53,181 nucleotides of DNA from a virus (IMGVR_UViG_3300022719_000025:1-53181), one strand, 5' to 3'; positions 1 to 53,181 are shown, counted from the first letter of the stretch. Translations and numbers: made by a program. The notes: a model not told the origin generated them from the letters alone.

Positions 1-148
1 GTCTTCTCCTTAAAGGAGAGTTCCGGAGAGGACTGGCCTCTCCGGAACTGTAACTTGACATTGCCCATCGTACCCTACAGAACTCGGAGACAGCGAACCC
101 AAACGTCCACCTCGGCACCATCATTGGTAGCACCTGCCGTAGCGTCAG
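1..148. repeat. Terminal direct repeat, left copy (circular assembly overlap)
   Basis: 1-148 matches 53034-53181 except T22 vs C53055. Confidence 0.95.
19..49 (-). terminator. Stem-loop between the 665..75 gene and the 53030 gene (terminator or processing hairpin)
   Basis: 13-bp inverted repeat AGTTCCGGAGAGG / CCTCTCCGGAACT with 5-nt loop; no strong U-tract. Confidence 0.5.
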
Positions 149-665
149 GATCTACAATAAGCTGAGCCTTCAGGCTTCCACCAGAAACTACTTCATCATT
201 GGCCAGGGCTACTGTTGCCGAAGGGAACCGATCTCCATTACCGTTGCCGTAGTCATCATCCATGGCAAAGTCCGCCAGGATGTCAGTTTCGGTCTCCGAC
301 GCAGCACCATCACCACGAATAACGGTTAGGTCCAGGTTACCAGCGTCACCATCAGTATAGTCGTCTGCTGTAATGTCGACTACCCTAAAGCCAACCTCCA
401 GGACTTTCAGCTTATAAGGACAATCCTTATTGTACCACTGGACTGTATAGGTAGTGGAAGCTGCCGGACTGTTGGCAGCAATACCAACTCTACCTACCAA
501 GGTAAACTCTTGACCCACTGCAATCTGAGACGCTGAAGCAGTAGGAGTCCCTAGACCTCCTAGAGTTTGAAGAATGGACTCAGGGCTCTGAGTCACTACG
601 TTATACTTACTGTCACCGTCGATGTTAGTCTGAATCGCCGTCTTAGGATTATGCGTCAAAGGCAT
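75..665 (-). CDS. Putative virion structural protein (decoration/jelly-roll-like), acidic and beta-rich
   Basis: ORF 75..695; ATG at 665 has a GGAG RBS and a consensus promoter upstream; D/T/A/G/V-rich like the other structural proteins. Confidence 0.5.
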   Translation of the reverse strand: MPLTHNPKTAIQTNIDGDSKYNVVTQSPESILQTLGGLGTPTASASQIAVGQEFTLVGRVGIAANSPAASTTYTVQWYNKDCPYKLKVLEVGFRVVDITADDYTDGDAGNLDLTVIRGDGAASETETDILADFAMDDDYGNGNGDRFPSATVALANDEVVSGGSLKAQLIVDPDATAGATNDGAEVDVWVRCLRVL

Positions 666-741
666 AGAATTTCTCCAAAAAATGTGTTGCAACACACGAA
701 AACCATGTCCCCCCTACCTCAACCTATAGCTGGGCAGACGG

Positions 742-760
742 AGACTCTACTCCTCTACAC
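742..760 (-). promoter_or_regulatory. Dispersed 19-bp motif GTGTAGAGGAGTAGAGTCT, copy 1 (overlaps predicted TSS)
   Basis: Identical to 8951-8969 and 39934-39952. Confidence 0.7.
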
Positions 761-763
761 CTT

Positions 764-792
764 ATTATAGTCCCCGAATCGCTAGTTGTCAA
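764..792 (-). promoter_or_regulatory. Sigma70-type promoter TTGACA-N17-TATAAT
   Basis: Perfect consensus, -35 at 787-792, -10 at 764-769. Confidence 0.85.
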
Positions 793-849
793 GTCCTTTC
801 TTTACCCCCAGCAGTCCTAGAAAGGGGGAAAATTTTTTCGTTAAAAAAC

Positions 850-878
850 TTGACGCGGGCGATTTTTAAGCCTAAAGT
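850..878 (+). promoter_or_regulatory. Sigma70-type promoter TTGACG-N17-TAAAGT for the tRNA-like gene and replication module
   Basis: -35 at 850-855, -10 at 873-878, A/T tracts upstream. Confidence 0.7.
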
Positions 879-905
879 TTGGTGATCGCGGCGAAAAATG
901 CCGTT

Positions 906-993
906 GCTCCCGTAGCTCAAAAGGTAGAGCGATCCGAACTCGCTATATGTGCGGATGTAGGAAAGGTTGTAGGTTCGACTCCTACCGGGAGCT
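906..993 (+). tRNA. tRNA-like gene with oversized anticodon region (isotype undetermined; pseudo-tRNA or insertion-containing)
   Basis: Acceptor GCTCCCG/CGGGAGC, D-stem GCTC/GAGC, T-arm GTAGG-TTCGACT-CCTAC; 38 nt between D and T arms instead of about 23; no encoded CCA. Confidence 0.75.
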
Positions 994-1020
994 TATAAAT
1001 TTAAGAGGGTAGAAAGTCAA

Positions 1021-1248
1021 ATGTGCTGTGACTCTTGTTGGGAGAAGGCGAGAATCGTGATACTACCTGGTGAATGGACAGTTAATCGTAGGGCCAACGG
1101 TCTGATAGAATGGGTTTGTCCTCACGGCGTGGGCCACCCTGCCCCTAAGGAGCATCAAGGCCACGATCTCCGGGACTGTGACTACATTCACGGGTGTGAC
1201 GGTTGCTGTTCTTATCTGAGGGGGGACGACGATGACAATGGAGTTTAG
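1021..1248 (+). CDS. Small Cys/His-rich metal-binding phage protein
   Basis: CPHGVGHP and HGCDGCC motifs; purine-rich GAGGG upstream. Confidence 0.6.
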   Translation: MCCDSCWEKARIVILPGEWTVNRRANGLIEWVCPHGVGHPAPKEHQGHDLRDCDYIHGCDGCCSYLRGDDDDNGV

Positions 1249-3847
1249 TCGATGTAGTGACTGCACATTGTGCCCCCTCCATGAGGGAGTGGAGACCGTT
1301 TGTGTACCAGCAGAGCCCTATCTGCCTGTCGCTGAGAGGATGGACCGAGCTATCCTAGTAGTGGGCGAGGCACCCGGAAAGTTGGAGGACTTGAAGGGTA
1401 AGCCGTTCATTGGAAAGTCCGGCCACCTCTTGCGGCAGGTTTATATAGAATTCTTCAAGTTCCACGTTGATACTGACGTGTATCTGACTAACGCGGTGAA
1501 GTGCCGACCTCCAGAGAACAAGACTCCGACCAAAGGGCAGATCAAGAAATGCCAACCATATCTGTTGCAGGACATTGAAATCCTGAAGCAGGAATATAAA
1601 GAAGTCATTGTGCTCTGTGTCGGCGCCACCGCCTGTCAGTCAGTAGTTGGAACCAGCTTGAAGGTTGCCCTCGGTAGGCAGGGAGACTGTAGAGAACTGG
1701 GAGTCCCCGTCTTTGCTACCTACCACCCCTCCTATGTACTGCGTGACCCTTCACAGGGCATCAGTGTTAAGTCCCATCTTCAGATGTTGAGGGACTTCCT
1801 AGATGGCGGGTTAGAGTACGCTATCGACCCCGAAAAACTGGAAATTGACATTGCCCCCCCTCCTCCAAAGTATCAGGTCTCCATACTGTCTCTTGATATC
1901 GAGACTTATGGTGCTGTAACTAATAAGCCTAAGCAGACGATGTTCCACCCACGTAAGAGTGAGGCAGTGGATGGTGTATGCAAGGAGGCTATGATTGAGA
2001 CAGTAGGTATTTCGTGGCGTGACCCGAAGGGAGAATTGAAACATGCCATCTTCGTGATGAAGGACCGGACACACCAACGACGGTTATTAGCATGGATTAT
2101 GAAGTGCCAGCGTGATGACAACTTCAAGTACCTCGTCGGGGCAAATATCATCTTCGACCTGATGTATCTCAGGTATTGCTATAAGGAGTTTGAAGTATGT
2201 TTGAATCACCACCTACCTATATGGGATACTATTATCTCAAACTACCTCTACGACGAGAATCGCCCGGAAAAGTCGTTGAAGAATTTGGCCCCCCTTCTAC
2301 GCGTTACCAAGTACAATATCGGTGGAGATTTTCAGCGTTTCTCAGACGCCCACGATCCCAATCTCTGGAAATACAACTGTCAAGACACTGCTGCAACCCT
2401 GCTGATACACGAGAAGATAGAGAGGGAGCTATCGTCCCTGTATGGTGGGCAATCTAATAAGCTCGGGGACTACTGCTACGCATGGTACTCGGACGTGCTG
2501 TGGCTCATAATCTGGATGACTGAGACAGGAGTGAGGATGGATGATGAAGAACTTTCGTCAACATTTGAGAGATACAAACAGGCTTTGGAACGCATCATGC
2601 AGCACTCCCTCGATGCGTACGGAGCTCCGCTTCGAGGAAAAGGCAGTGAGAAGTCCAAGAGAGCAGTTATGGAGTCGTCTGCCCTGCGGGCTATGGGACC
2701 ACAAGGTAAAGGTTCGGGAGATGTACCTCTCAAGCGTACTAAAGAGAGAGGTCTCATCAGTTTTAATGTGGAGAATCGAAACACGCTTCTCCCGCTACTA
2801 CCCCGAGAATCGAGAGAGTATAAACAACTCAAACTAATGGGAGTATACCAAGATGTTGCTGGATTACTGGACCGGTACCTCTACCCTCTGCTCGTTGGCC
2901 GAGGAAAGGCACATGATAAGCTCGACACTGTACTCCTTGACGGGGTGGCGTATCCTCGATGGTTCCCTGTACCCTCCGAGTTCGAGGATTCCTCCGGAGG
3001 AACGAAACAGGCGAGAATTGTGGCTAAAGCACCGCCAGTACAGACGTTTCCTCCTATTATCAAGAAGACCATCACGGGTCGTTTCCCATCCGGATTCCAT
3101 CTATGGTTTGATTACTCACAGATTGAACTCAGAATTGCTGCCCTCCTAAGTAACGACGGGCCTATGATGGAGGAGTACCAAGGCAAGCCCGACTTGCATG
3201 GTGCTACAGCCAAGCTAATCTTTGGTCACGACATCGTGAACCACCAGAATTTCCAGAAGCTCTATCGACAGGCAGGAAAAAGAACTAACTTCCTCATGCT
3301 CTTTCTGGGCCAGGCTAAGACCTTGCACGAAAGTCTTATGAAGGACGTAGGGTTAGATTACCCAATCATAGAGTGTGCTAAGGCGATAGATGCTTTCTGG
3401 AAAAAACATCACCAACTCTCCAAATGGCAGAAGGAGTTGCTGGCGTTTGTCCGAAAGCACGGTTACTACGAACTCCCGCTAATCGGACAGTCCCGACTAT
3501 TCTTAGGTGCGGGAGGCAGGAGGAACAACAGAGTATGGGACTCTGAGATAGTAAACCTACCTATACAGGCTACGGCAGCTAACATTATGCTGTCCTGTCA
3601 GTACGAACTGTGGAGACGGTTCAAGGAGGAGAAGCTGAAGGCTGTGGCTCCTATGAACGTCTACGATGCGGCATTCATTGAGTGTCCAAAGTACGAGATT
3701 TACAAGGTGAGGAGGATCATCGCCGACGTGGTGCCCAATCCTCCTTATTTCCAAGATCTATGTGAGTACCTCGGCAGGTCTATCCCGCTGGAGTACGACC
3801 TAGAGGAGTACCGCAGTGAAACGACTGAAAAGAATTGTGTTGCCTGA
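1232..3847 (+). CDS. polA: Family A DNA polymerase with N-terminal family-4 uracil-DNA glycosylase-like domain and 3'-5' exonuclease
   Basis: UDG motifs CxxCxL, VVGEAPG, PFIGKSG, TNAVKCRPP, TYHPSY; exo DIET, GANIIFD, YNCQD; Pol motif A DYSQIELR, B RQAGKRTNF, C VYDA. Confidence 0.93.
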   Translation: MTMEFSRCSDCTLCPLHEGVETVCVPAEPYLPVAERMDRAILVVGEAPGKLEDLKGKPFIGKSGHLLRQVYIEFFKFHVDTDVYLTNAVKCRPPENKTPTKGQIKKCQPYLLQDIEILKQEYKEVIVLCVGATACQSVVGTSLKVALGRQGDCRELGVPVFATYHPSYVLRDPSQGISVKSHLQMLRDFLDGGLEYAIDPEKLEIDIAPPPPKYQVSILSLDIETYGAVTNKPKQTMFHPRKSEAVDGVCKEAMIETVGISWRDPKGELKHAIFVMKDRTHQRRLLAWIMKCQRDDNFKYLVGANIIFDLMYLRYCYKEFEVCLNHHLPIWDTIISNYLYDENRPEKSLKNLAPLLRVTKYNIGGDFQRFSDAHDPNLWKYNCQDTAATLLIHEKIERELSSLYGGQSNKLGDYCYAWYSDVLWLIIWMTETGVRMDDEELSSTFERYKQALERIMQHSLDAYGAPLRGKGSEKSKRAVMESSALRAMGPQGKGSGDVPLKRTKERGLISFNVENRNTLLPLLPRESREYKQLKLMGVYQDVAGLLDRYLYPLLVGRGKAHDKLDTVLLDGVAYPRWFPVPSEFEDSSGGTKQARIVAKAPPVQTFPPIIKKTITGRFPSGFHLWFDYSQIELRIAALLSNDGPMMEEYQGKPDLHGATAKLIFGHDIVNHQNFQKLYRQAGKRTNFLMLFLGQAKTLHESLMKDVGLDYPIIECAKAIDAFWKKHHQLSKWQKELLAFVRKHGYYELPLIGQSRLFLGAGGRRNNRVWDSEIVNLPIQATAANIMLSCQYELWRRFKEEKLKAVAPMNVYDAAFIECPKYEIYKVRRIIADVVPNPPYFQDLCEYLGRSIPLEYDLEEYRSETTEKNCVA

Positions 3848-4598
3848 TGCACACATTCCGTTCCACGACAAGCCTATAATCAAGGCGTGGCTGGATTTTG
3901 TACGGGAGGAAGAACCAGATGGAATCGACATCATTGGAGATCTATTGGATTGCTATTCACTATCCCGCTTCGACAAGAATCCACATGTCCGCCGCGCTGG
4001 ATTCAGCGATGAAGTCGAACAGGGACGTGAGATGCTGGAGAAGATTCGGGAGGCGGTTCCTGAGGCCGAGATCCGTTACTCTGAAGGAAACCATGAGCAA
4101 CGTCTTACGAGATTACTATGGGGCCCTGCGAAAGAACTTGCTGAGTTGCGAGGAATGTCCATCCCTGAGATACTTGGTCTCGACGACCTAAATATACACT
4201 GGCACACGTTGGGGGATCCTTATAAAATTCGGGATCTTTGGTACACACACGGAGCCCTTATCCGCAAGAATGGAGGGATGACGGCCAAGGCTACCTCGGA
4301 CAAGATCGAGGGTAGCGTAATGATCGGCCACACCCACCGGATGGGCTTTGTCCCGACGACTTCGTGGAAAGGTATCCGCTGTGGCTACGAGGCCGGACAC
4401 CTTGCCAACTACAAGGACTTGGATTACATTGATGGTATTCCCCAATGGCAACAGGGCTGGGCAGTCGTCCACTTCTTGCCCAACGGACACCATCAAGTAG
4501 AATTTGTGGAGATGCGTAATGTCACGAAAACCAAGCGAGCCCTCATCTACCGAGGCGAAGAAATCTGGCGTGGAAGACGTACTAAAAGAACACGTTAG
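3816..4598 (+). CDS. Calcineurin-like metallophosphoesterase
   Basis: DAH, GDLLD, GNHE, THG, GHTHR motifs. Confidence 0.9.
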   Translation: MKRLKRIVLPDAHIPFHDKPIIKAWLDFVREEEPDGIDIIGDLLDCYSLSRFDKNPHVRRAGFSDEVEQGREMLEKIREAVPEAEIRYSEGNHEQRLTRLLWGPAKELAELRGMSIPEILGLDDLNIHWHTLGDPYKIRDLWYTHGALIRKNGGMTAKATSDKIEGSVMIGHTHRMGFVPTTSWKGIRCGYEAGHLANYKDLDYIDGIPQWQQGWAVVHFLPNGHHQVEFVEMRNVTKTKRALIYRGEEIWRGRRTKRTR

Positions 4599-4708
4599 GC
4601 ATCTCTCCATGAAGACGGCGAAGGAGTATTTTGAGTACGAGTTTCACCATCGTTGTCGGGATTATGAAGACGATAACGATGCGTGTGATGCAAGTGAAGG
4701 AGTAGGTT

Positions 4709-4861
4709 ATGTCAGGCCCCCCCAATACTGATTACATGGAAGGACCTCCTCCAGCACCCTATCCTATGCCGGGGATGTTGGTCGAGATCCTTGAAGTAGA
4801 GTACAAGATCGACGAAGTAGACCTTATAAAGGGAAAGGTAGTGTTAAGACGTGTCCAATGA
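4709..4861 (+). CDS. Small hypothetical protein (50 aa, not in ORF track)
   Basis: AGGAG RBS at 4698; MSGPPNTDYMEGPPPAPYPMPGMLVEILEVEYKIDEVDLIKGKVVLRRVQ. Confidence 0.55.
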   Translation: MSGPPNTDYMEGPPPAPYPMPGMLVEILEVEYKIDEVDLIKGKVVLRRVQ

Positions 4862-4873
4862 GGAGATTTATTG

Positions 4874-5029
4874 ATGTTTGACCCAGAAACGTGGGCTATA
4901 TGGTGTGAGGAGTGTCTGAAGAATGACTGCACTAGAGAACTTCAATATAATGGTGCTGCCAGTTCGACTGAGGGAATTGTATTCACTTGTCCAGAGTGTG
5001 GAGGTTCTGAGACCTATGTCAAAGGGTGA
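4874..5029 (+). CDS. Small zinc-ribbon protein (51 aa, not in ORF track)
   Basis: AGGAG RBS at 4861; CEEC and CPEC pairs. Confidence 0.65.
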   Translation: MFDPETWAIWCEECLKNDCTRELQYNGAASSTEGIVFTCPECGGSETYVKG

Positions 5030-5261
5030 TTGGAAAAGGCCAATAGATGACAAAGAAACGTACCAAAAAAACTACGAAGCAATCTTCGGGGAGCCTAAGC
5101 TCAACATCTGGAATCCAGAAGATGAGGATCATCCCAACCGCGATAACGGTACTGGTGGACACAAGGGAGCAGAGGCCCCTCCTGTTCCCAGCAACGATGG
5201 AAGTGTGGATGGTCGGGCAGAAGAAGACAGTGATAATCAAGACCGAGAAGAAGTGTCTTGA
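5016..5261 (+). CDS. Small hypothetical phage protein (MSKGDWKRP...YEAIFG)
   Basis: GGAGG RBS at 5000; C-terminal part runs into the next gene in another frame. Confidence 0.55.
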   Translation: MSKGDWKRPIDDKETYQKNYEAIFGEPKLNIWNPEDEDHPNRDNGTGGHKGAEAPPVPSNDGSVDGRAEEDSDNQDREEVS

Positions 5262-5739
5262 CGCGGGCGACTATGCCTTGAAAGGATATGAACACGTATG
5301 TCTAGTGGAACGCAAGGGCAGCATGGGAGAGTTGAGCAAGAACCTGTTGTCTCCAGATCGTGGAAGGTTCAACAAGGCTTTCGGACTGTTAATGGAAACG
5401 TGCGAGGAGCCCGTCCTACTGCTGGACTTCTCGATAGCATCGGCGATGAGGCCCAACCGATACTGCCCAAATCCTACCAAGACAATGGACGCACTCCTCC
5501 AGTTAATTTCTCAGAAGATCCCTTCTGGTACATCTGGAACATGCTATGGGAAAAAGACCCGGTTTGGGGTCTTATGGAGCAACGGAAGCAGGGCACACGG
5601 CCCACGGAGAGTCTTGGGGGAGACGATTGCGCGATTGATGCTTCACCACGCTTTAGAGTACGAGGCCACCATCCAGTCGAGAGGTGTAGACATTGACCAG
5701 ATACTTCGAGACGTTGAACAAGATAGCGGAACTAGCTAA
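5122..5739 (+). CDS. ERCC4/XPF-family nuclease (possible junction resolvase)
   Basis: VDTREQ, GDY, ERK motifs; start uncertain (ORF opens at 5047). Confidence 0.85.
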   Translation: MRIIPTAITVLVDTREQRPLLFPATMEVWMVGQKKTVIIKTEKKCLDAGDYALKGYEHVCLVERKGSMGELSKNLLSPDRGRFNKAFGLLMETCEEPVLLLDFSIASAMRPNRYCPNPTKTMDALLQLISQKIPSGTSGTCYGKKTRFGVLWSNGSRAHGPRRVLGETIARLMLHHALEYEATIQSRGVDIDQILRDVEQDSGTS

Positions 5740-6313
5740 CCCATTGAGGATCACAGGGATGAAGGAAAAAGTATATGAAACCAAAGACAGCGGCGAACGG
5801 CGTACCTTTGATACTGGGGCGAGACGGGACACCGCAACAGGGAAAGGTCGCTATGATCTCCTTCCCCCAAAAGCCCTCCATCACCTCGCTCAGTTACTCG
5901 AACGGGGTGCTGACAAGTATGGAGCTAGAAACTGGGAAAAAGGGATGCCGTTGTCGGTGTATCTTAACAGTGCCACGAGGCATCTTTTCCAACTGCTTGC
6001 CCGGCACGACGACGAGGACCACGCAGCGGCTGTACTCTTTAACGTGGCTGCATACATCGAAACACTGGATAAGATCGAAGCTGGTACGCTTCCTGAGGAG
6101 TTGGATGATTTACCCCCGCTCTTGGAAACGGAAGAAAAAAAATCCTTAAAAAACGCCGACGAAAACTTGACCCCCAAAGAAAAACCGGCTAACATCAGCA
6201 GCGACAAAACACACACCGCGTTCCTTCAGTGTTATAGATGTGGCTGTGTACAAGAACATAAGATAGATCATCTAGCCGGACCGACGTGTTTGGCATGTGG
6301 GAGTTCCATTTGA
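5693..6313 (+). CDS. dATP/dGTP diphosphohydrolase-like (DUF5664-type) protein with C-terminal zinc ribbon
   Basis: FDTGARRD...GKGRYDLLP, GADKYGARNWEKGMP, EDHAAAVLFN; CYRC...CLAC at C-terminus; start probably about 5759. Confidence 0.8.
   Translation: MTRYFETLNKIAELANPLRITGMKEKVYETKDSGERRTFDTGARRDTATGKGRYDLLPPKALHHLAQLLERGADKYGARNWEKGMPLSVYLNSATRHLFQLLARHDDEDHAAAVLFNVAAYIETLDKIEAGTLPEELDDLPPLLETEEKKSLKNADENLTPKEKPANISSDKTHTAFLQCYRCGCVQEHKIDHLAGPTCLACGSSI
6167..6195 (+). promoter_or_regulatory. Internal sigma70-type promoter TTGACC-N17-TAACAT for recombination genes
   Basis: -35 at 6167-6172, -10 at 6190-6195, A-tracts upstream. Confidence 0.55.
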
Positions 6314-7448
6314 TATGAGTAGTCACAAACGAATCAAAGGCAAGGCCCTTCAGAAGGCCAACGGCTGTACCACTCTAGGTGATGTGCCGATTGAGGTAGC
6401 GGACTTCTTCACTGACATTAGGAAGCCCCTCATTCGTAGTTCTCCTGTCAGTACGTTCGATGAGTGCCCTCGTAAGTTCCTCTACCAGTACAAGCTGGGC
6501 ATCAGTCCGAAGACCTACGACAGCGGGCTACAGACAGGTAGCTTTACTCATACGATGCTGGAGTCCTTGTTCCTCGGTAAGGATCAACAGACAGCTATTG
6601 ACACAGTGAAGATCCAGGCCAGTCAACGGGAGCAGGAACTGATCGAGGCCGCTGGCCCCAGTGGATTCCTAGGCAGTGGACAGGACATTGCTACCGCTCT
6701 CGTTAAGATGGACGAGGACTTGCACAAGGGAATCGCAATGGCCCTCACCTTCTGGCACCTCAAGGGTAAGGCTCTCGAAGGCTACGAGGTGCTCAAAGAT
6801 CCTGAAGGTGTACTCATGGTTGAGCGGGTGCTCGATGTGAAGCACCCCGAATTTACACAAATGATGAGGTGCCCATGTGACCTCGTTCTTGTTAAGAAGG
6901 ATACTAAAGACGTTTGGATACTCGACTTCAAAACTACAAGCCTTTCGATTGCTATGCGGCTGGCTTCGACCAAGTTCTCGCCTCAAATCAAAATCTATAG
7001 GCTTGCACTACAGACAGTCCTCGATGAATGGGATCTTGGATATACAGTTAAGGGAAGTATTCATGCTGTCATCCAGAAGCCGACGATCAAGTATTGCCCC
7101 AAGACTAAGGACAAAGGCGGCTTCCATGAGTATGTTGCTCGGCTAATTAAGTGGTATAAGGACAAGGACCAGACCGATAAGGTTGCGATGGTGCTAGACT
7201 ACAACAGGTTCTCTGGGCCGCTTGTGGACCAAGAGTTTCGCAATCGGATGAAACAATACTGTGCGGCTGCTAATGCCAGCCCGAATGTCCAAAACTTTTA
7301 CCGTACAGGTAACGGAGCCTGTACTAAGTACAACAAGGTGTGTCCGTTCATGGCCCTATGCAACAGTGACTTTGCCATGTGGCCTGATATTATTCGTAGT
7401 CAATACGAGATCAAGTTTAGAGAGGACGAGGAAAATGCAGAAGGCTAA
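6297..7448 (+). CDS. PD-(D/E)XK Cas4/AddB-like exonuclease with probable Fe-S cysteines
   Basis: CPRK, GSFTH, E...DLV...DFKT, QxxxY, C-terminal CTKYNKVCPFMALC. Confidence 0.85.
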   Translation: MGVPFDMSSHKRIKGKALQKANGCTTLGDVPIEVADFFTDIRKPLIRSSPVSTFDECPRKFLYQYKLGISPKTYDSGLQTGSFTHTMLESLFLGKDQQTAIDTVKIQASQREQELIEAAGPSGFLGSGQDIATALVKMDEDLHKGIAMALTFWHLKGKALEGYEVLKDPEGVLMVERVLDVKHPEFTQMMRCPCDLVLVKKDTKDVWILDFKTTSLSIAMRLASTKFSPQIKIYRLALQTVLDEWDLGYTVKGSIHAVIQKPTIKYCPKTKDKGGFHEYVARLIKWYKDKDQTDKVAMVLDYNRFSGPLVDQEFRNRMKQYCAAANASPNVQNFYRTGNGACTKYNKVCPFMALCNSDFAMWPDIIRSQYEIKFREDEENAEG

Positions 7449-7605
7449 GGTGGAGATTTCCGATGCACTGGGGTTACTCAAGGTAACTATAGACATGGAC
7501 ATCACTAGGGAGTATGCAGCACACATGCTTCAACAAGCTATAAGCTGTGCAGGAATGAACCCAGACATAAAACTAAAGGAGGGTGACAATGTCAAAGACC
7601 ACTAG
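7435..7605 (+). CDS. Small hypothetical protein (56 aa)
   Basis: GAGG RBS, fills the gap between exonuclease and ATPase. Confidence 0.5.
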   Translation: MQKAKVEISDALGLLKVTIDMDITREYAAHMLQQAISCAGMNPDIKLKEGDNVKDH

Positions 7606-8488
7606 TGTAGTGTCGGGGCGAGAGATTCCCAAGGAGTTCGCGGGGATCAGTGGACTGTCTTCCGGCTTCAACCCCTCCGCACTGTCGGAGTCGAGGCTGG
7701 TGATTACGGGGATGCCTGGGGCGGGTAAGTCTACTTTCCTCAATAGCTTCCCATTCCTCTTGATGTTGGACCCCGAGCGAGGGGGCGACACCGTAGCAGA
7801 CCCGAGGGCATTACGGTTTACCGCACCCCCCGAGCTTGACATCAAGGATGTTCCTGCTGCCTACGAGGGCATGGTCGATAAGACTATCGCCTCCGCTAAG
7901 GACAGTGGGTTTACGATGATCGGTATCGACACGATTGACGAGTTCATTGACGTGTTCGCCGAAGCATTCTGTGCCCGTCACAACATCCCGGACCTGCTGG
8001 CTTACAGCGGGGGGGATGGTAACGGGTACACTATTGTCCGCAAGCAGGTGTTCGGTCTACTGGATCGTGTTCATCGTGCGGGCCTCGGGTGGGCCATCAT
8101 TGCCCACACTACCACTAAGACTGTTCGGTCTGGAGGGGAGGAAAAGGAAGTGACTCGACTGGCTGTTAGCGACTCATTCCGTGCCGCTATTTTTAAGAAG
8201 TGCGAGCACATGCTGTTCATTGAACACGGAGTCGAGGAACAGACCATTCCCGGTAAGGAAAGAACAATCAAAGGTAAAGTAATCAAAGGCAAGGACCGTA
8301 AAGAGTATCAGAAGGTACGAGTCCTGAAGACTAGACCAGGTGGTTTGTTTATGGGTGGTGATGCGCAGGACGTAAAGGTTCGAGTACCACTTCCCGAACG
8401 TATGGTACTCCCAGAAGTTGGCGGGTACGAGGTATTTGATGCTGCCTATAGTGTGGCAGTAGGTAACTTGACAGGAGAAAACAAATGA
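7583..8488 (+). CDS. sak4: AAA_24/Sak4-like recombination ATPase
   Basis: GMPGAGKS Walker A, DPERG, IGIDTID Walker B, GNGY, IIAH; between exonuclease and SSB. Confidence 0.8.
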   Translation: MTMSKTTSVVSGREIPKEFAGISGLSSGFNPSALSESRLVITGMPGAGKSTFLNSFPFLLMLDPERGGDTVADPRALRFTAPPELDIKDVPAAYEGMVDKTIASAKDSGFTMIGIDTIDEFIDVFAEAFCARHNIPDLLAYSGGDGNGYTIVRKQVFGLLDRVHRAGLGWAIIAHTTTKTVRSGGEEKEVTRLAVSDSFRAAIFKKCEHMLFIEHGVEEQTIPGKERTIKGKVIKGKDRKEYQKVRVLKTRPGGLFMGGDAQDVKVRVPLPERMVLPEVGGYEVFDAAYSVAVGNLTGENK

Positions 8489-8946
8489 GTGATGCTTTTA
8501 CTGACGTACTGAGTGGCTGTGTCGAAGCTTGTAACGACATGGACTTGAACGACGACAGTTGGATGCCCACCCCGGGCAACTACACGGTCCAGTTGGAGAA
8601 GATCCAGACGGGCACAAAGGAGAAGAACGGACTCCAGAATGCTTGGGTCAAGCCCTTCTTCTCTATCGTGGATGGGGAGTTCGAGGGCAAGTCTTTTACG
8701 GACTACTACTGGATTACCCCGAATCCGGACAAGCCGAGTCCGGCGTTGCGTTCGCTGTGTCGTCTGGCTACCTGCATCAGTGGGTCCGAAGTTAAGAATC
8801 CCGTGGATGCAATTAACATTGCTCAGGATGCAGAGGGTGAGTTCTTGTCGGTAGAGGTCTTCCAGAAGGAGGCCCGAAACGGCAAGACTTACACCAACAT
8901 TCGTTTCCTGAGTCGTATTGACTCAACCGAAGAAGCGGATGGCTAA
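8485..8946 (+). CDS. Single-stranded DNA-binding protein (DUF669-like)
   Basis: PTPGNYTV, DGEFEGKSFTDYY, GKTYTNI, acidic C-terminus; follows Sak4-like gene. Confidence 0.7.
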   Translation: MSDAFTDVLSGCVEACNDMDLNDDSWMPTPGNYTVQLEKIQTGTKEKNGLQNAWVKPFFSIVDGEFEGKSFTDYYWITPNPDKPSPALRSLCRLATCISGSEVKNPVDAINIAQDAEGEFLSVEVFQKEARNGKTYTNIRFLSRIDSTEEADG

Positions 8947-8950
8947 CCAA

Positions 8951-8969
8951 GTGTAGAGGAGTAGAGTCT
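8951..8969 (+). promoter_or_regulatory. Dispersed 19-bp motif, copy 2, followed by a GC hairpin (8970-9002)
   Basis: GTGTAGAGGAGTAGAGTCT directly after the SSB stop codon. Confidence 0.7.
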
Positions 8970-9025
8970 GGGGGGCCTCTGAGGTATAGCCTCATGCCCC
9001 CCTGCTCGTTTCTGAAGTACCGAGA

Positions 9026-9211
9026 ATGACCATGCCTAAGAAATTGATTAAAACCAACCTCACCGGAGAGGGTTTGAAATGTGTCAAGTGTGAATTATAT
9101 CATAATGGAAAATGTATGTCTTCGGGAGGCACTAGATTCTTCATAGTCGATGGAGAATTTCAATGCTTAGACTGTGCTTCCGAAAAGTACCCTCACCTAA
9201 GAGAGGAGTAA
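9026..9211 (+). CDS. Small zinc-finger protein
   Basis: CVKC...CLDC. Confidence 0.55.
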   Translation: MTMPKKLIKTNLTGEGLKCVKCELYHNGKCMSSGGTRFFIVDGEFQCLDCASEKYPHLREE

Positions 9212-9214
9212 ACT

Positions 9215-9715
9215 GTGGATCATCAAGTGATTAAGGCGAACGTATGGCCGTGGAAACACCAGTATGAGCATGGTGGCCCGGTGGATATTACAATAGGTAT
9301 CCGTTCCCAGCCTCGACTGCTTGCTGATTGGAAGCCCAAGAATCCGTTGCTCTGTCGTATTGAGCAGCCCGAACCTAACGAATCCAACCTGTCGCTGATC
9401 TACATATTGGCGAAGCCGAAGAATGCCCCATGGCCAGATGATGAAACTAAAAACCTTAAATGGTTCAACTGCCACCAGCATAGACGTAAACAGGGAGGAC
9501 TCCGGGTCCGAGTAAAGACTAGGGTAACCAACCAGCTTGCAGCACCACTACCTATTGGTAAGTACGAGGGTGTAGCACTGGAAGATCCCGATGGGAAGTG
9601 GGTACTACTGACGTTCCAAGCCGTTACCCTACGGACGGCTGCTAAGGAGGAACCAAAGAGCCCTATCATCCAGCCGGGAGACCCTGACTTTGAGTCCACT
9701 AGAATCCATACATAG
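9215..9715 (+). CDS. Hypothetical protein
   Basis: GAGGAG RBS before GTG start; fits operon packing. Confidence 0.6.
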   Translation: MDHQVIKANVWPWKHQYEHGGPVDITIGIRSQPRLLADWKPKNPLLCRIEQPEPNESNLSLIYILAKPKNAPWPDDETKNLKWFNCHQHRRKQGGLRVRVKTRVTNQLAAPLPIGKYEGVALEDPDGKWVLLTFQAVTLRTAAKEEPKSPIIQPGDPDFESTRIHT

Positions 9716-10886
9716 CATGTTCACAGAACTGATGGGATGGAAGGGGGAGCAACTGATGCCGGTCGATTTCGCGATGGCCAGCTATCTCTCCCCCTTCCTA
9801 TCAGGGGCTGTAGACAAGGCATGGGGCGATCTCTGTGGTGCCCCATCTTCGGGGAAGACTGAGATCCTCATGTCCCTCAAGGACGACGAAGGCCGATCAG
9901 TATTCCGGGACGACATGACAGAGAACGCATTTGGGTCTAGCTTCAGGGATGAGGACAACCCTAAGGATGTGAGTCTCGCCAAGGCACTGTCCAATGAGAC
10001 AGACCCAAAAGGACCTAAGGTTCTAATTATTAAGGATCTGACCTCGATCCTGAGCATGAGACCGGAGAAGGTGTTAAAGTTCTTCGGTGACATGAGAACA
10101 GCTTACGACGGGTCGTTCTGTCGTGCGGCTGGTAATATAGGAATAGACGACAAGGGTACAATGGGTTTTGGCCTTATCACTGCCTGTACGGAGAAGCTCG
10201 ATGATTACAAGAAGATTAACCAGGCACTGGGTGAACGTAACCTTGTTTGTAGAGTGGGAAGGCACCTCCAAAGCTATAAAACCCGTCGCACAATCCTTTC
10301 GAGTGCGAATGCCAGAACACGTCAATACAAGGAGGACCTTCGCAAGAGAATCAACACTACAACAGTGGAGACGATGCGTAAGGCTATGGAGGGTATTGCC
10401 ACAACAACAGTCACCCGTAGTGCCGAGATGGAGACTAGGCTACAACAACTTAGCGTCTTGGCTACCAGCATACGAACGTCTCCAGTTAGCAATAGAACCT
10501 ACGCCTCAACAGGAGAAGGACCTTTCCGCTTCCTCAATCAAATCTTGGCATGGGGAGATGCTCGCGTCGTGTTTGATGGGAGAACCGAATGGAACGAATC
10601 CGATTATAGTCTTGTTAGACGGATATGCCAGGACACTATGATGCCTGAAAACCTACGAGCCATCCAAGGAATCTGGAGAGGCGGGGTTCGGGAGTCACTG
10701 GCAGGTATGCCCAAGGGTGACATCATGTATTATAGTCGAGCGGGGGAGACGATGTGGCGTCAACTAAAGCAGTGGCATGTTATCGACGTATTAGTGGAAC
10801 ATCAGGATGGTGTATACGGACTGAACCCTGAAGTTGCCAAAGATATAGAGGCTACCGGATTTATGGAGGGTCTTGATGGCGTTTAA
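9690..10886 (+). CDS. P-loop AAA+ ATPase, MCM-like putative helicase
   Basis: GAPSSGKT Walker A, VLIIKD Walker B-like, LITACT sensor-like, GER Arg-finger-like, possible winged helix at C-terminus. Confidence 0.65.
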   Translation: MSPLESIHSMFTELMGWKGEQLMPVDFAMASYLSPFLSGAVDKAWGDLCGAPSSGKTEILMSLKDDEGRSVFRDDMTENAFGSSFRDEDNPKDVSLAKALSNETDPKGPKVLIIKDLTSILSMRPEKVLKFFGDMRTAYDGSFCRAAGNIGIDDKGTMGFGLITACTEKLDDYKKINQALGERNLVCRVGRHLQSYKTRRTILSSANARTRQYKEDLRKRINTTTVETMRKAMEGIATTTVTRSAEMETRLQQLSVLATSIRTSPVSNRTYASTGEGPFRFLNQILAWGDARVVFDGRTEWNESDYSLVRRICQDTMMPENLRAIQGIWRGGVRESLAGMPKGDIMYYSRAGETMWRQLKQWHVIDVLVEHQDGVYGLNPEVAKDIEATGFMEGLDGV

Positions 10887-11070
10887 CCCTAAACACCCCC
10901 CCTGTTCCATCTGTGGACGGGAGGTGGACGAATGTGTATGTGGACTGGCTCCCGATTTACCAGACGACATGGAGTTTATTGACCGAGAGTTCGAGGACGA
11001 CACCTACCTAGAGTGGGACCTATTTGAGGAGATCAACAATGAAAACGATCAAAGAGAAGATCATAGTTAA
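10873..11070 (+). CDS. Small Cys-rich acidic protein
   Basis: GGAGG RBS; CSIC...CVC. Confidence 0.5.
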   Translation: MMAFNPKHPPCSICGREVDECVCGLAPDLPDDMEFIDREFEDDTYLEWDLFEEINNENDQREDHS

Positions 11071-11290
11071 GAGGGACGTGGAGGACGATAAGACTGAAGG
11101 AGGGATCATCATCCCCGAGTCAGGAAAGCGTGACATGAACAGTGGTACAGTGTTGTCAGTCGGGGGTGATGTTGAGTGTGTCAAGGTAAATGATCGTATT
11201 GTTTTCAATATGTATGCCTCTACGTTAGTGACTGTAGAGGGGGAGGACGTTCTCGTTATTGACGTTGACGACATTCTGGTGATTCTATGA
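11039..11290 (+). CDS. groES: GroES-like co-chaperonin
   Basis: KTEGGIIIP mobile loop, GTVLSVG, VKVNDRIVF, DIL; GAGGAG RBS. Confidence 0.92.
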   Translation: MKTIKEKIIVKRDVEDDKTEGGIIIPESGKRDMNSGTVLSVGGDVECVKVNDRIVFNMYASTLVTVEGEDVLVIDVDDILVIL

Positions 11291-11982
11291 AAAAGTACTC
11301 TTTTAAAATTAATACAGCGTCGGGTAGGATGGTCGATCTGTCTGCCCCTTTCCCAGAAACCATCAGCCTATATGACATCAGTCGAGCCCTAGCAAAGCTC
11401 TGTCGATTTACCGGGCATACCGAAGTGTTCTACAGTGTGGCCCAGCACTGTCTGTTCTGTGCCCATCAGGCTAAGCTAATGGGTTATGGTGTGGACGTTC
11501 AGTTGTGGGCTCTGCTCCATGATGCTCATGAGGCTTACTGTAATGATCTCAACAGTCCCTTAAAGAATCTCCTTGGAACTATAGAGAGTGGTGGGATTGG
11601 TAGTTCAGCTTATAGAGAGATAGAGAGGGGCTTACAGTGTGCAATCATCCGTTCCCTTAAGTTGGACGCTAAAAAGTTTCCATCAGAGGAGGCCGATAAA
11701 GCAGTACATGAAATTGATATGGCAGCCTTAACGTGGGAAGCCCGGTTCGCAGTGGGACTAACTCAGTCCAGTCTAAAGGAGCGGGGATTTTACCCAGAAC
11801 TCCTTCAAAAACTCCACGGGATTGACACCACTCCGTGGGGGTTTCAGAGGGATCACGGGGACCGTCCGTGGAGAGAGATTGCTATCTTGTATAAGGATAA
11901 GGCTACTCAACTTGTCCTTGAACTTAGAAAGGGGGTTGGTTCTGGTTTATTCCTTGCTGACGCCCTATCGTCTGAGGGTTGA
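11287..11982 (+). CDS. HD-domain 5'-deoxynucleotidase/phosphohydrolase (YfbR/YfdR-like)
   Basis: CRFTGH, YSVAQH, LLHDAHEAY, DLNSPLK. Confidence 0.88.
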   Translation: MKKYSFKINTASGRMVDLSAPFPETISLYDISRALAKLCRFTGHTEVFYSVAQHCLFCAHQAKLMGYGVDVQLWALLHDAHEAYCNDLNSPLKNLLGTIESGGIGSSAYREIERGLQCAIIRSLKLDAKKFPSEEADKAVHEIDMAALTWEARFAVGLTQSSLKERGFYPELLQKLHGIDTTPWGFQRDHGDRPWREIAILYKDKATQLVLELRKGVGSGLFLADALSSEG

Positions 11983-14900
11983 TCTGGTCCAAGCCTCCGG
12001 GGGCAAGGTCGGTTTGTGCGGAGAATCCAGCCCTACCGACAGCCCCCGAGACGGCATTGGCCCGGCTGGCCTCTCGGTCTTGCTTAGGTGCTCCCAGTAG
12101 TGCGGGGTCAACACCCAACAACGACTGGCCACTCGTGCCGAGCTCAAGATTTATCAACTCAATCATCTGATCCCTCGCCTCTCCAGGGGGTAGGGTGCGG
12201 ACCACCTGTTCCAGTCGGGTGACTGTTCGTCGGGTCTGCATAGCTTTAACGTCCTGCTCTGATACGGGTAGGTCGAATCCAAATCGTTGCTTGAATCCGG
12301 CGGCGACACTATTAGCCTCGGTAGGATTGTTCCGGAATCGGGCATCCATATACTGAACACGACTTTCGCGAATCTGGTCACGCTGGCTAATAAGTAGTTG
12401 CAACAGTTCTTGCTCTTTCTGTAGGTCTCCACCCTTAACACCCAACCCATACCTCACCAGTTCCCACGGGGTATAGTAACCCTTGAGTTTGCCCTGTCCT
12501 GTGTAGACAGCTATGCGTCCGTCAGGTGCGGGCTGTGTGTAGTCGGCGTGGGTACGTTCAAAAAACTGGGCAGCCTTCTGCCCAATTTGGGAACCCGGCA
12601 CGCCCGGAGGAAGCAAGCCCATGACCTTGAAACCTTCGACACCTCCTGGGAACATAAGAGGGGACGACCTCAACAGTTCGCTGAAGTCTCCGCTGGCCAA
12701 CCCCGCTGCACCAGCACCTAGGATCTGGAAAGCCGGAGGGATGATAGGGAGGGGTGCCCCAACCTTACCGAGAGGAGTGAAGGTTGGGAGTGCTCCCCCG
12801 AGCAAGGCGTCTCCCCCGCCGACCCCACTGAACTCCAATAACTCCTTGGCAATTACGCTACCAGCAATCATTCGTGCGAACGTACCGGGATTGTAGCCGA
12901 GGATGTTCCTAGGTTTGCCGGTTCTTGGGTCAATCTCTCCCGAACCCAGAGTGAATGCAGTGGAGGTCGCGAACTCCAGCATACGCAGGGGAAACTGGGC
13001 AAGCTGTCGAACCAGGGGGCCCTTATCTAGCAAGAAGAAGGGAGTGTTCTGCGGGCCGGTGAGGAACTGAGTTTGCTCAACTAGCTTCTTACTGAATCGG
13101 ATGGCTGCGTCGCCCACCAACCCACTGCGGTTGGCGTGCATCATGCCAGCCTCAAAGGTTGCCAGCCTCACGGTCGTCTCGGACGCCGTGAACATGCTCA
13201 TCATTGCACGCTGTATCTTGTCTGAGGTTTTGGCGAGCTTACCAGTTGGGAGAGCGGCAATTTCGTAGGCATTTTGCAAAGCGTTTTGGACCACTTCATC
13301 CGTGATAGGCGCGGCCACAAGACCCGCCTCAGCAAAATCTGGATAAGCCGAACGGAGGGCCGCATCGTGGCCGAGTTTTCGGGGCCCCATACGGAGAGCG
13401 AAATACTTGTGTGACTTTCTGAATGCACGTTCCAATCCTCCTACTGTAGACCCCAACCCCACCGTTGGTCCGGTGGTGAGGACAAGCTGTAGTGTGTTCT
13501 TCAGGGCAGACCCCGGATTCAATCCGAGGGTGGACAGGTAGAAGTACCCGGCTGCCTTACGTTGTAGGTTCATCAGGCTGAAGGCACCCTTCGATGCACT
13601 CATGCCATCGGCCAGCCTCTTAGTGAGGGCAGGCCCGAGAATCTTCTTGATAGCAGGGCTGTCGACCTTAGCCGCCAACTGCTGCATGGAGTGTTCCCAC
13701 ATCTGAGCCTTGAGGGACGAGCGGAAGGTGCCGCGACCCATGGCGATGGGGATATAGGTGTTCTCAAGCATCTCGGCACGGGCTCGGGCAGCGGGGTTAG
13801 TCCGGCCCAGGACCTTGAGTTCGTCTAGGATGCCGGTCATCTTCTCACCACCGCCCTTAACTGTCCACCCGAAAGTCCCACTTAAAGTGTGACTGTAGGA
13901 GGACAGAACCGGGAGGAGCTTTAGGGAGTATCGTTTGTTGGTGCCCCCCGCCAGAGTTTCAGCCACCTTAGCTGCATCCTTAGGCTGTAAAGCCTCACTG
14001 TATCGACTGGTTAAATCCTCAAGACTTAGTTTAGATAGCCGTCTCATTCCTGTCGTAGAGACATTGGCATTTTCGGCCTCCCTGAGGATTCGGGCCTTAG
14101 TGATGGCGTCGAGCTTCGCCTTCTGGGTTGGGTCCACAAGGTCACTGACTACGGCAAGGTCTTCCTCGTCCGGCAGCATCTGGAACCGTCGCTTGTAGAC
14201 CTCGGGAGTGGCCCACCTCTCAGCTTTGAACTTACTGTTCTTAGCGAAACGTCGACTGCCCCCTTTGGTTAACAGGCTGATGAGCTTGCGGAAGTCCTCC
14301 TCGGACTGGAGGATTCTCCGAGGGAAGTAGTCCGCGATTTTCTGTGGGTCCTTGATCCACGCTTCCATAGCGTCAGTGATCTCGTCTCCGAACCCTGCAT
14401 TACGCTGGTTACGTAGGGCCTTTAGGATTTTCTTCCGCCCCTTCAGGCTCCCGAATACCTCGGTGAACTGATCGTTGAGAGTTCCCCGGATGTCCTTGGC
14501 CAGGGTCAACAAGGGAGCTCCCATCTTCTTCTCAAGGTCCGGCATCAGGACGCCCACTCCGGGTAGGGAAGCCTGTGACCCACCCTTCCCGATTCTTACG
14601 AGGCCGTTCTTCCCTTCGTAGCCACGGACACCTTTGTGGAGTCCGTCCAGCCACGAGCTAACCATGATCTGTTCACGCTTCCCCGGAAGCTTGCCTGTGA
14701 CTTGTCGGTACTTCTCTAGGGCTACGCCGTAGGCCGCGTTGTGACGACTGCGGAAATCGTTTACGTCAAAGATGATCTTACCGAGGATGTCCGGTACCTT
14801 GGTTCCACGGAACAGGCCCTGCATGGAACCTAACTTACCTAGTATGGGGAAGCGGCTGGTCAGAGACCCCACCTTCCGGGACAACTTAAAGAGACCCTCG

Positions 14901-15172
14901 GCTGACGGCACGGGAAACTTGTGGCTGAGGGCTAAACTGGCAATCAGTAGGGGGTTGGTGAGTGTCCGGAAGACACCCGCGTAGGGTCCGGACGCCAGTC
15001 CCCACTTCTGGAGAAGCTCGTCCCTCTCCTTTGGAGTGAGTTCGGCGGGCTGGAACATCCCTCTGAAAGCACCGGGAAGGTCTCCCAGTGCAAGCTGTTG
15101 TGCTGCCTGTCCGGGCCTGTCCAGAGGGGACACACTCCGTGGCAGTTCGGTTACTTCATTCTGGTTAGCCAC
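11924..15172 (-). CDS. Large internal virion (DNA ejection) protein
   Basis: 1082 aa, helical, last gene of the virion module as in podoviruses; hydrophobic Gly-rich C-terminal region. Confidence 0.6.
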   Translation of the reverse strand: MANQNEVTELPRSVSPLDRPGQAAQQLALGDLPGAFRGMFQPAELTPKERDELLQKWGLASGPYAGVFRTLTNPLLIASLALSHKFPVPSAEGLFKLSRKVGSLTSRFPILGKLGSMQGLFRGTKVPDILGKIIFDVNDFRSRHNAAYGVALEKYRQVTGKLPGKREQIMVSSWLDGLHKGVRGYEGKNGLVRIGKGGSQASLPGVGVLMPDLEKKMGAPLLTLAKDIRGTLNDQFTEVFGSLKGRKKILKALRNQRNAGFGDEITDAMEAWIKDPQKIADYFPRRILQSEEDFRKLISLLTKGGSRRFAKNSKFKAERWATPEVYKRRFQMLPDEEDLAVVSDLVDPTQKAKLDAITKARILREAENANVSTTGMRRLSKLSLEDLTSRYSEALQPKDAAKVAETLAGGTNKRYSLKLLPVLSSYSHTLSGTFGWTVKGGGEKMTGILDELKVLGRTNPAARARAEMLENTYIPIAMGRGTFRSSLKAQMWEHSMQQLAAKVDSPAIKKILGPALTKRLADGMSASKGAFSLMNLQRKAAGYFYLSTLGLNPGSALKNTLQLVLTTGPTVGLGSTVGGLERAFRKSHKYFALRMGPRKLGHDAALRSAYPDFAEAGLVAAPITDEVVQNALQNAYEIAALPTGKLAKTSDKIQRAMMSMFTASETTVRLATFEAGMMHANRSGLVGDAAIRFSKKLVEQTQFLTGPQNTPFFLLDKGPLVRQLAQFPLRMLEFATSTAFTLGSGEIDPRTGKPRNILGYNPGTFARMIAGSVIAKELLEFSGVGGGDALLGGALPTFTPLGKVGAPLPIIPPAFQILGAGAAGLASGDFSELLRSSPLMFPGGVEGFKVMGLLPPGVPGSQIGQKAAQFFERTHADYTQPAPDGRIAVYTGQGKLKGYYTPWELVRYGLGVKGGDLQKEQELLQLLISQRDQIRESRVQYMDARFRNNPTEANSVAAGFKQRFGFDLPVSEQDVKAMQTRRTVTRLEQVVRTLPPGEARDQMIELINLELGTSGQSLLGVDPALLGAPKQDREASRANAVSGAVGRAGFSAQTDLAPGGLDQINPQTIGRQQGINQNQPPF

Positions 15173-16394
15173 CTAGGTTCCCCATCTGACCCATAAGTTG
15201 GTCCAGTAGAAACTGTACTTGCTTGGCCGATTTCCGGCCTTCAAAGTTCTCACCTACTGGGCTGCCGATGCGTCGTTCCGAGGTGGTCAGGCTGGACGGT
15301 CGATCTGTCGCACCGCTGAGAACCCCGATAACCTGCTGGAACATCTCTGGCTCGAAGGCTTGCATTGTCATTCGTCGTCGGCTGATAGCCTCCTGCTTCT
15401 CCACGGTTGACTTCAGGAATTCCATGCTGCTGGCCGGTCCAAGCTGTGCGAAGCCTTGGCGACCCATAGCCTGGGCCCGCTCTCCTCTCCCGGTTGCTTG
15501 GAGAGCACGAGGAATACTCGTAGCTCCTAGGATGGCCGCACTGATTCCTAGGCCCAGTGGAGATTTACCGCCCACTTTGGCCAACGCCCGCATGAGACCT
15601 CCCTTGCCGCCAACACCCGCCAAGCCAGCCTTCCCGAGGCTGGACGCAGCCGCTCTACCCACCTTAGGAAGTGCTCCTCCCTCCGCCTTTTTAACAACGT
15701 CGGTGATAGCACCACCGATAACCGGACTGGGCTTCGCTTTCGAGACGTACCTCTTGTATAGCTGTGTGAGGGCGGGGTCAGCCCCCCTACGCTCAATAGC
15801 TGCGACAGTGGTATTCGCACCCAAGCGGCCCACGGTTTCAGGTCCGAGTTCCGCGATCTCTTGGATGGCCCGCTTAGCAAGTGGATCATCTCCTGCAACC
15901 TCCTTCATAAGTTTCAGTACCTCATCGAACTGCGAGGCAATCTCTTTCTTTCCGATTCCTTTGGTGGCTGCACGAGCTAATCCAAGGGTCTCCCGAATTA
16001 CTTTGGTATTTTCTCGTCCGGCTAGCTTAGTGATGGACGTTGCTATTTTGCTGTCACGTAGGAAGTCTACGCCCTTCTTCTCGATGGCTTCTATGGCTTC
16101 AAGAGGAACGCCTTTATCTCGAAGTTCAGCCAACAGAAGGTTAAATGCTTCCTGTGCCTTACGAGGATTGGACGTACCTACGCCAATCTGTCCAAACCTA
16201 AGGAGGCGGGTCAGCTTACTATCTGAACCCTCCTCCACTACCTCGCTGACAATCTTCTTTCCCTTCCTACCTTTACCCTTTCTTTTGGAGCTTTTATTCC
16301 TTTTCTTTGATACTCCAACTTCCTCCGGAGCTACTGTACTCTTTCGGGGGGTTGGGGTAAACGGCCCCGGTAACTGTTGTCGTCTCTTTGCCAT
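15165..16394 (-). CDS. Putative internal virion protein, basic N-terminus
   Basis: 409 aa, K/A/G-rich with hydrophobic segment; in ejection cluster. Confidence 0.5.
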   Translation of the reverse strand: MAKRRQQLPGPFTPTPRKSTVAPEEVGVSKKRNKSSKRKGKGRKGKKIVSEVVEEGSDSKLTRLLRFGQIGVGTSNPRKAQEAFNLLLAELRDKGVPLEAIEAIEKKGVDFLRDSKIATSITKLAGRENTKVIRETLGLARAATKGIGKKEIASQFDEVLKLMKEVAGDDPLAKRAIQEIAELGPETVGRLGANTTVAAIERRGADPALTQLYKRYVSKAKPSPVIGGAITDVVKKAEGGALPKVGRAAASSLGKAGLAGVGGKGGLMRALAKVGGKSPLGLGISAAILGATSIPRALQATGRGERAQAMGRQGFAQLGPASSMEFLKSTVEKQEAISRRRMTMQAFEPEMFQQVIGVLSGATDRPSSLTTSERRIGSPVGENFEGRKSAKQVQFLLDQLMGQMGNLGG

Positions 16395-16834
16395 TACTGT
16401 ATACCTGCCCGTCGTTTAAGTCCTGTCATGTCTCCCATTCGTCCAGGGTGGCTGGCCTTAGAGAGTGTCTGGGGGGAGACGCCCATTTTTGAGGCGACCA
16501 TCTCCAGCAATTCTGTCTGACTAGCCTGAACTTCCTGGCCCCGACGTAACTGTTGCCCGACTTCCCGAGGGCTGCTGACGAGGGCCGCTGAACTTAGGGC
16601 CTGCTGTGGAATCCGGTTGAACTCGGCAAACTGTGACTGGATGCGTTCCTCACCCAGTTGCTCAGCCGCCAAACTGGTTCGGGCACGTAGTTGATTCTCC
16701 GTGGCAATTTTTTCTAGGAGGGCTGCGGTGTCCGCTTCCGGGTCACCCGCTCGGGCTTCCATGTAGGACAGCATACCCTCCAAAGCCATGTACCCAGCAA
16801 ATGTTGCTGCGATGCTTGCGAGAGGTAGTGCCAT
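16394..16834 (-). CDS. Putative small internal virion protein
   Basis: Hydrophobic N-terminus, A/Q-rich helices; TAATG coupling. Confidence 0.5.
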   Translation of the reverse strand: MALPLASIAATFAGYMALEGMLSYMEARAGDPEADTAALLEKIATENQLRARTSLAAEQLGEERIQSQFAEFNRIPQQALSSAALVSSPREVGQQLRRGQEVQASQTELLEMVASKMGVSPQTLSKASHPGRMGDMTGLKRRAGIQ

Positions 16835-16837
16835 TAG

Positions 16838-19111
16838 TTAATTACCTTCCCTTCCTTCAGGGAGGATACCCTCTCCTGATACGTTTGGTTGCTGACCCCT
16901 ACGCCTCGAAGCATCCTCTACACCGGTAGCTACGAGGCTGCCAGCGAGGAAGTCTAGGTTCTTCTCTCCGTATAGGAACTTAGCTAGTTCCTCTGTGAGA
17001 TCGAGGGCCGTCTCTGCTGCCCCGGCTGTCTCGGCGGGTAACTTTTCGACCCCTCTGCCGATGTCTCCGGCAGCCCTACCTATAACCCCACCCTCAGTCT
17101 TTTCTTTTTCGCGAGTCTTCTGAAGCTCTGCCTCCTTCTCAGCCTGCTTTCTTTTGGCTACTTGTTTTTGTAGTTCGTGGTGTACGTATCTACCCATTCG
17201 GTCGGTCATAGTCCCGTTGCCTATCCCTCGTTTCCGGCCTTCCTTATATCCTGGGAAGTTAGGGCTAATTAGGTTTTTCTCGTTAGCACCCCCTACGACC
17301 ATATTGGCGATTGAGTTTAGGGCGTTGGGACCAATGTGCTCTCCTGTGGCAATCATAGCGTCCATCAAGTTCACTGACTGACGTAGTTCTGGGGTCTGTT
17401 GTATCTGGCTCAATTGTTCGGTGCTCAGCCCTTCAGCGGACTCTACCGCACTATTCAACAAGGCTTCCATAGCCTCGGCATCCTGCTGGTCAGTCATAAA
17501 CTTGTGCATAGTTAGGATGTCTCCCAACCGGAGGTTCTTGCCCAGTTGCTTCTTGTATTCAACTAAGGCTGAAGATCTACGGAACCCTTCGGACATACGC
17601 TCGGCGAATCCCTTGGCTGCCACCAGACGCCGTTGCATGGCCTGCGAGGCTAGCACGATGCCTGTACCACCTTCCTTGAGATCCAAGGAGTCGGATAGAC
17701 CTAGGGACCGGAGAGCATTCTCCTCTCCGACCTGAGCCACAAGCTGGTCAACCATGTCGGTTGCCATGCCTTGGGGAGTCTTACCATCCGGACCGGCGGA
17801 TACTTTGGTGTTGATGCCGTCGTCAATGAACTGTGCGATGTTGAAGGTAGCGGACTCCAAGGCCATAGCCACGTAGAAATCTTGAGCGGTCTCCAGCTTC
17901 TTCTTCCCGTCGAAGATATCGAGGGCCAACTGAGCCACTTCTGCGCCATTCTTAGGAAAGATATTCTGAATCGTCATGGCTACGAGGTTTCGAGGCACGT
18001 CCTGAAAAACCCTCGGATCCTGACCTGCCACCATAGTGAATTGTCTTAAACCCCTGTCTACCGCATCTGGAGCAGAGCTAAGCATAACCTTATTGGTGTC
18101 CTTATAGATTCCCGTCATTTGACCTAACTTATCGTTAGCCTCAACCACTGTACGATTCATCATATCCAGAGTCTGTCTCCGGGTACGGTCATCAGTCATC
18201 TGAGTTAACATAGAATCGTAGAACAGAACCTCCCGAAAAGTGTCTACGTCCATGAAAGGGACTTCGGTTTCAGTGTTCCCCTCGTCATCGTAGACATTCT
18301 CCCCAAAGAATACTCCCTGAGGAGGATAACCATTGGTCAGCTTATGCTCAAACAACTGTTCTGAAGACATATTTGGAGTGGGGCGTCCCGGCCTTTTGAG
18401 TTCAGGGTTAGGAACTAGAAAAGGGTCTACCTGTAGGTGAGATAGATCGTTCGCCGGAAGGCCCCGAATGATATCGTTGGTTGTCTTGTTGAGAGCACCC
18501 ATAGCTTGGGCTATGTTGTCATCACTAAAGTGGTTATCAGCCATAGCCTCGGCATGATTCAGGCTGTTGCGGATTTTCAGGTAGCGGTCGATGCCGTCGT
18601 CAAACTGGTCGAAGTAGCCAGCCTCCTGCAACTGTTGCAACTGCTCTCGGCCCTGACTGATAGAAGCCTCTGCCTCCAGGCGGTCGGACTCGAACTTATC
18701 TAGGTATCGGTTGGTAGCCTCACGCTGGGACTTAATTTGCTGGGATACACGGGTAGCCTCACGCTGCATCTCTTGTGCAAGCTCGTGATTCAGCTTCATC
18801 GTATCCTCTTGGAACTGACGATCAACTGCCCGTTCTTCCCTAGCGTTCTCCTGCTGCTGGATACGCTGCTGACCTGCCGCAAACTGGTTGAGGGTTTCCG
18901 TCAATCCTGCCACTGCCGACTGACGCTCAGCCGCCGCATTCTGCTGGGACTGCATGGCCAACTTCTGGAGGGCTGCGATGGACTCCTGGGTTTGCTGAGC
19001 CATCTGTTGGGCGATGCTTTGTATCAGTGCGTTACCGGCATTTCCTCCACCCCCCTGTGGACCGGCATCGAGGGACACTTGACTAAGTTGTTGCCTTTGC
19101 TGAGGGGGCAT
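16838..19111 (-). CDS. Putative internal virion (ejection) protein
   Basis: 757 aa, Q/A-rich coiled N-terminus. Confidence 0.55.
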   Translation of the reverse strand: MPPQQRQQLSQVSLDAGPQGGGGNAGNALIQSIAQQMAQQTQESIAALQKLAMQSQQNAAAERQSAVAGLTETLNQFAAGQQRIQQQENAREERAVDRQFQEDTMKLNHELAQEMQREATRVSQQIKSQREATNRYLDKFESDRLEAEASISQGREQLQQLQEAGYFDQFDDGIDRYLKIRNSLNHAEAMADNHFSDDNIAQAMGALNKTTNDIIRGLPANDLSHLQVDPFLVPNPELKRPGRPTPNMSSEQLFEHKLTNGYPPQGVFFGENVYDDEGNTETEVPFMDVDTFREVLFYDSMLTQMTDDRTRRQTLDMMNRTVVEANDKLGQMTGIYKDTNKVMLSSAPDAVDRGLRQFTMVAGQDPRVFQDVPRNLVAMTIQNIFPKNGAEVAQLALDIFDGKKKLETAQDFYVAMALESATFNIAQFIDDGINTKVSAGPDGKTPQGMATDMVDQLVAQVGEENALRSLGLSDSLDLKEGGTGIVLASQAMQRRLVAAKGFAERMSEGFRRSSALVEYKKQLGKNLRLGDILTMHKFMTDQQDAEAMEALLNSAVESAEGLSTEQLSQIQQTPELRQSVNLMDAMIATGEHIGPNALNSIANMVVGGANEKNLISPNFPGYKEGRKRGIGNGTMTDRMGRYVHHELQKQVAKRKQAEKEAELQKTREKEKTEGGVIGRAAGDIGRGVEKLPAETAGAAETALDLTEELAKFLYGEKNLDFLAGSLVATGVEDASRRRGQQPNVSGEGILPEGREGN

Positions 19112-19112
19112 A

Positions 19113-20393
19113 CTATCCTCCTAATCCTATACCTAAAATTCCTAGTACGTTGGAAATGGGGTCTCCTGCTGCGGCTTTAGCAGCCATCGCCTGGACATCT
19201 AGTGCGGAGACGCCTAATTCTCCACTGAACTGTTTTGTTAAGAGGCCACTCAGAGTGTCTAAGTTCGTTAGGGCTGATCCACTGTAGTCGATGTAAGGGG
19301 AGGCTTGGGCAGGTAACAGGTTGACCGCTAACTCGTTACCAGTCAACTGGGCCTGGGTACGAAGCATTAGAAGGTTGCCCTGTTGGGCTGAGTATGCCTG
19401 ATCCGCGTTCGCACGAATACCCACCAGTTCGTTTCCTAGTTCAGCGGCTGCGGTTTGGGCCTCTAAGCTTGCTTGTGCTCTTGCCTGCCCCAATCCGGCC
19501 TCACCTTGAAGGGTTACCGACTCAAGACCGCCTAGAATTTGCCCAAACTGTGTGGCAGTGTTGGCTGCTAGGGTGTTAAACTGTAGCATATTCTGGCCAA
19601 CTGCTGCGTTGAGATTTAGAGCCCCGTTCATGCTAACCTGAGCCTTCATCTGTTCTTTCTGAGCCGGACTCAAGTTTTGGTTGCTATCAATCCTGGCCAT
19701 AGCTGACCGTACTTGACCATGAACACCAGCGACCGCCGCTTCTGCTGCCGCATTCTGTCCCCGGTACACGTCTTTGAGTGCGTCGTCCCGGTCTTCACGA
19801 ACGTTTGAGAGGGCTGCTTGACTAGCTGTACGGAACTGTTCTTGGGCCTGTTGAAATTGATTATCAACATTCTCCCCAATCTGGTCGATACGAGCTTCAT
19901 TCTCGTCGATCCTTTGATTAAGCTCCTCCTGAGACTGAAGGAGTCGATCTCGTTCCTCGTCAACTTCCGACACAGCTTCGTCGGTATCTTGACGGATGGT
20001 CTCACCTAGCAGATCGGCCCTCTGCTGGTCCTCTCGGGCCGCTTGAAATCGAGCCTCCTCAGTCCTTTCAAGCTCCTCTATGGTTTGTTCTCTAGTTGGA
20101 CCTATGTTCTCCTGAAAGTTGGGGTCATCTGGAAGTCTATTTCTAGCTTCGTCTATATCACTACCTGGATCGAATATATTAGAAAAGAAATCATTTACCC
20201 CCCTAAAGAGGTTACCGAAAAAGCCTCGGTCTTGGTTTTGTGCGGCCTCTTGGAGACGGGGGTCTTTAAGGGCAGTTGCGAACCCTGCACCAATATCAGA
20301 CGATCCTTGTTGGCCCGAGGGTCGGTTGTTTGCGTTCTGCGCCCGGATGGAACCCCCTCCGGACGGTCTGCCTGGGTTTGGATTTGCTGCCAC
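19113..20393 (-). CDS. Putative internal virion/DNA transfer protein
   Basis: 426 aa Q/A/N-rich coiled coil with C-terminal GILGIGLGG; directly follows the nozzle gene. Confidence 0.55.
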   Translation of the reverse strand: MAANPNPGRPSGGGSIRAQNANNRPSGQQGSSDIGAGFATALKDPRLQEAAQNQDRGFFGNLFRGVNDFFSNIFDPGSDIDEARNRLPDDPNFQENIGPTREQTIEELERTEEARFQAAREDQQRADLLGETIRQDTDEAVSEVDEERDRLLQSQEELNQRIDENEARIDQIGENVDNQFQQAQEQFRTASQAALSNVREDRDDALKDVYRGQNAAAEAAVAGVHGQVRSAMARIDSNQNLSPAQKEQMKAQVSMNGALNLNAAVGQNMLQFNTLAANTATQFGQILGGLESVTLQGEAGLGQARAQASLEAQTAAAELGNELVGIRANADQAYSAQQGNLLMLRTQAQLTGNELAVNLLPAQASPYIDYSGSALTNLDTLSGLLTKQFSGELGVSALDVQAMAAKAAAGDPISNVLGILGIGLGG

Positions 20394-20420
20394 GATCTAT
20401 CTCCGATTCCTAACCTACCT

Positions 20421-20449
20421 ATTATAGGCCCTTAAAGGGCAAAAGTCAA
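20421..20449 (-). promoter_or_regulatory. Sigma70-type promoter TTGACT-N17-TATAAT for the ejection-protein genes
   Basis: -35 at 20444-20449, -10 at 20421-20426, intergenic. Confidence 0.8.
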
Positions 20450-20450
20450 T

Positions 20451-22991
20451 CTACGTTTGTCGGCTCTCAGCCTCGCTTACCCCCAGAATACCTTTAACCA
20501 TTACGGACTTTAGCTCGAAGTCCATATTACCCCCCTTGAATTCGACGAAGGGAAACAGTTCGAGACCAGCATAGTTTACACGGGTTGCCGTGGCGTCCGC
20601 CGTGCCATTGATGTCCACCTCGTTACGACCTAGAATGGAGGTGCCCTTCTTCATTCCGAAGTTGAACTTGTTATTGGGGTCACTGCCTCCTGTTTCTCCT
20701 CCTAGGTCACTAAAGGCTGCACTCATGCTGGTAACGGTTTTCCGTACGAAGTGATCTACCTGCCCGCCTTGAGAAACGACTTGCGGCATCGTAATACGGG
20801 TGACAACAGGCGAGATACTGTAGCGGTCTCCCACCGATAGCGTGCCACTAAGTCCTGAGATCGTGAGTTGCGTATCCGAGTCCCTCGTAGAAATCGTTGC
20901 TGATTCATTCGCCCGATCACCGCTAAGGATGTGGACCTTGAAGCCCGGGCAGTTAGCCGGGAAAGTTGCCGTTGAATCAACGAGAGTGGTTGCATCAGAG
21001 CCAGAAGTTGCTGTTCCATTGACAGTCTCCGAACCAGAGGTTCCACACATTGACCTCTTGCCCATTGCCCGGGCGCCGTCAATGACATGGACCGCTCCTG
21101 TAGATGTAATAAAGTACGCCCTCTGAGGACCGTCCGTCTCCACATCAGGACCTGAAACAAGGAATGACCAGGGGATGTCCTCTATCTTGGTGACTGCCCC
21201 CGTAGATTCCCACAACAGGTAAGCCTCTTTAGTGCTGGTGTTCAGCATGATCAAGGCTCCAATGAGGGCGTCGTATTCCAAGTGAATATCGGTGAGAGTG
21301 GAGGCCCATTCGCTATCGTCCAGAATGATTCTATCAAAGGCAGTGACGCTGCTGACTTGACCGTTGTTAGCGTTCACCTGCTTGAGGCCTGAAGGGGTGA
21401 TGACAAACAAGGTGTTACCAATGGAGGTCTGACCGTACCTACTTACTCCTCCGAGCCTATACTGAATACGATTGATGCCCATTGTACCACCAGAACGGGA
21501 CACCTTGTAAATTCCTTGGTTGCTTATGGCGAAGGCATGATCTCCTACTGGCTCCAGGGCGTAGAACACCTCTGAGGGATCGTCTGGCTTGTAGACATTG
21601 GAAGCCGGAAAGTTCTCCTTTTCGCTAGTTGAGAGGCTACCCCAATGAATGCTCTCATGGGCTTGGTCTCCCGTCTTCCACTTCTGGGTAGGAGCATCAG
21701 GTTCCCGTATATCACTGATGGCCAACAAGGTTCCGTCATAGGCCAATAGCCTCTTGGACCGAGGCATCGCACCTACTTCGTCATGGTAAACGTCGTACTT
21801 CAGTTGTTCGAGAAGGCCACTGTCGCTGATGAAGGCGGTATCTATGTCCGCCCCCGTATTACCAACATCGTTGCCGTGGGTTATCTCAAGTGTCAACCCG
21901 CTACTTCCAGTCTCGATCTGACCTTTTTCCTCATATGGAGAGACTAGATACAACCCTCCCATGAGGCTATACACGTCGTAGTTGTCAGCATTGGGCTCAA
22001 CGCGATCGTTAGCTGGAGACCTCCATAGACGTATCCCATCTACATGAGGAATGCCCCAGTCGATGAGGGCTGAATTTTCTGAGACGTTAGCCTTAATTTG
22101 ATTGGTTGCACCTCCACCGGCTCTAGGAGACTTAACGCTACTAACTACCCAACGAATGGAAACACTAGAAGATCCTATACGGTGGGCCGTGTGCCACCTG
22201 ATATAGGACCGGAGGCCATGTTTTCTCGAAACTAGTTCGGCTGCGTAGGTGTAGATGCCTTCGGGGATTACAAAGTCGGTGTATCCGTGACTACCGTTAG
22301 ACAGTGCGGCAGACGAATCCCTACCATAAGTCCCGTCGTCTACAGTGTTAAGAGGAGTCCCCAGTAGACGCTGAGGCATAAGTCCCGCGAATCGACCCTT
22401 GAAACCACTGTCAAAGTCATCCCAGCCGTTGATTCGGAAGTCCCAAAAGTAAGCCTTGTTGTAGGGAGGCTGCTCCCCGTCATAGTGGCTGACTGTGGAT
22501 GACGTGTCTGCTGAGGCACACAGGTAGATGTACTTATCTGAAGAGGTAATGTCGTAGTCGATGAGGGTGTCTATCTTGAAGTCGGTCCAAGACTCAAAGT
22601 CCTCCAGCATCACTACGTCTGTAGAACCGTCCGAGCTATCTCTGTAAGCGAAGTACACTGCTTGGTTATCAGCCGCTGGGTTGTCGGCAATGTACACGAT
22701 TCCCTTCAACGTCTCCCCCGTAAATCCTTTTTTGATGGAGGCATACTTCGCGAAGATAATGTTGTTGAGGCTGGTGACTGTGGTAGATCCACTGGGGGTT
22801 GGTACTCCGTGGACTGTAACGTCAGCCATTCCAGGGAACGGTCTGATAGACCCAATGAATCTACCATCTACCCCAATTGACTCAACCATTTTGGGCATGG
22901 AGATGGCGACAGGGTTGGCTTTTAGGTCGGCACCTGGGTAGCCAGTTTGGTACTGCCACACGCCTCTATGATCGTCTCTACGTTCCGGCAT
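20451..22991 (-). CDS. Tail nozzle / stabilisation protein (T7 gp12/P22 gp10-like position)
   Basis: About 846 aa beta-rich; SIHWGS...ENFP, GGVSRYG...GNTLFVITPSGL beta-propeller-like pattern; lies before ejection genes. Confidence 0.7.
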   Translation of the reverse strand: MPERRDDHRGVWQYQTGYPGADLKANPVAISMPKMVESIGVDGRFIGSIRPFPGMADVTVHGVPTPSGSTTVTSLNNIIFAKYASIKKGFTGETLKGIVYIADNPAADNQAVYFAYRDSSDGSTDVVMLEDFESWTDFKIDTLIDYDITSSDKYIYLCASADTSSTVSHYDGEQPPYNKAYFWDFRINGWDDFDSGFKGRFAGLMPQRLLGTPLNTVDDGTYGRDSSAALSNGSHGYTDFVIPEGIYTYAAELVSRKHGLRSYIRWHTAHRIGSSSVSIRWVVSSVKSPRAGGGATNQIKANVSENSALIDWGIPHVDGIRLWRSPANDRVEPNADNYDVYSLMGGLYLVSPYEEKGQIETGSSGLTLEITHGNDVGNTGADIDTAFISDSGLLEQLKYDVYHDEVGAMPRSKRLLAYDGTLLAISDIREPDAPTQKWKTGDQAHESIHWGSLSTSEKENFPASNVYKPDDPSEVFYALEPVGDHAFAISNQGIYKVSRSGGTMGINRIQYRLGGVSRYGQTSIGNTLFVITPSGLKQVNANNGQVSSVTAFDRIILDDSEWASTLTDIHLEYDALIGALIMLNTSTKEAYLLWESTGAVTKIEDIPWSFLVSGPDVETDGPQRAYFITSTGAVHVIDGARAMGKRSMCGTSGSETVNGTATSGSDATTLVDSTATFPANCPGFKVHILSGDRANESATISTRDSDTQLTISGLSGTLSVGDRYSISPVVTRITMPQVVSQGGQVDHFVRKTVTSMSAAFSDLGGETGGSDPNNKFNFGMKKGTSILGRNEVDINGTADATATRVNYAGLELFPFVEFKGGNMDFELKSVMVKGILGVSEAESRQT

Positions 22992-23175
22992 CGTCCTTTT
23001 TCTCTCTACTAGTAGTCTTCTTTTTAGACTCCTCAACTTGGTCCTCAGTCTCTGTTACTGTAGGCAGAGCCCTGAGGTGTTGAACGATAGGCATTAAGAT
23101 TTCCGAGAATCTTAGAGGCATCGACTCCAAACGATTTACGATTTCGTCACGATTTTGTTCAGTAAGATTCAACAT
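22978..23175 (-). CDS. Small tail-associated protein (possible fibre chaperone)
   Basis: 65 aa, GGAGGA RBS; follows fibre genes. Confidence 0.5.
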   Translation of the reverse strand: MLNLTEQNRDEIVNRLESMPLRFSEILMPIVQHLRALPTVTETEDQVEESKKKTTSREKKDDAGT

Positions 23176-23181
23176 AACTAA

Positions 23182-24384
23182 CTATCCTCCTGTCCACACT
23201 AATACATCCTCCCCGCCACCACTAGGGAGTCCTCGTCCCAATGTAATGTTGTCACGGGGTACAACTAATAAATTGAATTGTGCCTCCTCAAGCTCTATAT
23301 CTATAGGGGAAGCACTACCGGAAACTCCAAACCCGTACTGTCCGAACTCCCATTTGGTAGGGACGTTAGAACCTTCTTCCACAACCACTCCAGCACGGCT
23401 GGAGGAGGAGCTAATGAGAACTTGGCTAGAGGTACCGTCTGAACCATCCCCCGCTCCGTAATGGAAATCTAGGGCCTGTGTACCGAACACACTGTTGAAC
23501 TCGTATTGATAAAACCACATTCCTCCTACGATAGTTCCGACCCTAGAATCATTTTTTGGGCCAGACTTCCAGGAACCCCCGTTGTAAGAGGTCTCAAACA
23601 CGCCACTGTCACCTGCCTGTTGGTACTTGGCAAAGTTAGACCCGTCGGGAGGTATATCAGCAAGATCTGCTCCGTCGCCTACATCTAACGGATCTCCAAA
23701 GTCAGGGTCCGCTGCCTCATCGTCTAAGTAAGGTATGACCCAGATCTTGTTTAGTCTATCCGGCAGGGCTGTAGTGTCACTGTAGATATAGAAACTTCCT
23801 ACGTAGAAATTCTGAGAAGATGCTCCTGCAAGGACAGACATAACGTGAGGAGCCGCTCCTCTATAAGAACTGGTAACTGTGTCGATGGCGGACGCGGAAG
23901 CTACGGAACTACGGTCTATATAGAGTTCCATGCTGCCCGACGAGTCATCGAACTCAATTTCAATTTCCATCCAATACCATGTGTCAGCCGATATGGCGGA
24001 GCTAGCTGTTGCCTGTTCAACTCCTGCTGAATCATGAAGACCTACATTCCCGGAAGAATCAAGGGATAGGTAGCAGTGAATATTGGAAGGTTTTGAGACA
24101 TCCTTGAATCTTAGGAAGTTTCTATTTGTGCCGGGGAGGTTCTCGAACCTAGCCCAAAAACCCATAGTCAGGAAGGTGTCAGCAGACCCCAGTGGGTCCA
24201 GGTTCATGTTGCACTCTCTTATCTGGCCTACAGAACTATCGGACATATTCAGTACGTATTCATTTAGCCAAGGTGCAGGGGCGTCTACAGAAGAAACAAC
24301 ATTAGAGTTGCTCATCCACTTGTTGGGGTCGACCTCGTAGATTGAGCCGCTATTCCAACCACCAAATGCACGAAGTGTAGACAT
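23182..24384 (-). CDS. Tail/receptor-binding protein with LamG/concanavalin-like domain
   Basis: TMGFWARF, ISADTWYWMEIEI, MELYID lectin-fold pattern. Confidence 0.6.
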   Translation of the reverse strand: MSTLRAFGGWNSGSIYEVDPNKWMSNSNVVSSVDAPAPWLNEYVLNMSDSSVGQIRECNMNLDPLGSADTFLTMGFWARFENLPGTNRNFLRFKDVSKPSNIHCYLSLDSSGNVGLHDSAGVEQATASSAISADTWYWMEIEIEFDDSSGSMELYIDRSSVASASAIDTVTSSYRGAAPHVMSVLAGASSQNFYVGSFYIYSDTTALPDRLNKIWVIPYLDDEAADPDFGDPLDVGDGADLADIPPDGSNFAKYQQAGDSGVFETSYNGGSWKSGPKNDSRVGTIVGGMWFYQYEFNSVFGTQALDFHYGAGDGSDGTSSQVLISSSSSRAGVVVEEGSNVPTKWEFGQYGFGVSGSASPIDIELEEAQFNLLVVPRDNITLGRGLPSGGGEDVLVWTGG

Positions 24385-26618
24385 TAACTCTTGTACCCAT
24401 ACCAGACTACGACCATCTCAGTAGGTTCCCCACTAACTGCCGTAATGTCCATAACCATCATATCGTTAGCCGCCAACGAGTTGGAGGTCCATCCAGTAGC
24501 GTCGTGAGTGTCTCCTCCAGTATCGGCTGTCACTCCTGTTTCCATCGTTGTACCACCACTGAAAGGAGCGGTTCTGGCCCTATCGAACAGACTGAAGGTG
24601 ACTGAAGTCCCAGTGTCAATGATGGCGAACATCTCGATGATGTCTACTGCTTCAGGGAAGTACCCTATTTCAATCTCGTGGTCCGTATTGGGGTAAGGGA
24701 TCTTCACTAATCCAGACACATAGTCCTCCTTCCATTTTATGCCTGCTGACTCTCCCGAGTCAACCACCAACTTCATTCCATCGTTAGTACCTACGGCCAA
24801 TCTATCGTCAGAAGTGGTGTAGGACAGTATATCCCCCTTAGTTGTCAAGGGGGATAGAGCAGTAAAGGCCGCTGCGGCAGTAGTATTGGACGTTCCTCCG
24901 TTAACAATAGACAAAGTTCCATTTACGGCTGCCCCCAGGTCCAGTTGTCCGCCTCCAGCCACACTCTCATGGTCATGGTTGGCATTGGAAAAAGAACCTA
25001 TGGTGGGGGTAGTCAGGGTCTTGTTCGTGAGTGTCTGAACCCCCGTTAGAGTCACGAAGTCTGCCGCGTCATTCATGTTGGCTATAGTCAGGTTACCCTC
25101 TAAACTAGAGAACGAGGTCTTCCTGGGACCTGATCCCGATAGATGGAACGGTATAGTGTCTGCGGGAGCAATGCTGACTGTAGTAAGTCCGTCGATGTCC
25201 ATAGACAAATTTCTAGTGGTGGTGAGATCCCCTCCCCCAGTAAGACCACTACCAGCCGCCGTAGCTATTTCTACTGTGGAGTGGTCGATGTGTTCATTTC
25301 CAACAAAATTGGTTAGTTGGTCGTGGTCAATAGACGTTTCATCTACAGCAAAATCTATAGTGTCGGTACCTGAGTCCCCCGTGATAGACAGTATTGAATT
25401 GGCCGATGTTAGGGTCAATGTATCTGTTGCAGAACCTGCAACTGGGTCAGTTCCGGATGGACAATCAACGGTCTCGAAAGAGTTTTGGGCAAAACTTGAG
25501 GCGTCCGACATATTGGCAATAGTAAGAGCCGCCTCTACGTTAGCAAACGTGATTTTCTTCTGTGCTCCGTCGTGGATAGACAAGAGATCAGAGGGCCCTG
25601 CGGAGGTGTCTGTAGTCGACAGATCACTAAAGTCTAAGGCAAACGATCTATTGTCCGATAGATCACCCCCTCCAGTAAGGCCCTCCTCTGCCGTAAGAGT
25701 ATTGGCAGAGGAGGCATAGTCTCCCGAATTCGGTGTTAGATCAATGTTTTGGTCGGCCACCGTAATAACTCGTACATTCCCCGGGGAGACATTAGTATCA
25801 CACTCGAATCGAACCTCCTTCGTAGCATCGGCGGAGCCCTCGGCAATGCTAGTGCTGTCCGTAAAGGGTGCAGAGGTTGCCCCTCCTGTAAGATCGGAAA
25901 CAGTAACCTTTCGGATTGCTGCTGCCGTAGCATCATACATAGCTACGAAGTCGTTGGCCGTATCGACGGTGGACTCGGAAGTCAAACCGTCAATGTCCAT
26001 ATCCCACGTAACTCTGTCGGAGGAACTATCCCCAGTAACGGTGACCCCTGTCCCACTGAACAGTTGTATAGTGTCAGTTGCGTTGTCTGCCACGGGAGAA
26101 GTTCCTGAGCCTCCTGTCGTACAGTCCCATGTTACGAAGGAATCAGAACCTCCCACCCCCGAAGGTATCATAGTAGCGTCGACTTCTCCGACATCATTGA
26201 GGGAAATAGGTTTCCCTGCGTCGGAAACTCCGTCAGACTCGTCAATGTATTCCGACTTCGTATAGTAACGAGCGTCCCCTCTAGCATCCGTATGGTACTG
26301 TAGGTGATCATCATCTCCTAGTCCGGTTAGGCCTCCGTGGTCACCTCCTAAAATTTCCAGTTCCAGGATTCTATTTTCTAGTTCACGAATAAGGTCGGGA
26401 TTGGAACCTCGGCTAAGGTCTACAGGAACTACACCTGGAAGAAGGGAGGCTGTTCCTAGTTCGTCGTTCTCTCTGACCTCGTAACTCTTGTCGTCTGTAG
26501 GGTCAGAGAAAGGTGGCCTCTGGCTAAAGACGGATTGGGAGTCTGGAGGGTGGGAGAATTCTTCCCTGGGCCGGACTCTCCGGTTGGTGTTCCTGACTTG
26601 TCTGTCATGGTAACGCAT
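24384..26618 (-). CDS. Tail fibre protein
   Basis: DHGGLTGLGDDDHLQY, two GLTGGGDL repeats, TLTGVQTLTNKTLT, LTTKGDIL fibre motifs; T/S/D/G-rich. Confidence 0.8.
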   Translation of the reverse strand: MRYHDRQVRNTNRRVRPREEFSHPPDSQSVFSQRPPFSDPTDDKSYEVRENDELGTASLLPGVVPVDLSRGSNPDLIRELENRILELEILGGDHGGLTGLGDDDHLQYHTDARGDARYYTKSEYIDESDGVSDAGKPISLNDVGEVDATMIPSGVGGSDSFVTWDCTTGGSGTSPVADNATDTIQLFSGTGVTVTGDSSSDRVTWDMDIDGLTSESTVDTANDFVAMYDATAAAIRKVTVSDLTGGATSAPFTDSTSIAEGSADATKEVRFECDTNVSPGNVRVITVADQNIDLTPNSGDYASSANTLTAEEGLTGGGDLSDNRSFALDFSDLSTTDTSAGPSDLLSIHDGAQKKITFANVEAALTIANMSDASSFAQNSFETVDCPSGTDPVAGSATDTLTLTSANSILSITGDSGTDTIDFAVDETSIDHDQLTNFVGNEHIDHSTVEIATAAGSGLTGGGDLTTTRNLSMDIDGLTTVSIAPADTIPFHLSGSGPRKTSFSSLEGNLTIANMNDAADFVTLTGVQTLTNKTLTTPTIGSFSNANHDHESVAGGGQLDLGAAVNGTLSIVNGGTSNTTAAAAFTALSPLTTKGDILSYTTSDDRLAVGTNDGMKLVVDSGESAGIKWKEDYVSGLVKIPYPNTDHEIEIGYFPEAVDIIEMFAIIDTGTSVTFSLFDRARTAPFSGGTTMETGVTADTGGDTHDATGWTSNSLAANDMMVMDITAVSGEPTEMVVVWYGYKS

Positions 26619-28544
26619 CTAGTTAAGCTCGCCAAAGAATCCACCACGGTTCAAGTTGTCCGCCGTGTCTCCCTCCATGTGGTGAGGGAATCTACCCTGT
26701 TTGCTGTTGAGGAATCGACGAAGGGCCGACTTCTTAGCAGCGTAGATACGCTCCTGAATTTGCAACTTCTGGCCCAGTCCCTCTTGACCAAGAATGTCCA
26801 TGCTGACACGAAGGCAGACTACGTGCTTAAGTAGTCTACTGTACTGAGGCAGAACCTCATACACAATAGTTCCGGTAGGCGTAGTATCCCAGTTCTCACT
26901 GATTGTAGCCACCCCAGTCTCATTGTTGTAGTCCGTGATGATCCTCTCCTCGACTCTGCCTTGGTCTGATTCAAGAATTCGGACGATGTATCCGGCGTAG
27001 GCATTCTTCCGGGTGTCCAAAGTTCCGTCAGTCACCGAGGATGGAAATGTGATGGTACTGGCCGTCGCCGCATCAGCGGTAGCCTTGTGAATAGCCGTCT
27101 CTCCGTTTACCACGTAGGTAACCTGCAACGTCAAGGACTCATTCCAGTCTCGGAGGAGTCGGATGTTGTTGCCTTCGAGAGAGAAGCCGTGACCACTGAA
27201 GTTCCACTCAGAGCCCGGATACACTTCCCACTGAGGAGTGTTAGTGGCCGTGACTATCTTCGCCAACTTGTAGACGGAGGCACAGTTGGGCGGTAGGCAG
27301 TAATACTGTTGACCATCAACCACGTTGATGTCCATACGGGCCTTGATGGCGTTGTCCGTAATGATGTTGATGTCCGCGATCTCCGTGTCGAAGGCTGCGT
27401 GGATGTACTCTACGATGTCCGCATCCGTGTACTTAGGTTGCGTAGAGGGCTCATCTGTTGCCTTGCGGATAAGGGAGACGCAATCCGACAGAAAACCACT
27501 TCCTGAAAGGGCGGAGCTTGTGACAACCGCCGGAGCCAGGAGGTTGTCAATCGTATCTCTTAGGACCGTCAGAGAATCAGAACCAGTCGAGAAACCTGCA
27601 CCCTTGATGTCGGTGAGGCAGGAGCCCTGAGCTTCCAAACTATCAGTTGTGGAATCATAGGTGCCAAAGCCACTGGAAGGGGAGGGAGCGGCGGAGGATG
27701 ACATGGCATTGAGATGGGCCTTTAGGTTGTTAGGGCTAGCTGCACCGAACCCCGTAGTCAGTTTAAGTAGTTCCGAACTGATATCTGTAGTTGAGACCGC
27801 ATACAGTTCTATAGGGTCACTGGTAGTTGGCGTAAAGTCTAGTGCGGACGATAGGACCAGAGTTGAGGTGGACTGAATAAAATCACTGACCAACCGGGCC
27901 TGTCGTCGACCGGAGTCAGACTCATCCTGTACAACGCACAATAAATTGTTGTACTCGTCATCAATTACGGTTCCGCCCGTGGACGCCATAACCACGTTGG
28001 TTGAGTCGGAGTCACTGGTTGCAGTAGTAGTGAAAATGTAACGGGGCGGCAGGTAGAGATGGGCGTTCTTCAGACCATCACCTACCGTATCTGTAGTTGG
28101 ACTAGATTCCAGAGTCTGAGTCAGATTGAGGTCCACCTGAAGGTTGCTGTTGCTGGTGACGGTAAGGTCACCCTCTGCACCACCAAACTGGAACTGTCTA
28201 GTCTGTACAGTCGGAGTAGCGTTACTGTTTACTACCTGGGCAATGTAGACCTGCCCCTCGTTGAAATCAGAAAGTACATCCTGCTCAAAGGTCCAGATAC
28301 CCGTGTTAGTGGTTCCGTTGTTACCTTGTTGGTGAACCATCGTCTCCGTCTCTGTTGTAAGAGCAGTAGACTTAAAGGTGTCGTCGTTGAAATCGTAGGA
28401 GTGCAGAGTGCCATCATCCTGAAGCTCATACAACCTAAGTTCGCAGGTTCCTGTGGAGACGATAGATCCTACATTGTCTACGAGATAGGCCCGTAAGATC
28501 AGTTGCCCCGTCGTCTGTACAATATTGATTCCTGAAGTAGCCAT
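26619..28544 (-). CDS. Head-tail adaptor/tail tubular A-like protein with long N-terminal extension
   Basis: C-terminal half: IRKATDEP...YTDADIVEYIHAA...VVDGQQYYCLPP adaptor pattern. Confidence 0.6.
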   Translation of the reverse strand: MATSGINIVQTTGQLILRAYLVDNVGSIVSTGTCELRLYELQDDGTLHSYDFNDDTFKSTALTTETETMVHQQGNNGTTNTGIWTFEQDVLSDFNEGQVYIAQVVNSNATPTVQTRQFQFGGAEGDLTVTSNSNLQVDLNLTQTLESSPTTDTVGDGLKNAHLYLPPRYIFTTTATSDSDSTNVVMASTGGTVIDDEYNNLLCVVQDESDSGRRQARLVSDFIQSTSTLVLSSALDFTPTTSDPIELYAVSTTDISSELLKLTTGFGAASPNNLKAHLNAMSSSAAPSPSSGFGTYDSTTDSLEAQGSCLTDIKGAGFSTGSDSLTVLRDTIDNLLAPAVVTSSALSGSGFLSDCVSLIRKATDEPSTQPKYTDADIVEYIHAAFDTEIADINIITDNAIKARMDINVVDGQQYYCLPPNCASVYKLAKIVTATNTPQWEVYPGSEWNFSGHGFSLEGNNIRLLRDWNESLTLQVTYVVNGETAIHKATADAATASTITFPSSVTDGTLDTRKNAYAGYIVRILESDQGRVEERIITDYNNETGVATISENWDTTPTGTIVYEVLPQYSRLLKHVVCLRVSMDILGQEGLGQKLQIQERIYAAKKSALRRFLNSKQGRFPHHMEGDTADNLNRGGFFGELN

Positions 28545-29878
28545 TACATTATGGTCCCACTAAGAAGTCCACTAGTACCACCCCCGCCTGTGACAGCACT
28601 TTGCTGGGCTCCTATATTCTGATTCGAGCTACCGTCTGGTAGGTCTGAATTGTCAAACGCCGAGACCCCTGCCCCGATTGCTGGAGATGTAGATGGGAGG
28701 CTATAGTCATCTGAACCGCTGTCCACAAAGGACGGATCACTAGTGACATGATTCTCCCCCGTAGGCATTTGGGTGTAGTCTGTGCCGTTGCTGAACAGAA
28801 GGTTGTTGTAGATACTGTAGGTTAAGTTACCCGTCATGTCCGTAGTGCCGTGCTCGAAAGCTGTATCCCAATCGACGATGATATTGTTGAACGCTATCAA
28901 ATTATCCTGACCACTACCACTCATAAAGATAGCTCCGGAGGCGTTACCCTCTACCCCAACTATAGTGTTGTTACAGACTAGACTGATGCCATCAAAGAAG
29001 AACTCTACGGCTTTCAGGTTATTGTTTCCTCCGTAGAACAAACAACCTACAACCGTTACTTGCTCTCCTCGTATACACTGAGAACCAGTACAGTCGGCGA
29101 AGGTGCAGTTGGTAACTACGACGTTTTGGTCCCCTTCAATACCAACCCCAGTTAGAGTATCAAAAACGCATCGGTCAGCCGAAATATGGTCCGTACCACT
29201 GAACACACCACCCGCAGAGTCGTGGAAGTAACAATTCTTGAAGAATACTGCTTCCAAGCCTCCAATGTCCACACACTGGGCGTTACAGTTCTTAACCTCC
29301 ATGTTAATCCAGGCCGTGTGACTGGGCCCACTATCGGAGTTGTCAAAGGCATGATCGCGACTGGACTCACCATCCACGACGAAACGTCCGTTGTCACCTA
29401 AGGTTGATGTGTAACCAACGTACTCAACCCTATCGGCCTCATTGGAAGCTTCGTGAGCGAACGTCACCATTTCTGTATAGTCCGTTCCTCCACGAATCCA
29501 CACCCTGTCAAGAGTATTGTCGGCCAACAGGTTACTGGCTGCCTGAATAGTCGCCCGAGGACCATCCGAAGAAGTGATGTCCCCCGTAGAGAGGTCTCCG
29601 GCTGCAACATCGGAAGCGTTACCAACTCCCGGCAGAGAAGAAGTCTCGGCAAGAAGAATATCATTGGATGTTACGCCTGTGACCTGATAGAGTCCAGTAG
29701 TAACTCCCGTTCCTCCCGAGAGGTAGATGACATCTCCAGCAACAAAAGAGTGCCCATGCCCCGCTTGTGTAAGGGTGTGGGTAGATTCTGTCCACGTTGC
29801 TGTGGAAAGTCCTACTCCGATATTATCACGTCCGTCGTTGGAGTCGTTGCCTCCGGGTTGTACGAAATATTGAGCCAT
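28544..29878 (-). CDS. Right-handed beta-helix virion protein (tailspike/pectin-lyase-like)
   Basis: YFVQPGGNDSNDG, GPRATIQAA, repeated NC.F and NN.I rungs, DPSFVD...DYSLPSTSPAIGAG. Confidence 0.8.
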   Translation of the reverse strand: MAQYFVQPGGNDSNDGRDNIGVGLSTATWTESTHTLTQAGHGHSFVAGDVIYLSGGTGVTTGLYQVTGVTSNDILLAETSSLPGVGNASDVAAGDLSTGDITSSDGPRATIQAASNLLADNTLDRVWIRGGTDYTEMVTFAHEASNEADRVEYVGYTSTLGDNGRFVVDGESSRDHAFDNSDSGPSHTAWINMEVKNCNAQCVDIGGLEAVFFKNCYFHDSAGGVFSGTDHISADRCVFDTLTGVGIEGDQNVVVTNCTFADCTGSQCIRGEQVTVVGCLFYGGNNNLKAVEFFFDGISLVCNNTIVGVEGNASGAIFMSGSGQDNLIAFNNIIVDWDTAFEHGTTDMTGNLTYSIYNNLLFSNGTDYTQMPTGENHVTSDPSFVDSGSDDYSLPSTSPAIGAGVSAFDNSDLPDGSSNQNIGAQQSAVTGGGGTSGLLSGTIM

Positions 29879-30291
29879 TATGTCATCTTTCCACAGTCAA
29901 CCATGTAAGGTATAGGCACCCTAGGGTTCTTCTTCTTGGCCCAATCCCAGCGATCTTGGTCCTGTATGATTTCCTCTGCCTCCTTAGTGATCTTCTCCTT
30001 TTCCCTATGTAGGTATCGACGTTTGAGAGCTTTCCAGTCTACCCCGCCCCAACCTTGACGGATCATCTTAACAAAGGATGGGTCACTCATCGCCTCCATA
30101 TGAGGGCCTAGGTCCTCTATTTCTTCAACTACCTTACTGTTCTTGTGGAGCCAGCACCCTAGAATCCACTGTCCTGTTTCCAAGTGGAAGAAGGTCATTA
30201 TATCTCGACACTTGAGTGCTCTGCTAAAGAAGTTTGAGGCTATAGTCTTCTTCACAACGTGCTTGTCGTTGCGAATAATCGTGAATGACAT
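29878..30291 (-). CDS. Hypothetical protein
   Basis: 137 aa, GGGAGG RBS, TAATG coupling to the next gene. Confidence 0.6.
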   Translation of the reverse strand: MSFTIIRNDKHVVKKTIASNFFSRALKCRDIMTFFHLETGQWILGCWLHKNSKVVEEIEDLGPHMEAMSDPSFVKMIRQGWGGVDWKALKRRYLHREKEKITKEAEEIIQDQDRWDWAKKKNPRVPIPYMVDCGKMT

Positions 30292-30327
30292 ACTGTTCCT
30301 CCCTTAGTTGTTCCTCCTCTAACAATC

Positions 30328-30369
30328 AAGGACCGAGTACCGAGTGTATACCCGATACTCGGCCCTTTT
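30328..30369 (-). terminator. Long hairpin downstream of the major capsid gene (probable intrinsic terminator)
   Basis: GGGCCGAGTATCGGGT-ATAC-ACTCGGTACTCGGTCC on the - strand. Confidence 0.65.
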
Positions 30370-30395
30370 GGGAGGAGGAGGTTTATGCTATCCTA

Positions 30396-31904
30396 CTAGT
30401 CAATCACTTCCGTGATGCCAGTAAGCTTCATCCAGTTCGGCTGTGCAGGCATGATGTTCCACTGCCGCAGGAACGGTGCTTCCACAAAGTCCGTCGTAGC
30501 ACCGGAGGTAGAGTGTGCATGTTTGAAGATGCCCATCACACCACCAGGTCCGCTCAACGAAGCAATGAACTCGACTTCCGTACCGAACCGACTATCTACC
30601 TTCGCACCAGGAATGGGCGGTGGTACATAGCGAGTGAGACCGCCGTTACGCATCCGACCGGCGTACATATATCCGGGGTTCACGTAAGTGGAGGTGAACA
30701 TATCAACCGGACGGCTGGCAAAGCGGTAGCGGAACGCATCCCAACCAGCTTCAACAGTCAAGGGTCGCCCATTCCGGTCATAACGGTTACGACCAGATGC
30801 AGCGTCCGAGCTTGCCTGATTTCCAGAGTCGATGTTGTCAATGAAACCATTGAGAACACCCATCGTAGTGAGAGCAGTATCCACCCTTCGACCCGGAAAC
30901 GCCTCAAAGAACGCGGCAAACTTGGAGTTCAGGACATTTTCAGTAAGAGCCTGCCCAATCGAGGACGGTACGTAGCTCTTGTACTGGCCGTAGTTACGCA
31001 CGTCGATTCCGAAGAACGACGTAACAGTTGATCCGTCAGCAATGAAAGATTCAAGGCCCTTCGGCGTCTGATTCAGAGAATCCTTAATGACAACGATGTC
31101 ATTGTCTCCGCCCGAGCCATCGTAGGAAACTCCACCACCAAGAGTCGTTGTTACTTGGAATTCTCCTCCGTCTACACGACGAATAGTAACTGTCTTGGCG
31201 AGAGGGTCTACGTTATCCACTACAAGGAAGAAGCCTTGGTTACGCTTCGTTGCACCCGTAGAGTCGTAGATGTCCACCAACATACCAGGGCGGAAGCGAT
31301 GGATTCGACCACTAGCATTTGTGCCTGAAATGTCGAACAACATAGCTGCCGTATCTGCACTCGGTGTAGTCTTGTTGCTGGCGTTTGCGGAGGTGTCCCC
31401 GATGTCCGCCAGTTCACCCGTAGTTGCGGACACACTGTAGAACGAGGTGGCTTCCTGCTGTGCCAGCAAGTCGCCAACGCCCTTGAGGTTTTGTGCGACG
31501 ACCGAACCGATGGAGGCATTGAGACGGTCTGCACGCATGATTGTATGAGGAAGGTAGAAGTTACCACGGTGCTCAATCAGCGACACGTTCGACTGAACGA
31601 AGGCTGGAGTCGTAGTCTCATCTACCGATTGAAAGGTTTGAGGAGTATCGTAGACGTTGAAGTTGTTGGGCCCAGAGATGACGTTACCACCCTGAGCGTC
31701 CGTAAACTTCGCACCGCCTGCAATACCCGTAACCCACGTTTTGAGTACCTGCCACCCACGACCAATACCACGATTCTTAACCACATTCATGGAAGAACGC
31801 TGGATCATCGGGAAAACAGGGTCCAACTCCCAGAGAGACTCGTGGATCGTCGGGACGATCTTCTGCTCAATAGTAAGTTGGATAGCATCACTAATGGTTG
31901 CCAT
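30396..31904 (-). CDS. Major capsid protein (HK97 fold inferred) with insertion domain
   Basis: 502 aa after scaffold, followed by terminator-like hairpin; PKGLESFI, FFGIDVRNY, KLTGITE patterns. Confidence 0.8.
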   Translation of the reverse strand: MATISDAIQLTIEQKIVPTIHESLWELDPVFPMIQRSSMNVVKNRGIGRGWQVLKTWVTGIAGGAKFTDAQGGNVISGPNNFNVYDTPQTFQSVDETTTPAFVQSNVSLIEHRGNFYLPHTIMRADRLNASIGSVVAQNLKGVGDLLAQQEATSFYSVSATTGELADIGDTSANASNKTTPSADTAAMLFDISGTNASGRIHRFRPGMLVDIYDSTGATKRNQGFFLVVDNVDPLAKTVTIRRVDGGEFQVTTTLGGGVSYDGSGGDNDIVVIKDSLNQTPKGLESFIADGSTVTSFFGIDVRNYGQYKSYVPSSIGQALTENVLNSKFAAFFEAFPGRRVDTALTTMGVLNGFIDNIDSGNQASSDAASGRNRYDRNGRPLTVEAGWDAFRYRFASRPVDMFTSTYVNPGYMYAGRMRNGGLTRYVPPPIPGAKVDSRFGTEVEFIASLSGPGGVMGIFKHAHSTSGATTDFVEAPFLRQWNIMPAQPNWMKLTGITEVID

Positions 31905-31939
31905 CGAATAAAATCCCTATCTGCCTGTGCTGAAAAAAA

Positions 31940-32881
31940 CTATCGACCGTCTTCTGCATTCCCCGCGTTATACTGGAGGGTATCGAGGATATGCTGGTCG
32001 AAACTATTCTCGCTCGATGAAACATGGTCAGGTTTCTTCATCGGGTAGCCAAGTCCACTTCCGCCACCTGGAGAAGCACCTAAGCCTACACGGCCATGTG
32101 TGCGTTCGGTCGTACCCAGAGCCTCCACAATTTCCCGCACTTCGGCGGTAATATCGGGGAGGATTTGGCTACCGTCTCCAAAGTCGCCTCCGTATCTTCC
32201 GAGTCGCCCTTGAATCTTCTCATTCACCAGTTTCTGGACTGCCCCCTGAGCCTCAGGGGACATCCTCTTTAAATTATAGGACAGAACTTCGTCTTTGTCA
32301 AGTGCTTCTTTTACAGCATCTGAAATTCTTTGCCGTTCTGCCAGCCTCATCACCCTCTGTAGGTCGGGGGACAATGAGTTATAATCAATCTTTTGAGGTC
32401 GCTGACCCTGGTTCTGGGGGAAAGCGGCCTGCATTTCGGCCAAAACATCCCCCTCACCATCGTCCCAATCGTCGTCATCCTCCTGGTCCAAGCCCAGATC
32501 GTCGACAATGGCCTCTACTTCATTTCCAGGAACTCCGTAGGCGGCTCCTAGTCTGCGGAATGCGTCTACGTCCCCGTGCTTAATAGCCGCCTCCATGTCG
32601 GCCTCACGACCCCTGATACCTTCTAATTCACGCTCTTTGGCGGCTGCCTGCTCAAACTTCTCCTGTGCTGAGAGGCCCTTCTGGGCGTCCACTACTAGCT
32701 CGGAAACAGTCTTCTCGATCTCCTGTCCGTTGATCTTGACTGTCACCTTAGAGTTCAGGTCAACGTGGCCGGGCTCTTTCAGTACGTCTGGAGTCGGGTC
32801 AATCGGCACATTGTTGAGACCTGCATCCTCCTCCTCTGCTGCGAATCGCCCTTGCGTTGGGTAGTCTCGCTCATTCATCAT
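31940..32881 (-). CDS. Capsid scaffolding protein
   Basis: VTVKINGQEIEKTVSEL...QKG...EKFEQAA, acidic; between portal and capsid. Confidence 0.75.
   Translation of the reverse strand: MMNERDYPTQGRFAAEEEDAGLNNVPIDPTPDVLKEPGHVDLNSKVTVKINGQEIEKTVSELVVDAQKGLSAQEKFEQAAAKERELEGIRGREADMEAAIKHGDVDAFRRLGAAYGVPGNEVEAIVDDLGLDQEDDDDWDDGEGDVLAEMQAAFPQNQGQRPQKIDYNSLSPDLQRVMRLAERQRISDAVKEALDKDEVLSYNLKRMSPEAQGAVQKLVNEKIQGRLGRYGGDFGDGSQILPDITAEVREIVEALGTTERTHGRVGLGASPGGGSGLGYPMKKPDHVSSSENSFDQHILDTLQYNAGNAEDGR
32273..32301 (-). promoter_or_regulatory. Perfect sigma70 promoter TTGACA-N17-TATAAT inside the scaffold gene, pointing to the capsid gene
   Basis: -35 at 32296-32301, -10 at 32273-32278. Confidence 0.75.
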
Positions 32882-32887
32882 ATACTC

Positions 32888-34960
32888 CTATAATGGCCCC
32901 CCAGGTGAAATTCCTGGGGGTATACCGAGCGATTGATTGCCCGGTCTCTGCTGGCCTCCGGCTGCCTGCATTTGGGCAGCTACCTCGGGGGCTGGAAGTC
33001 CGGCTGGGAAGTTCTTTCCTGCCAGAATCTCTAGGTCAGTCTTCCAATTCTCGAAAGCCTCTCGGACTTCCTTGGACGCAAGACTGAACTCAATCTTGTT
33101 CATAAACTGCTGAATCGCAATCAGGTGGATGTCCGGGTTCTGAGTATGTTCTCCTACCTCAGCGGTCCCCGGAGTCTTACCGTCCCTAAACAGCATGATA
33201 ATTTGCCACGTAACCTTTCTCCATGTCTCCCACAACTCCTTGGGGGCCCCTGGCAATTCAAGGTTTTCTTCCAAGGCTGTAATCCAAAACCTTGTAGGAT
33301 CTACAAGACCCATACCTACAAGTTCTTTTAGTTCCTGCGTGCGAACATCACGGTCCTTTGGAGTTCGGTCTTTAATGTCAACTGCCACTTCCCAAGCATT
33401 CGGGATCGGATTGTCCGAGAGACTGAGAAGCCCGGTCTCACGATCAATGACCACGCCAGCGATAGCGTCGTCAATCGTCGCAAGCTCGATGGTCTGACCC
33501 GGAGCAAGTCGCTCCTTTGCCGACTGGAGCATACGTGCGTATACGCCAGTGAAAGCGTCAGCCAAGCCATTAACAGGTAAGCCAAGCGATATGTTTCCCG
33601 TGTTGAATAAGAAGCCCAGCCCGGCAGCCGAGTCAACTCGTCCAGAAGTCTGCCCTTGGAAGATAGGACCTTGCCCAGCAAGATTCTGTAATTGAGCCTG
33701 AGCGAACTCCGCAATCCTCGATGGACCCGTACCGCTGTTGGCTGGTTGTAGGACCTGTGGCGCAATTTTCGGGTCGAGGGGGTCTGGCTCATAGATTTCC
33801 ACCTTCGGTCTGGGCCCTGTCTTCCACTTCTTAATATCCACACCCATACCACCAGTCAGGAACAAAGTACCGAACTGATCCATCTCCTGGATATTCTTGA
33901 ACAGAGCCGACATCATCTTCTCGATCTGGTCGTTGAGAGGAATCAACGGGGCGACGAAGCCTCGGGCAAACATCTTCCCAACGTCCGTGTGTCTTGCTAT
34001 GTGGAGCGGGCACAGAACTTGTATGCCCTGCTCCTCAAAGTCTTCGTCCCATAAGATGGTCTCTCCGGCCTTTATGATGTAGCGGGCTAGGAACTCTTGG
34101 GTGTCGTCGTAAACGTAAATTTCCTCCAGCGGCACATAGAAGCGACCGTCCTTCTTGCGGATGTCGCCTCCCTCCTTAAACCGTTGGTCTGGACTGAGGT
34201 TCGTACCGATCATATCACTGCGTCTGGCCCTCTGCACACTAGTAGTAGCGGCTTGACCTGCATGATTGTTCATGGACTTATCTGGAGGCAATCCCCCCCA
34301 TGATACGTCCTGTGCTCGAAAGCGTTCCATCGGGTTGGTAATTTTGAACTTCTTGTCGTAGACAGTCTTCATCATCGTTTGCAACCAGTCGAGAGGCACC
34401 CACCTTTTTCGTCCGATGGCTGTCAGATTCTCCGAACCGTCTACCCATGCCGGGTAACCCCTCAACTGACGAGGGTGGATGATCTCTACCATGTCGGGGT
34501 TAAGCTCCTCGCCAGTCTCGACATGGCTGATACCCACAGTCCCATACTTCAGGAAGGGAATGATGGCCCTCCGCTTCAGCTTGGTTTGTGGTAACTTGTT
34601 GCTGAGACTCCCAAGGGCTGCATTCGCGATAGCTGCCTTACGCAGAGCCCCCAACGACTCCCCCTTCTTGGAGGCTATCGGGCTAATGTCCATCTTCATG
34701 TAGCGGCCTACCTCAGACAGGTAGACCCTCACAATCTCCTCATACCTCATGTCCAGTTCACCCTTGGAATTCTCGAAAGCAAGGGTCATATTACCGGACC
34801 ATCGGTCCAAAATTTTGAAGCGGCGAACGCCCGACAGGTAAGCGTCAATAATCTTATGACTGGTCAGATGAATGTTGGCCTCTTGCTCGCTGGCAATCGA
34901 CTCCGCATCCAGTGCTTCCACCAGATCAGCCTCTTTCTTGGGGAGATTCATTCTACTCAT
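32888..34960 (-). CDS. Portal protein
   Basis: 690 aa between TerL and scaffold; KYGTVG, ARGFVAPLIPLNDQIEK, GRVDSAAG, Q/P/G-rich tail. Confidence 0.8.
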   Translation of the reverse strand: MSRMNLPKKEADLVEALDAESIASEQEANIHLTSHKIIDAYLSGVRRFKILDRWSGNMTLAFENSKGELDMRYEEIVRVYLSEVGRYMKMDISPIASKKGESLGALRKAAIANAALGSLSNKLPQTKLKRRAIIPFLKYGTVGISHVETGEELNPDMVEIIHPRQLRGYPAWVDGSENLTAIGRKRWVPLDWLQTMMKTVYDKKFKITNPMERFRAQDVSWGGLPPDKSMNNHAGQAATTSVQRARRSDMIGTNLSPDQRFKEGGDIRKKDGRFYVPLEEIYVYDDTQEFLARYIIKAGETILWDEDFEEQGIQVLCPLHIARHTDVGKMFARGFVAPLIPLNDQIEKMMSALFKNIQEMDQFGTLFLTGGMGVDIKKWKTGPRPKVEIYEPDPLDPKIAPQVLQPANSGTGPSRIAEFAQAQLQNLAGQGPIFQGQTSGRVDSAAGLGFLFNTGNISLGLPVNGLADAFTGVYARMLQSAKERLAPGQTIELATIDDAIAGVVIDRETGLLSLSDNPIPNAWEVAVDIKDRTPKDRDVRTQELKELVGMGLVDPTRFWITALEENLELPGAPKELWETWRKVTWQIIMLFRDGKTPGTAEVGEHTQNPDIHLIAIQQFMNKIEFSLASKEVREAFENWKTDLEILAGKNFPAGLPAPEVAAQMQAAGGQQRPGNQSLGIPPGISPGGPL

Positions 34961-35301
34961 TAGGGCATCCTGACTTCAATGTGTCCCTTTGGGGGCCATT
35001 CTTCTTCGCCGTCTTCCGTCCATCCGCCATCTTGTTCACCATGTAGAGGAGTAGAGTCCATTCTCTCCTGTGCTCGAACGGCTACAGCATCCCTAGATCG
35101 TCCCCGATCCACCATAGCCATCTCAATCACCTTGTCGGACATCTTGCTGACCATCATATAGTTCTGCTCTTTTAGGCTCTTGATCTCCTCATTCAATCTG
35201 ATGATCTCACGATGAAGGTCACCCAATTCTCGGGAATTACTGAGACACAGATCGCCCAAGGTCTTCTGGCTCTCCAGAAACTTCTTCTTCCAACTGAACA
35301 T
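34960..35301 (-). CDS. Hypothetical coiled-coil protein
   Basis: 113 aa between terL and portal, GAGG RBS. Confidence 0.6.
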   Translation of the reverse strand: MFSWKKKFLESQKTLGDLCLSNSRELGDLHREIIRLNEEIKSLKEQNYMMVSKMSDKVIEMAMVDRGRSRDAVAVRAQERMDSTPLHGEQDGGWTEDGEEEWPPKGHIEVRMP

Positions 35302-35311
35302 TCCTCGCTCC

Positions 35312-37180
35312 TTATAGGCACTCGAAAGGGTTGCCCAAATAGTCGTCGTCTAGTCCGTATTCTTCGTGGGCTGCCTCACGCCGTTCGTTGAGGAGCCGGT
35401 CAAGTACATCCGGGGGGATGTCACTCGCGTTTATTCCTGACATACAGGGGATTCCGCAGTACTCGGCTTCCCCGTTGTCGAGTTTCTCTACCAGATTGGC
35501 GGGCTTATAGACATCAGGTGCCTTCGACCTTGACTGTTTGCCAATACACTGGTGCATAGCAAGAGTGTCGAGGCAGTCGTCATGATCGAGGAGTGCCATA
35601 TCTTCAGTAAAGTTTTCGGTTTCGTACCATAGTCTCCGGTAGCCAGCCAAAGTGTCTTTTAGGTGGAGTGGGTACTTAACTCGGAACTGACTGAATCGCC
35701 ATTCCATCCCCAGGAACTTATCCACCTTTTCAACGTGAGGAGGGAACTTGAGGGGAATAACTCTAGGGGCAACTCCCCGTCCGCCTCCGAACATACTGGG
35801 CAACTGATCTTTGACCCGTTCATAGAATTCGCTAAACACCGGGTATGCCTCAACCCCGATGAGAGGGACTTGCCACTTAATCGCCATTTGATAAAGGCGT
35901 CGAACCAATTCTTCATAGCGGACTCGTCCCATCCAGATATCAAGGGAGTAGAGTGTGTCACGATGGTCGTGAGTGTTCTCGAATCCGAGACAATGCACAA
36001 CCGAATAGTCGCTTGTGTCGGTAGTGGTTCGGGCCGTATCGACAGTGATGAACCGTCTCATCCCTCCCAGTACGTCGCTCCATTTACGGATGATCTTACT
36101 CGGGATAGGTCGCTTGTTGTCACCTTCTCCTGTGTACCCTCCGAGTTGGTGGGAGACAACCAACGCCTGAGAGTTGATAGGATCGTCTGTAGCGTTTTGG
36201 TCTACGTCCTCCAGCCAGTAGGTGTTCAATTCCGGGTGAACATCCAAGATTCGTTCTGCATCCGTCGTCGGAGCATTCATGTACTGTGCAGAGAAGGCCG
36301 CTGCCCCCATCTGCTGCTTCATGTCCTGCTGCCATTGCTCGCCCATGACATCCCAGTCCATGTCCTTGATGTTCATCAAGGTTCGTTTCCAGAAGTCACG
36401 GACTCGCTTATCTTTTGTGGTGTATAGCCAGTAGATGAACATACGTCTATGGTATAAAGTCCCGATGATACGCATAGGTATAGTGCCTCCGGGCGATCGG
36501 GACATGGGATAGATGGCGTTAAAGAAGAAGGCTTCAAAGTTTTCCCTCAAATCACTCGGAGTTTGAACCAGATCATCAGACTTTTCCACGTCATCGAACA
36601 CCACGAGGCCAGATGGGCGAGTTCCAAGTGATGCACCAGTGATAGGTATAGCAGTAACTCTACATCCATTTGTCAACTCCATGCAGGAACCGCGATTCCA
36701 GATTCCCGTCCCTCGGGGGGGCTTCAGTTTTCCGAAGTCATCCACGATCAGGGGGTTGTTCTCCACCTGGTCCATCAGACGCCCCAGACGATCTACCGCG
36801 AAATTTCGGGTGCTCAGAAAGAGGGCGCACTCCCAGTAGGTTTTGGAGACGATCTGACTAAGGATGTCCTCCATGTTGATGGTGGTCTTAGCAGTTCCAC
36901 GGGGGGCGGCGTGAACAAGCATCGGGTACTTACTCCAGTCGTGGAGCCACTGGTAATGGCTAACCGGACTTGGAGTGTACCCGTTCTTGTACCACTGATA
37001 CCCCGAGGGAATCAAGTAGGTTTCCCGGAAGAATGCCCATCTGGCCACGTCCAAGTCAGGTCGCCCACCTACACGGCAAGCGTTGACTCGTGCCTTCTTC
37101 TGCCCTTCCTTCGTCAGGCGAGGGTAGTCGGCTGGCAGCGGCCAGAAGGGGTTATTCTTCCGTGGGAAAACTACAGCCAT
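35312..37180 (-). CDS. terL: Terminase large subunit
   Basis: PRGTAKTT Walker A, VVFDDVE Walker B, IIGT, FITVDTA and DYS nuclease motifs, HDDCLD. Confidence 0.93.
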   Translation of the reverse strand: MAVVFPRKNNPFWPLPADYPRLTKEGQKKARVNACRVGGRPDLDVARWAFFRETYLIPSGYQWYKNGYTPSPVSHYQWLHDWSKYPMLVHAAPRGTAKTTINMEDILSQIVSKTYWECALFLSTRNFAVDRLGRLMDQVENNPLIVDDFGKLKPPRGTGIWNRGSCMELTNGCRVTAIPITGASLGTRPSGLVVFDDVEKSDDLVQTPSDLRENFEAFFFNAIYPMSRSPGGTIPMRIIGTLYHRRMFIYWLYTTKDKRVRDFWKRTLMNIKDMDWDVMGEQWQQDMKQQMGAAAFSAQYMNAPTTDAERILDVHPELNTYWLEDVDQNATDDPINSQALVVSHQLGGYTGEGDNKRPIPSKIIRKWSDVLGGMRRFITVDTARTTTDTSDYSVVHCLGFENTHDHRDTLYSLDIWMGRVRYEELVRRLYQMAIKWQVPLIGVEAYPVFSEFYERVKDQLPSMFGGGRGVAPRVIPLKFPPHVEKVDKFLGMEWRFSQFRVKYPLHLKDTLAGYRRLWYETENFTEDMALLDHDDCLDTLAMHQCIGKQSRSKAPDVYKPANLVEKLDNGEAEYCGIPCMSGINASDIPPDVLDRLLNERREAAHEEYGLDDDYLGNPFECL

Positions 37181-37501
37181 CTACGACACCAAGAACTCAC
37201 CTTCAGGAAGTTCAGGAGTGGGGATAACCCGGAACCTGTCTTCTCCAATGTAGAAGTCAATAACTTGAGGGTCTGTAAGTTCAGAACTAAACCTCCCTCC
37301 AGTCCCCACATGAACTCTCCCGAGAAAGAGATCAATACCTCGACGAGTGTTGACCTGCCGTTGAACTTCTGGCAGTATTTCTTTCAAGGCGTCAACCAAA
37401 AATGCTTGAACCAAATTCTCATTCACTGTACTACCCGTCGGGGCAGTCATTTCTTCAGTAACCATAGGTTCCATTTCGTATCTCCTAAGTTTAGGTTCCA
37501 A
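37181..37501 (-). CDS. Hypothetical protein
   Basis: Abuts the terL start; true start may be the second Met (AGGAG RBS). Confidence 0.55.
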   Translation of the reverse strand: MEPKLRRYEMEPMVTEEMTAPTGSTVNENLVQAFLVDALKEILPEVQRQVNTRRGIDLFLGRVHVGTGGRFSSELTDPQVIDFYIGEDRFRVIPTPELPEGEFLVS

Positions 37502-38474
37502 TCAATCCGAAGGCCATGAAGCCTGCTACTGCAACAATCAAGGAGGCCGCTCCAGGGGCTGCTACTGCGTGGCCGTGTTGCATGTCAACGATCTTCCGAC
37601 ACTGGTTAATCAGGAATACCGAGTCATTCAGTAGATTGGCGAACCGGGCATCGAATTCTGCTCTCATTTCCGGAGTCCACGAGTTGTACTCGACGTGCCT
37701 ATGGAGGGACGCAATGATCTTCCGGAACCTCCGCAGTGGGTCTTTGACCTTAAAGAAGCCATGGACAGACTCGGCAAGTTCGACCGCTGCCTCAGCTTTT
37801 GGGTTATTCTCGGGCTGTTCATCCACATTCTCGCCACTAGGGAGTGGGAGGGCTTGAAGCGTGAGGGCTTCATCATCGTAGTCGTCGGACTCGGAGATAA
37901 TTGACTCGTCATCGTTCAGGGCTTCCTGATTCTGGTTCGTTTGGGCTGGTCCGAGTGCGACTCGACTCGTTGAGTTTTGTGACTCGTTCGACTCGTTCTG
38001 CGATTGATTCAGAAGTGTGGACTCCTCGTTCTGGCCCAGCATCATCGGCACGTCGGGGTGTGGCTGGGACTCCGAATTTTCCGGCTCCGTCTGGACCGGA
38101 GACTCCGTGCTGGCCGGGGGCGTAAGGCCCGCTTGGGCGGACGCAAATGCCATCATCACCTCGGTCAGTTTGTCCACCTTGTCCGACAACTGGGCTACCC
38201 GGTCCTCCTTCTCGAATTCCGACATCCGAGGTGCTGTCGGGAAGGTCCCCGCCTCCTTCGCTTTCTGTTTGGCCAGTTCCGCCTTGGTCATCCTGCCCGT
38301 TCCCGTCCGCACCTGGTCTGCGTAACTGATGTTGTCCGCCATGTAGTTCTGAGCCTGTTGTACTGACATCATTGCTGCCATTTCCGGGGTCATCCCGTCC
38401 ACTTCGCTCATCTCCTCGGACATCTGCATCCCCGAGTTCTGTTGGAGGGACTGATCTATCTCGTTCTGATTCAT
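37491..38474 (-). CDS. Hypothetical protein, disordered acidic centre and hydrophobic C-terminus
   Basis: 327 aa ORF, GAGG upstream, protein-like composition. Confidence 0.6.
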   Translation of the reverse strand: MNQNEIDQSLQQNSGMQMSEEMSEVDGMTPEMAAMMSVQQAQNYMADNISYADQVRTGTGRMTKAELAKQKAKEAGTFPTAPRMSEFEKEDRVAQLSDKVDKLTEVMMAFASAQAGLTPPASTESPVQTEPENSESQPHPDVPMMLGQNEESTLLNQSQNESNESQNSTSRVALGPAQTNQNQEALNDDESIISESDDYDDEALTLQALPLPSGENVDEQPENNPKAEAAVELAESVHGFFKVKDPLRRFRKIIASLHRHVEYNSWTPEMRAEFDARFANLLNDSVFLINQCRKIVDMQHGHAVAAPGAASLIVAVAGFMAFGLIGT

Positions 38475-38937
38475 TAGCTTCTACCTCTATCAGTTCTGGT
38501 TCTTGTTCACCTCTTTCGAGGAGGTTGAGGGTGTCTTGGAGACGTGCGGACCCTTCTTCCATAACTCGGAGACCATCTTGGCCATACTCGACAGTGGTCC
38601 CGTTTTCGAGTTGACGAGTAAGTCGCAACCGCTCCTCACGTATGAGTCCACCGAGGACCATACCCTCTCTAGCTTTCTTATCAAGGATTTGAATCGCGGC
38701 GAGCTTTTCTCGGACTGAGACTTCTGGGGTGGCGTCGACTGTACCATTCGCTTTCTCCTTGTAGACTACCTCGTCGTTGCGAACCATATCCACCAGCGTC
38801 TTAACCATCTCATCGACAGTCCAACCATTAGTAGAGAATGCTCCACCGATTTCTCCCGGCATGAAAAATGAGGCGAGGTTCTCCTCCCCACCGGCAATGA
38901 TCTCATGCTTCTCTGATTTCTTAATATCGGCCATCAC
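37909..38937 (-). CDS. Hypothetical protein, terminase small subunit candidate
   Basis: N-terminal about 155 aa helical (VSVREKLAAIQILDK), own promoter, upstream of terL; C-terminal about 188 codons overlap the next gene. Confidence 0.45.
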   Translation of the reverse strand: MMADIKKSEKHEIIAGGEENLASFFMPGEIGGAFSTNGWTVDEMVKTLVDMVRNDEVVYKEKANGTVDATPEVSVREKLAAIQILDKKAREGMVLGGLIREERLRLTRQLENGTTVEYGQDGLRVMEEGSARLQDTLNLLERGEQEPELIEVEANESERDRSVPPTELGDADVRGDERSGRDDPGNGSNDVSTTGSELHGGQHQLRRPGADGNGQDDQGGTGQTESEGGGDLPDSTSDVGIREGGPGSPVVGQGGQTDRGDDGICVRPSGPYAPGQHGVSGPDGAGKFGVPATPRRADDAGPERGVHTSESIAERVERVTKLNESSRTRTSPNEPESGSPER

Positions 38938-39326
38938 CGCCTCTTTATTCTAGTCTTCTTGTCGTAGGAAGTCAAGCCCTGTTTGAGGGTCTTTGCCAAA
39001 CCCTTGACTCTTTCCCTAATCACTTCCTTGGTCAGGGTGCCATAAAGGACGCCTGCCAGTTCGAGGTTCAGCCGGGCCAACTCCTTCTGGTTACGCAGAG
39101 CTTCAGGAAGGGCCAACGTAAACAGTTCGTTCTCCAAGCTAAACAGACTAATGTACCTTACTGGATGGTCAGGCATCTTTATTGTAGGGATCTTTAAGGC
39201 CCCCAGTAGCTTTTCTACTGCCTTGACCGTAATACCCCAGTCCTTAGCCAGACCTTCCAGGCTGACTAGTATGAGGCCGCCGCCAATTTTGATTCGATCC
39301 GGCTGCATGATGTTTGTTACTTGCAC
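38934..39326 (-). CDS. Putative helix-turn-helix DNA-binding protein
   Basis: SLEGLAKDWGITVKAVEKLL HTH-like pattern. Confidence 0.5.
   Translation of the reverse strand: MQVTNIMQPDRIKIGGGLILVSLEGLAKDWGITVKAVEKLLGALKIPTIKMPDHPVRYISLFSLENELFTLALPEALRNQKELARLNLELAGVLYGTLTKEVIRERVKGLAKTLKQGLTSYDKKTRIKRR
38947..38975 (-). promoter_or_regulatory. Sigma70-type promoter TTGACT-N17-TAGAAT
   Basis: -35 at 38970-38975, -10 at 38947-38952. Confidence 0.6.
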
Positions 39327-39694
39327 CCTTCTCCCGCCGCGGGGCAGCCCTGAATTTCGGCCAATTTCGCCAACTGCTCCCTATAGATCCTCTGAGCCCT
39401 CTCCCCTACCGATTCCGGGCGACTCTCTGTAGCTCCCTTGAGGATCTCATTCCCACTAGCTTTAGGGTCTGTCCTACCTGTAGAGCCAAGGCACTTCCTA
39501 CAAGACCACCCTCTCTTTCTTATCTCCTCCTTTATAGTCCTGATAGTCATACCGGGGGTGTAAACCAATTCGGAAAGTAATTTCTCTCCGGGCCCTAGAT
39601 ACCCTCTACACCTCAAAGGCTTACCACAAAACCTACACTTCTGACCCTTTCTAGCTCTAACTACAAACTTCTGAACCTTGGCTCTCCTACTCAT
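39317..39694 (-). CDS. Basic zinc-finger protein
   Basis: CRFC...CRKC. Confidence 0.55.
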   Translation of the reverse strand: MSRRAKVQKFVVRARKGQKCRFCGKPLRCRGYLGPGEKLLSELVYTPGMTIRTIKEEIRKRGWSCRKCLGSTGRTDPKASGNEILKGATESRPESVGERAQRIYREQLAKLAEIQGCPAAGEGCK

Positions 39695-39866
39695 TCCCTC
39701 TACTCCTCTAATTCTCTACCACCCTTACAGGTTATATTTAACCATAATTGCCACCAAGTAACTGAAATACGAAAAAACGCAAGAAAGTTCAAAAAATTTG
39801 AACCTTCCGGGCGCACGGCGATAGTTGGGTGCAAGTAACAAACATCACGTTTTTCCGCGTCGCCAA

Positions 39867-39895
39867 ATTCTACGCCGCCCGAACGCCGAAGTCAA
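39867..39895 (-). promoter_or_regulatory. Sigma70-type promoter TTGACT-N17-TAGAAT
   Basis: -35 at 39890-39895, -10 at 39867-39872; A-tracts upstream. Confidence 0.7.
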
Positions 39896-39924
39896 AATTT
39901 TTTGAACATTTTTTCGGCCCTCTT

Positions 39925-40018
39925 TTTAACCCAGTGTAGAGGAGTAGAGTCTATGGTCCCGGGAAATTCTGGGGGGAATCGGGCAACCTCTGACTCTACT
40001 CCTCTACACATGGTTAAA
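39925..40018. repeat. Inverted pair of the dispersed motif (TTTAACCnnGTGTAGAGGAGTAGAGTC)
   Basis: 39925-39951 and 39992-40018, 25/27 identical in inverted orientation, 40-bp spacer. Confidence 0.85.
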
Positions 40019-40028
40019 TAGAGGTCAA

Positions 40029-40352
40029 TCATTCTCTTTTATTGGCCTTCATCTTCTTCCCGATTGCCCGGAGAGGGTTTATGATCTTGTCTGTACCGGT
40101 AGCCTTCTCTACTACGGCACGACGTGCGGCAGCCCTATCTTTAGATCCACCAGATTTCTTCTTTTTACGCTTCTGCTTACTGAGTCGCTTCTCTACTCTG
40201 TCAAGAGCACGTTCACTGGCCTCTGCACGGGCCCGTTCTTCCCGGTCGGAGGAGCGGGTAGGCCCCTTTAGAATGGCTCTATTCTTTCTACGTTGCCTGG
40301 CAATGCGAGCGGTAAAATCTATAGGTTCAAATTCTTTAGGGCTGTTAGGCAT
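40029..40352 (-). CDS. Highly basic small protein
   Basis: 107 aa, K/R-rich, GGAG RBS. Confidence 0.6.
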   Translation of the reverse strand: MPNSPKEFEPIDFTARIARQRRKNRAILKGPTRSSDREERARAEASERALDRVEKRLSKQKRKKKKSGGSKDRAAARRAVVEKATGTDKIINPLRAIGKKMKANKRE

Positions 40353-40653
40353 AATCGTTCTCCACTTCGGTGTGGGGCCGGTCTTTCCAGTATTCCCACT
40401 GAGTCTTCTTACAACGTGGGCATTGGTACTCGTTGAGTTCGCCCTCTAATAGGTCTTCTAGGTCGAATACCGCTCTACAGGCTACACAGGATACCTCAGG
40501 CTTGTAATCCTTGTCCGGGGCTATGATGTGGTAGACTGCCCTAAGCTTTGGCCGAATCAGCTTGAACATCGTACCGTACTCTTTGAACGGTTCTGGGGTC
40601 GGTAGGTTTCCCTTGTAGCCGTAGTCACTAGAATCAGAGTTAGAGTTAGTCAT
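40345..40653 (-). CDS. Zinc-ribbon protein
   Basis: CVAC...CPRC. Confidence 0.6.
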   Translation of the reverse strand: MTNSNSDSSDYGYKGNLPTPEPFKEYGTMFKLIRPKLRAVYHIIAPDKDYKPEVSCVACRAVFDLEDLLEGELNEYQCPRCKKTQWEYWKDRPHTEVENDYA

Positions 40654-41134
40654 CTTTCACCTTTCCTGTTTCCATGGATTCCGTATGGGCAGCTTCACTC
40701 ATGGTTCGAGGGTCCTTTTTCTTAGTCTTCTTCTTAGCTTTCTTCTTAGCTTTCTTCTTAGCTTTCTTCTTAGCTTTTTCGGAAGTCTTCTTGTGAGTTT
40801 CAAATGCCTCGCCAAGTTGGGCCCCTAAGGCAGCCCCCGCGAGAGCTCCCCGGAGACCGGCAGTAAATTCCCCCTGTCCTGAGACGGTTGGACCTAAGGA
40901 GGCAGCGGCTGCCGTCAGCTTCTCGGCGGTGGTCTTTTTCTTCTTGCTGGCAGCATTAGCCTTTGCAGCCGGGGACTTTTTCGATCCCTTTCGCTTAACT
41001 GGTCCGGTGTCCAGCTTAGGGATAACCTTCTTGACAGACTTCCTCCGGTTGGCAATCTTCTTTACCGGCTGTTTACTCTTGCCTTGAGTGTTCTGGAACT
41101 CCGCAAACTTTTGTAGGTCACTGTTTCGGGGCAT
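40646..41134 (-). CDS. Lys/Ala-rich histone-H1-like basic protein
   Basis: KAKKKAKKKAKKKAKKK repeat, central glycine zipper GALAGAALGAQLG. Confidence 0.6.
   Translation of the reverse strand: MPRNSDLQKFAEFQNTQGKSKQPVKKIANRRKSVKKVIPKLDTGPVKRKGSKKSPAAKANAASKKKKTTAEKLTAAAASLGPTVSGQGEFTAGLRGALAGAALGAQLGEAFETHKKTSEKAKKKAKKKAKKKAKKKTKKKDPRTMSEAAHTESMETGKVKDD
40716..40779. repeat. 12-bp coding tandem repeat (TTTCTTCTTAGC)n encoding AKKK
   Basis: About 5 copies, outer ones degenerate. Confidence 0.85.
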
Positions 41135-41387
41135 TATGGGTCATCCTGTCCACCACCGTCTTCTGGTCTCTCTATAGAATCCTCGTATTGTTGGCTGATG
41201 TATTCAACCAATTCTAAGGCTATTGTCTGGGCAATAGTTCTCTTACGGGGATCTGAGTTAGGACGCGGACGGATGAGGACTCTGAGGAACACCCTCGGTC
41301 CATTATCCGTCTGACGGTCGATCATAGTTATGTTAACTCGGGCCAACTTTGGATTCTCCGGAAGGTTGTCTGTAAGGTTTGGCCCGT

Positions 41388-41627
41388 CTACCTTACTCGG
41401 GCTGAGAAGTCGCTGGCTGCCTGAGCTAGAGAGGCTAGTCCCTGAGCTTTCCTCTGCTCCAGTTCGCCGAACCCCTTCAGGGCTCGACCGATGTTGGCCC
41501 GCTTTCTTTCCTTCCGTTTCCGTTTTTCTTCTGCTTCCCGGGACTTCCGGGCAGACCTTGCCTCTATAAACCCGAGAGCTCCTCCCGTCCCTGCTCCTAC
41601 TAGTCCACCGATCTCTCCTAGTGCCAT
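41388..41627 (-). CDS. Small protein with N-terminal glycine zipper and basic coil
   Basis: AAGGAG RBS; MALGEIGGLVGAGTGGALG. Confidence 0.6.
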   Translation of the reverse strand: MALGEIGGLVGAGTGGALGFIEARSARKSREAEEKRKRKERKRANIGRALKGFGELEQRKAQGLASLAQAASDFSARVR

Positions 41628-41659
41628 CTTGGTCTCCTTTCATTCCTCCCCCCCTATGG

Positions 41660-41962
41660 TTAAACGAACCGTCCATTCCTAGCGAGGAGGGTTGGTCCTC
41701 GGAACGGGTTTATCGAAGGGGTGTTCCGAGTCAAGTTCGTGTTGATGTTAGCTTCAGTCTTCGTCACCAATGGGCCCAACGGTTGAGGAATGGAACCTTC
41801 CGGTTGTCGTTGGACTCTACGGTTAATGGTGTCCTGCATACTGTCTTCCGACAGAGTTCGAGGTTGGTCTCTATTGGATCGGTTGGTCCCGCCCCTGCCT
41901 CTTTGCTCTCGGCTTCGTCGGAACAGTTCGATCATTTCCGGGGTGAAACTTCCCTGTGCCAT
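41660..41962 (-). CDS. Hypothetical basic, disordered protein
   Basis: AAGGAGG RBS. Confidence 0.6.
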   Translation of the reverse strand: MAQGSFTPEMIELFRRSREQRGRGGTNRSNRDQPRTLSEDSMQDTINRRVQRQPEGSIPQPLGPLVTKTEANINTNLTRNTPSINPFRGPTLLARNGRFV

Positions 41963-42132
41963 CTATAGGCCTCCTTAGTCCCTTCTTGTCTTCCGCAGAT
42001 AGTCCTGCATCCGTGTGGACAACGTTGATTTGTGCCCGTAATTTGTGCCCGTAATGTGCAGGACGATAGAAACACCAGCAGGATGCACAGAACCATTACC
42101 GTCACCGTTACCGTTACCGTTACTGTTCTCAT
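41932..42132 (-). CDS. Putative small lipoprotein overlapping the upstream gene
   Basis: VLCILLVFLSS-C lipobox-like signal. Confidence 0.4.
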   Translation of the reverse strand: MRTVTVTVTVTVMVLCILLVFLSSCTLRAQITGTNQRCPHGCRTICGRQEGTKEAYRWHREVSPRK

Positions 42133-42514
42133 TCTGTTTCCCGCCCATAAACCTTCTACGTATGAACCTGCTTACAGGATAGGACCCACCCGCAACCCCT
42201 AGAGCCATCAAGGCGATAAGGTCGGAACCGATGTTCAGGGAGCCGATTAGGCCCCCCGAACTCTGCTCTACTTCTGATTCCTTAACGTCCCCAGTACCCG
42301 TGCCTGAGACGGCTTTGCCGTCGAAGGAGTTACTGAGGTCTACACCCGTCACCCCTACATCGGAGTTAAGTTCAGTATCTAACTCCGTATCCACCTTAGC
42401 GTCCACTTTCGCATCCGCAGTCGCCAACGGGGTTCCCTTTTGGGGGTTCACACACGCTGTGGTCAGCAGAGCGAGGAGAAGGAGAGGGGCTAGGGGGTGT
42501 TTTAACATCATCAT
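41975..42514 (-). CDS. Lipoprotein with internal TM segment (spanin candidate)
   Basis: LLLLALLTTA-C lipobox; LIALMALGVAGG followed by RFIRRR. Confidence 0.6.
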   Translation of the reverse strand: MMMLKHPLAPLLLLALLTTACVNPQKGTPLATADAKVDAKVDTELDTELNSDVGVTGVDLSNSFDGKAVSGTGTGDVKESEVEQSSGGLIGSLNIGSDLIALMALGVAGGSYPVSRFIRRRFMGGKQNENSNGNGNGDGNGSVHPAGVSIVLHITGTNYGHKSTLSTRMQDYLRKTRRD

Positions 42515-42538
42515 CCTTTCGGAGGTGCAATCGACAGT

Positions 42539-42808
42539 CTAGTTGTCCTGGCCAGAGGAGTTTGATCCACCAATCAAGTCCAGGACCGCCGGGTCCGGGA
42601 GGGCTGATACTTCTTGGCTGGCTTCTGAAGGCTCCTCCGAGACTTGCTCCGAACGGACGCCCGCGTAAACCTCCCACTTAGCAGCCCCGGAAGTTCGGGA
42701 AGTCGAAGTGATGGTACATCCGGCTACTCCCAGCAACAGTAGGAGGGCCGTCAAAAGTTGGCCCAAAACTGAGCCCAGGCTGCCGAGGGCTGTCATCAAA
42801 GTTGTCAT
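42539..42808 (-). CDS. Small lipoprotein
   Basis: LLLLLGVAG-C lipobox; GAGGAG RBS; first gene after a consensus promoter. Confidence 0.65.
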   Translation of the reverse strand: MTTLMTALGSLGSVLGQLLTALLLLLGVAGCTITSTSRTSGAAKWEVYAGVRSEQVSEEPSEASQEVSALPDPAVLDLIGGSNSSGQDN

Positions 42809-42843
42809 TTTCGGTCTCCTCTATAGAGTTAATGTTCTGCCTA

Positions 42844-42872
42844 ATTATAGGCTACGAAACGGGGAATGTCAA
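42844..42872 (-). promoter_or_regulatory. Perfect sigma70 promoter TTGACA-N17-TATAAT
   Basis: -35 at 42867-42872, -10 at 42844-42849. Confidence 0.85.
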
Positions 42873-42981
42873 CCCGAAAGTAGGTTACCCCCATGAATGG
42901 AAATTGGGGTTAGAGCATTTTTGAAACGCCTGTGTCCATTACATCAACGGGGGCCGATAACTGGGGGCCGATGGGGGGTCG

Positions 42982-43098
42982 GTTATCGGACGTGACCCCG
43001 CCCCTCGGGTTTTCGGATCAAACGTTATCGGACTTTGGGTTATCGGACGTAATGTTATCGGACGTTAGGTTATCGGACGGTGGATTATCGGACGTTAG
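42982..43098. repeat. Non-coding array of GTTATCGGAC cores with 15-bp period
   Basis: Cores at 43009 (variant), 43024, 43039, 43054, 43069, 43084 (variant) plus one at 42982. Confidence 0.9.
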
Positions 43099-43158
43099 GC
43101 GGGAAACAGGTCCGATCACCCCTATTCAAGTCCTACTTCAATCCCCTAAAGGGGGCCT

Positions 43159-43467
43159 CTAACTCCTGTCCCTCCCTTGAGTTAGATCGAATGAGTTCCC
43201 CAGCATTCTAATACCAAAATAGTCTACCGGTTCATCTTCGGGCATTATTGAAGGCATCATAGAAACCAAGTCTGCCGAGTTGTACTGACACTTATTTCCA
43301 TTAGGGTTGAGACGCACAAATATTCCCGAACCATGAAAACAGATACTTCCCGGGCGTAGTTCCCCGAATTTAACTCTCATCGGATAATCCCCTCTATATA
43401 TAGTCGTCGGAATTGTCGCACAATGCTCTAATATCATCGTCCGACAGATAGCTCGAATCCGGCTCAA
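43159..43467 (-). CDS. Hypothetical protein (probable start MRVKFGEL near 43380)
   Basis: GAGGGG RBS before internal ATG. Confidence 0.5.
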   Translation of the reverse strand: MSRIRAICRTMILEHCATIPTTIYRGDYPMRVKFGELRPGSICFHGSGIFVRLNPNGNKCQYNSADLVSMMPSIMPEDEPVDYFGIRMLGNSFDLTQGRDRS

Positions 43468-43566
43468 CGTCAGTAGTTAGTTCGGGCGGATCGGTTTGCC
43501 CAAGGTTGGTCAACAAGTCGCAAACGGCCCCATTAAGGTCGGATATGTACAGCATAATAGTCCCCC

Positions 43567-43592
43567 AAAAAGGGGGAGTTTAAACTCCCCCT
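43567..43592 (-). terminator. Rho-independent terminator
   Basis: AGGGGGAGTTTAAACTCCCCCT hairpin followed by T-run on the - strand. Confidence 0.75.
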
Positions 43593-43612
43593 AAGATTCA
43601 AATCGTGATTAC

Positions 43613-43825
43613 CTACGCACCCGAATTCTCGGCAGGCGGACGTACGATATTCAGCGATAGTCCGATACCATCTTCCATGTAAGCAAATCCCCCAGTTGTC
43701 GCTACAAGATCGTTTTTTCGGACCTTGCCGTTACTGGCTTCGGTACCGGCAGGCTTCAGAGTCTTGCCGAGATCGACAGTGATCGTCAAGGTACTGCCGT
43801 TTCGTTTCGTCTTGACATTCTGCAT
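43613..43825 (-). CDS. Small conserved-looking beta protein (MQNVKTKRNGSTLTITVDL...LVATTGG)
   Basis: AAGGGG RBS, terminator downstream. Confidence 0.7.
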   Translation of the reverse strand: MQNVKTKRNGSTLTITVDLGKTLKPAGTEASNGKVRKNDLVATTGGFAYMEDGIGLSLNIVRPPAENSGA

Positions 43826-44066
43826 ATCAATTCCCCTTACAAGTAACCGGTCGAAACCCCGCAACAGCCAACATGGCGTTGTTTCGTTCGACCGTCAAAA
43901 GCATACATTTCAACCCGACCGAATGAAAGTTTTTCCCTAAGTTTTTTTCCGAGTTATGGGTCCGTCCGATAACCCCAAGACCCGATAACCCCGGTCTGGG
44001 CCTGTCTTCGTACTTATTCAGACCGTAAATTGAAATTGGTCTTGGACTCAAGATAGCGTCTGTTCC

Positions 44067-44198
44067 CTAGCCTTTCATCTTGAGGACTGCAAAGGTGAGG
44101 ATCATAGCTCCACACCAATACAGTGACTTCCAATACTCTTGCCTAAAGAGGCTTTCGATGGCGCACCCAGCCTGTAATGCTAGCATGAGTATCACCAC
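44067..44198 (-). CDS. Small two-TM membrane protein (43 aa, not in ORF track)
   Basis: GTG start; VVILMLALQAGCAIESLFRQEYWKSLYWCGAMILTFAVLKMKG. Confidence 0.45.
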   Translation of the reverse strand: MVILMLALQAGCAIESLFRQEYWKSLYWCGAMILTFAVLKMKG

Positions 44199-44202
44199 GG
44201 CT

Positions 44203-44898
44203 TTAGTTGTCCCATCCTCTCATCTCTACAACTCCCGTAGCTAGTCGAGAGTTAGTAAGAATACTCAGGGTAAATCCTGAGTGGTATGTCAAAGGTCTTG
44301 GGATCGGAGTAGAGATGCCGGGTATAATATGTGACAGTGTAACATCATTCATACCACAAGGCCAATCTCCTTTAGTAAGAGGGATATTAGCTTCCCCCGC
44401 AAGCTGGGCAGTCTGGTATATTGCTTTATTGAGCGATTCTCTAGGATTATGCGCATTGAGACAATAGGACAGTGCATTATGTAATATGTCTGCATTCTTC
44501 ACATACATCCACTTTGGGCCTCTGCCTGTATTGGCTATTGTCTGTATATTAGGTAGAAGTCTAGGCTTGTCGATAGAACTCCCGGTTATCTTGAAAATGA
44601 GGGGTTTTAGTGAATCTACCGACTTTGACGTTCCTCCGCCCCCCACCTGATTAAAGTCTGAGTTGGAATCTCGACCTTCAAATAGGTTGAAAAGGTTTTT
44701 ATCCCTCATCGAAGTCAGTTTCTCGTCTACTCCCGGCATGTCTGATAGGGACTGACCTACCTTCAGAGTCATTCTCCGGTGAACCTCTGAAATCAGTTCC
44801 TCTGGACTCTTGCATGTATTCATCAGGCTCTTGTCTTCCAGAATCAAGGTTAGAACCTCGTCCATCTCCTTCAGTATTGATTTTCTCATTCGATTCAT
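44203..44898 (-). CDS. Hypothetical protein
   Basis: 231 aa, GGAG RBS. Confidence 0.6.
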   Translation of the reverse strand: MNRMRKSILKEMDEVLTLILEDKSLMNTCKSPEELISEVHRRMTLKVGQSLSDMPGVDEKLTSMRDKNLFNLFEGRDSNSDFNQVGGGGTSKSVDSLKPLIFKITGSSIDKPRLLPNIQTIANTGRGPKWMYVKNADILHNALSYCLNAHNPRESLNKAIYQTAQLAGEANIPLTKGDWPCGMNDVTLSHIIPGISTPIPRPLTYHSGFTLSILTNSRLATGVVEMRGWDN

Positions 44899-45025
44899 AA
44901 TCGTTCTCCATAGGCAGCATCAATTCTAGTGCTATCAACCACGCTATTGAAGCCAACAAACCAACAGATATCATGGCGTACTCCATGAGGGGGTGGGGAG
45001 GGGGCAGTTGTGGGGCTTCGACCAC
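44699..45025 (-). CDS. Small membrane protein with run-on C-terminus
   Basis: GGAGGG RBS; one TM helix. Confidence 0.45.
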   Translation of the reverse strand: MVEAPQLPPPHPLMEYAMISVGLLASIAWLIALELMLPMENDYESNEKINTEGDGRGSNLDSGRQEPDEYMQESRGTDFRGSPENDSEGRSVPIRHAGSRRETDFDEG

Positions 45026-45047
45026 CCCCTCCCTGGAGGGGGACTAC

Positions 45048-45491
45048 TTAAACCTCTCCATCAGTATTCTTCAGGCTCATCTGGGTACGCTTAGGCTTGT
45101 TAACAGCCTTCTTCTTGACTCTATTTACTGCCGATTTGACTTCGGACTTACGAGATTCGGTAGCCTCATCCAACTCAACCAATTTACGAGGATCGTCAAT
45201 AAGATCCACGTGAGTAATGACGCCTACACAATGAACGATCCCACCCGTCTTGAGATCCCCAATAATGTTGAGAATCTTGTCCTGTACGGTCTCCCGACAT
45301 ATCTGATGACTGCCAAAGATGTTGATGGGTATAGTCAATAGTCGCTCGCCATTCTTGTAGCGGAAACTTACACCGCTGGACGGGAACTCCTCTACAAGTG
45401 CAGAAGCAAACTCCGTATACCTGTCATGGTCCAGTGTGATGATCCATCCCATTACCTCTATCGTCTTCGTGATCTTGCTCTTCTCCATCAT
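45048..45491 (-). CDS. Hypothetical protein, basic C-terminus
   Basis: AAGGA RBS; packing. Confidence 0.6.
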   Translation of the reverse strand: MMEKSKITKTIEVMGWIITLDHDRYTEFASALVEEFPSSGVSFRYKNGERLLTIPINIFGSHQICRETVQDKILNIIGDLKTGGIVHCVGVITHVDLIDDPRKLVELDEATESRKSEVKSAVNRVKKKAVNKPKRTQMSLKNTDGEV

Positions 45492-45933
45492 CTAAAAGTC
45501 CTTCCTTTCCATATAGGGCGGGATCTATTTCAATATCGAATTTACCGTCCTCCTCACAATCCTCCATCCCGCAAAACTGGTCAATTGGAGGTGGAACGAA
45601 CTCGAACTTTCCGTCCTCTATAGCAACCTGTCCACCCGACACAAGCTCGTGTGCCCTCGACAGTATTTCCATTAGAGGACACAGTGAGTGAGGGTCGTTT
45701 GCAAATGCGTTTCCAATAAGGTATCCAATAGCGTCTTTCCATACTTGTGTCTTCTGTTCACTCACCATAAAGTGGGTAAGCATAGTAACTGCCTGGACCA
45801 GATGATTCAGGACTATGGCTCCATCCCCGTCGAGGGGGACAGGTCCTCCTTGCCGGTCAACTGCCGCAACAAGGGGGATCCTACTAACTCCATCATCACC
45901 AAGACAGCGTTTACCCTTCATCTCATCCATCAT
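45424..45933 (-). CDS. Hypothetical protein
   Basis: GGAG RBS; packing. Confidence 0.6.
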   Translation of the reverse strand: MMDEMKGKRCLGDDGVSRIPLVAAVDRQGGPVPLDGDGAIVLNHLVQAVTMLTHFMVSEQKTQVWKDAIGYLIGNAFANDPHSLCPLMEILSRAHELVSGGQVAIEDGKFEFVPPPIDQFCGMEDCEEDGKFDIEIDPALYGKEGLLDDGEEQDHEDDRGNGMDHHTGP

Positions 45934-47188
45934 CAGTCTCCATAAGCTCAGTTCCTATGACATAGATAATTTCGTCATAGGAGACTTCCTGTTTAGTTAG
46001 TTTATTGATCCGTATCATCTTGAACTTATTGTAAGGCTCTATGGCGACAATAGGAACCATACGAGCACACATTAAGGACAAGTCGATCTCGTTTCTAGGG
46101 TTAGAGTCCATCTCTGAGTCGAAAGTCAGTAGTCTATCAACAGCAGTGTGATACAGATCATACCATTGTTGGCTAGGCTGGAATTTTAGGGTACTGGCCC
46201 CTGAAGGGATATGAGTACAGAAACTAGCTGCTGTCCCACTAAGAATCTTACTCTCCGCAAGGGAATAAAAATTCCCATCAGGAGATTTTGTCAAAACACC
46301 TGTACATGGGTCAGTTAAAGGACCGTTCCACACATCCTTGTGCCACCCAGCCCATTGGGGCATGATAGGTACGTGCCCAGCTTTAGCGGTTTCGACTATC
46401 CTATCTACAATCTGTTTTGGGTACGTATGCAGATAGCGATCAATACTCTCAAGGACCGGAACTGTAAGGCCAGTAATCTTGCCCATGGATTTTAAGGTAT
46501 GGAAGAAGCTACTGTGTTCAGAGGCCTGTGACGGAGGCCTACCAAAACAATCAGGATACAGCTCAATAAGTATGTCTTCAGTAACTTTCCTGTAGTTGGA
46601 CGGCCAATGATGATCTGGGTGAGGTGTCCCAGCATGACTTTGTAAGAACCTTAAGAAAGACTGTATGTCTCCAATCTCATTCCTCAATTCTTCGGACTCT
46701 GCATACTTCTTCATGAGGGCTGAAACGAATACGGTCCAGTTGTTTATACCTCCTAAGCCATAGCCCATCTTTAGTGACCATTGAGACAGTTTCAGACTAT
46801 TGACCTTTTCTTTCCAGTTATTCAGGTTCTCGGCATGTTCCTCCCATATATCTACTGCTACTAGGGCAAAGCCCATAGACCAGTTTACATTACTTGGTGT
46901 CTCATCTACAAGACAAGTATGGTCTCCCCGTAGGGTGTTAAATTCTGTCACGAACTCTAAACGACCTTTACTATCGAACGTGTAGTTATCCCTTCCTCTG
47001 AACCAAGCTGGGGAGCTACACCATAGGAATTCCTTATACCTCCCGTTCGGTATGGCGGATACATTACCCGTCATATTCTTACTGATGTTACGCTGAAGAG
47101 GAGACTTCATGGCCCTACCCATCTCTATCGTTTCCGTCCCATACTCGACAGGTGTAGTATTTAGTGGGACCATCCTAGTGCTAGGCAT
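45923..47188 (-). CDS. Hypothetical protein immediately downstream of the JAB gene
   Basis: 421 aa, AGGAGG RBS, 3 bp after the JAB stop; no family recognised. Confidence 0.65.
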   Translation of the reverse strand: MPSTRMVPLNTTPVEYGTETIEMGRAMKSPLQRNISKNMTGNVSAIPNGRYKEFLWCSSPAWFRGRDNYTFDSKGRLEFVTEFNTLRGDHTCLVDETPSNVNWSMGFALVAVDIWEEHAENLNNWKEKVNSLKLSQWSLKMGYGLGGINNWTVFVSALMKKYAESEELRNEIGDIQSFLRFLQSHAGTPHPDHHWPSNYRKVTEDILIELYPDCFGRPPSQASEHSSFFHTLKSMGKITGLTVPVLESIDRYLHTYPKQIVDRIVETAKAGHVPIMPQWAGWHKDVWNGPLTDPCTGVLTKSPDGNFYSLAESKILSGTAASFCTHIPSGASTLKFQPSQQWYDLYHTAVDRLLTFDSEMDSNPRNEIDLSLMCARMVPIVAIEPYNKFKMIRINKLTKQEVSYDEIIYVIGTELMETDDG

Positions 47189-47191
47189 TAC

Positions 47192-48373
47192 TTAACCTCC
47201 TTTCTTGGAGAGTGCAAAAGGTCGAACTGTCAGCGATTCAGGGATTAGTACTCCCGAATTATTGAAGATCTTAACCTCTCTAGCCCAGTCTTCGTGAGAC
47301 ATAATGTAATTTAGGCCGTTATACTGGACACATACCATAGCACTAAGTTCCTCGTTGGAGACACAAGCAGACGGTGTATCTCTGAGCATACGCTCAAAGA
47401 AGTCCATATCACTCTCATTGCCCCAATTCTTTTCCCACCAATGAGGCTCGTTGATATCAATGATGGCCCCTGAACCGCGACGGTCGGTAATCTTGTATTT
47501 CTTACCACCTCTATTGGTCCTGCCTTTACCGTGCCCGTAGAAGTCGATATGTACTGGCTTGGGTTCACGCAAAAGGCTGGCCAATTCTCGCCCATAGGTT
47601 TCCAGTGGAACCCTGACGCTACTGGTCTTTGGCATCTTACCCTCATCCAGACGGACTACGTGTCCATAGGATGATCCATGCAGGGTCCAGTCTCCGTTAC
47701 GTCCGAAAATCAAGTGCAGTCCGGACTGTTCCCGTTCTTCCCATGACTCAAGGTCCACGGAGGATGGGCTAGCAGAGTTACCTGGGTGTACATGAACCGT
47801 TCCAATCCACCGGGCCACTTTAACCATCTTGTCCATTGCTATTGGATCTTTCCAGTCGATGGAGCCGGGAGTGCCCTCTTGATCCGGAACGACGTAGACA
47901 TACCCGGATTTGTCCCGTTTCTCTCCTATGATGTACATAACCTCTCGGTCGTACTTAGAAAGGAAATTTTTAAATAGGTACTTCAACTCTCCCCAAGGAG
48001 GGAGCTTGGACTCATCGTACCCACAGTACACTAATTCGGGTTTCATTCTCTGGTCAGGGGTGATAGGACACACAATCTGGAGGAGTCCCTGTGTCCGACG
48101 ATAAGACCGACCGTCCTTACCAATGAAAGTTTCTCCAAACCCCGGTAACTCACCTACTGTAGCCAGAGGTTCCCATTCCTCTATACTGAGAAGTGGTTTA
48201 TTTTTAGTCTTCGTAGTCAATGTCTTCCTCCCCCCCAACGGCGACTGGCTCGTCGGTATTGATGTCTTCTTCTGTGATTTCGCTGACCTGTCTGAGAGGC
48301 TTGACGACCGATTGCCATGTCCTAAGCCCCTTTTCTTCATCCATCGCCCAATAAAACTCCAGAAACTCATCAT
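47192..48373 (-). CDS. JAB/MPN+ (JAMM) metallo-isopeptidase, prokaryotic Ubl-system type
   Basis: Exact JAMM motif E...H-V-H-x7-S-x2-D (REV...GTVHVHPGNSASPSSVD), VPDQ motif, GLHLIFG. Confidence 0.88.
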   Translation of the reverse strand: MMSFWSFIGRWMKKRGLGHGNRSSSLSDRSAKSQKKTSIPTSQSPLGGRKTLTTKTKNKPLLSIEEWEPLATVGELPGFGETFIGKDGRSYRRTQGLLQIVCPITPDQRMKPELVYCGYDESKLPPWGELKYLFKNFLSKYDREVMYIIGEKRDKSGYVYVVPDQEGTPGSIDWKDPIAMDKMVKVARWIGTVHVHPGNSASPSSVDLESWEEREQSGLHLIFGRNGDWTLHGSSYGHVVRLDEGKMPKTSSVRVPLETYGRELASLLREPKPVHIDFYGHGKGRTNRGGKKYKITDRRGSGAIIDINEPHWWEKNWGNESDMDFFERMLRDTPSACVSNEELSAMVCVQYNGLNYIMSHEDWAREVKIFNNSGVLIPESLTVRPFALSKKGG

Positions 48374-49100
48374 AATTACCCTCCAAAATATGCCGTTTCA
48401 GAACATGTTCGATAGCCCGAGCGAGCAAAGTGCCCGTAATCTGATTACTAAGTACAGTTTGTTCTCCACACTTTGGACGTTCAGGAGCCTCTCGACCATT
48501 GCCAATATCGGTATGCAACGGTAAGAAGTTATGAACTGGGTCTCCATCCTCCCAAATTCCGTAGTATACTTGGCCAAACTCCTCATCACAGCCCGTCATA
48601 TACACAATAACCCGTCCATCCTCGTACTCCTGAGCAGCCTTAACACAGGCCAGACGGGCATGGTCACAGTCCACGTTTACCACCAAATGCAGAGTGTTCT
48701 CAACAATGCCGAATAGATGGGCCTCAGCATCAAAGAACTCAGAGTGGAATAGTGTTAGGGCCTCTCCATGGTTCATGTTGTAGTTGCGTCCTGCCACTCG
48801 ATTCAAGGCTAATATCGCCTTGTATGCCATCAAATCACCCTCACGGATTCCGTGGTAGGCAAGGTGTTGAGCTTCTGGGCACCATTGCCGAGAGAGGTTT
48901 TTGGGTTCAATCCAGTCCGGGTCGATGAACTTGATGCACGAAGGAACTCGACGGTTCACGAGTTGACTCAGAAAAGGAGTCGAGGTCCAGAATGTTCCAC
49001 CACACCCAACAAACACCCATGCTTCTCCGTGATTCTTGATCGATAGGGAGTCCCGATCACTCGGAATATTACCCGGTACTACCTTCATCTTCGCTACCAT
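48204..49100 (-). CDS. ThiF/MoeB/E1-like adenylyltransferase (PRTRC-ThiF-like)
   Basis: FVGCGGT, IDPDWIEPKNLSRQ, YKA, VD...AR, GQV, and C-terminal C-x2-Q-x4-N (PKCGEQTVLSN). Confidence 0.88.
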   Translation of the reverse strand: MVAKMKVVPGNIPSDRDSLSIKNHGEAWVFVGCGGTFWTSTPFLSQLVNRRVPSCIKFIDPDWIEPKNLSRQWCPEAQHLAYHGIREGDLMAYKAILALNRVAGRNYNMNHGEALTLFHSEFFDAEAHLFGIVENTLHLVVNVDCDHARLACVKAAQEYEDGRVIVYMTGCDEEFGQVYYGIWEDGDPVHNFLPLHTDIGNGREAPERPKCGEQTVLSNQITGTLLARAIEHVLKRHILEGNYDEFLEFYWAMDEEKGLRTWQSVVKPLRQVSEITEEDINTDEPVAVGGEEDIDYED

Positions 49101-49425
49101 AGTAGTTCTCCTCCAGTTCTAAAAGGTTGGGCCAGTGAGGGTTCTTTCTAAGCCAATCTTTATCTTTCTTAGTGAAGAACTGACTTTCCCCAATGTATTC
49201 GTTAAATCTACCTAGTCGTCGTGGGCTATATACCACCACTTTGCGATCAGTATCTACAATGACGGACTTCTTATTAATCCTCATAGACTCACCACTCGGG
49301 AAGACTAGATAAAGTCCTAACCCTTCTCGCCCTCCTCCGTCGGCGATAGCGGCGCCGCACAGGTACTCTTTAGTGTACCCACCGGGCGTGTATATCTTCG
49401 CCCTGAACATGCCCACAGGTCCCAT
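49069..49425 (-). CDS. Hypothetical protein
   Basis: 118 aa, AAGGAGG RBS, directly upstream of E1. Confidence 0.6.
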   Translation of the reverse strand: MGPVGMFRAKIYTPGGYTKEYLCGAAIADGGGREGLGLYLVFPSGESMRINKKSVIVDTDRKVVVYSPRRLGRFNEYIGESQFFTKKDKDWLRKNPHWPNLLELEENYYGSEDEGSTG

Positions 49426-49608
49426 CTAACCTCCTTCTACATCGATCATTACCCTACTTCCAAAATCAAACAACACGGGGTTCTTTTCTTCTTCAGTGCT
49501 CCACCAACTAGACTCAGAATTCCATTCCTCCTTCCTAGTAATTTTAACGGGAAGTTCTGGATCATACTTTTGGAGTTCTTTTATCATATCCCTTACAGTC
49601 ATAACCAC
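49426..49608 (-). CDS. Small hypothetical phage protein (MTVRDMIKELQKYDPELPV)
   Basis: N-terminus typical of small phage early proteins. Confidence 0.65.
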   Translation of the reverse strand: MVMTVRDMIKELQKYDPELPVKITRKEEWNSESSWWSTEEEKNPVLFDFGSRVMIDVEGG

Positions 49609-49685
49609 ACCCCCCTAAAGACTGGGAAAGAGGAGGGAGGGAACATAAGTTCCCATCCCCCCAACGTCTCCCCCGAGACTACGAA

Positions 49686-49756
49686 AGCCCTGTCCGGGAA
49701 TTGAACCCGGCCCTCCCGACGCGTGCAATCGGGTGTGCAACGTACACCATCAGGGC
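49686..49756 (-). tRNA. tRNA-like element (Cys-like GCA in a 9-nt loop; degenerate)
   Basis: GCCCTGA-TG-GTGT-ACGTT-GCAC-A-CCCGA-TTGCACGCG-TCGGG-AGGG-CCGGG-TTCAATT-CCCGG-ACAGGGC-T. Confidence 0.7.
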
Positions 49757-49850
49757 AAAGAAGAACCCTGTTCCCACTTCATCGTCCCACCGTAGCATGG
49801 GTTCCATGGGCAGGGTTCTCGGCCCTTACCTAGAGCTAGTACGGTTAACT

Positions 49851-50078
49851 CTAGGCGGCCTGTTTGCCACCTTGGGCGACAATGGTTACTTCGTCATTGG
49901 GGTTCAACGTCGTACCGGTGTTTGCCGGAGTTCCATTCACTCGAACGCTAGCAGACTCGGCCTTGATGCCACGGAGGTGTCCATCCGAAAAGAGGGCATT
50001 CACCGTGGAGCCGGGGTCCACCTTCGTAGTAATGAACTCTCCACCAAACTCTACAGACACAATCATCTTCTCATCCAT
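49851..50078 (-). CDS. Ubiquitin-like (ThiS/MoaD-type beta-grasp) protein
   Basis: 75 aa; PGSTVNAL, VRVNG, LNPNDEVTIV, ends AQGGKQAA; GAGGAG RBS. Confidence 0.85.
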   Translation of the reverse strand: MDEKMIVSVEFGGEFITTKVDPGSTVNALFSDGHLRGIKAESASVRVNGTPANTGTTLNPNDEVTIVAQGGKQAA

Positions 50079-50137
50079 AGTAACACTCCTCTACCCCTTG
50101 CAAGGGCTCTAAAGTTCTCCGGGTTCTCGGCCCCGGA

Positions 50138-50575
50138 TTATTCACAGTCGCATATCTTACCCAACGGACTATCGTTACACAAACATAGGTTCACTGCATT
50201 CGGCAATAATGGTTCAATCAAGTGCAGGTCATACAGATCCGTGTCACAGTCGTGGTCTACGTCGTGGGTGTTGACCCCACAGTTACCAGGCCCGCTCATC
50301 CTACAGAACATACCAGACATTAGAGCTAGTACACAGCAGTTGGATTGCTGCCTGTCCGGCAGGTTACACATCTCCACTTGTGCCCACCAGTCCTGAAATA
50401 CACTAGGCTTCCACTTCATATACAGATCACCCCCCTCTGCTACCTCCTCTAAAGGGGGGGAGTCTATACAGCCTCCTACAAGGAAAGGAAAAGCTGGTAG
50501 AAGTACGGCCTGTAGCATACCGGCATACAAGAGGACTCTCCACAAGGTGTCATACTTTGTCCTGCACATATACAT
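50138..50575 (-). CDS. Cys-rich lipoprotein with EF-hand/dockerin-like Ca-binding loop
   Basis: FPFLVGG-C lipobox-like signal; DVDHDCDTDLYDL; about 10 further Cys. Confidence 0.55.
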   Translation of the reverse strand: MYMCRTKYDTLWRVLLYAGMLQAVLLPAFPFLVGGCIDSPPLEEVAEGGDLYMKWKPSVFQDWWAQVEMCNLPDRQQSNCCVLALMSGMFCRMSGPGNCGVNTHDVDHDCDTDLYDLHLIEPLLPNAVNLCLCNDSPLGKICDCE

Positions 50576-51032
50576 TCTCCAGAAGCTCTGCGAGTTCGTC
50601 GTAGGTAAAGGCCAATGGGTTGTCTACATTGTAAGACTCCTTCTTTGGTCCTCTACTCAATCCGATCTTCACAGGACTTGCACCTAGTACGAAGCAGATT
50701 GAGTCAGTCTTGGGGACTATCCCCAGAGCCTCGGAATCCTTTTTCCATTCATCACCCTCGTTTACCCCATAGGCCCTTTCAATCACATCTCTCATGGTGG
50801 GTGGATGTAGTAGTTGGAAAGCCTCATCCCCAATCCACTCATTGATATTAGCCAAGAGATCACTCTCCGACTGTCCAACTGAGGAGAGGTACTTCCCCTC
50901 TGGGGAAAAGACCCACTTGCACCCGCCCTCTATACGGCGGTACATATCAGCCAGTATCTCAAGAGGACTTTTCTCCTCAGTCTTTTGGGACTTCAACATA
51001 CCCGCCCACATCCTAGCAATCTCTGGTTTCAT
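50550..51032 (-). CDS. Hypothetical protein
   Basis: 160 aa; packing. Confidence 0.6.
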   Translation of the reverse strand: MKPEIARMWAGMLKSQKTEEKSPLEILADMYRRIEGGCKWVFSPEGKYLSSVGQSESDLLANINEWIGDEAFQLLHPPTMRDVIERAYGVNEGDEWKKDSEALGIVPKTDSICFVLGASPVKIGLSRGPKKESYNVDNPLAFTYDELAELLENVYVQDKV

Positions 51033-51037
51033 AGCAT

Positions 51038-51844
51038 CTAACCTACCTTCCCTTCCAAATACTGAAACAGTCTATCAATCTGCCACATCCTTTCTTCCCG
51101 CATAGTTCCAGCAGCAGAAGTCCTAGCAGCAGCCTCAGCAGCAGCCCTAGTAGCTTCCCAAGCATAAGCGCCAGCGGACTCCCTACCATAAGCCCCATCA
51201 GCAGCCTCAGCAGCAGCCCTATCAGCAGCCCAAGTAGCAGCCTCAGCAGCAGCAGAAGTCCTATCAGCAGCCTCAGCAGCAGTCTCAGTAGACCCAGCAG
51301 TCTCAGTAGCAGCCCTAGAAGCAGCCCAAGTAGCAGCCCTAGAAGCAGCCCAAGTAGCAGCCCTAGCAGCAGCCTCAGCAGCAGTCTCAGTAGACCCAGC
51401 AGTCTCAGTAGCAGCAGCAACAGCCCAAGTAGAATTCAAGTCTTTTAGGCTACAGTCCCCCCTTAGGAAGTTCCTAGTGGCGATCAGTAGATTTTGGTCC
51501 TCTGGATGCTTATTTAGGTGTCTTACTCTTTCAGCACAATCAAGACTAAATAAGGCTGTAGTTCTACTGTTCCAATTATTAAGGCGAGTAGTCAGCCTAG
51601 CCCGAGAAAACACTATTTTATCTTCGCATTTGACACAAGAACCTCCGCCCTCAGCCTCATAAATCTCGGGACCTAACCATTCTATCAAATGCTCTCTGGA
51701 AACCAGATGGTATCCAGACACACAAGGGTTGAGAGTTTCTACTTCAGGCATCCACTCTCCCGGGCCTTTCTCAGTAGGGAGGGACCATACAAAGTTTGAG
51801 TAAATACCTCTACCACCGACTCCTGTAGTTTTATAATACTTCAT
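51038..51844 (-). CDS. Phage protein with Ala-rich AAxAA/TWAA repeats (DUF7666/Imm5-like architecture)
   Basis: PCVSGYH...KIVFSRAR...DCAERV then Ala repeats; start MKYYK at 51844 with GGAGAGG RBS. Confidence 0.7.
   Translation of the reverse strand: MKYYKTTGVGGRGIYSNFVWSLPTEKGPGEWMPEVETLNPCVSGYHLVSREHLIEWLGPEIYEAEGGGSCVKCEDKIVFSRARLTTRLNNWNSRTTALFSLDCAERVRHLNKHPEDQNLLIATRNFLRGDCSLKDLNSTWAVAAATETAGSTETAAEAAARAATWAASRAATWAASRAATETAGSTETAAEAADRTSAAAEAATWAADRAAAEAADGAYGRESAGAYAWEATRAAAEAAARTSAAGTMREERMWQIDRLFQYLEGKVG
51108..51430. repeat. Low-complexity coding repeats (GCA-rich) encoding Ala-rich units
   Basis: Repeated units such as AATWAASR and ATETAGSTETAAEAA (two copies). Confidence 0.85.
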
Positions 51845-51956
51845 ACCCTCTCCCCTGTAGTAGTGTTTAGTGTGGGGGGCGGTTGGCGAAAGTATTCTGT
51901 CCCTTACTGGCCAACCGCCCCTTTTTTTCGGCGTGCAAAATTTTGCCGCCACCCAA

Positions 51957-51984
51957 AGCATACAATCAAAATTCAAAAAGTCAA
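51957..51984 (-). promoter_or_regulatory. Probable sigma70 promoter TTGACT-N16-TATGCT for the accessory gene block
   Basis: -35 at 51979-51984, -10 at 51957-51962, A-tracts upstream. Confidence 0.55.
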
Positions 51985-52070
51985 ACTTTCGGCAAAAGTT
52001 TTTTTTCGCCCGATAAAAGGGTCGGAGCGTCGTCGTTGGATGGTTTTTTATCGGAGGCGTCCGAAAAAAA

Positions 52071-52385
52071 TCAAGCGTCTCTTAGAGAGGTACTGATTCT
52101 TCGGAGGAGGGTAGGATTCTGTTTGATAAAAAGAGAGAGAGCTTCCCCAAGGAGGCCAACTACTAGTTCTTCGTTATCTAGGTTAGTGCCTTGTAGAATA
52201 GCATGTAGGCACTCGTGAATGAGTACCTCTACTTTTCGAGAAGTCGGCAGGGATTCATCTATGGTAATGGTTAAAGCACCTATGTCACAGTGCCCCAGAC
52301 AGTCTCGTCCAGGCATCTTAGATGTAGGACGTTCTTTGATAGAATAGGAATGGGTCCCTACCTTAACGGTCTTTGGAAGTAGCAT
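52071..52385 (-). CDS. Small HEXXH zinc-metallopeptidase-like protein (ImmA/IrrE-like fold)
   Basis: LGHCD...ITID...VLIHECLHAI...NEE. Confidence 0.75.
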   Translation of the reverse strand: MLLPKTVKVGTHSYSIKERPTSKMPGRDCLGHCDIGALTITIDESLPTSRKVEVLIHECLHAILQGTNLDNEELVVGLLGEALSLFIKQNPTLLRRISTSLRDA

Positions 52386-52665
52386 TTCTCTCCCCCAATA
52401 GACTTGCTAGTTGTACTCGAAGGTCCTGGATCTCCTTATTCCCGGCCTTAACATCCTTCTTGAGTTCGTCCATACCTTCGGTGAGATGGATGAGGGTTTT
52501 GAGAACCATTTTACGATCCTCTACGTAGGGAGACCCTCTATCTATCATTTCTACTACTTCAGCACGGGTAGGTAGATCGGGGAGAATCAAGAACATGGTA
52601 CCTGCTAGAGTGATTACACCACTACTAACGGAAGCTACTACGATCTTGAGCATCTCCAATTTCAT
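52363..52665 (-). CDS. Single-TM plus coiled-coil protein (holin-like candidate)
   Basis: IVVASVSSGVITLAGTMFLIL TM then coiled coil. Confidence 0.5.
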   Translation of the reverse strand: MKLEMLKIVVASVSSGVITLAGTMFLILPDLPTRAEVVEMIDRGSPYVEDRKMVLKTLIHLTEGMDELKKDVKAGNKEIQDLRVQLASLLGERNATSKDR

Positions 52666-53030
52666 TAGTCAATCCAACCAACCACCACTACGGCATCTAG
52701 GTCATCACCAGCATTTTGAGTCACGAAGGATACCCGATTTACTGATAGTCGTCCTTCAAGGGTTACGTCTATAGTTGCACCAGCCGCAACGGACCAGTAA
52801 GCCACCCCGTCGTCATCTGAGTCCCCATCGAAGTCATTAGCTGCCAAGGCGTTGACTTTTACAAGTAGGGCTGCATTAGCTCCGGTAGGATTGTGGACTA
52901 GGCACGTTCTGACAGGTTTTGGGTCCGGACTGGAGAACCTCACTACCCGAGGGGCAGTTGCATCATTGTCCGTTCCAGCAGTCTCAATGTGGTCTTGTCC
53001 ATTTACAGGCGAACCGCCTCGAATACTCAT
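52665..53030 (-). CDS. Putative small structural beta-sandwich protein
   Basis: 121 aa D/A/V-rich, AAGGAG RBS; follows 665..75 across the circular junction. Confidence 0.55.
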   Translation of the reverse strand: MSIRGGSPVNGQDHIETAGTDNDATAPRVVRFSSPDPKPVRTCLVHNPTGANAALLVKVNALAANDFDGDSDDDGVAYWSVAAGATIDVTLEGRLSVNRVSFVTQNAGDDLDAVVVVGWID

Positions 53031-53033
53031 AAG

Positions 53034-53181
53034 GTCTTCTCCTTAAAGGAGAGTCCCGGAGAGGACTGGCCTCTCCGGAACTGTAACTTGACATTGCCCA
53101 TCGTACCCTACAGAACTCGGAGACAGCGAACCCAAACGTCCACCTCGGCACCATCATTGGTAGCACCTGCCGTAGCGTCAG
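53034..53181. repeat. Terminal direct repeat, right copy
   Basis: Matches 1-148 (one mismatch). Confidence 0.95.

What the first reader, a model, noticed from the sequence alone, without database searches (positions are those of the whole stretch)
47192..50078. Phage-encoded ubiquitin-like system: Ubl + E1 (ThiF) + JAB isopeptidase
Seen: co-oriented genes for a beta-grasp protein (49851..50078), an E1/ThiF enzyme with adenylation motifs and a candidate catalytic Cys (48204..49100), and a JAMM peptidase with a complete metal-binding motif (47192..48373). They lie in the accessory block of an apparently lytic phage, with no thiamine, molybdopterin, cysteine-synthase or tRNA-thiolase genes to explain a sulfur-carrier role. 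Established: bacterial Ubl-E1-E2-JAB modules (Bil, CBASS Cap2/Cap3) act in anti-phage defence by protein conjugation, and PRTRC cassettes occur on mobile elements with unknown function. Inference: here the virus owns the writer/eraser set and may conjugate host or virion proteins, or counter host Ubl defences (JAB stripping conjugates, Ubl acting as decoy). I cannot confirm novelty without a search.
Basis: partly seen in the sequence, partly recalled or inferred. Interest (0 to 1): 0.9.

Follow-up and report, generated by a model that had tools for sequence, protein, structure and literature searches.

The report
Phage-owned ubiquitin-like activation module
An uncultivated phage lineage carries its own small ubiquitin-like protein, an activating enzyme and a trimming peptidase as a conserved gene set, which suggests that these viruses tag proteins themselves rather than only being tagged by bacterial defences.

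Summary
The window is a complete ~53 kb phage genome. On its minus strand lie a 75-aa beta-grasp protein, a ThiF/E1-type adenylating enzyme and a JAMM/JAB metallopeptidase. The folds are confirmed by profile and structure searches. One correction: the JAB gene most likely starts at TTG 48220 (342 aa), overlapping the E1 stop.

- The set is not accessory. It sits at the same place in 7 complete or near-complete related phage genomes, whose terminases are only 30-63% identical.
- None of the 8 Ubls compared (a ninth, in G008, likewise ends GG-RLA) ends at the conserved glycine. Each carries a 3-6 residue tail, so trimming is obligatory.
- Two further proteins travel with the set: X (118 aa) and Y (421 aa). 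Y has an invariant Asn...Cys block and no known family.
- The nearest named E1 family is PRTRC ThiF, but the cassette fails every other PRTRC test.
- No recognisable E2 and no sulfur-pathway gene was found.

Best reading (about 0.5): a phage-owned Ubl maturation, activation and conjugation pathway. A thiocarboxylate (sulfur-carrier) role remains the main rival. No target or biological purpose has been shown. I class it as a new variant of a known kind.

The parts
49851..50078 (-). Pro-Ubl: a 75-aa single beta-grasp protein. The conserved glycine is G71 (49866-49868). It is followed by a 4-residue tail K-Q-A-A (49854-49865).
   Evidence: AF2 pLDDT 81.4, with tail residues 71-75 below 50. Foldseek top hits are ubiquitin, ISG15, Mth1743 and SAMP1. 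G71 is invariant in 8 of 8 aligned homologues, and every one carries 3-6 further residues.
49069..49425 (-). Protein X, 118 aa, unknown fold. It has a conserved C-terminal W-L..N.H-W-P..L-E-L block and an acidic tail, and its 3' end overlaps the E1 start.
   Evidence: Homologues lie between the Ubl and E1 in L002, L003, L011 and G008. There is no invariant Cys. No Pfam, PHROG, NCBIfam, PADLOC or PDB-profile hit. The Atlas gave no usable match.
48204..49100 (-). ThiF/E1-type adenylating enzyme, 298 aa, stand-alone. It has no rhodanese, E2 or JAB fusion. The candidate catalytic Cys is C211 (48468-48470).
   Evidence: The family profile hits SUMO E1, MccB, UBA5 and Uba1. All 5 of 5 members match Pfam ThiF. 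Catalytic residues are invariant in 41 of 41 members. The family has 30 representative clusters at E <= 1e-30 and 245 at E <= 1e-10 among 1.84 billion proteins.
47192..48220 (-). JAMM/MPN+ metallopeptidase, 342 aa from TTG 48220 (the longest ORF reaches 48373). The catalytic E...HxHx7Sx2D residues lie at about 47753-47944. The N-terminal (~65 aa) and C-terminal (~120 aa) regions have unknown folds.
   Evidence: Start site. Invariant E93, H143, H145, S153 and D156 in 10 of 10 relatives. Foldseek and VIA-align match JAMM domains.
45923..47188 (-). Protein Y, 421 aa, no known family. Its conserved C-terminal half holds an invariant N288 (46325-46327) and C295 (46304-46306) in an N-G-P-x3-P-C-T-G block. 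It starts 3 nt after the JAB stop.
   Evidence: Homologues lie directly after the JAB in L002, L009, L010, L011, L012 and G008. In L011 and L012 the JAB/Y junction is a 4-nt overlap. No Pfam or PDB-profile hit. The Atlas model has pLDDT 0.30.
52071..52385 (-). Small HExxH protein, 104 aa. It may be associated with the module. It lies next to the Ubl in relatives but is separated from it here by three ORFs.
   Evidence: phrog_1233 at E 3.1e-17. Weak Pfam hits to DUF6782, SprT-like and M78. Homologues lie just upstream of the Ubl in L003, L009-L012 and G008.

Best explanation
This is a self-contained, phage-encoded pathway that matures, activates and conjugates a ubiquitin-like protein.

Shown here:
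- A beta-grasp protein, a ThiF-type E1 with all adenylation residues, and an intact JAMM peptidase are encoded together.
- They are conserved as a unit in a phage lineage.

Inferred mechanism:
1. The Ubl is made as a precursor. The JAMM peptidase cuts after the invariant glycine (G71) and removes the 3-6 residue tail.
2. The E1 adenylates the exposed glycine with ATP. It may hold the Ubl as a thioester on the conserved C211.
3. The Ubl is passed to a lysine of a phage or host protein. This happens either directly, as in E2-less archaeal and Thermus systems, or through protein Y, whose invariant Asn...Cys block would serve as a non-homologous E2/E3.
4. The same JAMM peptidase can reverse the modification.

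The module is deeply conserved and sits at the head of the long packaging and structural transcription unit. I therefore expect it to serve the phage's own cycle (virion assembly or host take-over) rather than act as a swappable counter-defence gene.
For: - Folds and catalytic residues.
- Co-occurrence: the Ubl is upstream of E1 in 9 of 9 contigs with enough upstream DNA. The JAB is downstream in 8 of 8 verified contigs. Y follows the JAB in 7 of 8.
- Coupling: 4-nt overlaps E1/JAB in L009-L011 and JAB/Y in L011 and L012. In the window and in L002 the JAB start overlaps the E1 stop behind a Shine-Dalgarno-like site.
- Ubl C-terminus: G71 is invariant. The residue before it is G in 2, S in 5 and H in 1 of 8. 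The residue after it is K in 6, R in 1 and Q in 1 of 8. The tails differ in length and in their last residue, so the encoded C-terminus cannot be the conserved reactive end. G008's Ubl also ends GG-RLA.
- A serine or histidine before the terminal glycine is unusual for ThiS/MoaD sulfur carriers but occurs in conjugating Ubls (recalled, no call).
- Short overhangs after the terminal glycine are reported for 12 BilA homologues (passage read in 10.1101/2023.09.04.556158). JAB-mediated exposure of a Ubl C-terminus was proposed by Iyer et al. 2006 (passages read, PMC1779556).
- No sulfur-acceptor or sulfur-transfer family among 56 window ORFs.
- Lineage conservation.
Against: - No biochemical step has been shown.
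- No recognisable E2 or E3. Pfam (which includes the prokaryotic E2 families), NCBIfam and PADLOC found none in X, Y or the neighbouring ORFs.
- Y's role rests only on one conserved Asn...Cys block among 6 sequences. Its fold is unknown.
- Y is missing from the G001 lineage, where a non-homologous 1206-aa protein follows the JAB.
- The window's own E1, JAB and Ubl each fall below the curated Pfam cut-offs, and Pfam ThiF does not detect the E1 in the record.
- A Ubl with a tail, a JAMM peptidase and an E1 is also the layout of known sulfur-carrier pathways (recalled).
- Two complete, more distant relatives by terminase (29% and 26% identity) lack the E1, so the module is not universal in the wider group.
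Confidence: 0.5

Rival explanations
1. Sulfur-carrier system. The JAMM peptidase trims the Ubl and the E1 adenylates it. A host sulfurtransferase then converts it to a thiocarboxylate, which donates sulfur to a phage-specific product such as a modified nucleotide, tRNA base or small molecule. No protein is tagged.
For: - A Ubl with residues after the glycine, a JAMM peptidase and a ThiF-type E1 is the layout of the thioquinolobactin (QbsCDE) and CysO/Mec+ pathways (recalled, no call). Iyer et al. 2006 list ThiS/MoaD-JAB-E1 clusters with sulfur assimilation genes (passage read).
- The E1 is a minimal ThiF/MoeB-like domain, and weak NCBIfam hits of relatives include ThiF and MoeB.
- No E2 was found.
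- The phage has several nucleotide-metabolism genes: a dATP/dGTP diphosphohydrolase domain, a dNMP phosphatase and a UDG-fused PolA. These hint at unusual DNA chemistry.
Against: - No rhodanese domain on the E1.
- No sulfurtransferase, PP-loop thiolase, MoaE, ThiG or CysM-like family in 56 window ORFs.
- The residue before the reactive glycine is Ser or His in 6 of 8 Ubls. Sulfur carriers keep Gly-Gly (recalled).
- Y, which has no enzyme family match, is the conserved partner instead of a sulfur acceptor.
Confidence: 0.2
2. Counter-defence. The JAMM peptidase strips host Ubl or CD-NTase conjugates (Bil, type II CBASS), and the phage Ubl and E1 act as decoys or competitors.
For: - The best sequence and structure matches of the JAB include CBASS Cap3: NCBIfam at 1.2e-4, 13 PADLOC JAB models with best E 6.9e-5, and Foldseek top hit 9ild at 6.7e-5.
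- A bacterial Ubl-deubiquitinase complex (8tyx) scores Z 8.3.
- Bil targets a phage tail protein (abstract and passages read).
Against: - All those matches are far below family cut-offs (22.3 against 200 bits for Cap3). They cover only the shared catalytic core.
- The module is syntenic and conserved across phages with 30-63% terminase identity, unlike typical variable anti-defence genes.
- A simple eraser would not need its own E1, a tailed Ubl and Y, all translationally coupled.
Confidence: 0.12
3. A defence or superinfection-exclusion system carried by the phage. A Bil-like module tags the structural proteins of competing phages.
For: - Bacterial Ubl-E1-E2-JAB operons are anti-phage systems.
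- Mobile elements and temperate phages carry E1 cassettes such as PRTRC (passages read in PMC13366799).
Against: - No lysogeny genes were found.
- The module has a fixed position in the late-strand operon of an apparently virulent lineage and is deeply conserved.
- No PADLOC match for E1, Ubl, X or Y.
Confidence: 0.07
4. Non-Ubl adenylation chemistry. The E1 modifies a peptide or the C-terminus of another protein, as MccB or PaaA do, and the beta-grasp protein is only a scaffold.
For: MccB is among the best PDB profile hits (7.9e-5).
Against: - The beta-grasp protein, with its invariant glycine placed as in ubiquitin, always accompanies the E1 (9 of 9 contigs).
- No short precursor-peptide gene is conserved in the cassette.
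Confidence: 0.05

Closest known systems
PRTRC cassette (ParB-related, ThiF-related cassette) of plasmids, ICEs and some temperate phages
   Same: - The E1 is nearest to PRTRC_ThiF (TIGR03736). It is the top NCBIfam hit for the window E1 (E 0.016) and for relatives (down to 6e-10).
- It is the top family in 11 of the 14 E1-family proteins that matched anything, out of 31 scanned.
- It is a mobile-element E1 of unknown function.
- A 2026 paper records PRTRC in Burkholderia phages AB2 and BgVeeders33 (passages read, PMC13366799).
   Different: - Scores are far below the PRTRC_ThiF cut-off (14.5 against 144.75 bits). Only 1 of 31 scanned family members passes it.
- No ParB, and no PRTRC protein A, B, C, E or F, among the 37 cassette proteins scanned or the window ORFs.
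- The partners here are a tailed Ubl, a long JAMM protein, X and Y.
Bil (bacterial ISG15-like) and Bub ubiquitination-like defence operons
   Same: - A Ubl, an E1 and a JAB-type deubiquitinase sit in one operon.
- Some BilA homologues also carry short overhangs after the terminal glycine.
- The JAB model aligns to a bacterial Ubl-deubiquitinase complex, 8tyx, at Z 8.3.
   Different: - The owner is the phage, not the cell.
- No E2 was found.
- The Ubl has one beta-grasp domain, not two (BilA has two according to the passage).
- No PADLOC hit for E1, Ubl, X or Y.
Type II CBASS Cap2/Cap3
   Same: The JAMM core is closest to Cap3 by NCBIfam, PADLOC and Foldseek. The partner is a ThiF-type adenylating enzyme.
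   Different: - No CD-NTase and no E1-E2 fusion.
- A separate Ubl is present.
- The JAB is 342 aa with extra N- and C-terminal regions, against about 150-160 aa for Cap3.
E2-independent Ubl systems and sulfur carriers (archaeal SAMP/UbaA/JAMM1, Thermus TtuB/TtuC, QbsCDE, CysO/Mec+). Their properties are recalled, apart from the PDB matches.
   Same: - A single beta-grasp protein with a ThiS/MoaD-like sequence pattern, a minimal E1 and a JAMM peptidase.
- PfJAMM1 bound to SAMP2 is the second-best structural match of the JAB (Z 10.1). SAMP1 appears among the Ubl matches.
   Different: - Encoded by a virus.
- The tail is obligatory in all homologues.
- The penultimate residue is often Ser or His.
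- No sulfur-pathway genes.
- The extra proteins X and Y.
Lambda/T1 tail-assembly pair TAPI (Ubl) and TAPK (JAB + NlpC/P60)
   Same: A phage-encoded Ubl with a conserved C-terminal glycine plus a JAB peptidase (passages read in PMC1779556). JAB relatives weakly hit the tail-protein family phrog_5556 (1.3e-4 and 1.9e-3).
   Different: - That pair has no E1.
- The present module is not in the tail gene block and has no NlpC/P60 domain.
E1-like genes of Asgard archaeal viruses (Nidhogg)
   Same: Virus-encoded ThiF/E1-like proteins, proposed to act on ubiquitin-like systems (passages read in 10.1101/2021.07.29.454249).
   Different: In the passages read, those viruses are described with E1 homologues only, presumed to use host Ubl and E2. 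Here the virus encodes the Ubl and the peptidase as well.

Membership tests
ThiF/MoeB/E1 adenylating superfamily (Pfam PF00899) | Nucleotide-binding glycine loop, ribose-binding Asp, Arg finger (R-Q), conserved Lys and Mg-binding Asp | tested here: met
   G32, G34, G35, D60, R71, Q72, K94 and D144 are invariant in 41 of 41 aligned family members. The assignment of roles to these residues is recalled.
ThiF/MoeB/E1 adenylating superfamily (Pfam PF00899) | Score above the Pfam gathering cut-off | tested here: not met
   The window protein scores 13.6 bits against 28.1, and the record gives no match at E <= 0.001. However, 5 of 5 family members match at E <= 0.1 (best 6.4e-7), 3 of 4 homologues carry a precomputed PF00899, and the family profile hits solved E1s at 2.2e-6.
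JAMM/MPN+ metallopeptidases (Prok-JAB PF14464) | Catalytic Glu plus the H-x-H-x7-S-x2-D zinc site | tested here: met
   E93, H143, H145, S153 and D156 are invariant in 10 of 10.
JAMM/MPN+ metallopeptidases (Prok-JAB PF14464) | MPN fold | tested here: met
   VIA-align Z 10.5 to AMSH (rmsd 3.5, 127 aligned) and Z 10.1 to PfJAMM1 (rmsd 2.6, 113 aligned). Foldseek found 22 matches at E <= 0.001; among the rows shown, all those at E <= 0.001 are JAMM/MPN entries. Only model residues about 65-223 are covered.
JAMM/MPN+ metallopeptidases (Prok-JAB PF14464) | Score above the Pfam gathering cut-off | tested here: not met
   19.5 bits against 25.
Ubiquitin-like beta-grasp modifiers and carriers (ThiS/MoaD/Ub) | Beta-grasp fold | tested here: met
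   pLDDT 81.4. TMq 0.61-0.74 to ubiquitin, ISG15, Mth1743 and SAMP1.
Ubiquitin-like beta-grasp modifiers and carriers (ThiS/MoaD/Ub) | Reactive glycine at the very C-terminus | tested here: not met
   As encoded, 8 of 8 homologues carry 3-6 residues after the invariant glycine. The feature would be met only after processing, which was not tested.
PRTRC cassette | E1 passes the PRTRC_ThiF (TIGR03736) cut-off | tested here: not met
   14.5 bits against 144.75.
PRTRC cassette | [quoted passage not shown] | tested here: not met
   No such NCBIfam hit in 12 + 25 cassette proteins. No ParB family in 56 window ORFs scanned with Pfam.
Bil / Bub / canonical ubiquitination cascade | E2 (UBC-like) protein with a catalytic Cys | tested here: inconclusive
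   No Pfam, NCBIfam or PADLOC E2 hit in X, Y or the neighbouring ORFs. X has no invariant Cys.
Type II CBASS (Cap2/Cap3) | CD-NTase plus an E1-E2 fusion protein | tested here: not met
   No CD-NTase family in the window. The E1 is a stand-alone 298-aa protein. PADLOC found 0 families for it.
JAMM-dependent sulfur-carrier pathways (QbsCDE, CysO/Mec+) | Rhodanese or another sulfurtransferase, and a sulfur-accepting enzyme, in the cluster | tested here: not met
   None among 56 window ORFs. Host enzymes could substitute, which cannot be tested here.
Any Ubl system | E1 adenylates the Ubl and the JAB cleaves after the glycine | not testable with these tools
   This needs biochemistry.

The most novel reading that the evidence does not exclude
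An uncultivated phage family encodes a complete, home-grown protein-tagging pathway: a precursor Ubl, a JAMM maturase/eraser, a minimal E1, and a new Cys-bearing transfer protein (Y) unrelated in sequence to E2 or E3 enzymes. The phage uses it as a core step of its infection cycle to modify its own virion proteins or host proteins. That would make ubiquitin-like tagging a weapon or tool of bacterial viruses, not only of cells.
Probability: 0.35. Interest if true: 0.85.

Novelty: new variant of a known kind. Interest (0 to 1): 0.7.

Why it matters
In prokaryotes, Ubl-E1-JAB systems are known as sulfur carriers, as archaeal modifiers and, since 2022-2024, as anti-phage defences that tag phage or immune proteins. 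Here the virus owns the whole set and keeps it through deep divergence, together with two proteins of no known family.

If the module conjugates proteins, it would be a case of ubiquitin-like tagging used by a phage. It would also offer a possible new type of Ubl-transfer protein (Y) and a compact four- or five-gene system that can be rebuilt in E. coli. If it turns out to be a sulfur carrier, it would point to an unknown sulfur-containing product made by phages.

Four literature searches and the passages I read turned up no description of such a phage triad. Prior art found:
- Phage Ubl+JAB tail-assembly genes without an E1.
- PRTRC cassettes in temperate Burkholderia phages.
- E1-like genes alone in Asgard viruses.

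Supplementary tables of those papers were not looked at, and subscription journals are not in the library.

Tried and rejected
- **Complex prediction, E1 with the Ubl cut to residues 1-71**: 'no answer' (score 0.12, mark 0.32). This is not evidence either way.
- **RNA evidence**: no RNA holder listed. The only holder may be the source sample.
- **Protein X.** No hit in Pfam, PHROGs, NCBIfam or PADLOC, none in the PDB with its profile, and no usable Atlas match. An E2 role was rejected as unlikely because X has no invariant Cys.
- **Protein Y.**
  - No hit in Pfam or in the PDB with its profile (the best PDB row is a relaxase at E 0.12, taken as chance).
  - The Atlas model has pLDDT 0.30 and is useless.
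  - The Cys-rich C-terminal tails of some Y proteins hit IBR and B-box zinc-finger models only at E 0.09-0.23, in 1 of 6 members each. These hits are not significant.
- **Word-index protein search for the Ubl**: found only the protein itself.
- **Scans of viral contigs with the JAB profile (A3) and the X profile (A4)**: no relative found, although relatives exist and were found later through the E1 profile. The back-translated patterns were too narrow.
These scans need exact peptide patterns, so this is a weak negative. The 522-kb NCBI contig that holds P0017 was not recovered.
- **GenBank phages by tblastn**: no match for the E1, the JAB or P0017.
- **JAB profile against PDB sequences**: only marginal JAMM hits (E 0.11-0.46). 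The top row, BfpB at E 0.03, is unrelated. The fold search settled the question.
- **Promoter and terminator scan of 45000-53181**: fewer sites than in shuffled sequence. A terminator-like hairpin at 49662-49637, just after the tRNA-Val, is noted but is not above chance.
- **Frameshift fusion of E1 and JAB:** considered and rejected. Relatives have ordinary 4-nt stop/start overlaps.

Full report
**What the window is**

The 53,181-base window is a whole virus record. It has a 148-nt direct terminal repeat (1-148 against 53034-53181, 99% identical) and CheckV completeness of 99%.

The plus strand carries replication genes:
- a family A DNA polymerase with an N-terminal UDG-like domain
- a PD-(D/E)XK exonuclease
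- a Sak4-like ATPase
- a dATP/dGTP diphosphohydrolase domain
- a dNMP phosphatase

The minus strand carries one long unit that runs from about 700, across the terminal repeat, down to 11924. It includes the large terminase (35312-37180), a P22-like portal (32888-34960) and a beta-helix protein.

No integrase or other lysogeny family was found.

The phage is far from cultured ones. The terminase finds only Bacillus phage BalMu-1, at 22.5% identity, in 3 of 50,697 GenBank phage records.

**The three proteins are real**

*The Ubl (49851-50078).* Its ThiS match is sub-threshold. It folds with mean pLDDT 81.4 into a beta-grasp. Its best PDB neighbours are ubiquitin-type domains, with TMq 0.61-0.74.

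*The E1 (48204-49100).*
- Alone it is barely detectable: ThiF E 0.037, and 0 of 1 match when the record is searched with the family.
- A five-sequence profile hits SUMO E1, MccB, UBA5 and Uba1.
- All five members match Pfam ThiF.
- An exhaustive HMMER search over 1.84 billion representative proteins found 2162 relatives at E <= 0.001, 245 at <= 1e-10 and 30 at <= 1e-30. Most are stand-alone proteins of about 230-300 aa.
- In 41 aligned members the glycine loop, D60, R71-Q72, K94 and D144 are invariant. C211 is kept in at least 90%.

*The JAB.*
- The complete E...HxHx7Sx2D site is invariant in 10 of 10 relatives.
- The confident core of its model matches JAMM domains only.
- Its gene most likely starts at TTG 48220, behind a Shine-Dalgarno-like GGGAGGA, overlapping the E1 stop by 17 nt.
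- The relative in L002 has the same arrangement with a GTG start.
- The public gene calls agree (P0006 and P0008).

**Related loci**

The word-index searches gave few relatives: 4 for E1 and 4 for JAB. Profile-guided scans then recovered contigs with context:
- G001 (54.4 kb, terminal repeats; loci L001, L004 and L013, plus a near-copy, L005)
- two short metagenome contigs, L002 and L003
- G002-G006
- G008

The gene order is always the same: Ubl, a small ORF, E1, JAB, then a large protein.

| Feature | Count | Notes |
|---|---|---|
| Ubl upstream of E1 | 9 of 9 contigs with enough upstream DNA | window, G001, L003, G002-G006, G008 |
| JAB downstream of E1 | 8 of 8 verified contigs with downstream DNA | window, G001, L002, G002-G005, G008. 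L005 shows the same ORF lengths but was not checked further. L003 and G006 end before it. |

Sources.

Junctions. E1 and JAB overlap by 4 nt in L009-L011. JAB and Y overlap by 4 nt in L011 and L012. In the window Y starts 3 nt after the JAB stop.

**The module is core to a lineage, not accessory**

- G002-G005 have terminases 49-51% identical to the window's.
- G008's terminase is 63% identical.
- G001's is 30-32% identical, with a DNA polymerase at 35%.
- All seven complete or near-complete genomes (completeness 92-100%) carry the module.
- In a 20-kb stretch of G001 around it, blastp against all window ORFs recovered only the terminase, JAB, E1 and Ubl.
- In both genomes the module lies between the divergently oriented polymerase and the terminase, on the terminase strand.
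- Among 10 further terminase relatives tested, only G008 has the E1. Two complete genomes lack it: G010 (terminase 29% identical) and G013 (26%). The other seven are fragments of 24-75% completeness, so their blanks say little.

**The Ubl is a precursor**

In an alignment of 8 Ubls the glycine at position 71 is invariant.
- The residue before it is G (2 of 8), S (5) or H (1).
- The residue after it is K (6), R (1) or Q (1).
- Two to five more residues follow, and their identity and final residue vary.
- G008's Ubl ends GG-RLA.
- The tail is the only low-confidence part of the model.

The glycine sits where the terminal Gly-Gly of ubiquitin and ThiS/MoaD sits relative to the last strand. That placement is my reading of the alignment and model.

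The encoded C-terminus is therefore not the conserved reactive end. Activation by an E1 requires trimming. The always-adjacent JAMM peptidase is the obvious candidate.

This step is inferred. It is analogous to what Iyer et al. proposed for prokaryotic JAB-Ubl pairs (passages) and to the overhangs noted in some BilA homologues (passage).

The small HExxH protein next to the Ubl in most relatives is an alternative trimming enzyme that I cannot exclude.

**Extra components**

*Protein X (49069-49425).* It lies between the Ubl and E1 in the window, L002, L003, G004 and G008. It has no invariant Cys and no detectable family. The other lineages have an unrelated short acidic coiled-coil ORF there.

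*Protein Y (45923-47188).*
- It follows the JAB in 7 of 8 lineages.
- Its C-terminal half is conserved and holds an invariant N288 and C295 in an N-G-P-x3-P-C-T-G block.
- In L009, L011 and L012 it ends in clusters of CxxC motifs.
- In G001 there is no Y. There the JAB protein is 702 aa with four C-x5-C pairs, and a non-homologous 1206-aa protein follows it.
- An Asn a few residues before a lone catalytic Cys recalls the E2 active site. That resemblance is recalled and is a lead only.

**Relation to known systems**

- The nearest named E1 family is PRTRC_ThiF, but the scores are an order of magnitude below its cut-off. No ParB or PRTRC A-F protein is present.
- Of 31 family members scanned, 17 matched no NCBIfam model at E <= 1e-5. 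PRTRC_ThiF was the top hit in 11 of the 14 that matched, and only 1 passed its cut-off. The phage clade is therefore an unnamed sister group that grades into PRTRC ThiF.
- The JAB core is nearest to CBASS Cap3, AMSH and archaeal JAMM1.
- Many phages carry JAB-domain proteins (BFVD search).
- No E2, CD-NTase or defence-system model matched E1, Ubl, X or Y.

**Mechanism and rivals**

My preferred reading is trimming by the JAB, adenylation by the E1 (perhaps with a thioester on C211), and transfer to protein targets. Y or X would act as helpers, and the JAB would reverse the modification.

The main rival is a thiocarboxylate sulfur carrier.
- In its favour: the same three-part layout is known for such pathways (recalled), and no E2 was found.
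- Against it: the Ser or His before the glycine, the absence of any sulfur enzyme in the genome, and Y as the constant partner.

A counter-defence role is possible, but it fits poorly with the deep, syntenic conservation. None of these readings has been tested biochemically. The complex prediction gave no verdict.

**Prior art**

The searches, and the passages read, found three things:
- phage Ubl+JAB tail-assembly genes without an E1
- PRTRC cassettes in temperate Burkholderia phages (2026)
- E1-like genes in Asgard viruses

None describes a phage-encoded tailed-Ubl/E1/JAMM set. No relative of the E1 or JAB is present in 50,697 GenBank phage records by tblastn. Supplementary files were not consulted, and subscription-only papers are outside the library.

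Noticed in passing
window 49686-49756 (-) and 49426-49608 (-): A tRNA-Val (CAC) gene and a 60-aa ORF sit inside the cassette, between the Ubl and X. The ORF's N-terminus matches several small PHROG families of unknown function. Relatives (L003, G008) have the Ubl and X adjacent, so these are insertions specific to this genome. A terminator-like hairpin at 49662-49637 follows the tRNA but is not above chance.
   Followed up: partly
window 906-993 (+): A second tRNA gene, tRNA-Ser (CGA), lies in the divergent region between the two transcription units.
   Followed up: no
window 51038-51976 (-): A 312-aa protein whose C-terminal half is an alanine-rich array built from 12-nt-periodic repeats (14 overlapping copies). 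It has a weak match to phrog_18326. It lies between the HExxH gene and the Ubl only in this genome.
   Followed up: no
window 1232-3847, 3816-4598, 5693-6313, 11287-11982 (+): The phage has a DNA polymerase A with an N-terminal UDG-superfamily domain, a metallophosphoesterase, a dATP/dGTP diphosphohydrolase N-terminal domain and a dNMP phosphatase. This gene set could point to non-canonical nucleotides in the phage DNA.
   Followed up: no
window 1-148 and 53034-53181: A 148-nt direct terminal repeat (99% identical) indicates a complete genome, although the record is classed as 'linear'.
   Followed up: yes
window 52071-52385 (-); L003 250-582; L010 4526-4831; L011 2755-3060; L012 4620-4919; L049 6813-7130 (-): A ~100-aa HExxH protein (phrog_1233) is conserved just upstream of the Ubl in most lineages. 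It could be a second peptidase of the module or an unrelated neighbour.
   Followed up: partly
L001 8908-11016 and 11007-14627: In the G001 lineage the JAB protein is 702 aa, with four C-x5-C pairs in its C-terminal extension. It is followed by a 1206-aa protein of no known family in place of Y.
   Followed up: partly
window 40704-40799 (-): A run of 12-nt tandem repeats lies inside a small minus-strand ORF (family D2).
   Followed up: no
L009-L012, upstream of the cassette: Arrays of paralogous ORFs of about 175-290 aa with similar C-terminal ends precede the cassette in relatives. The window's counterparts would be 75-695 (-) and 52665-53030 (-).
   Followed up: no
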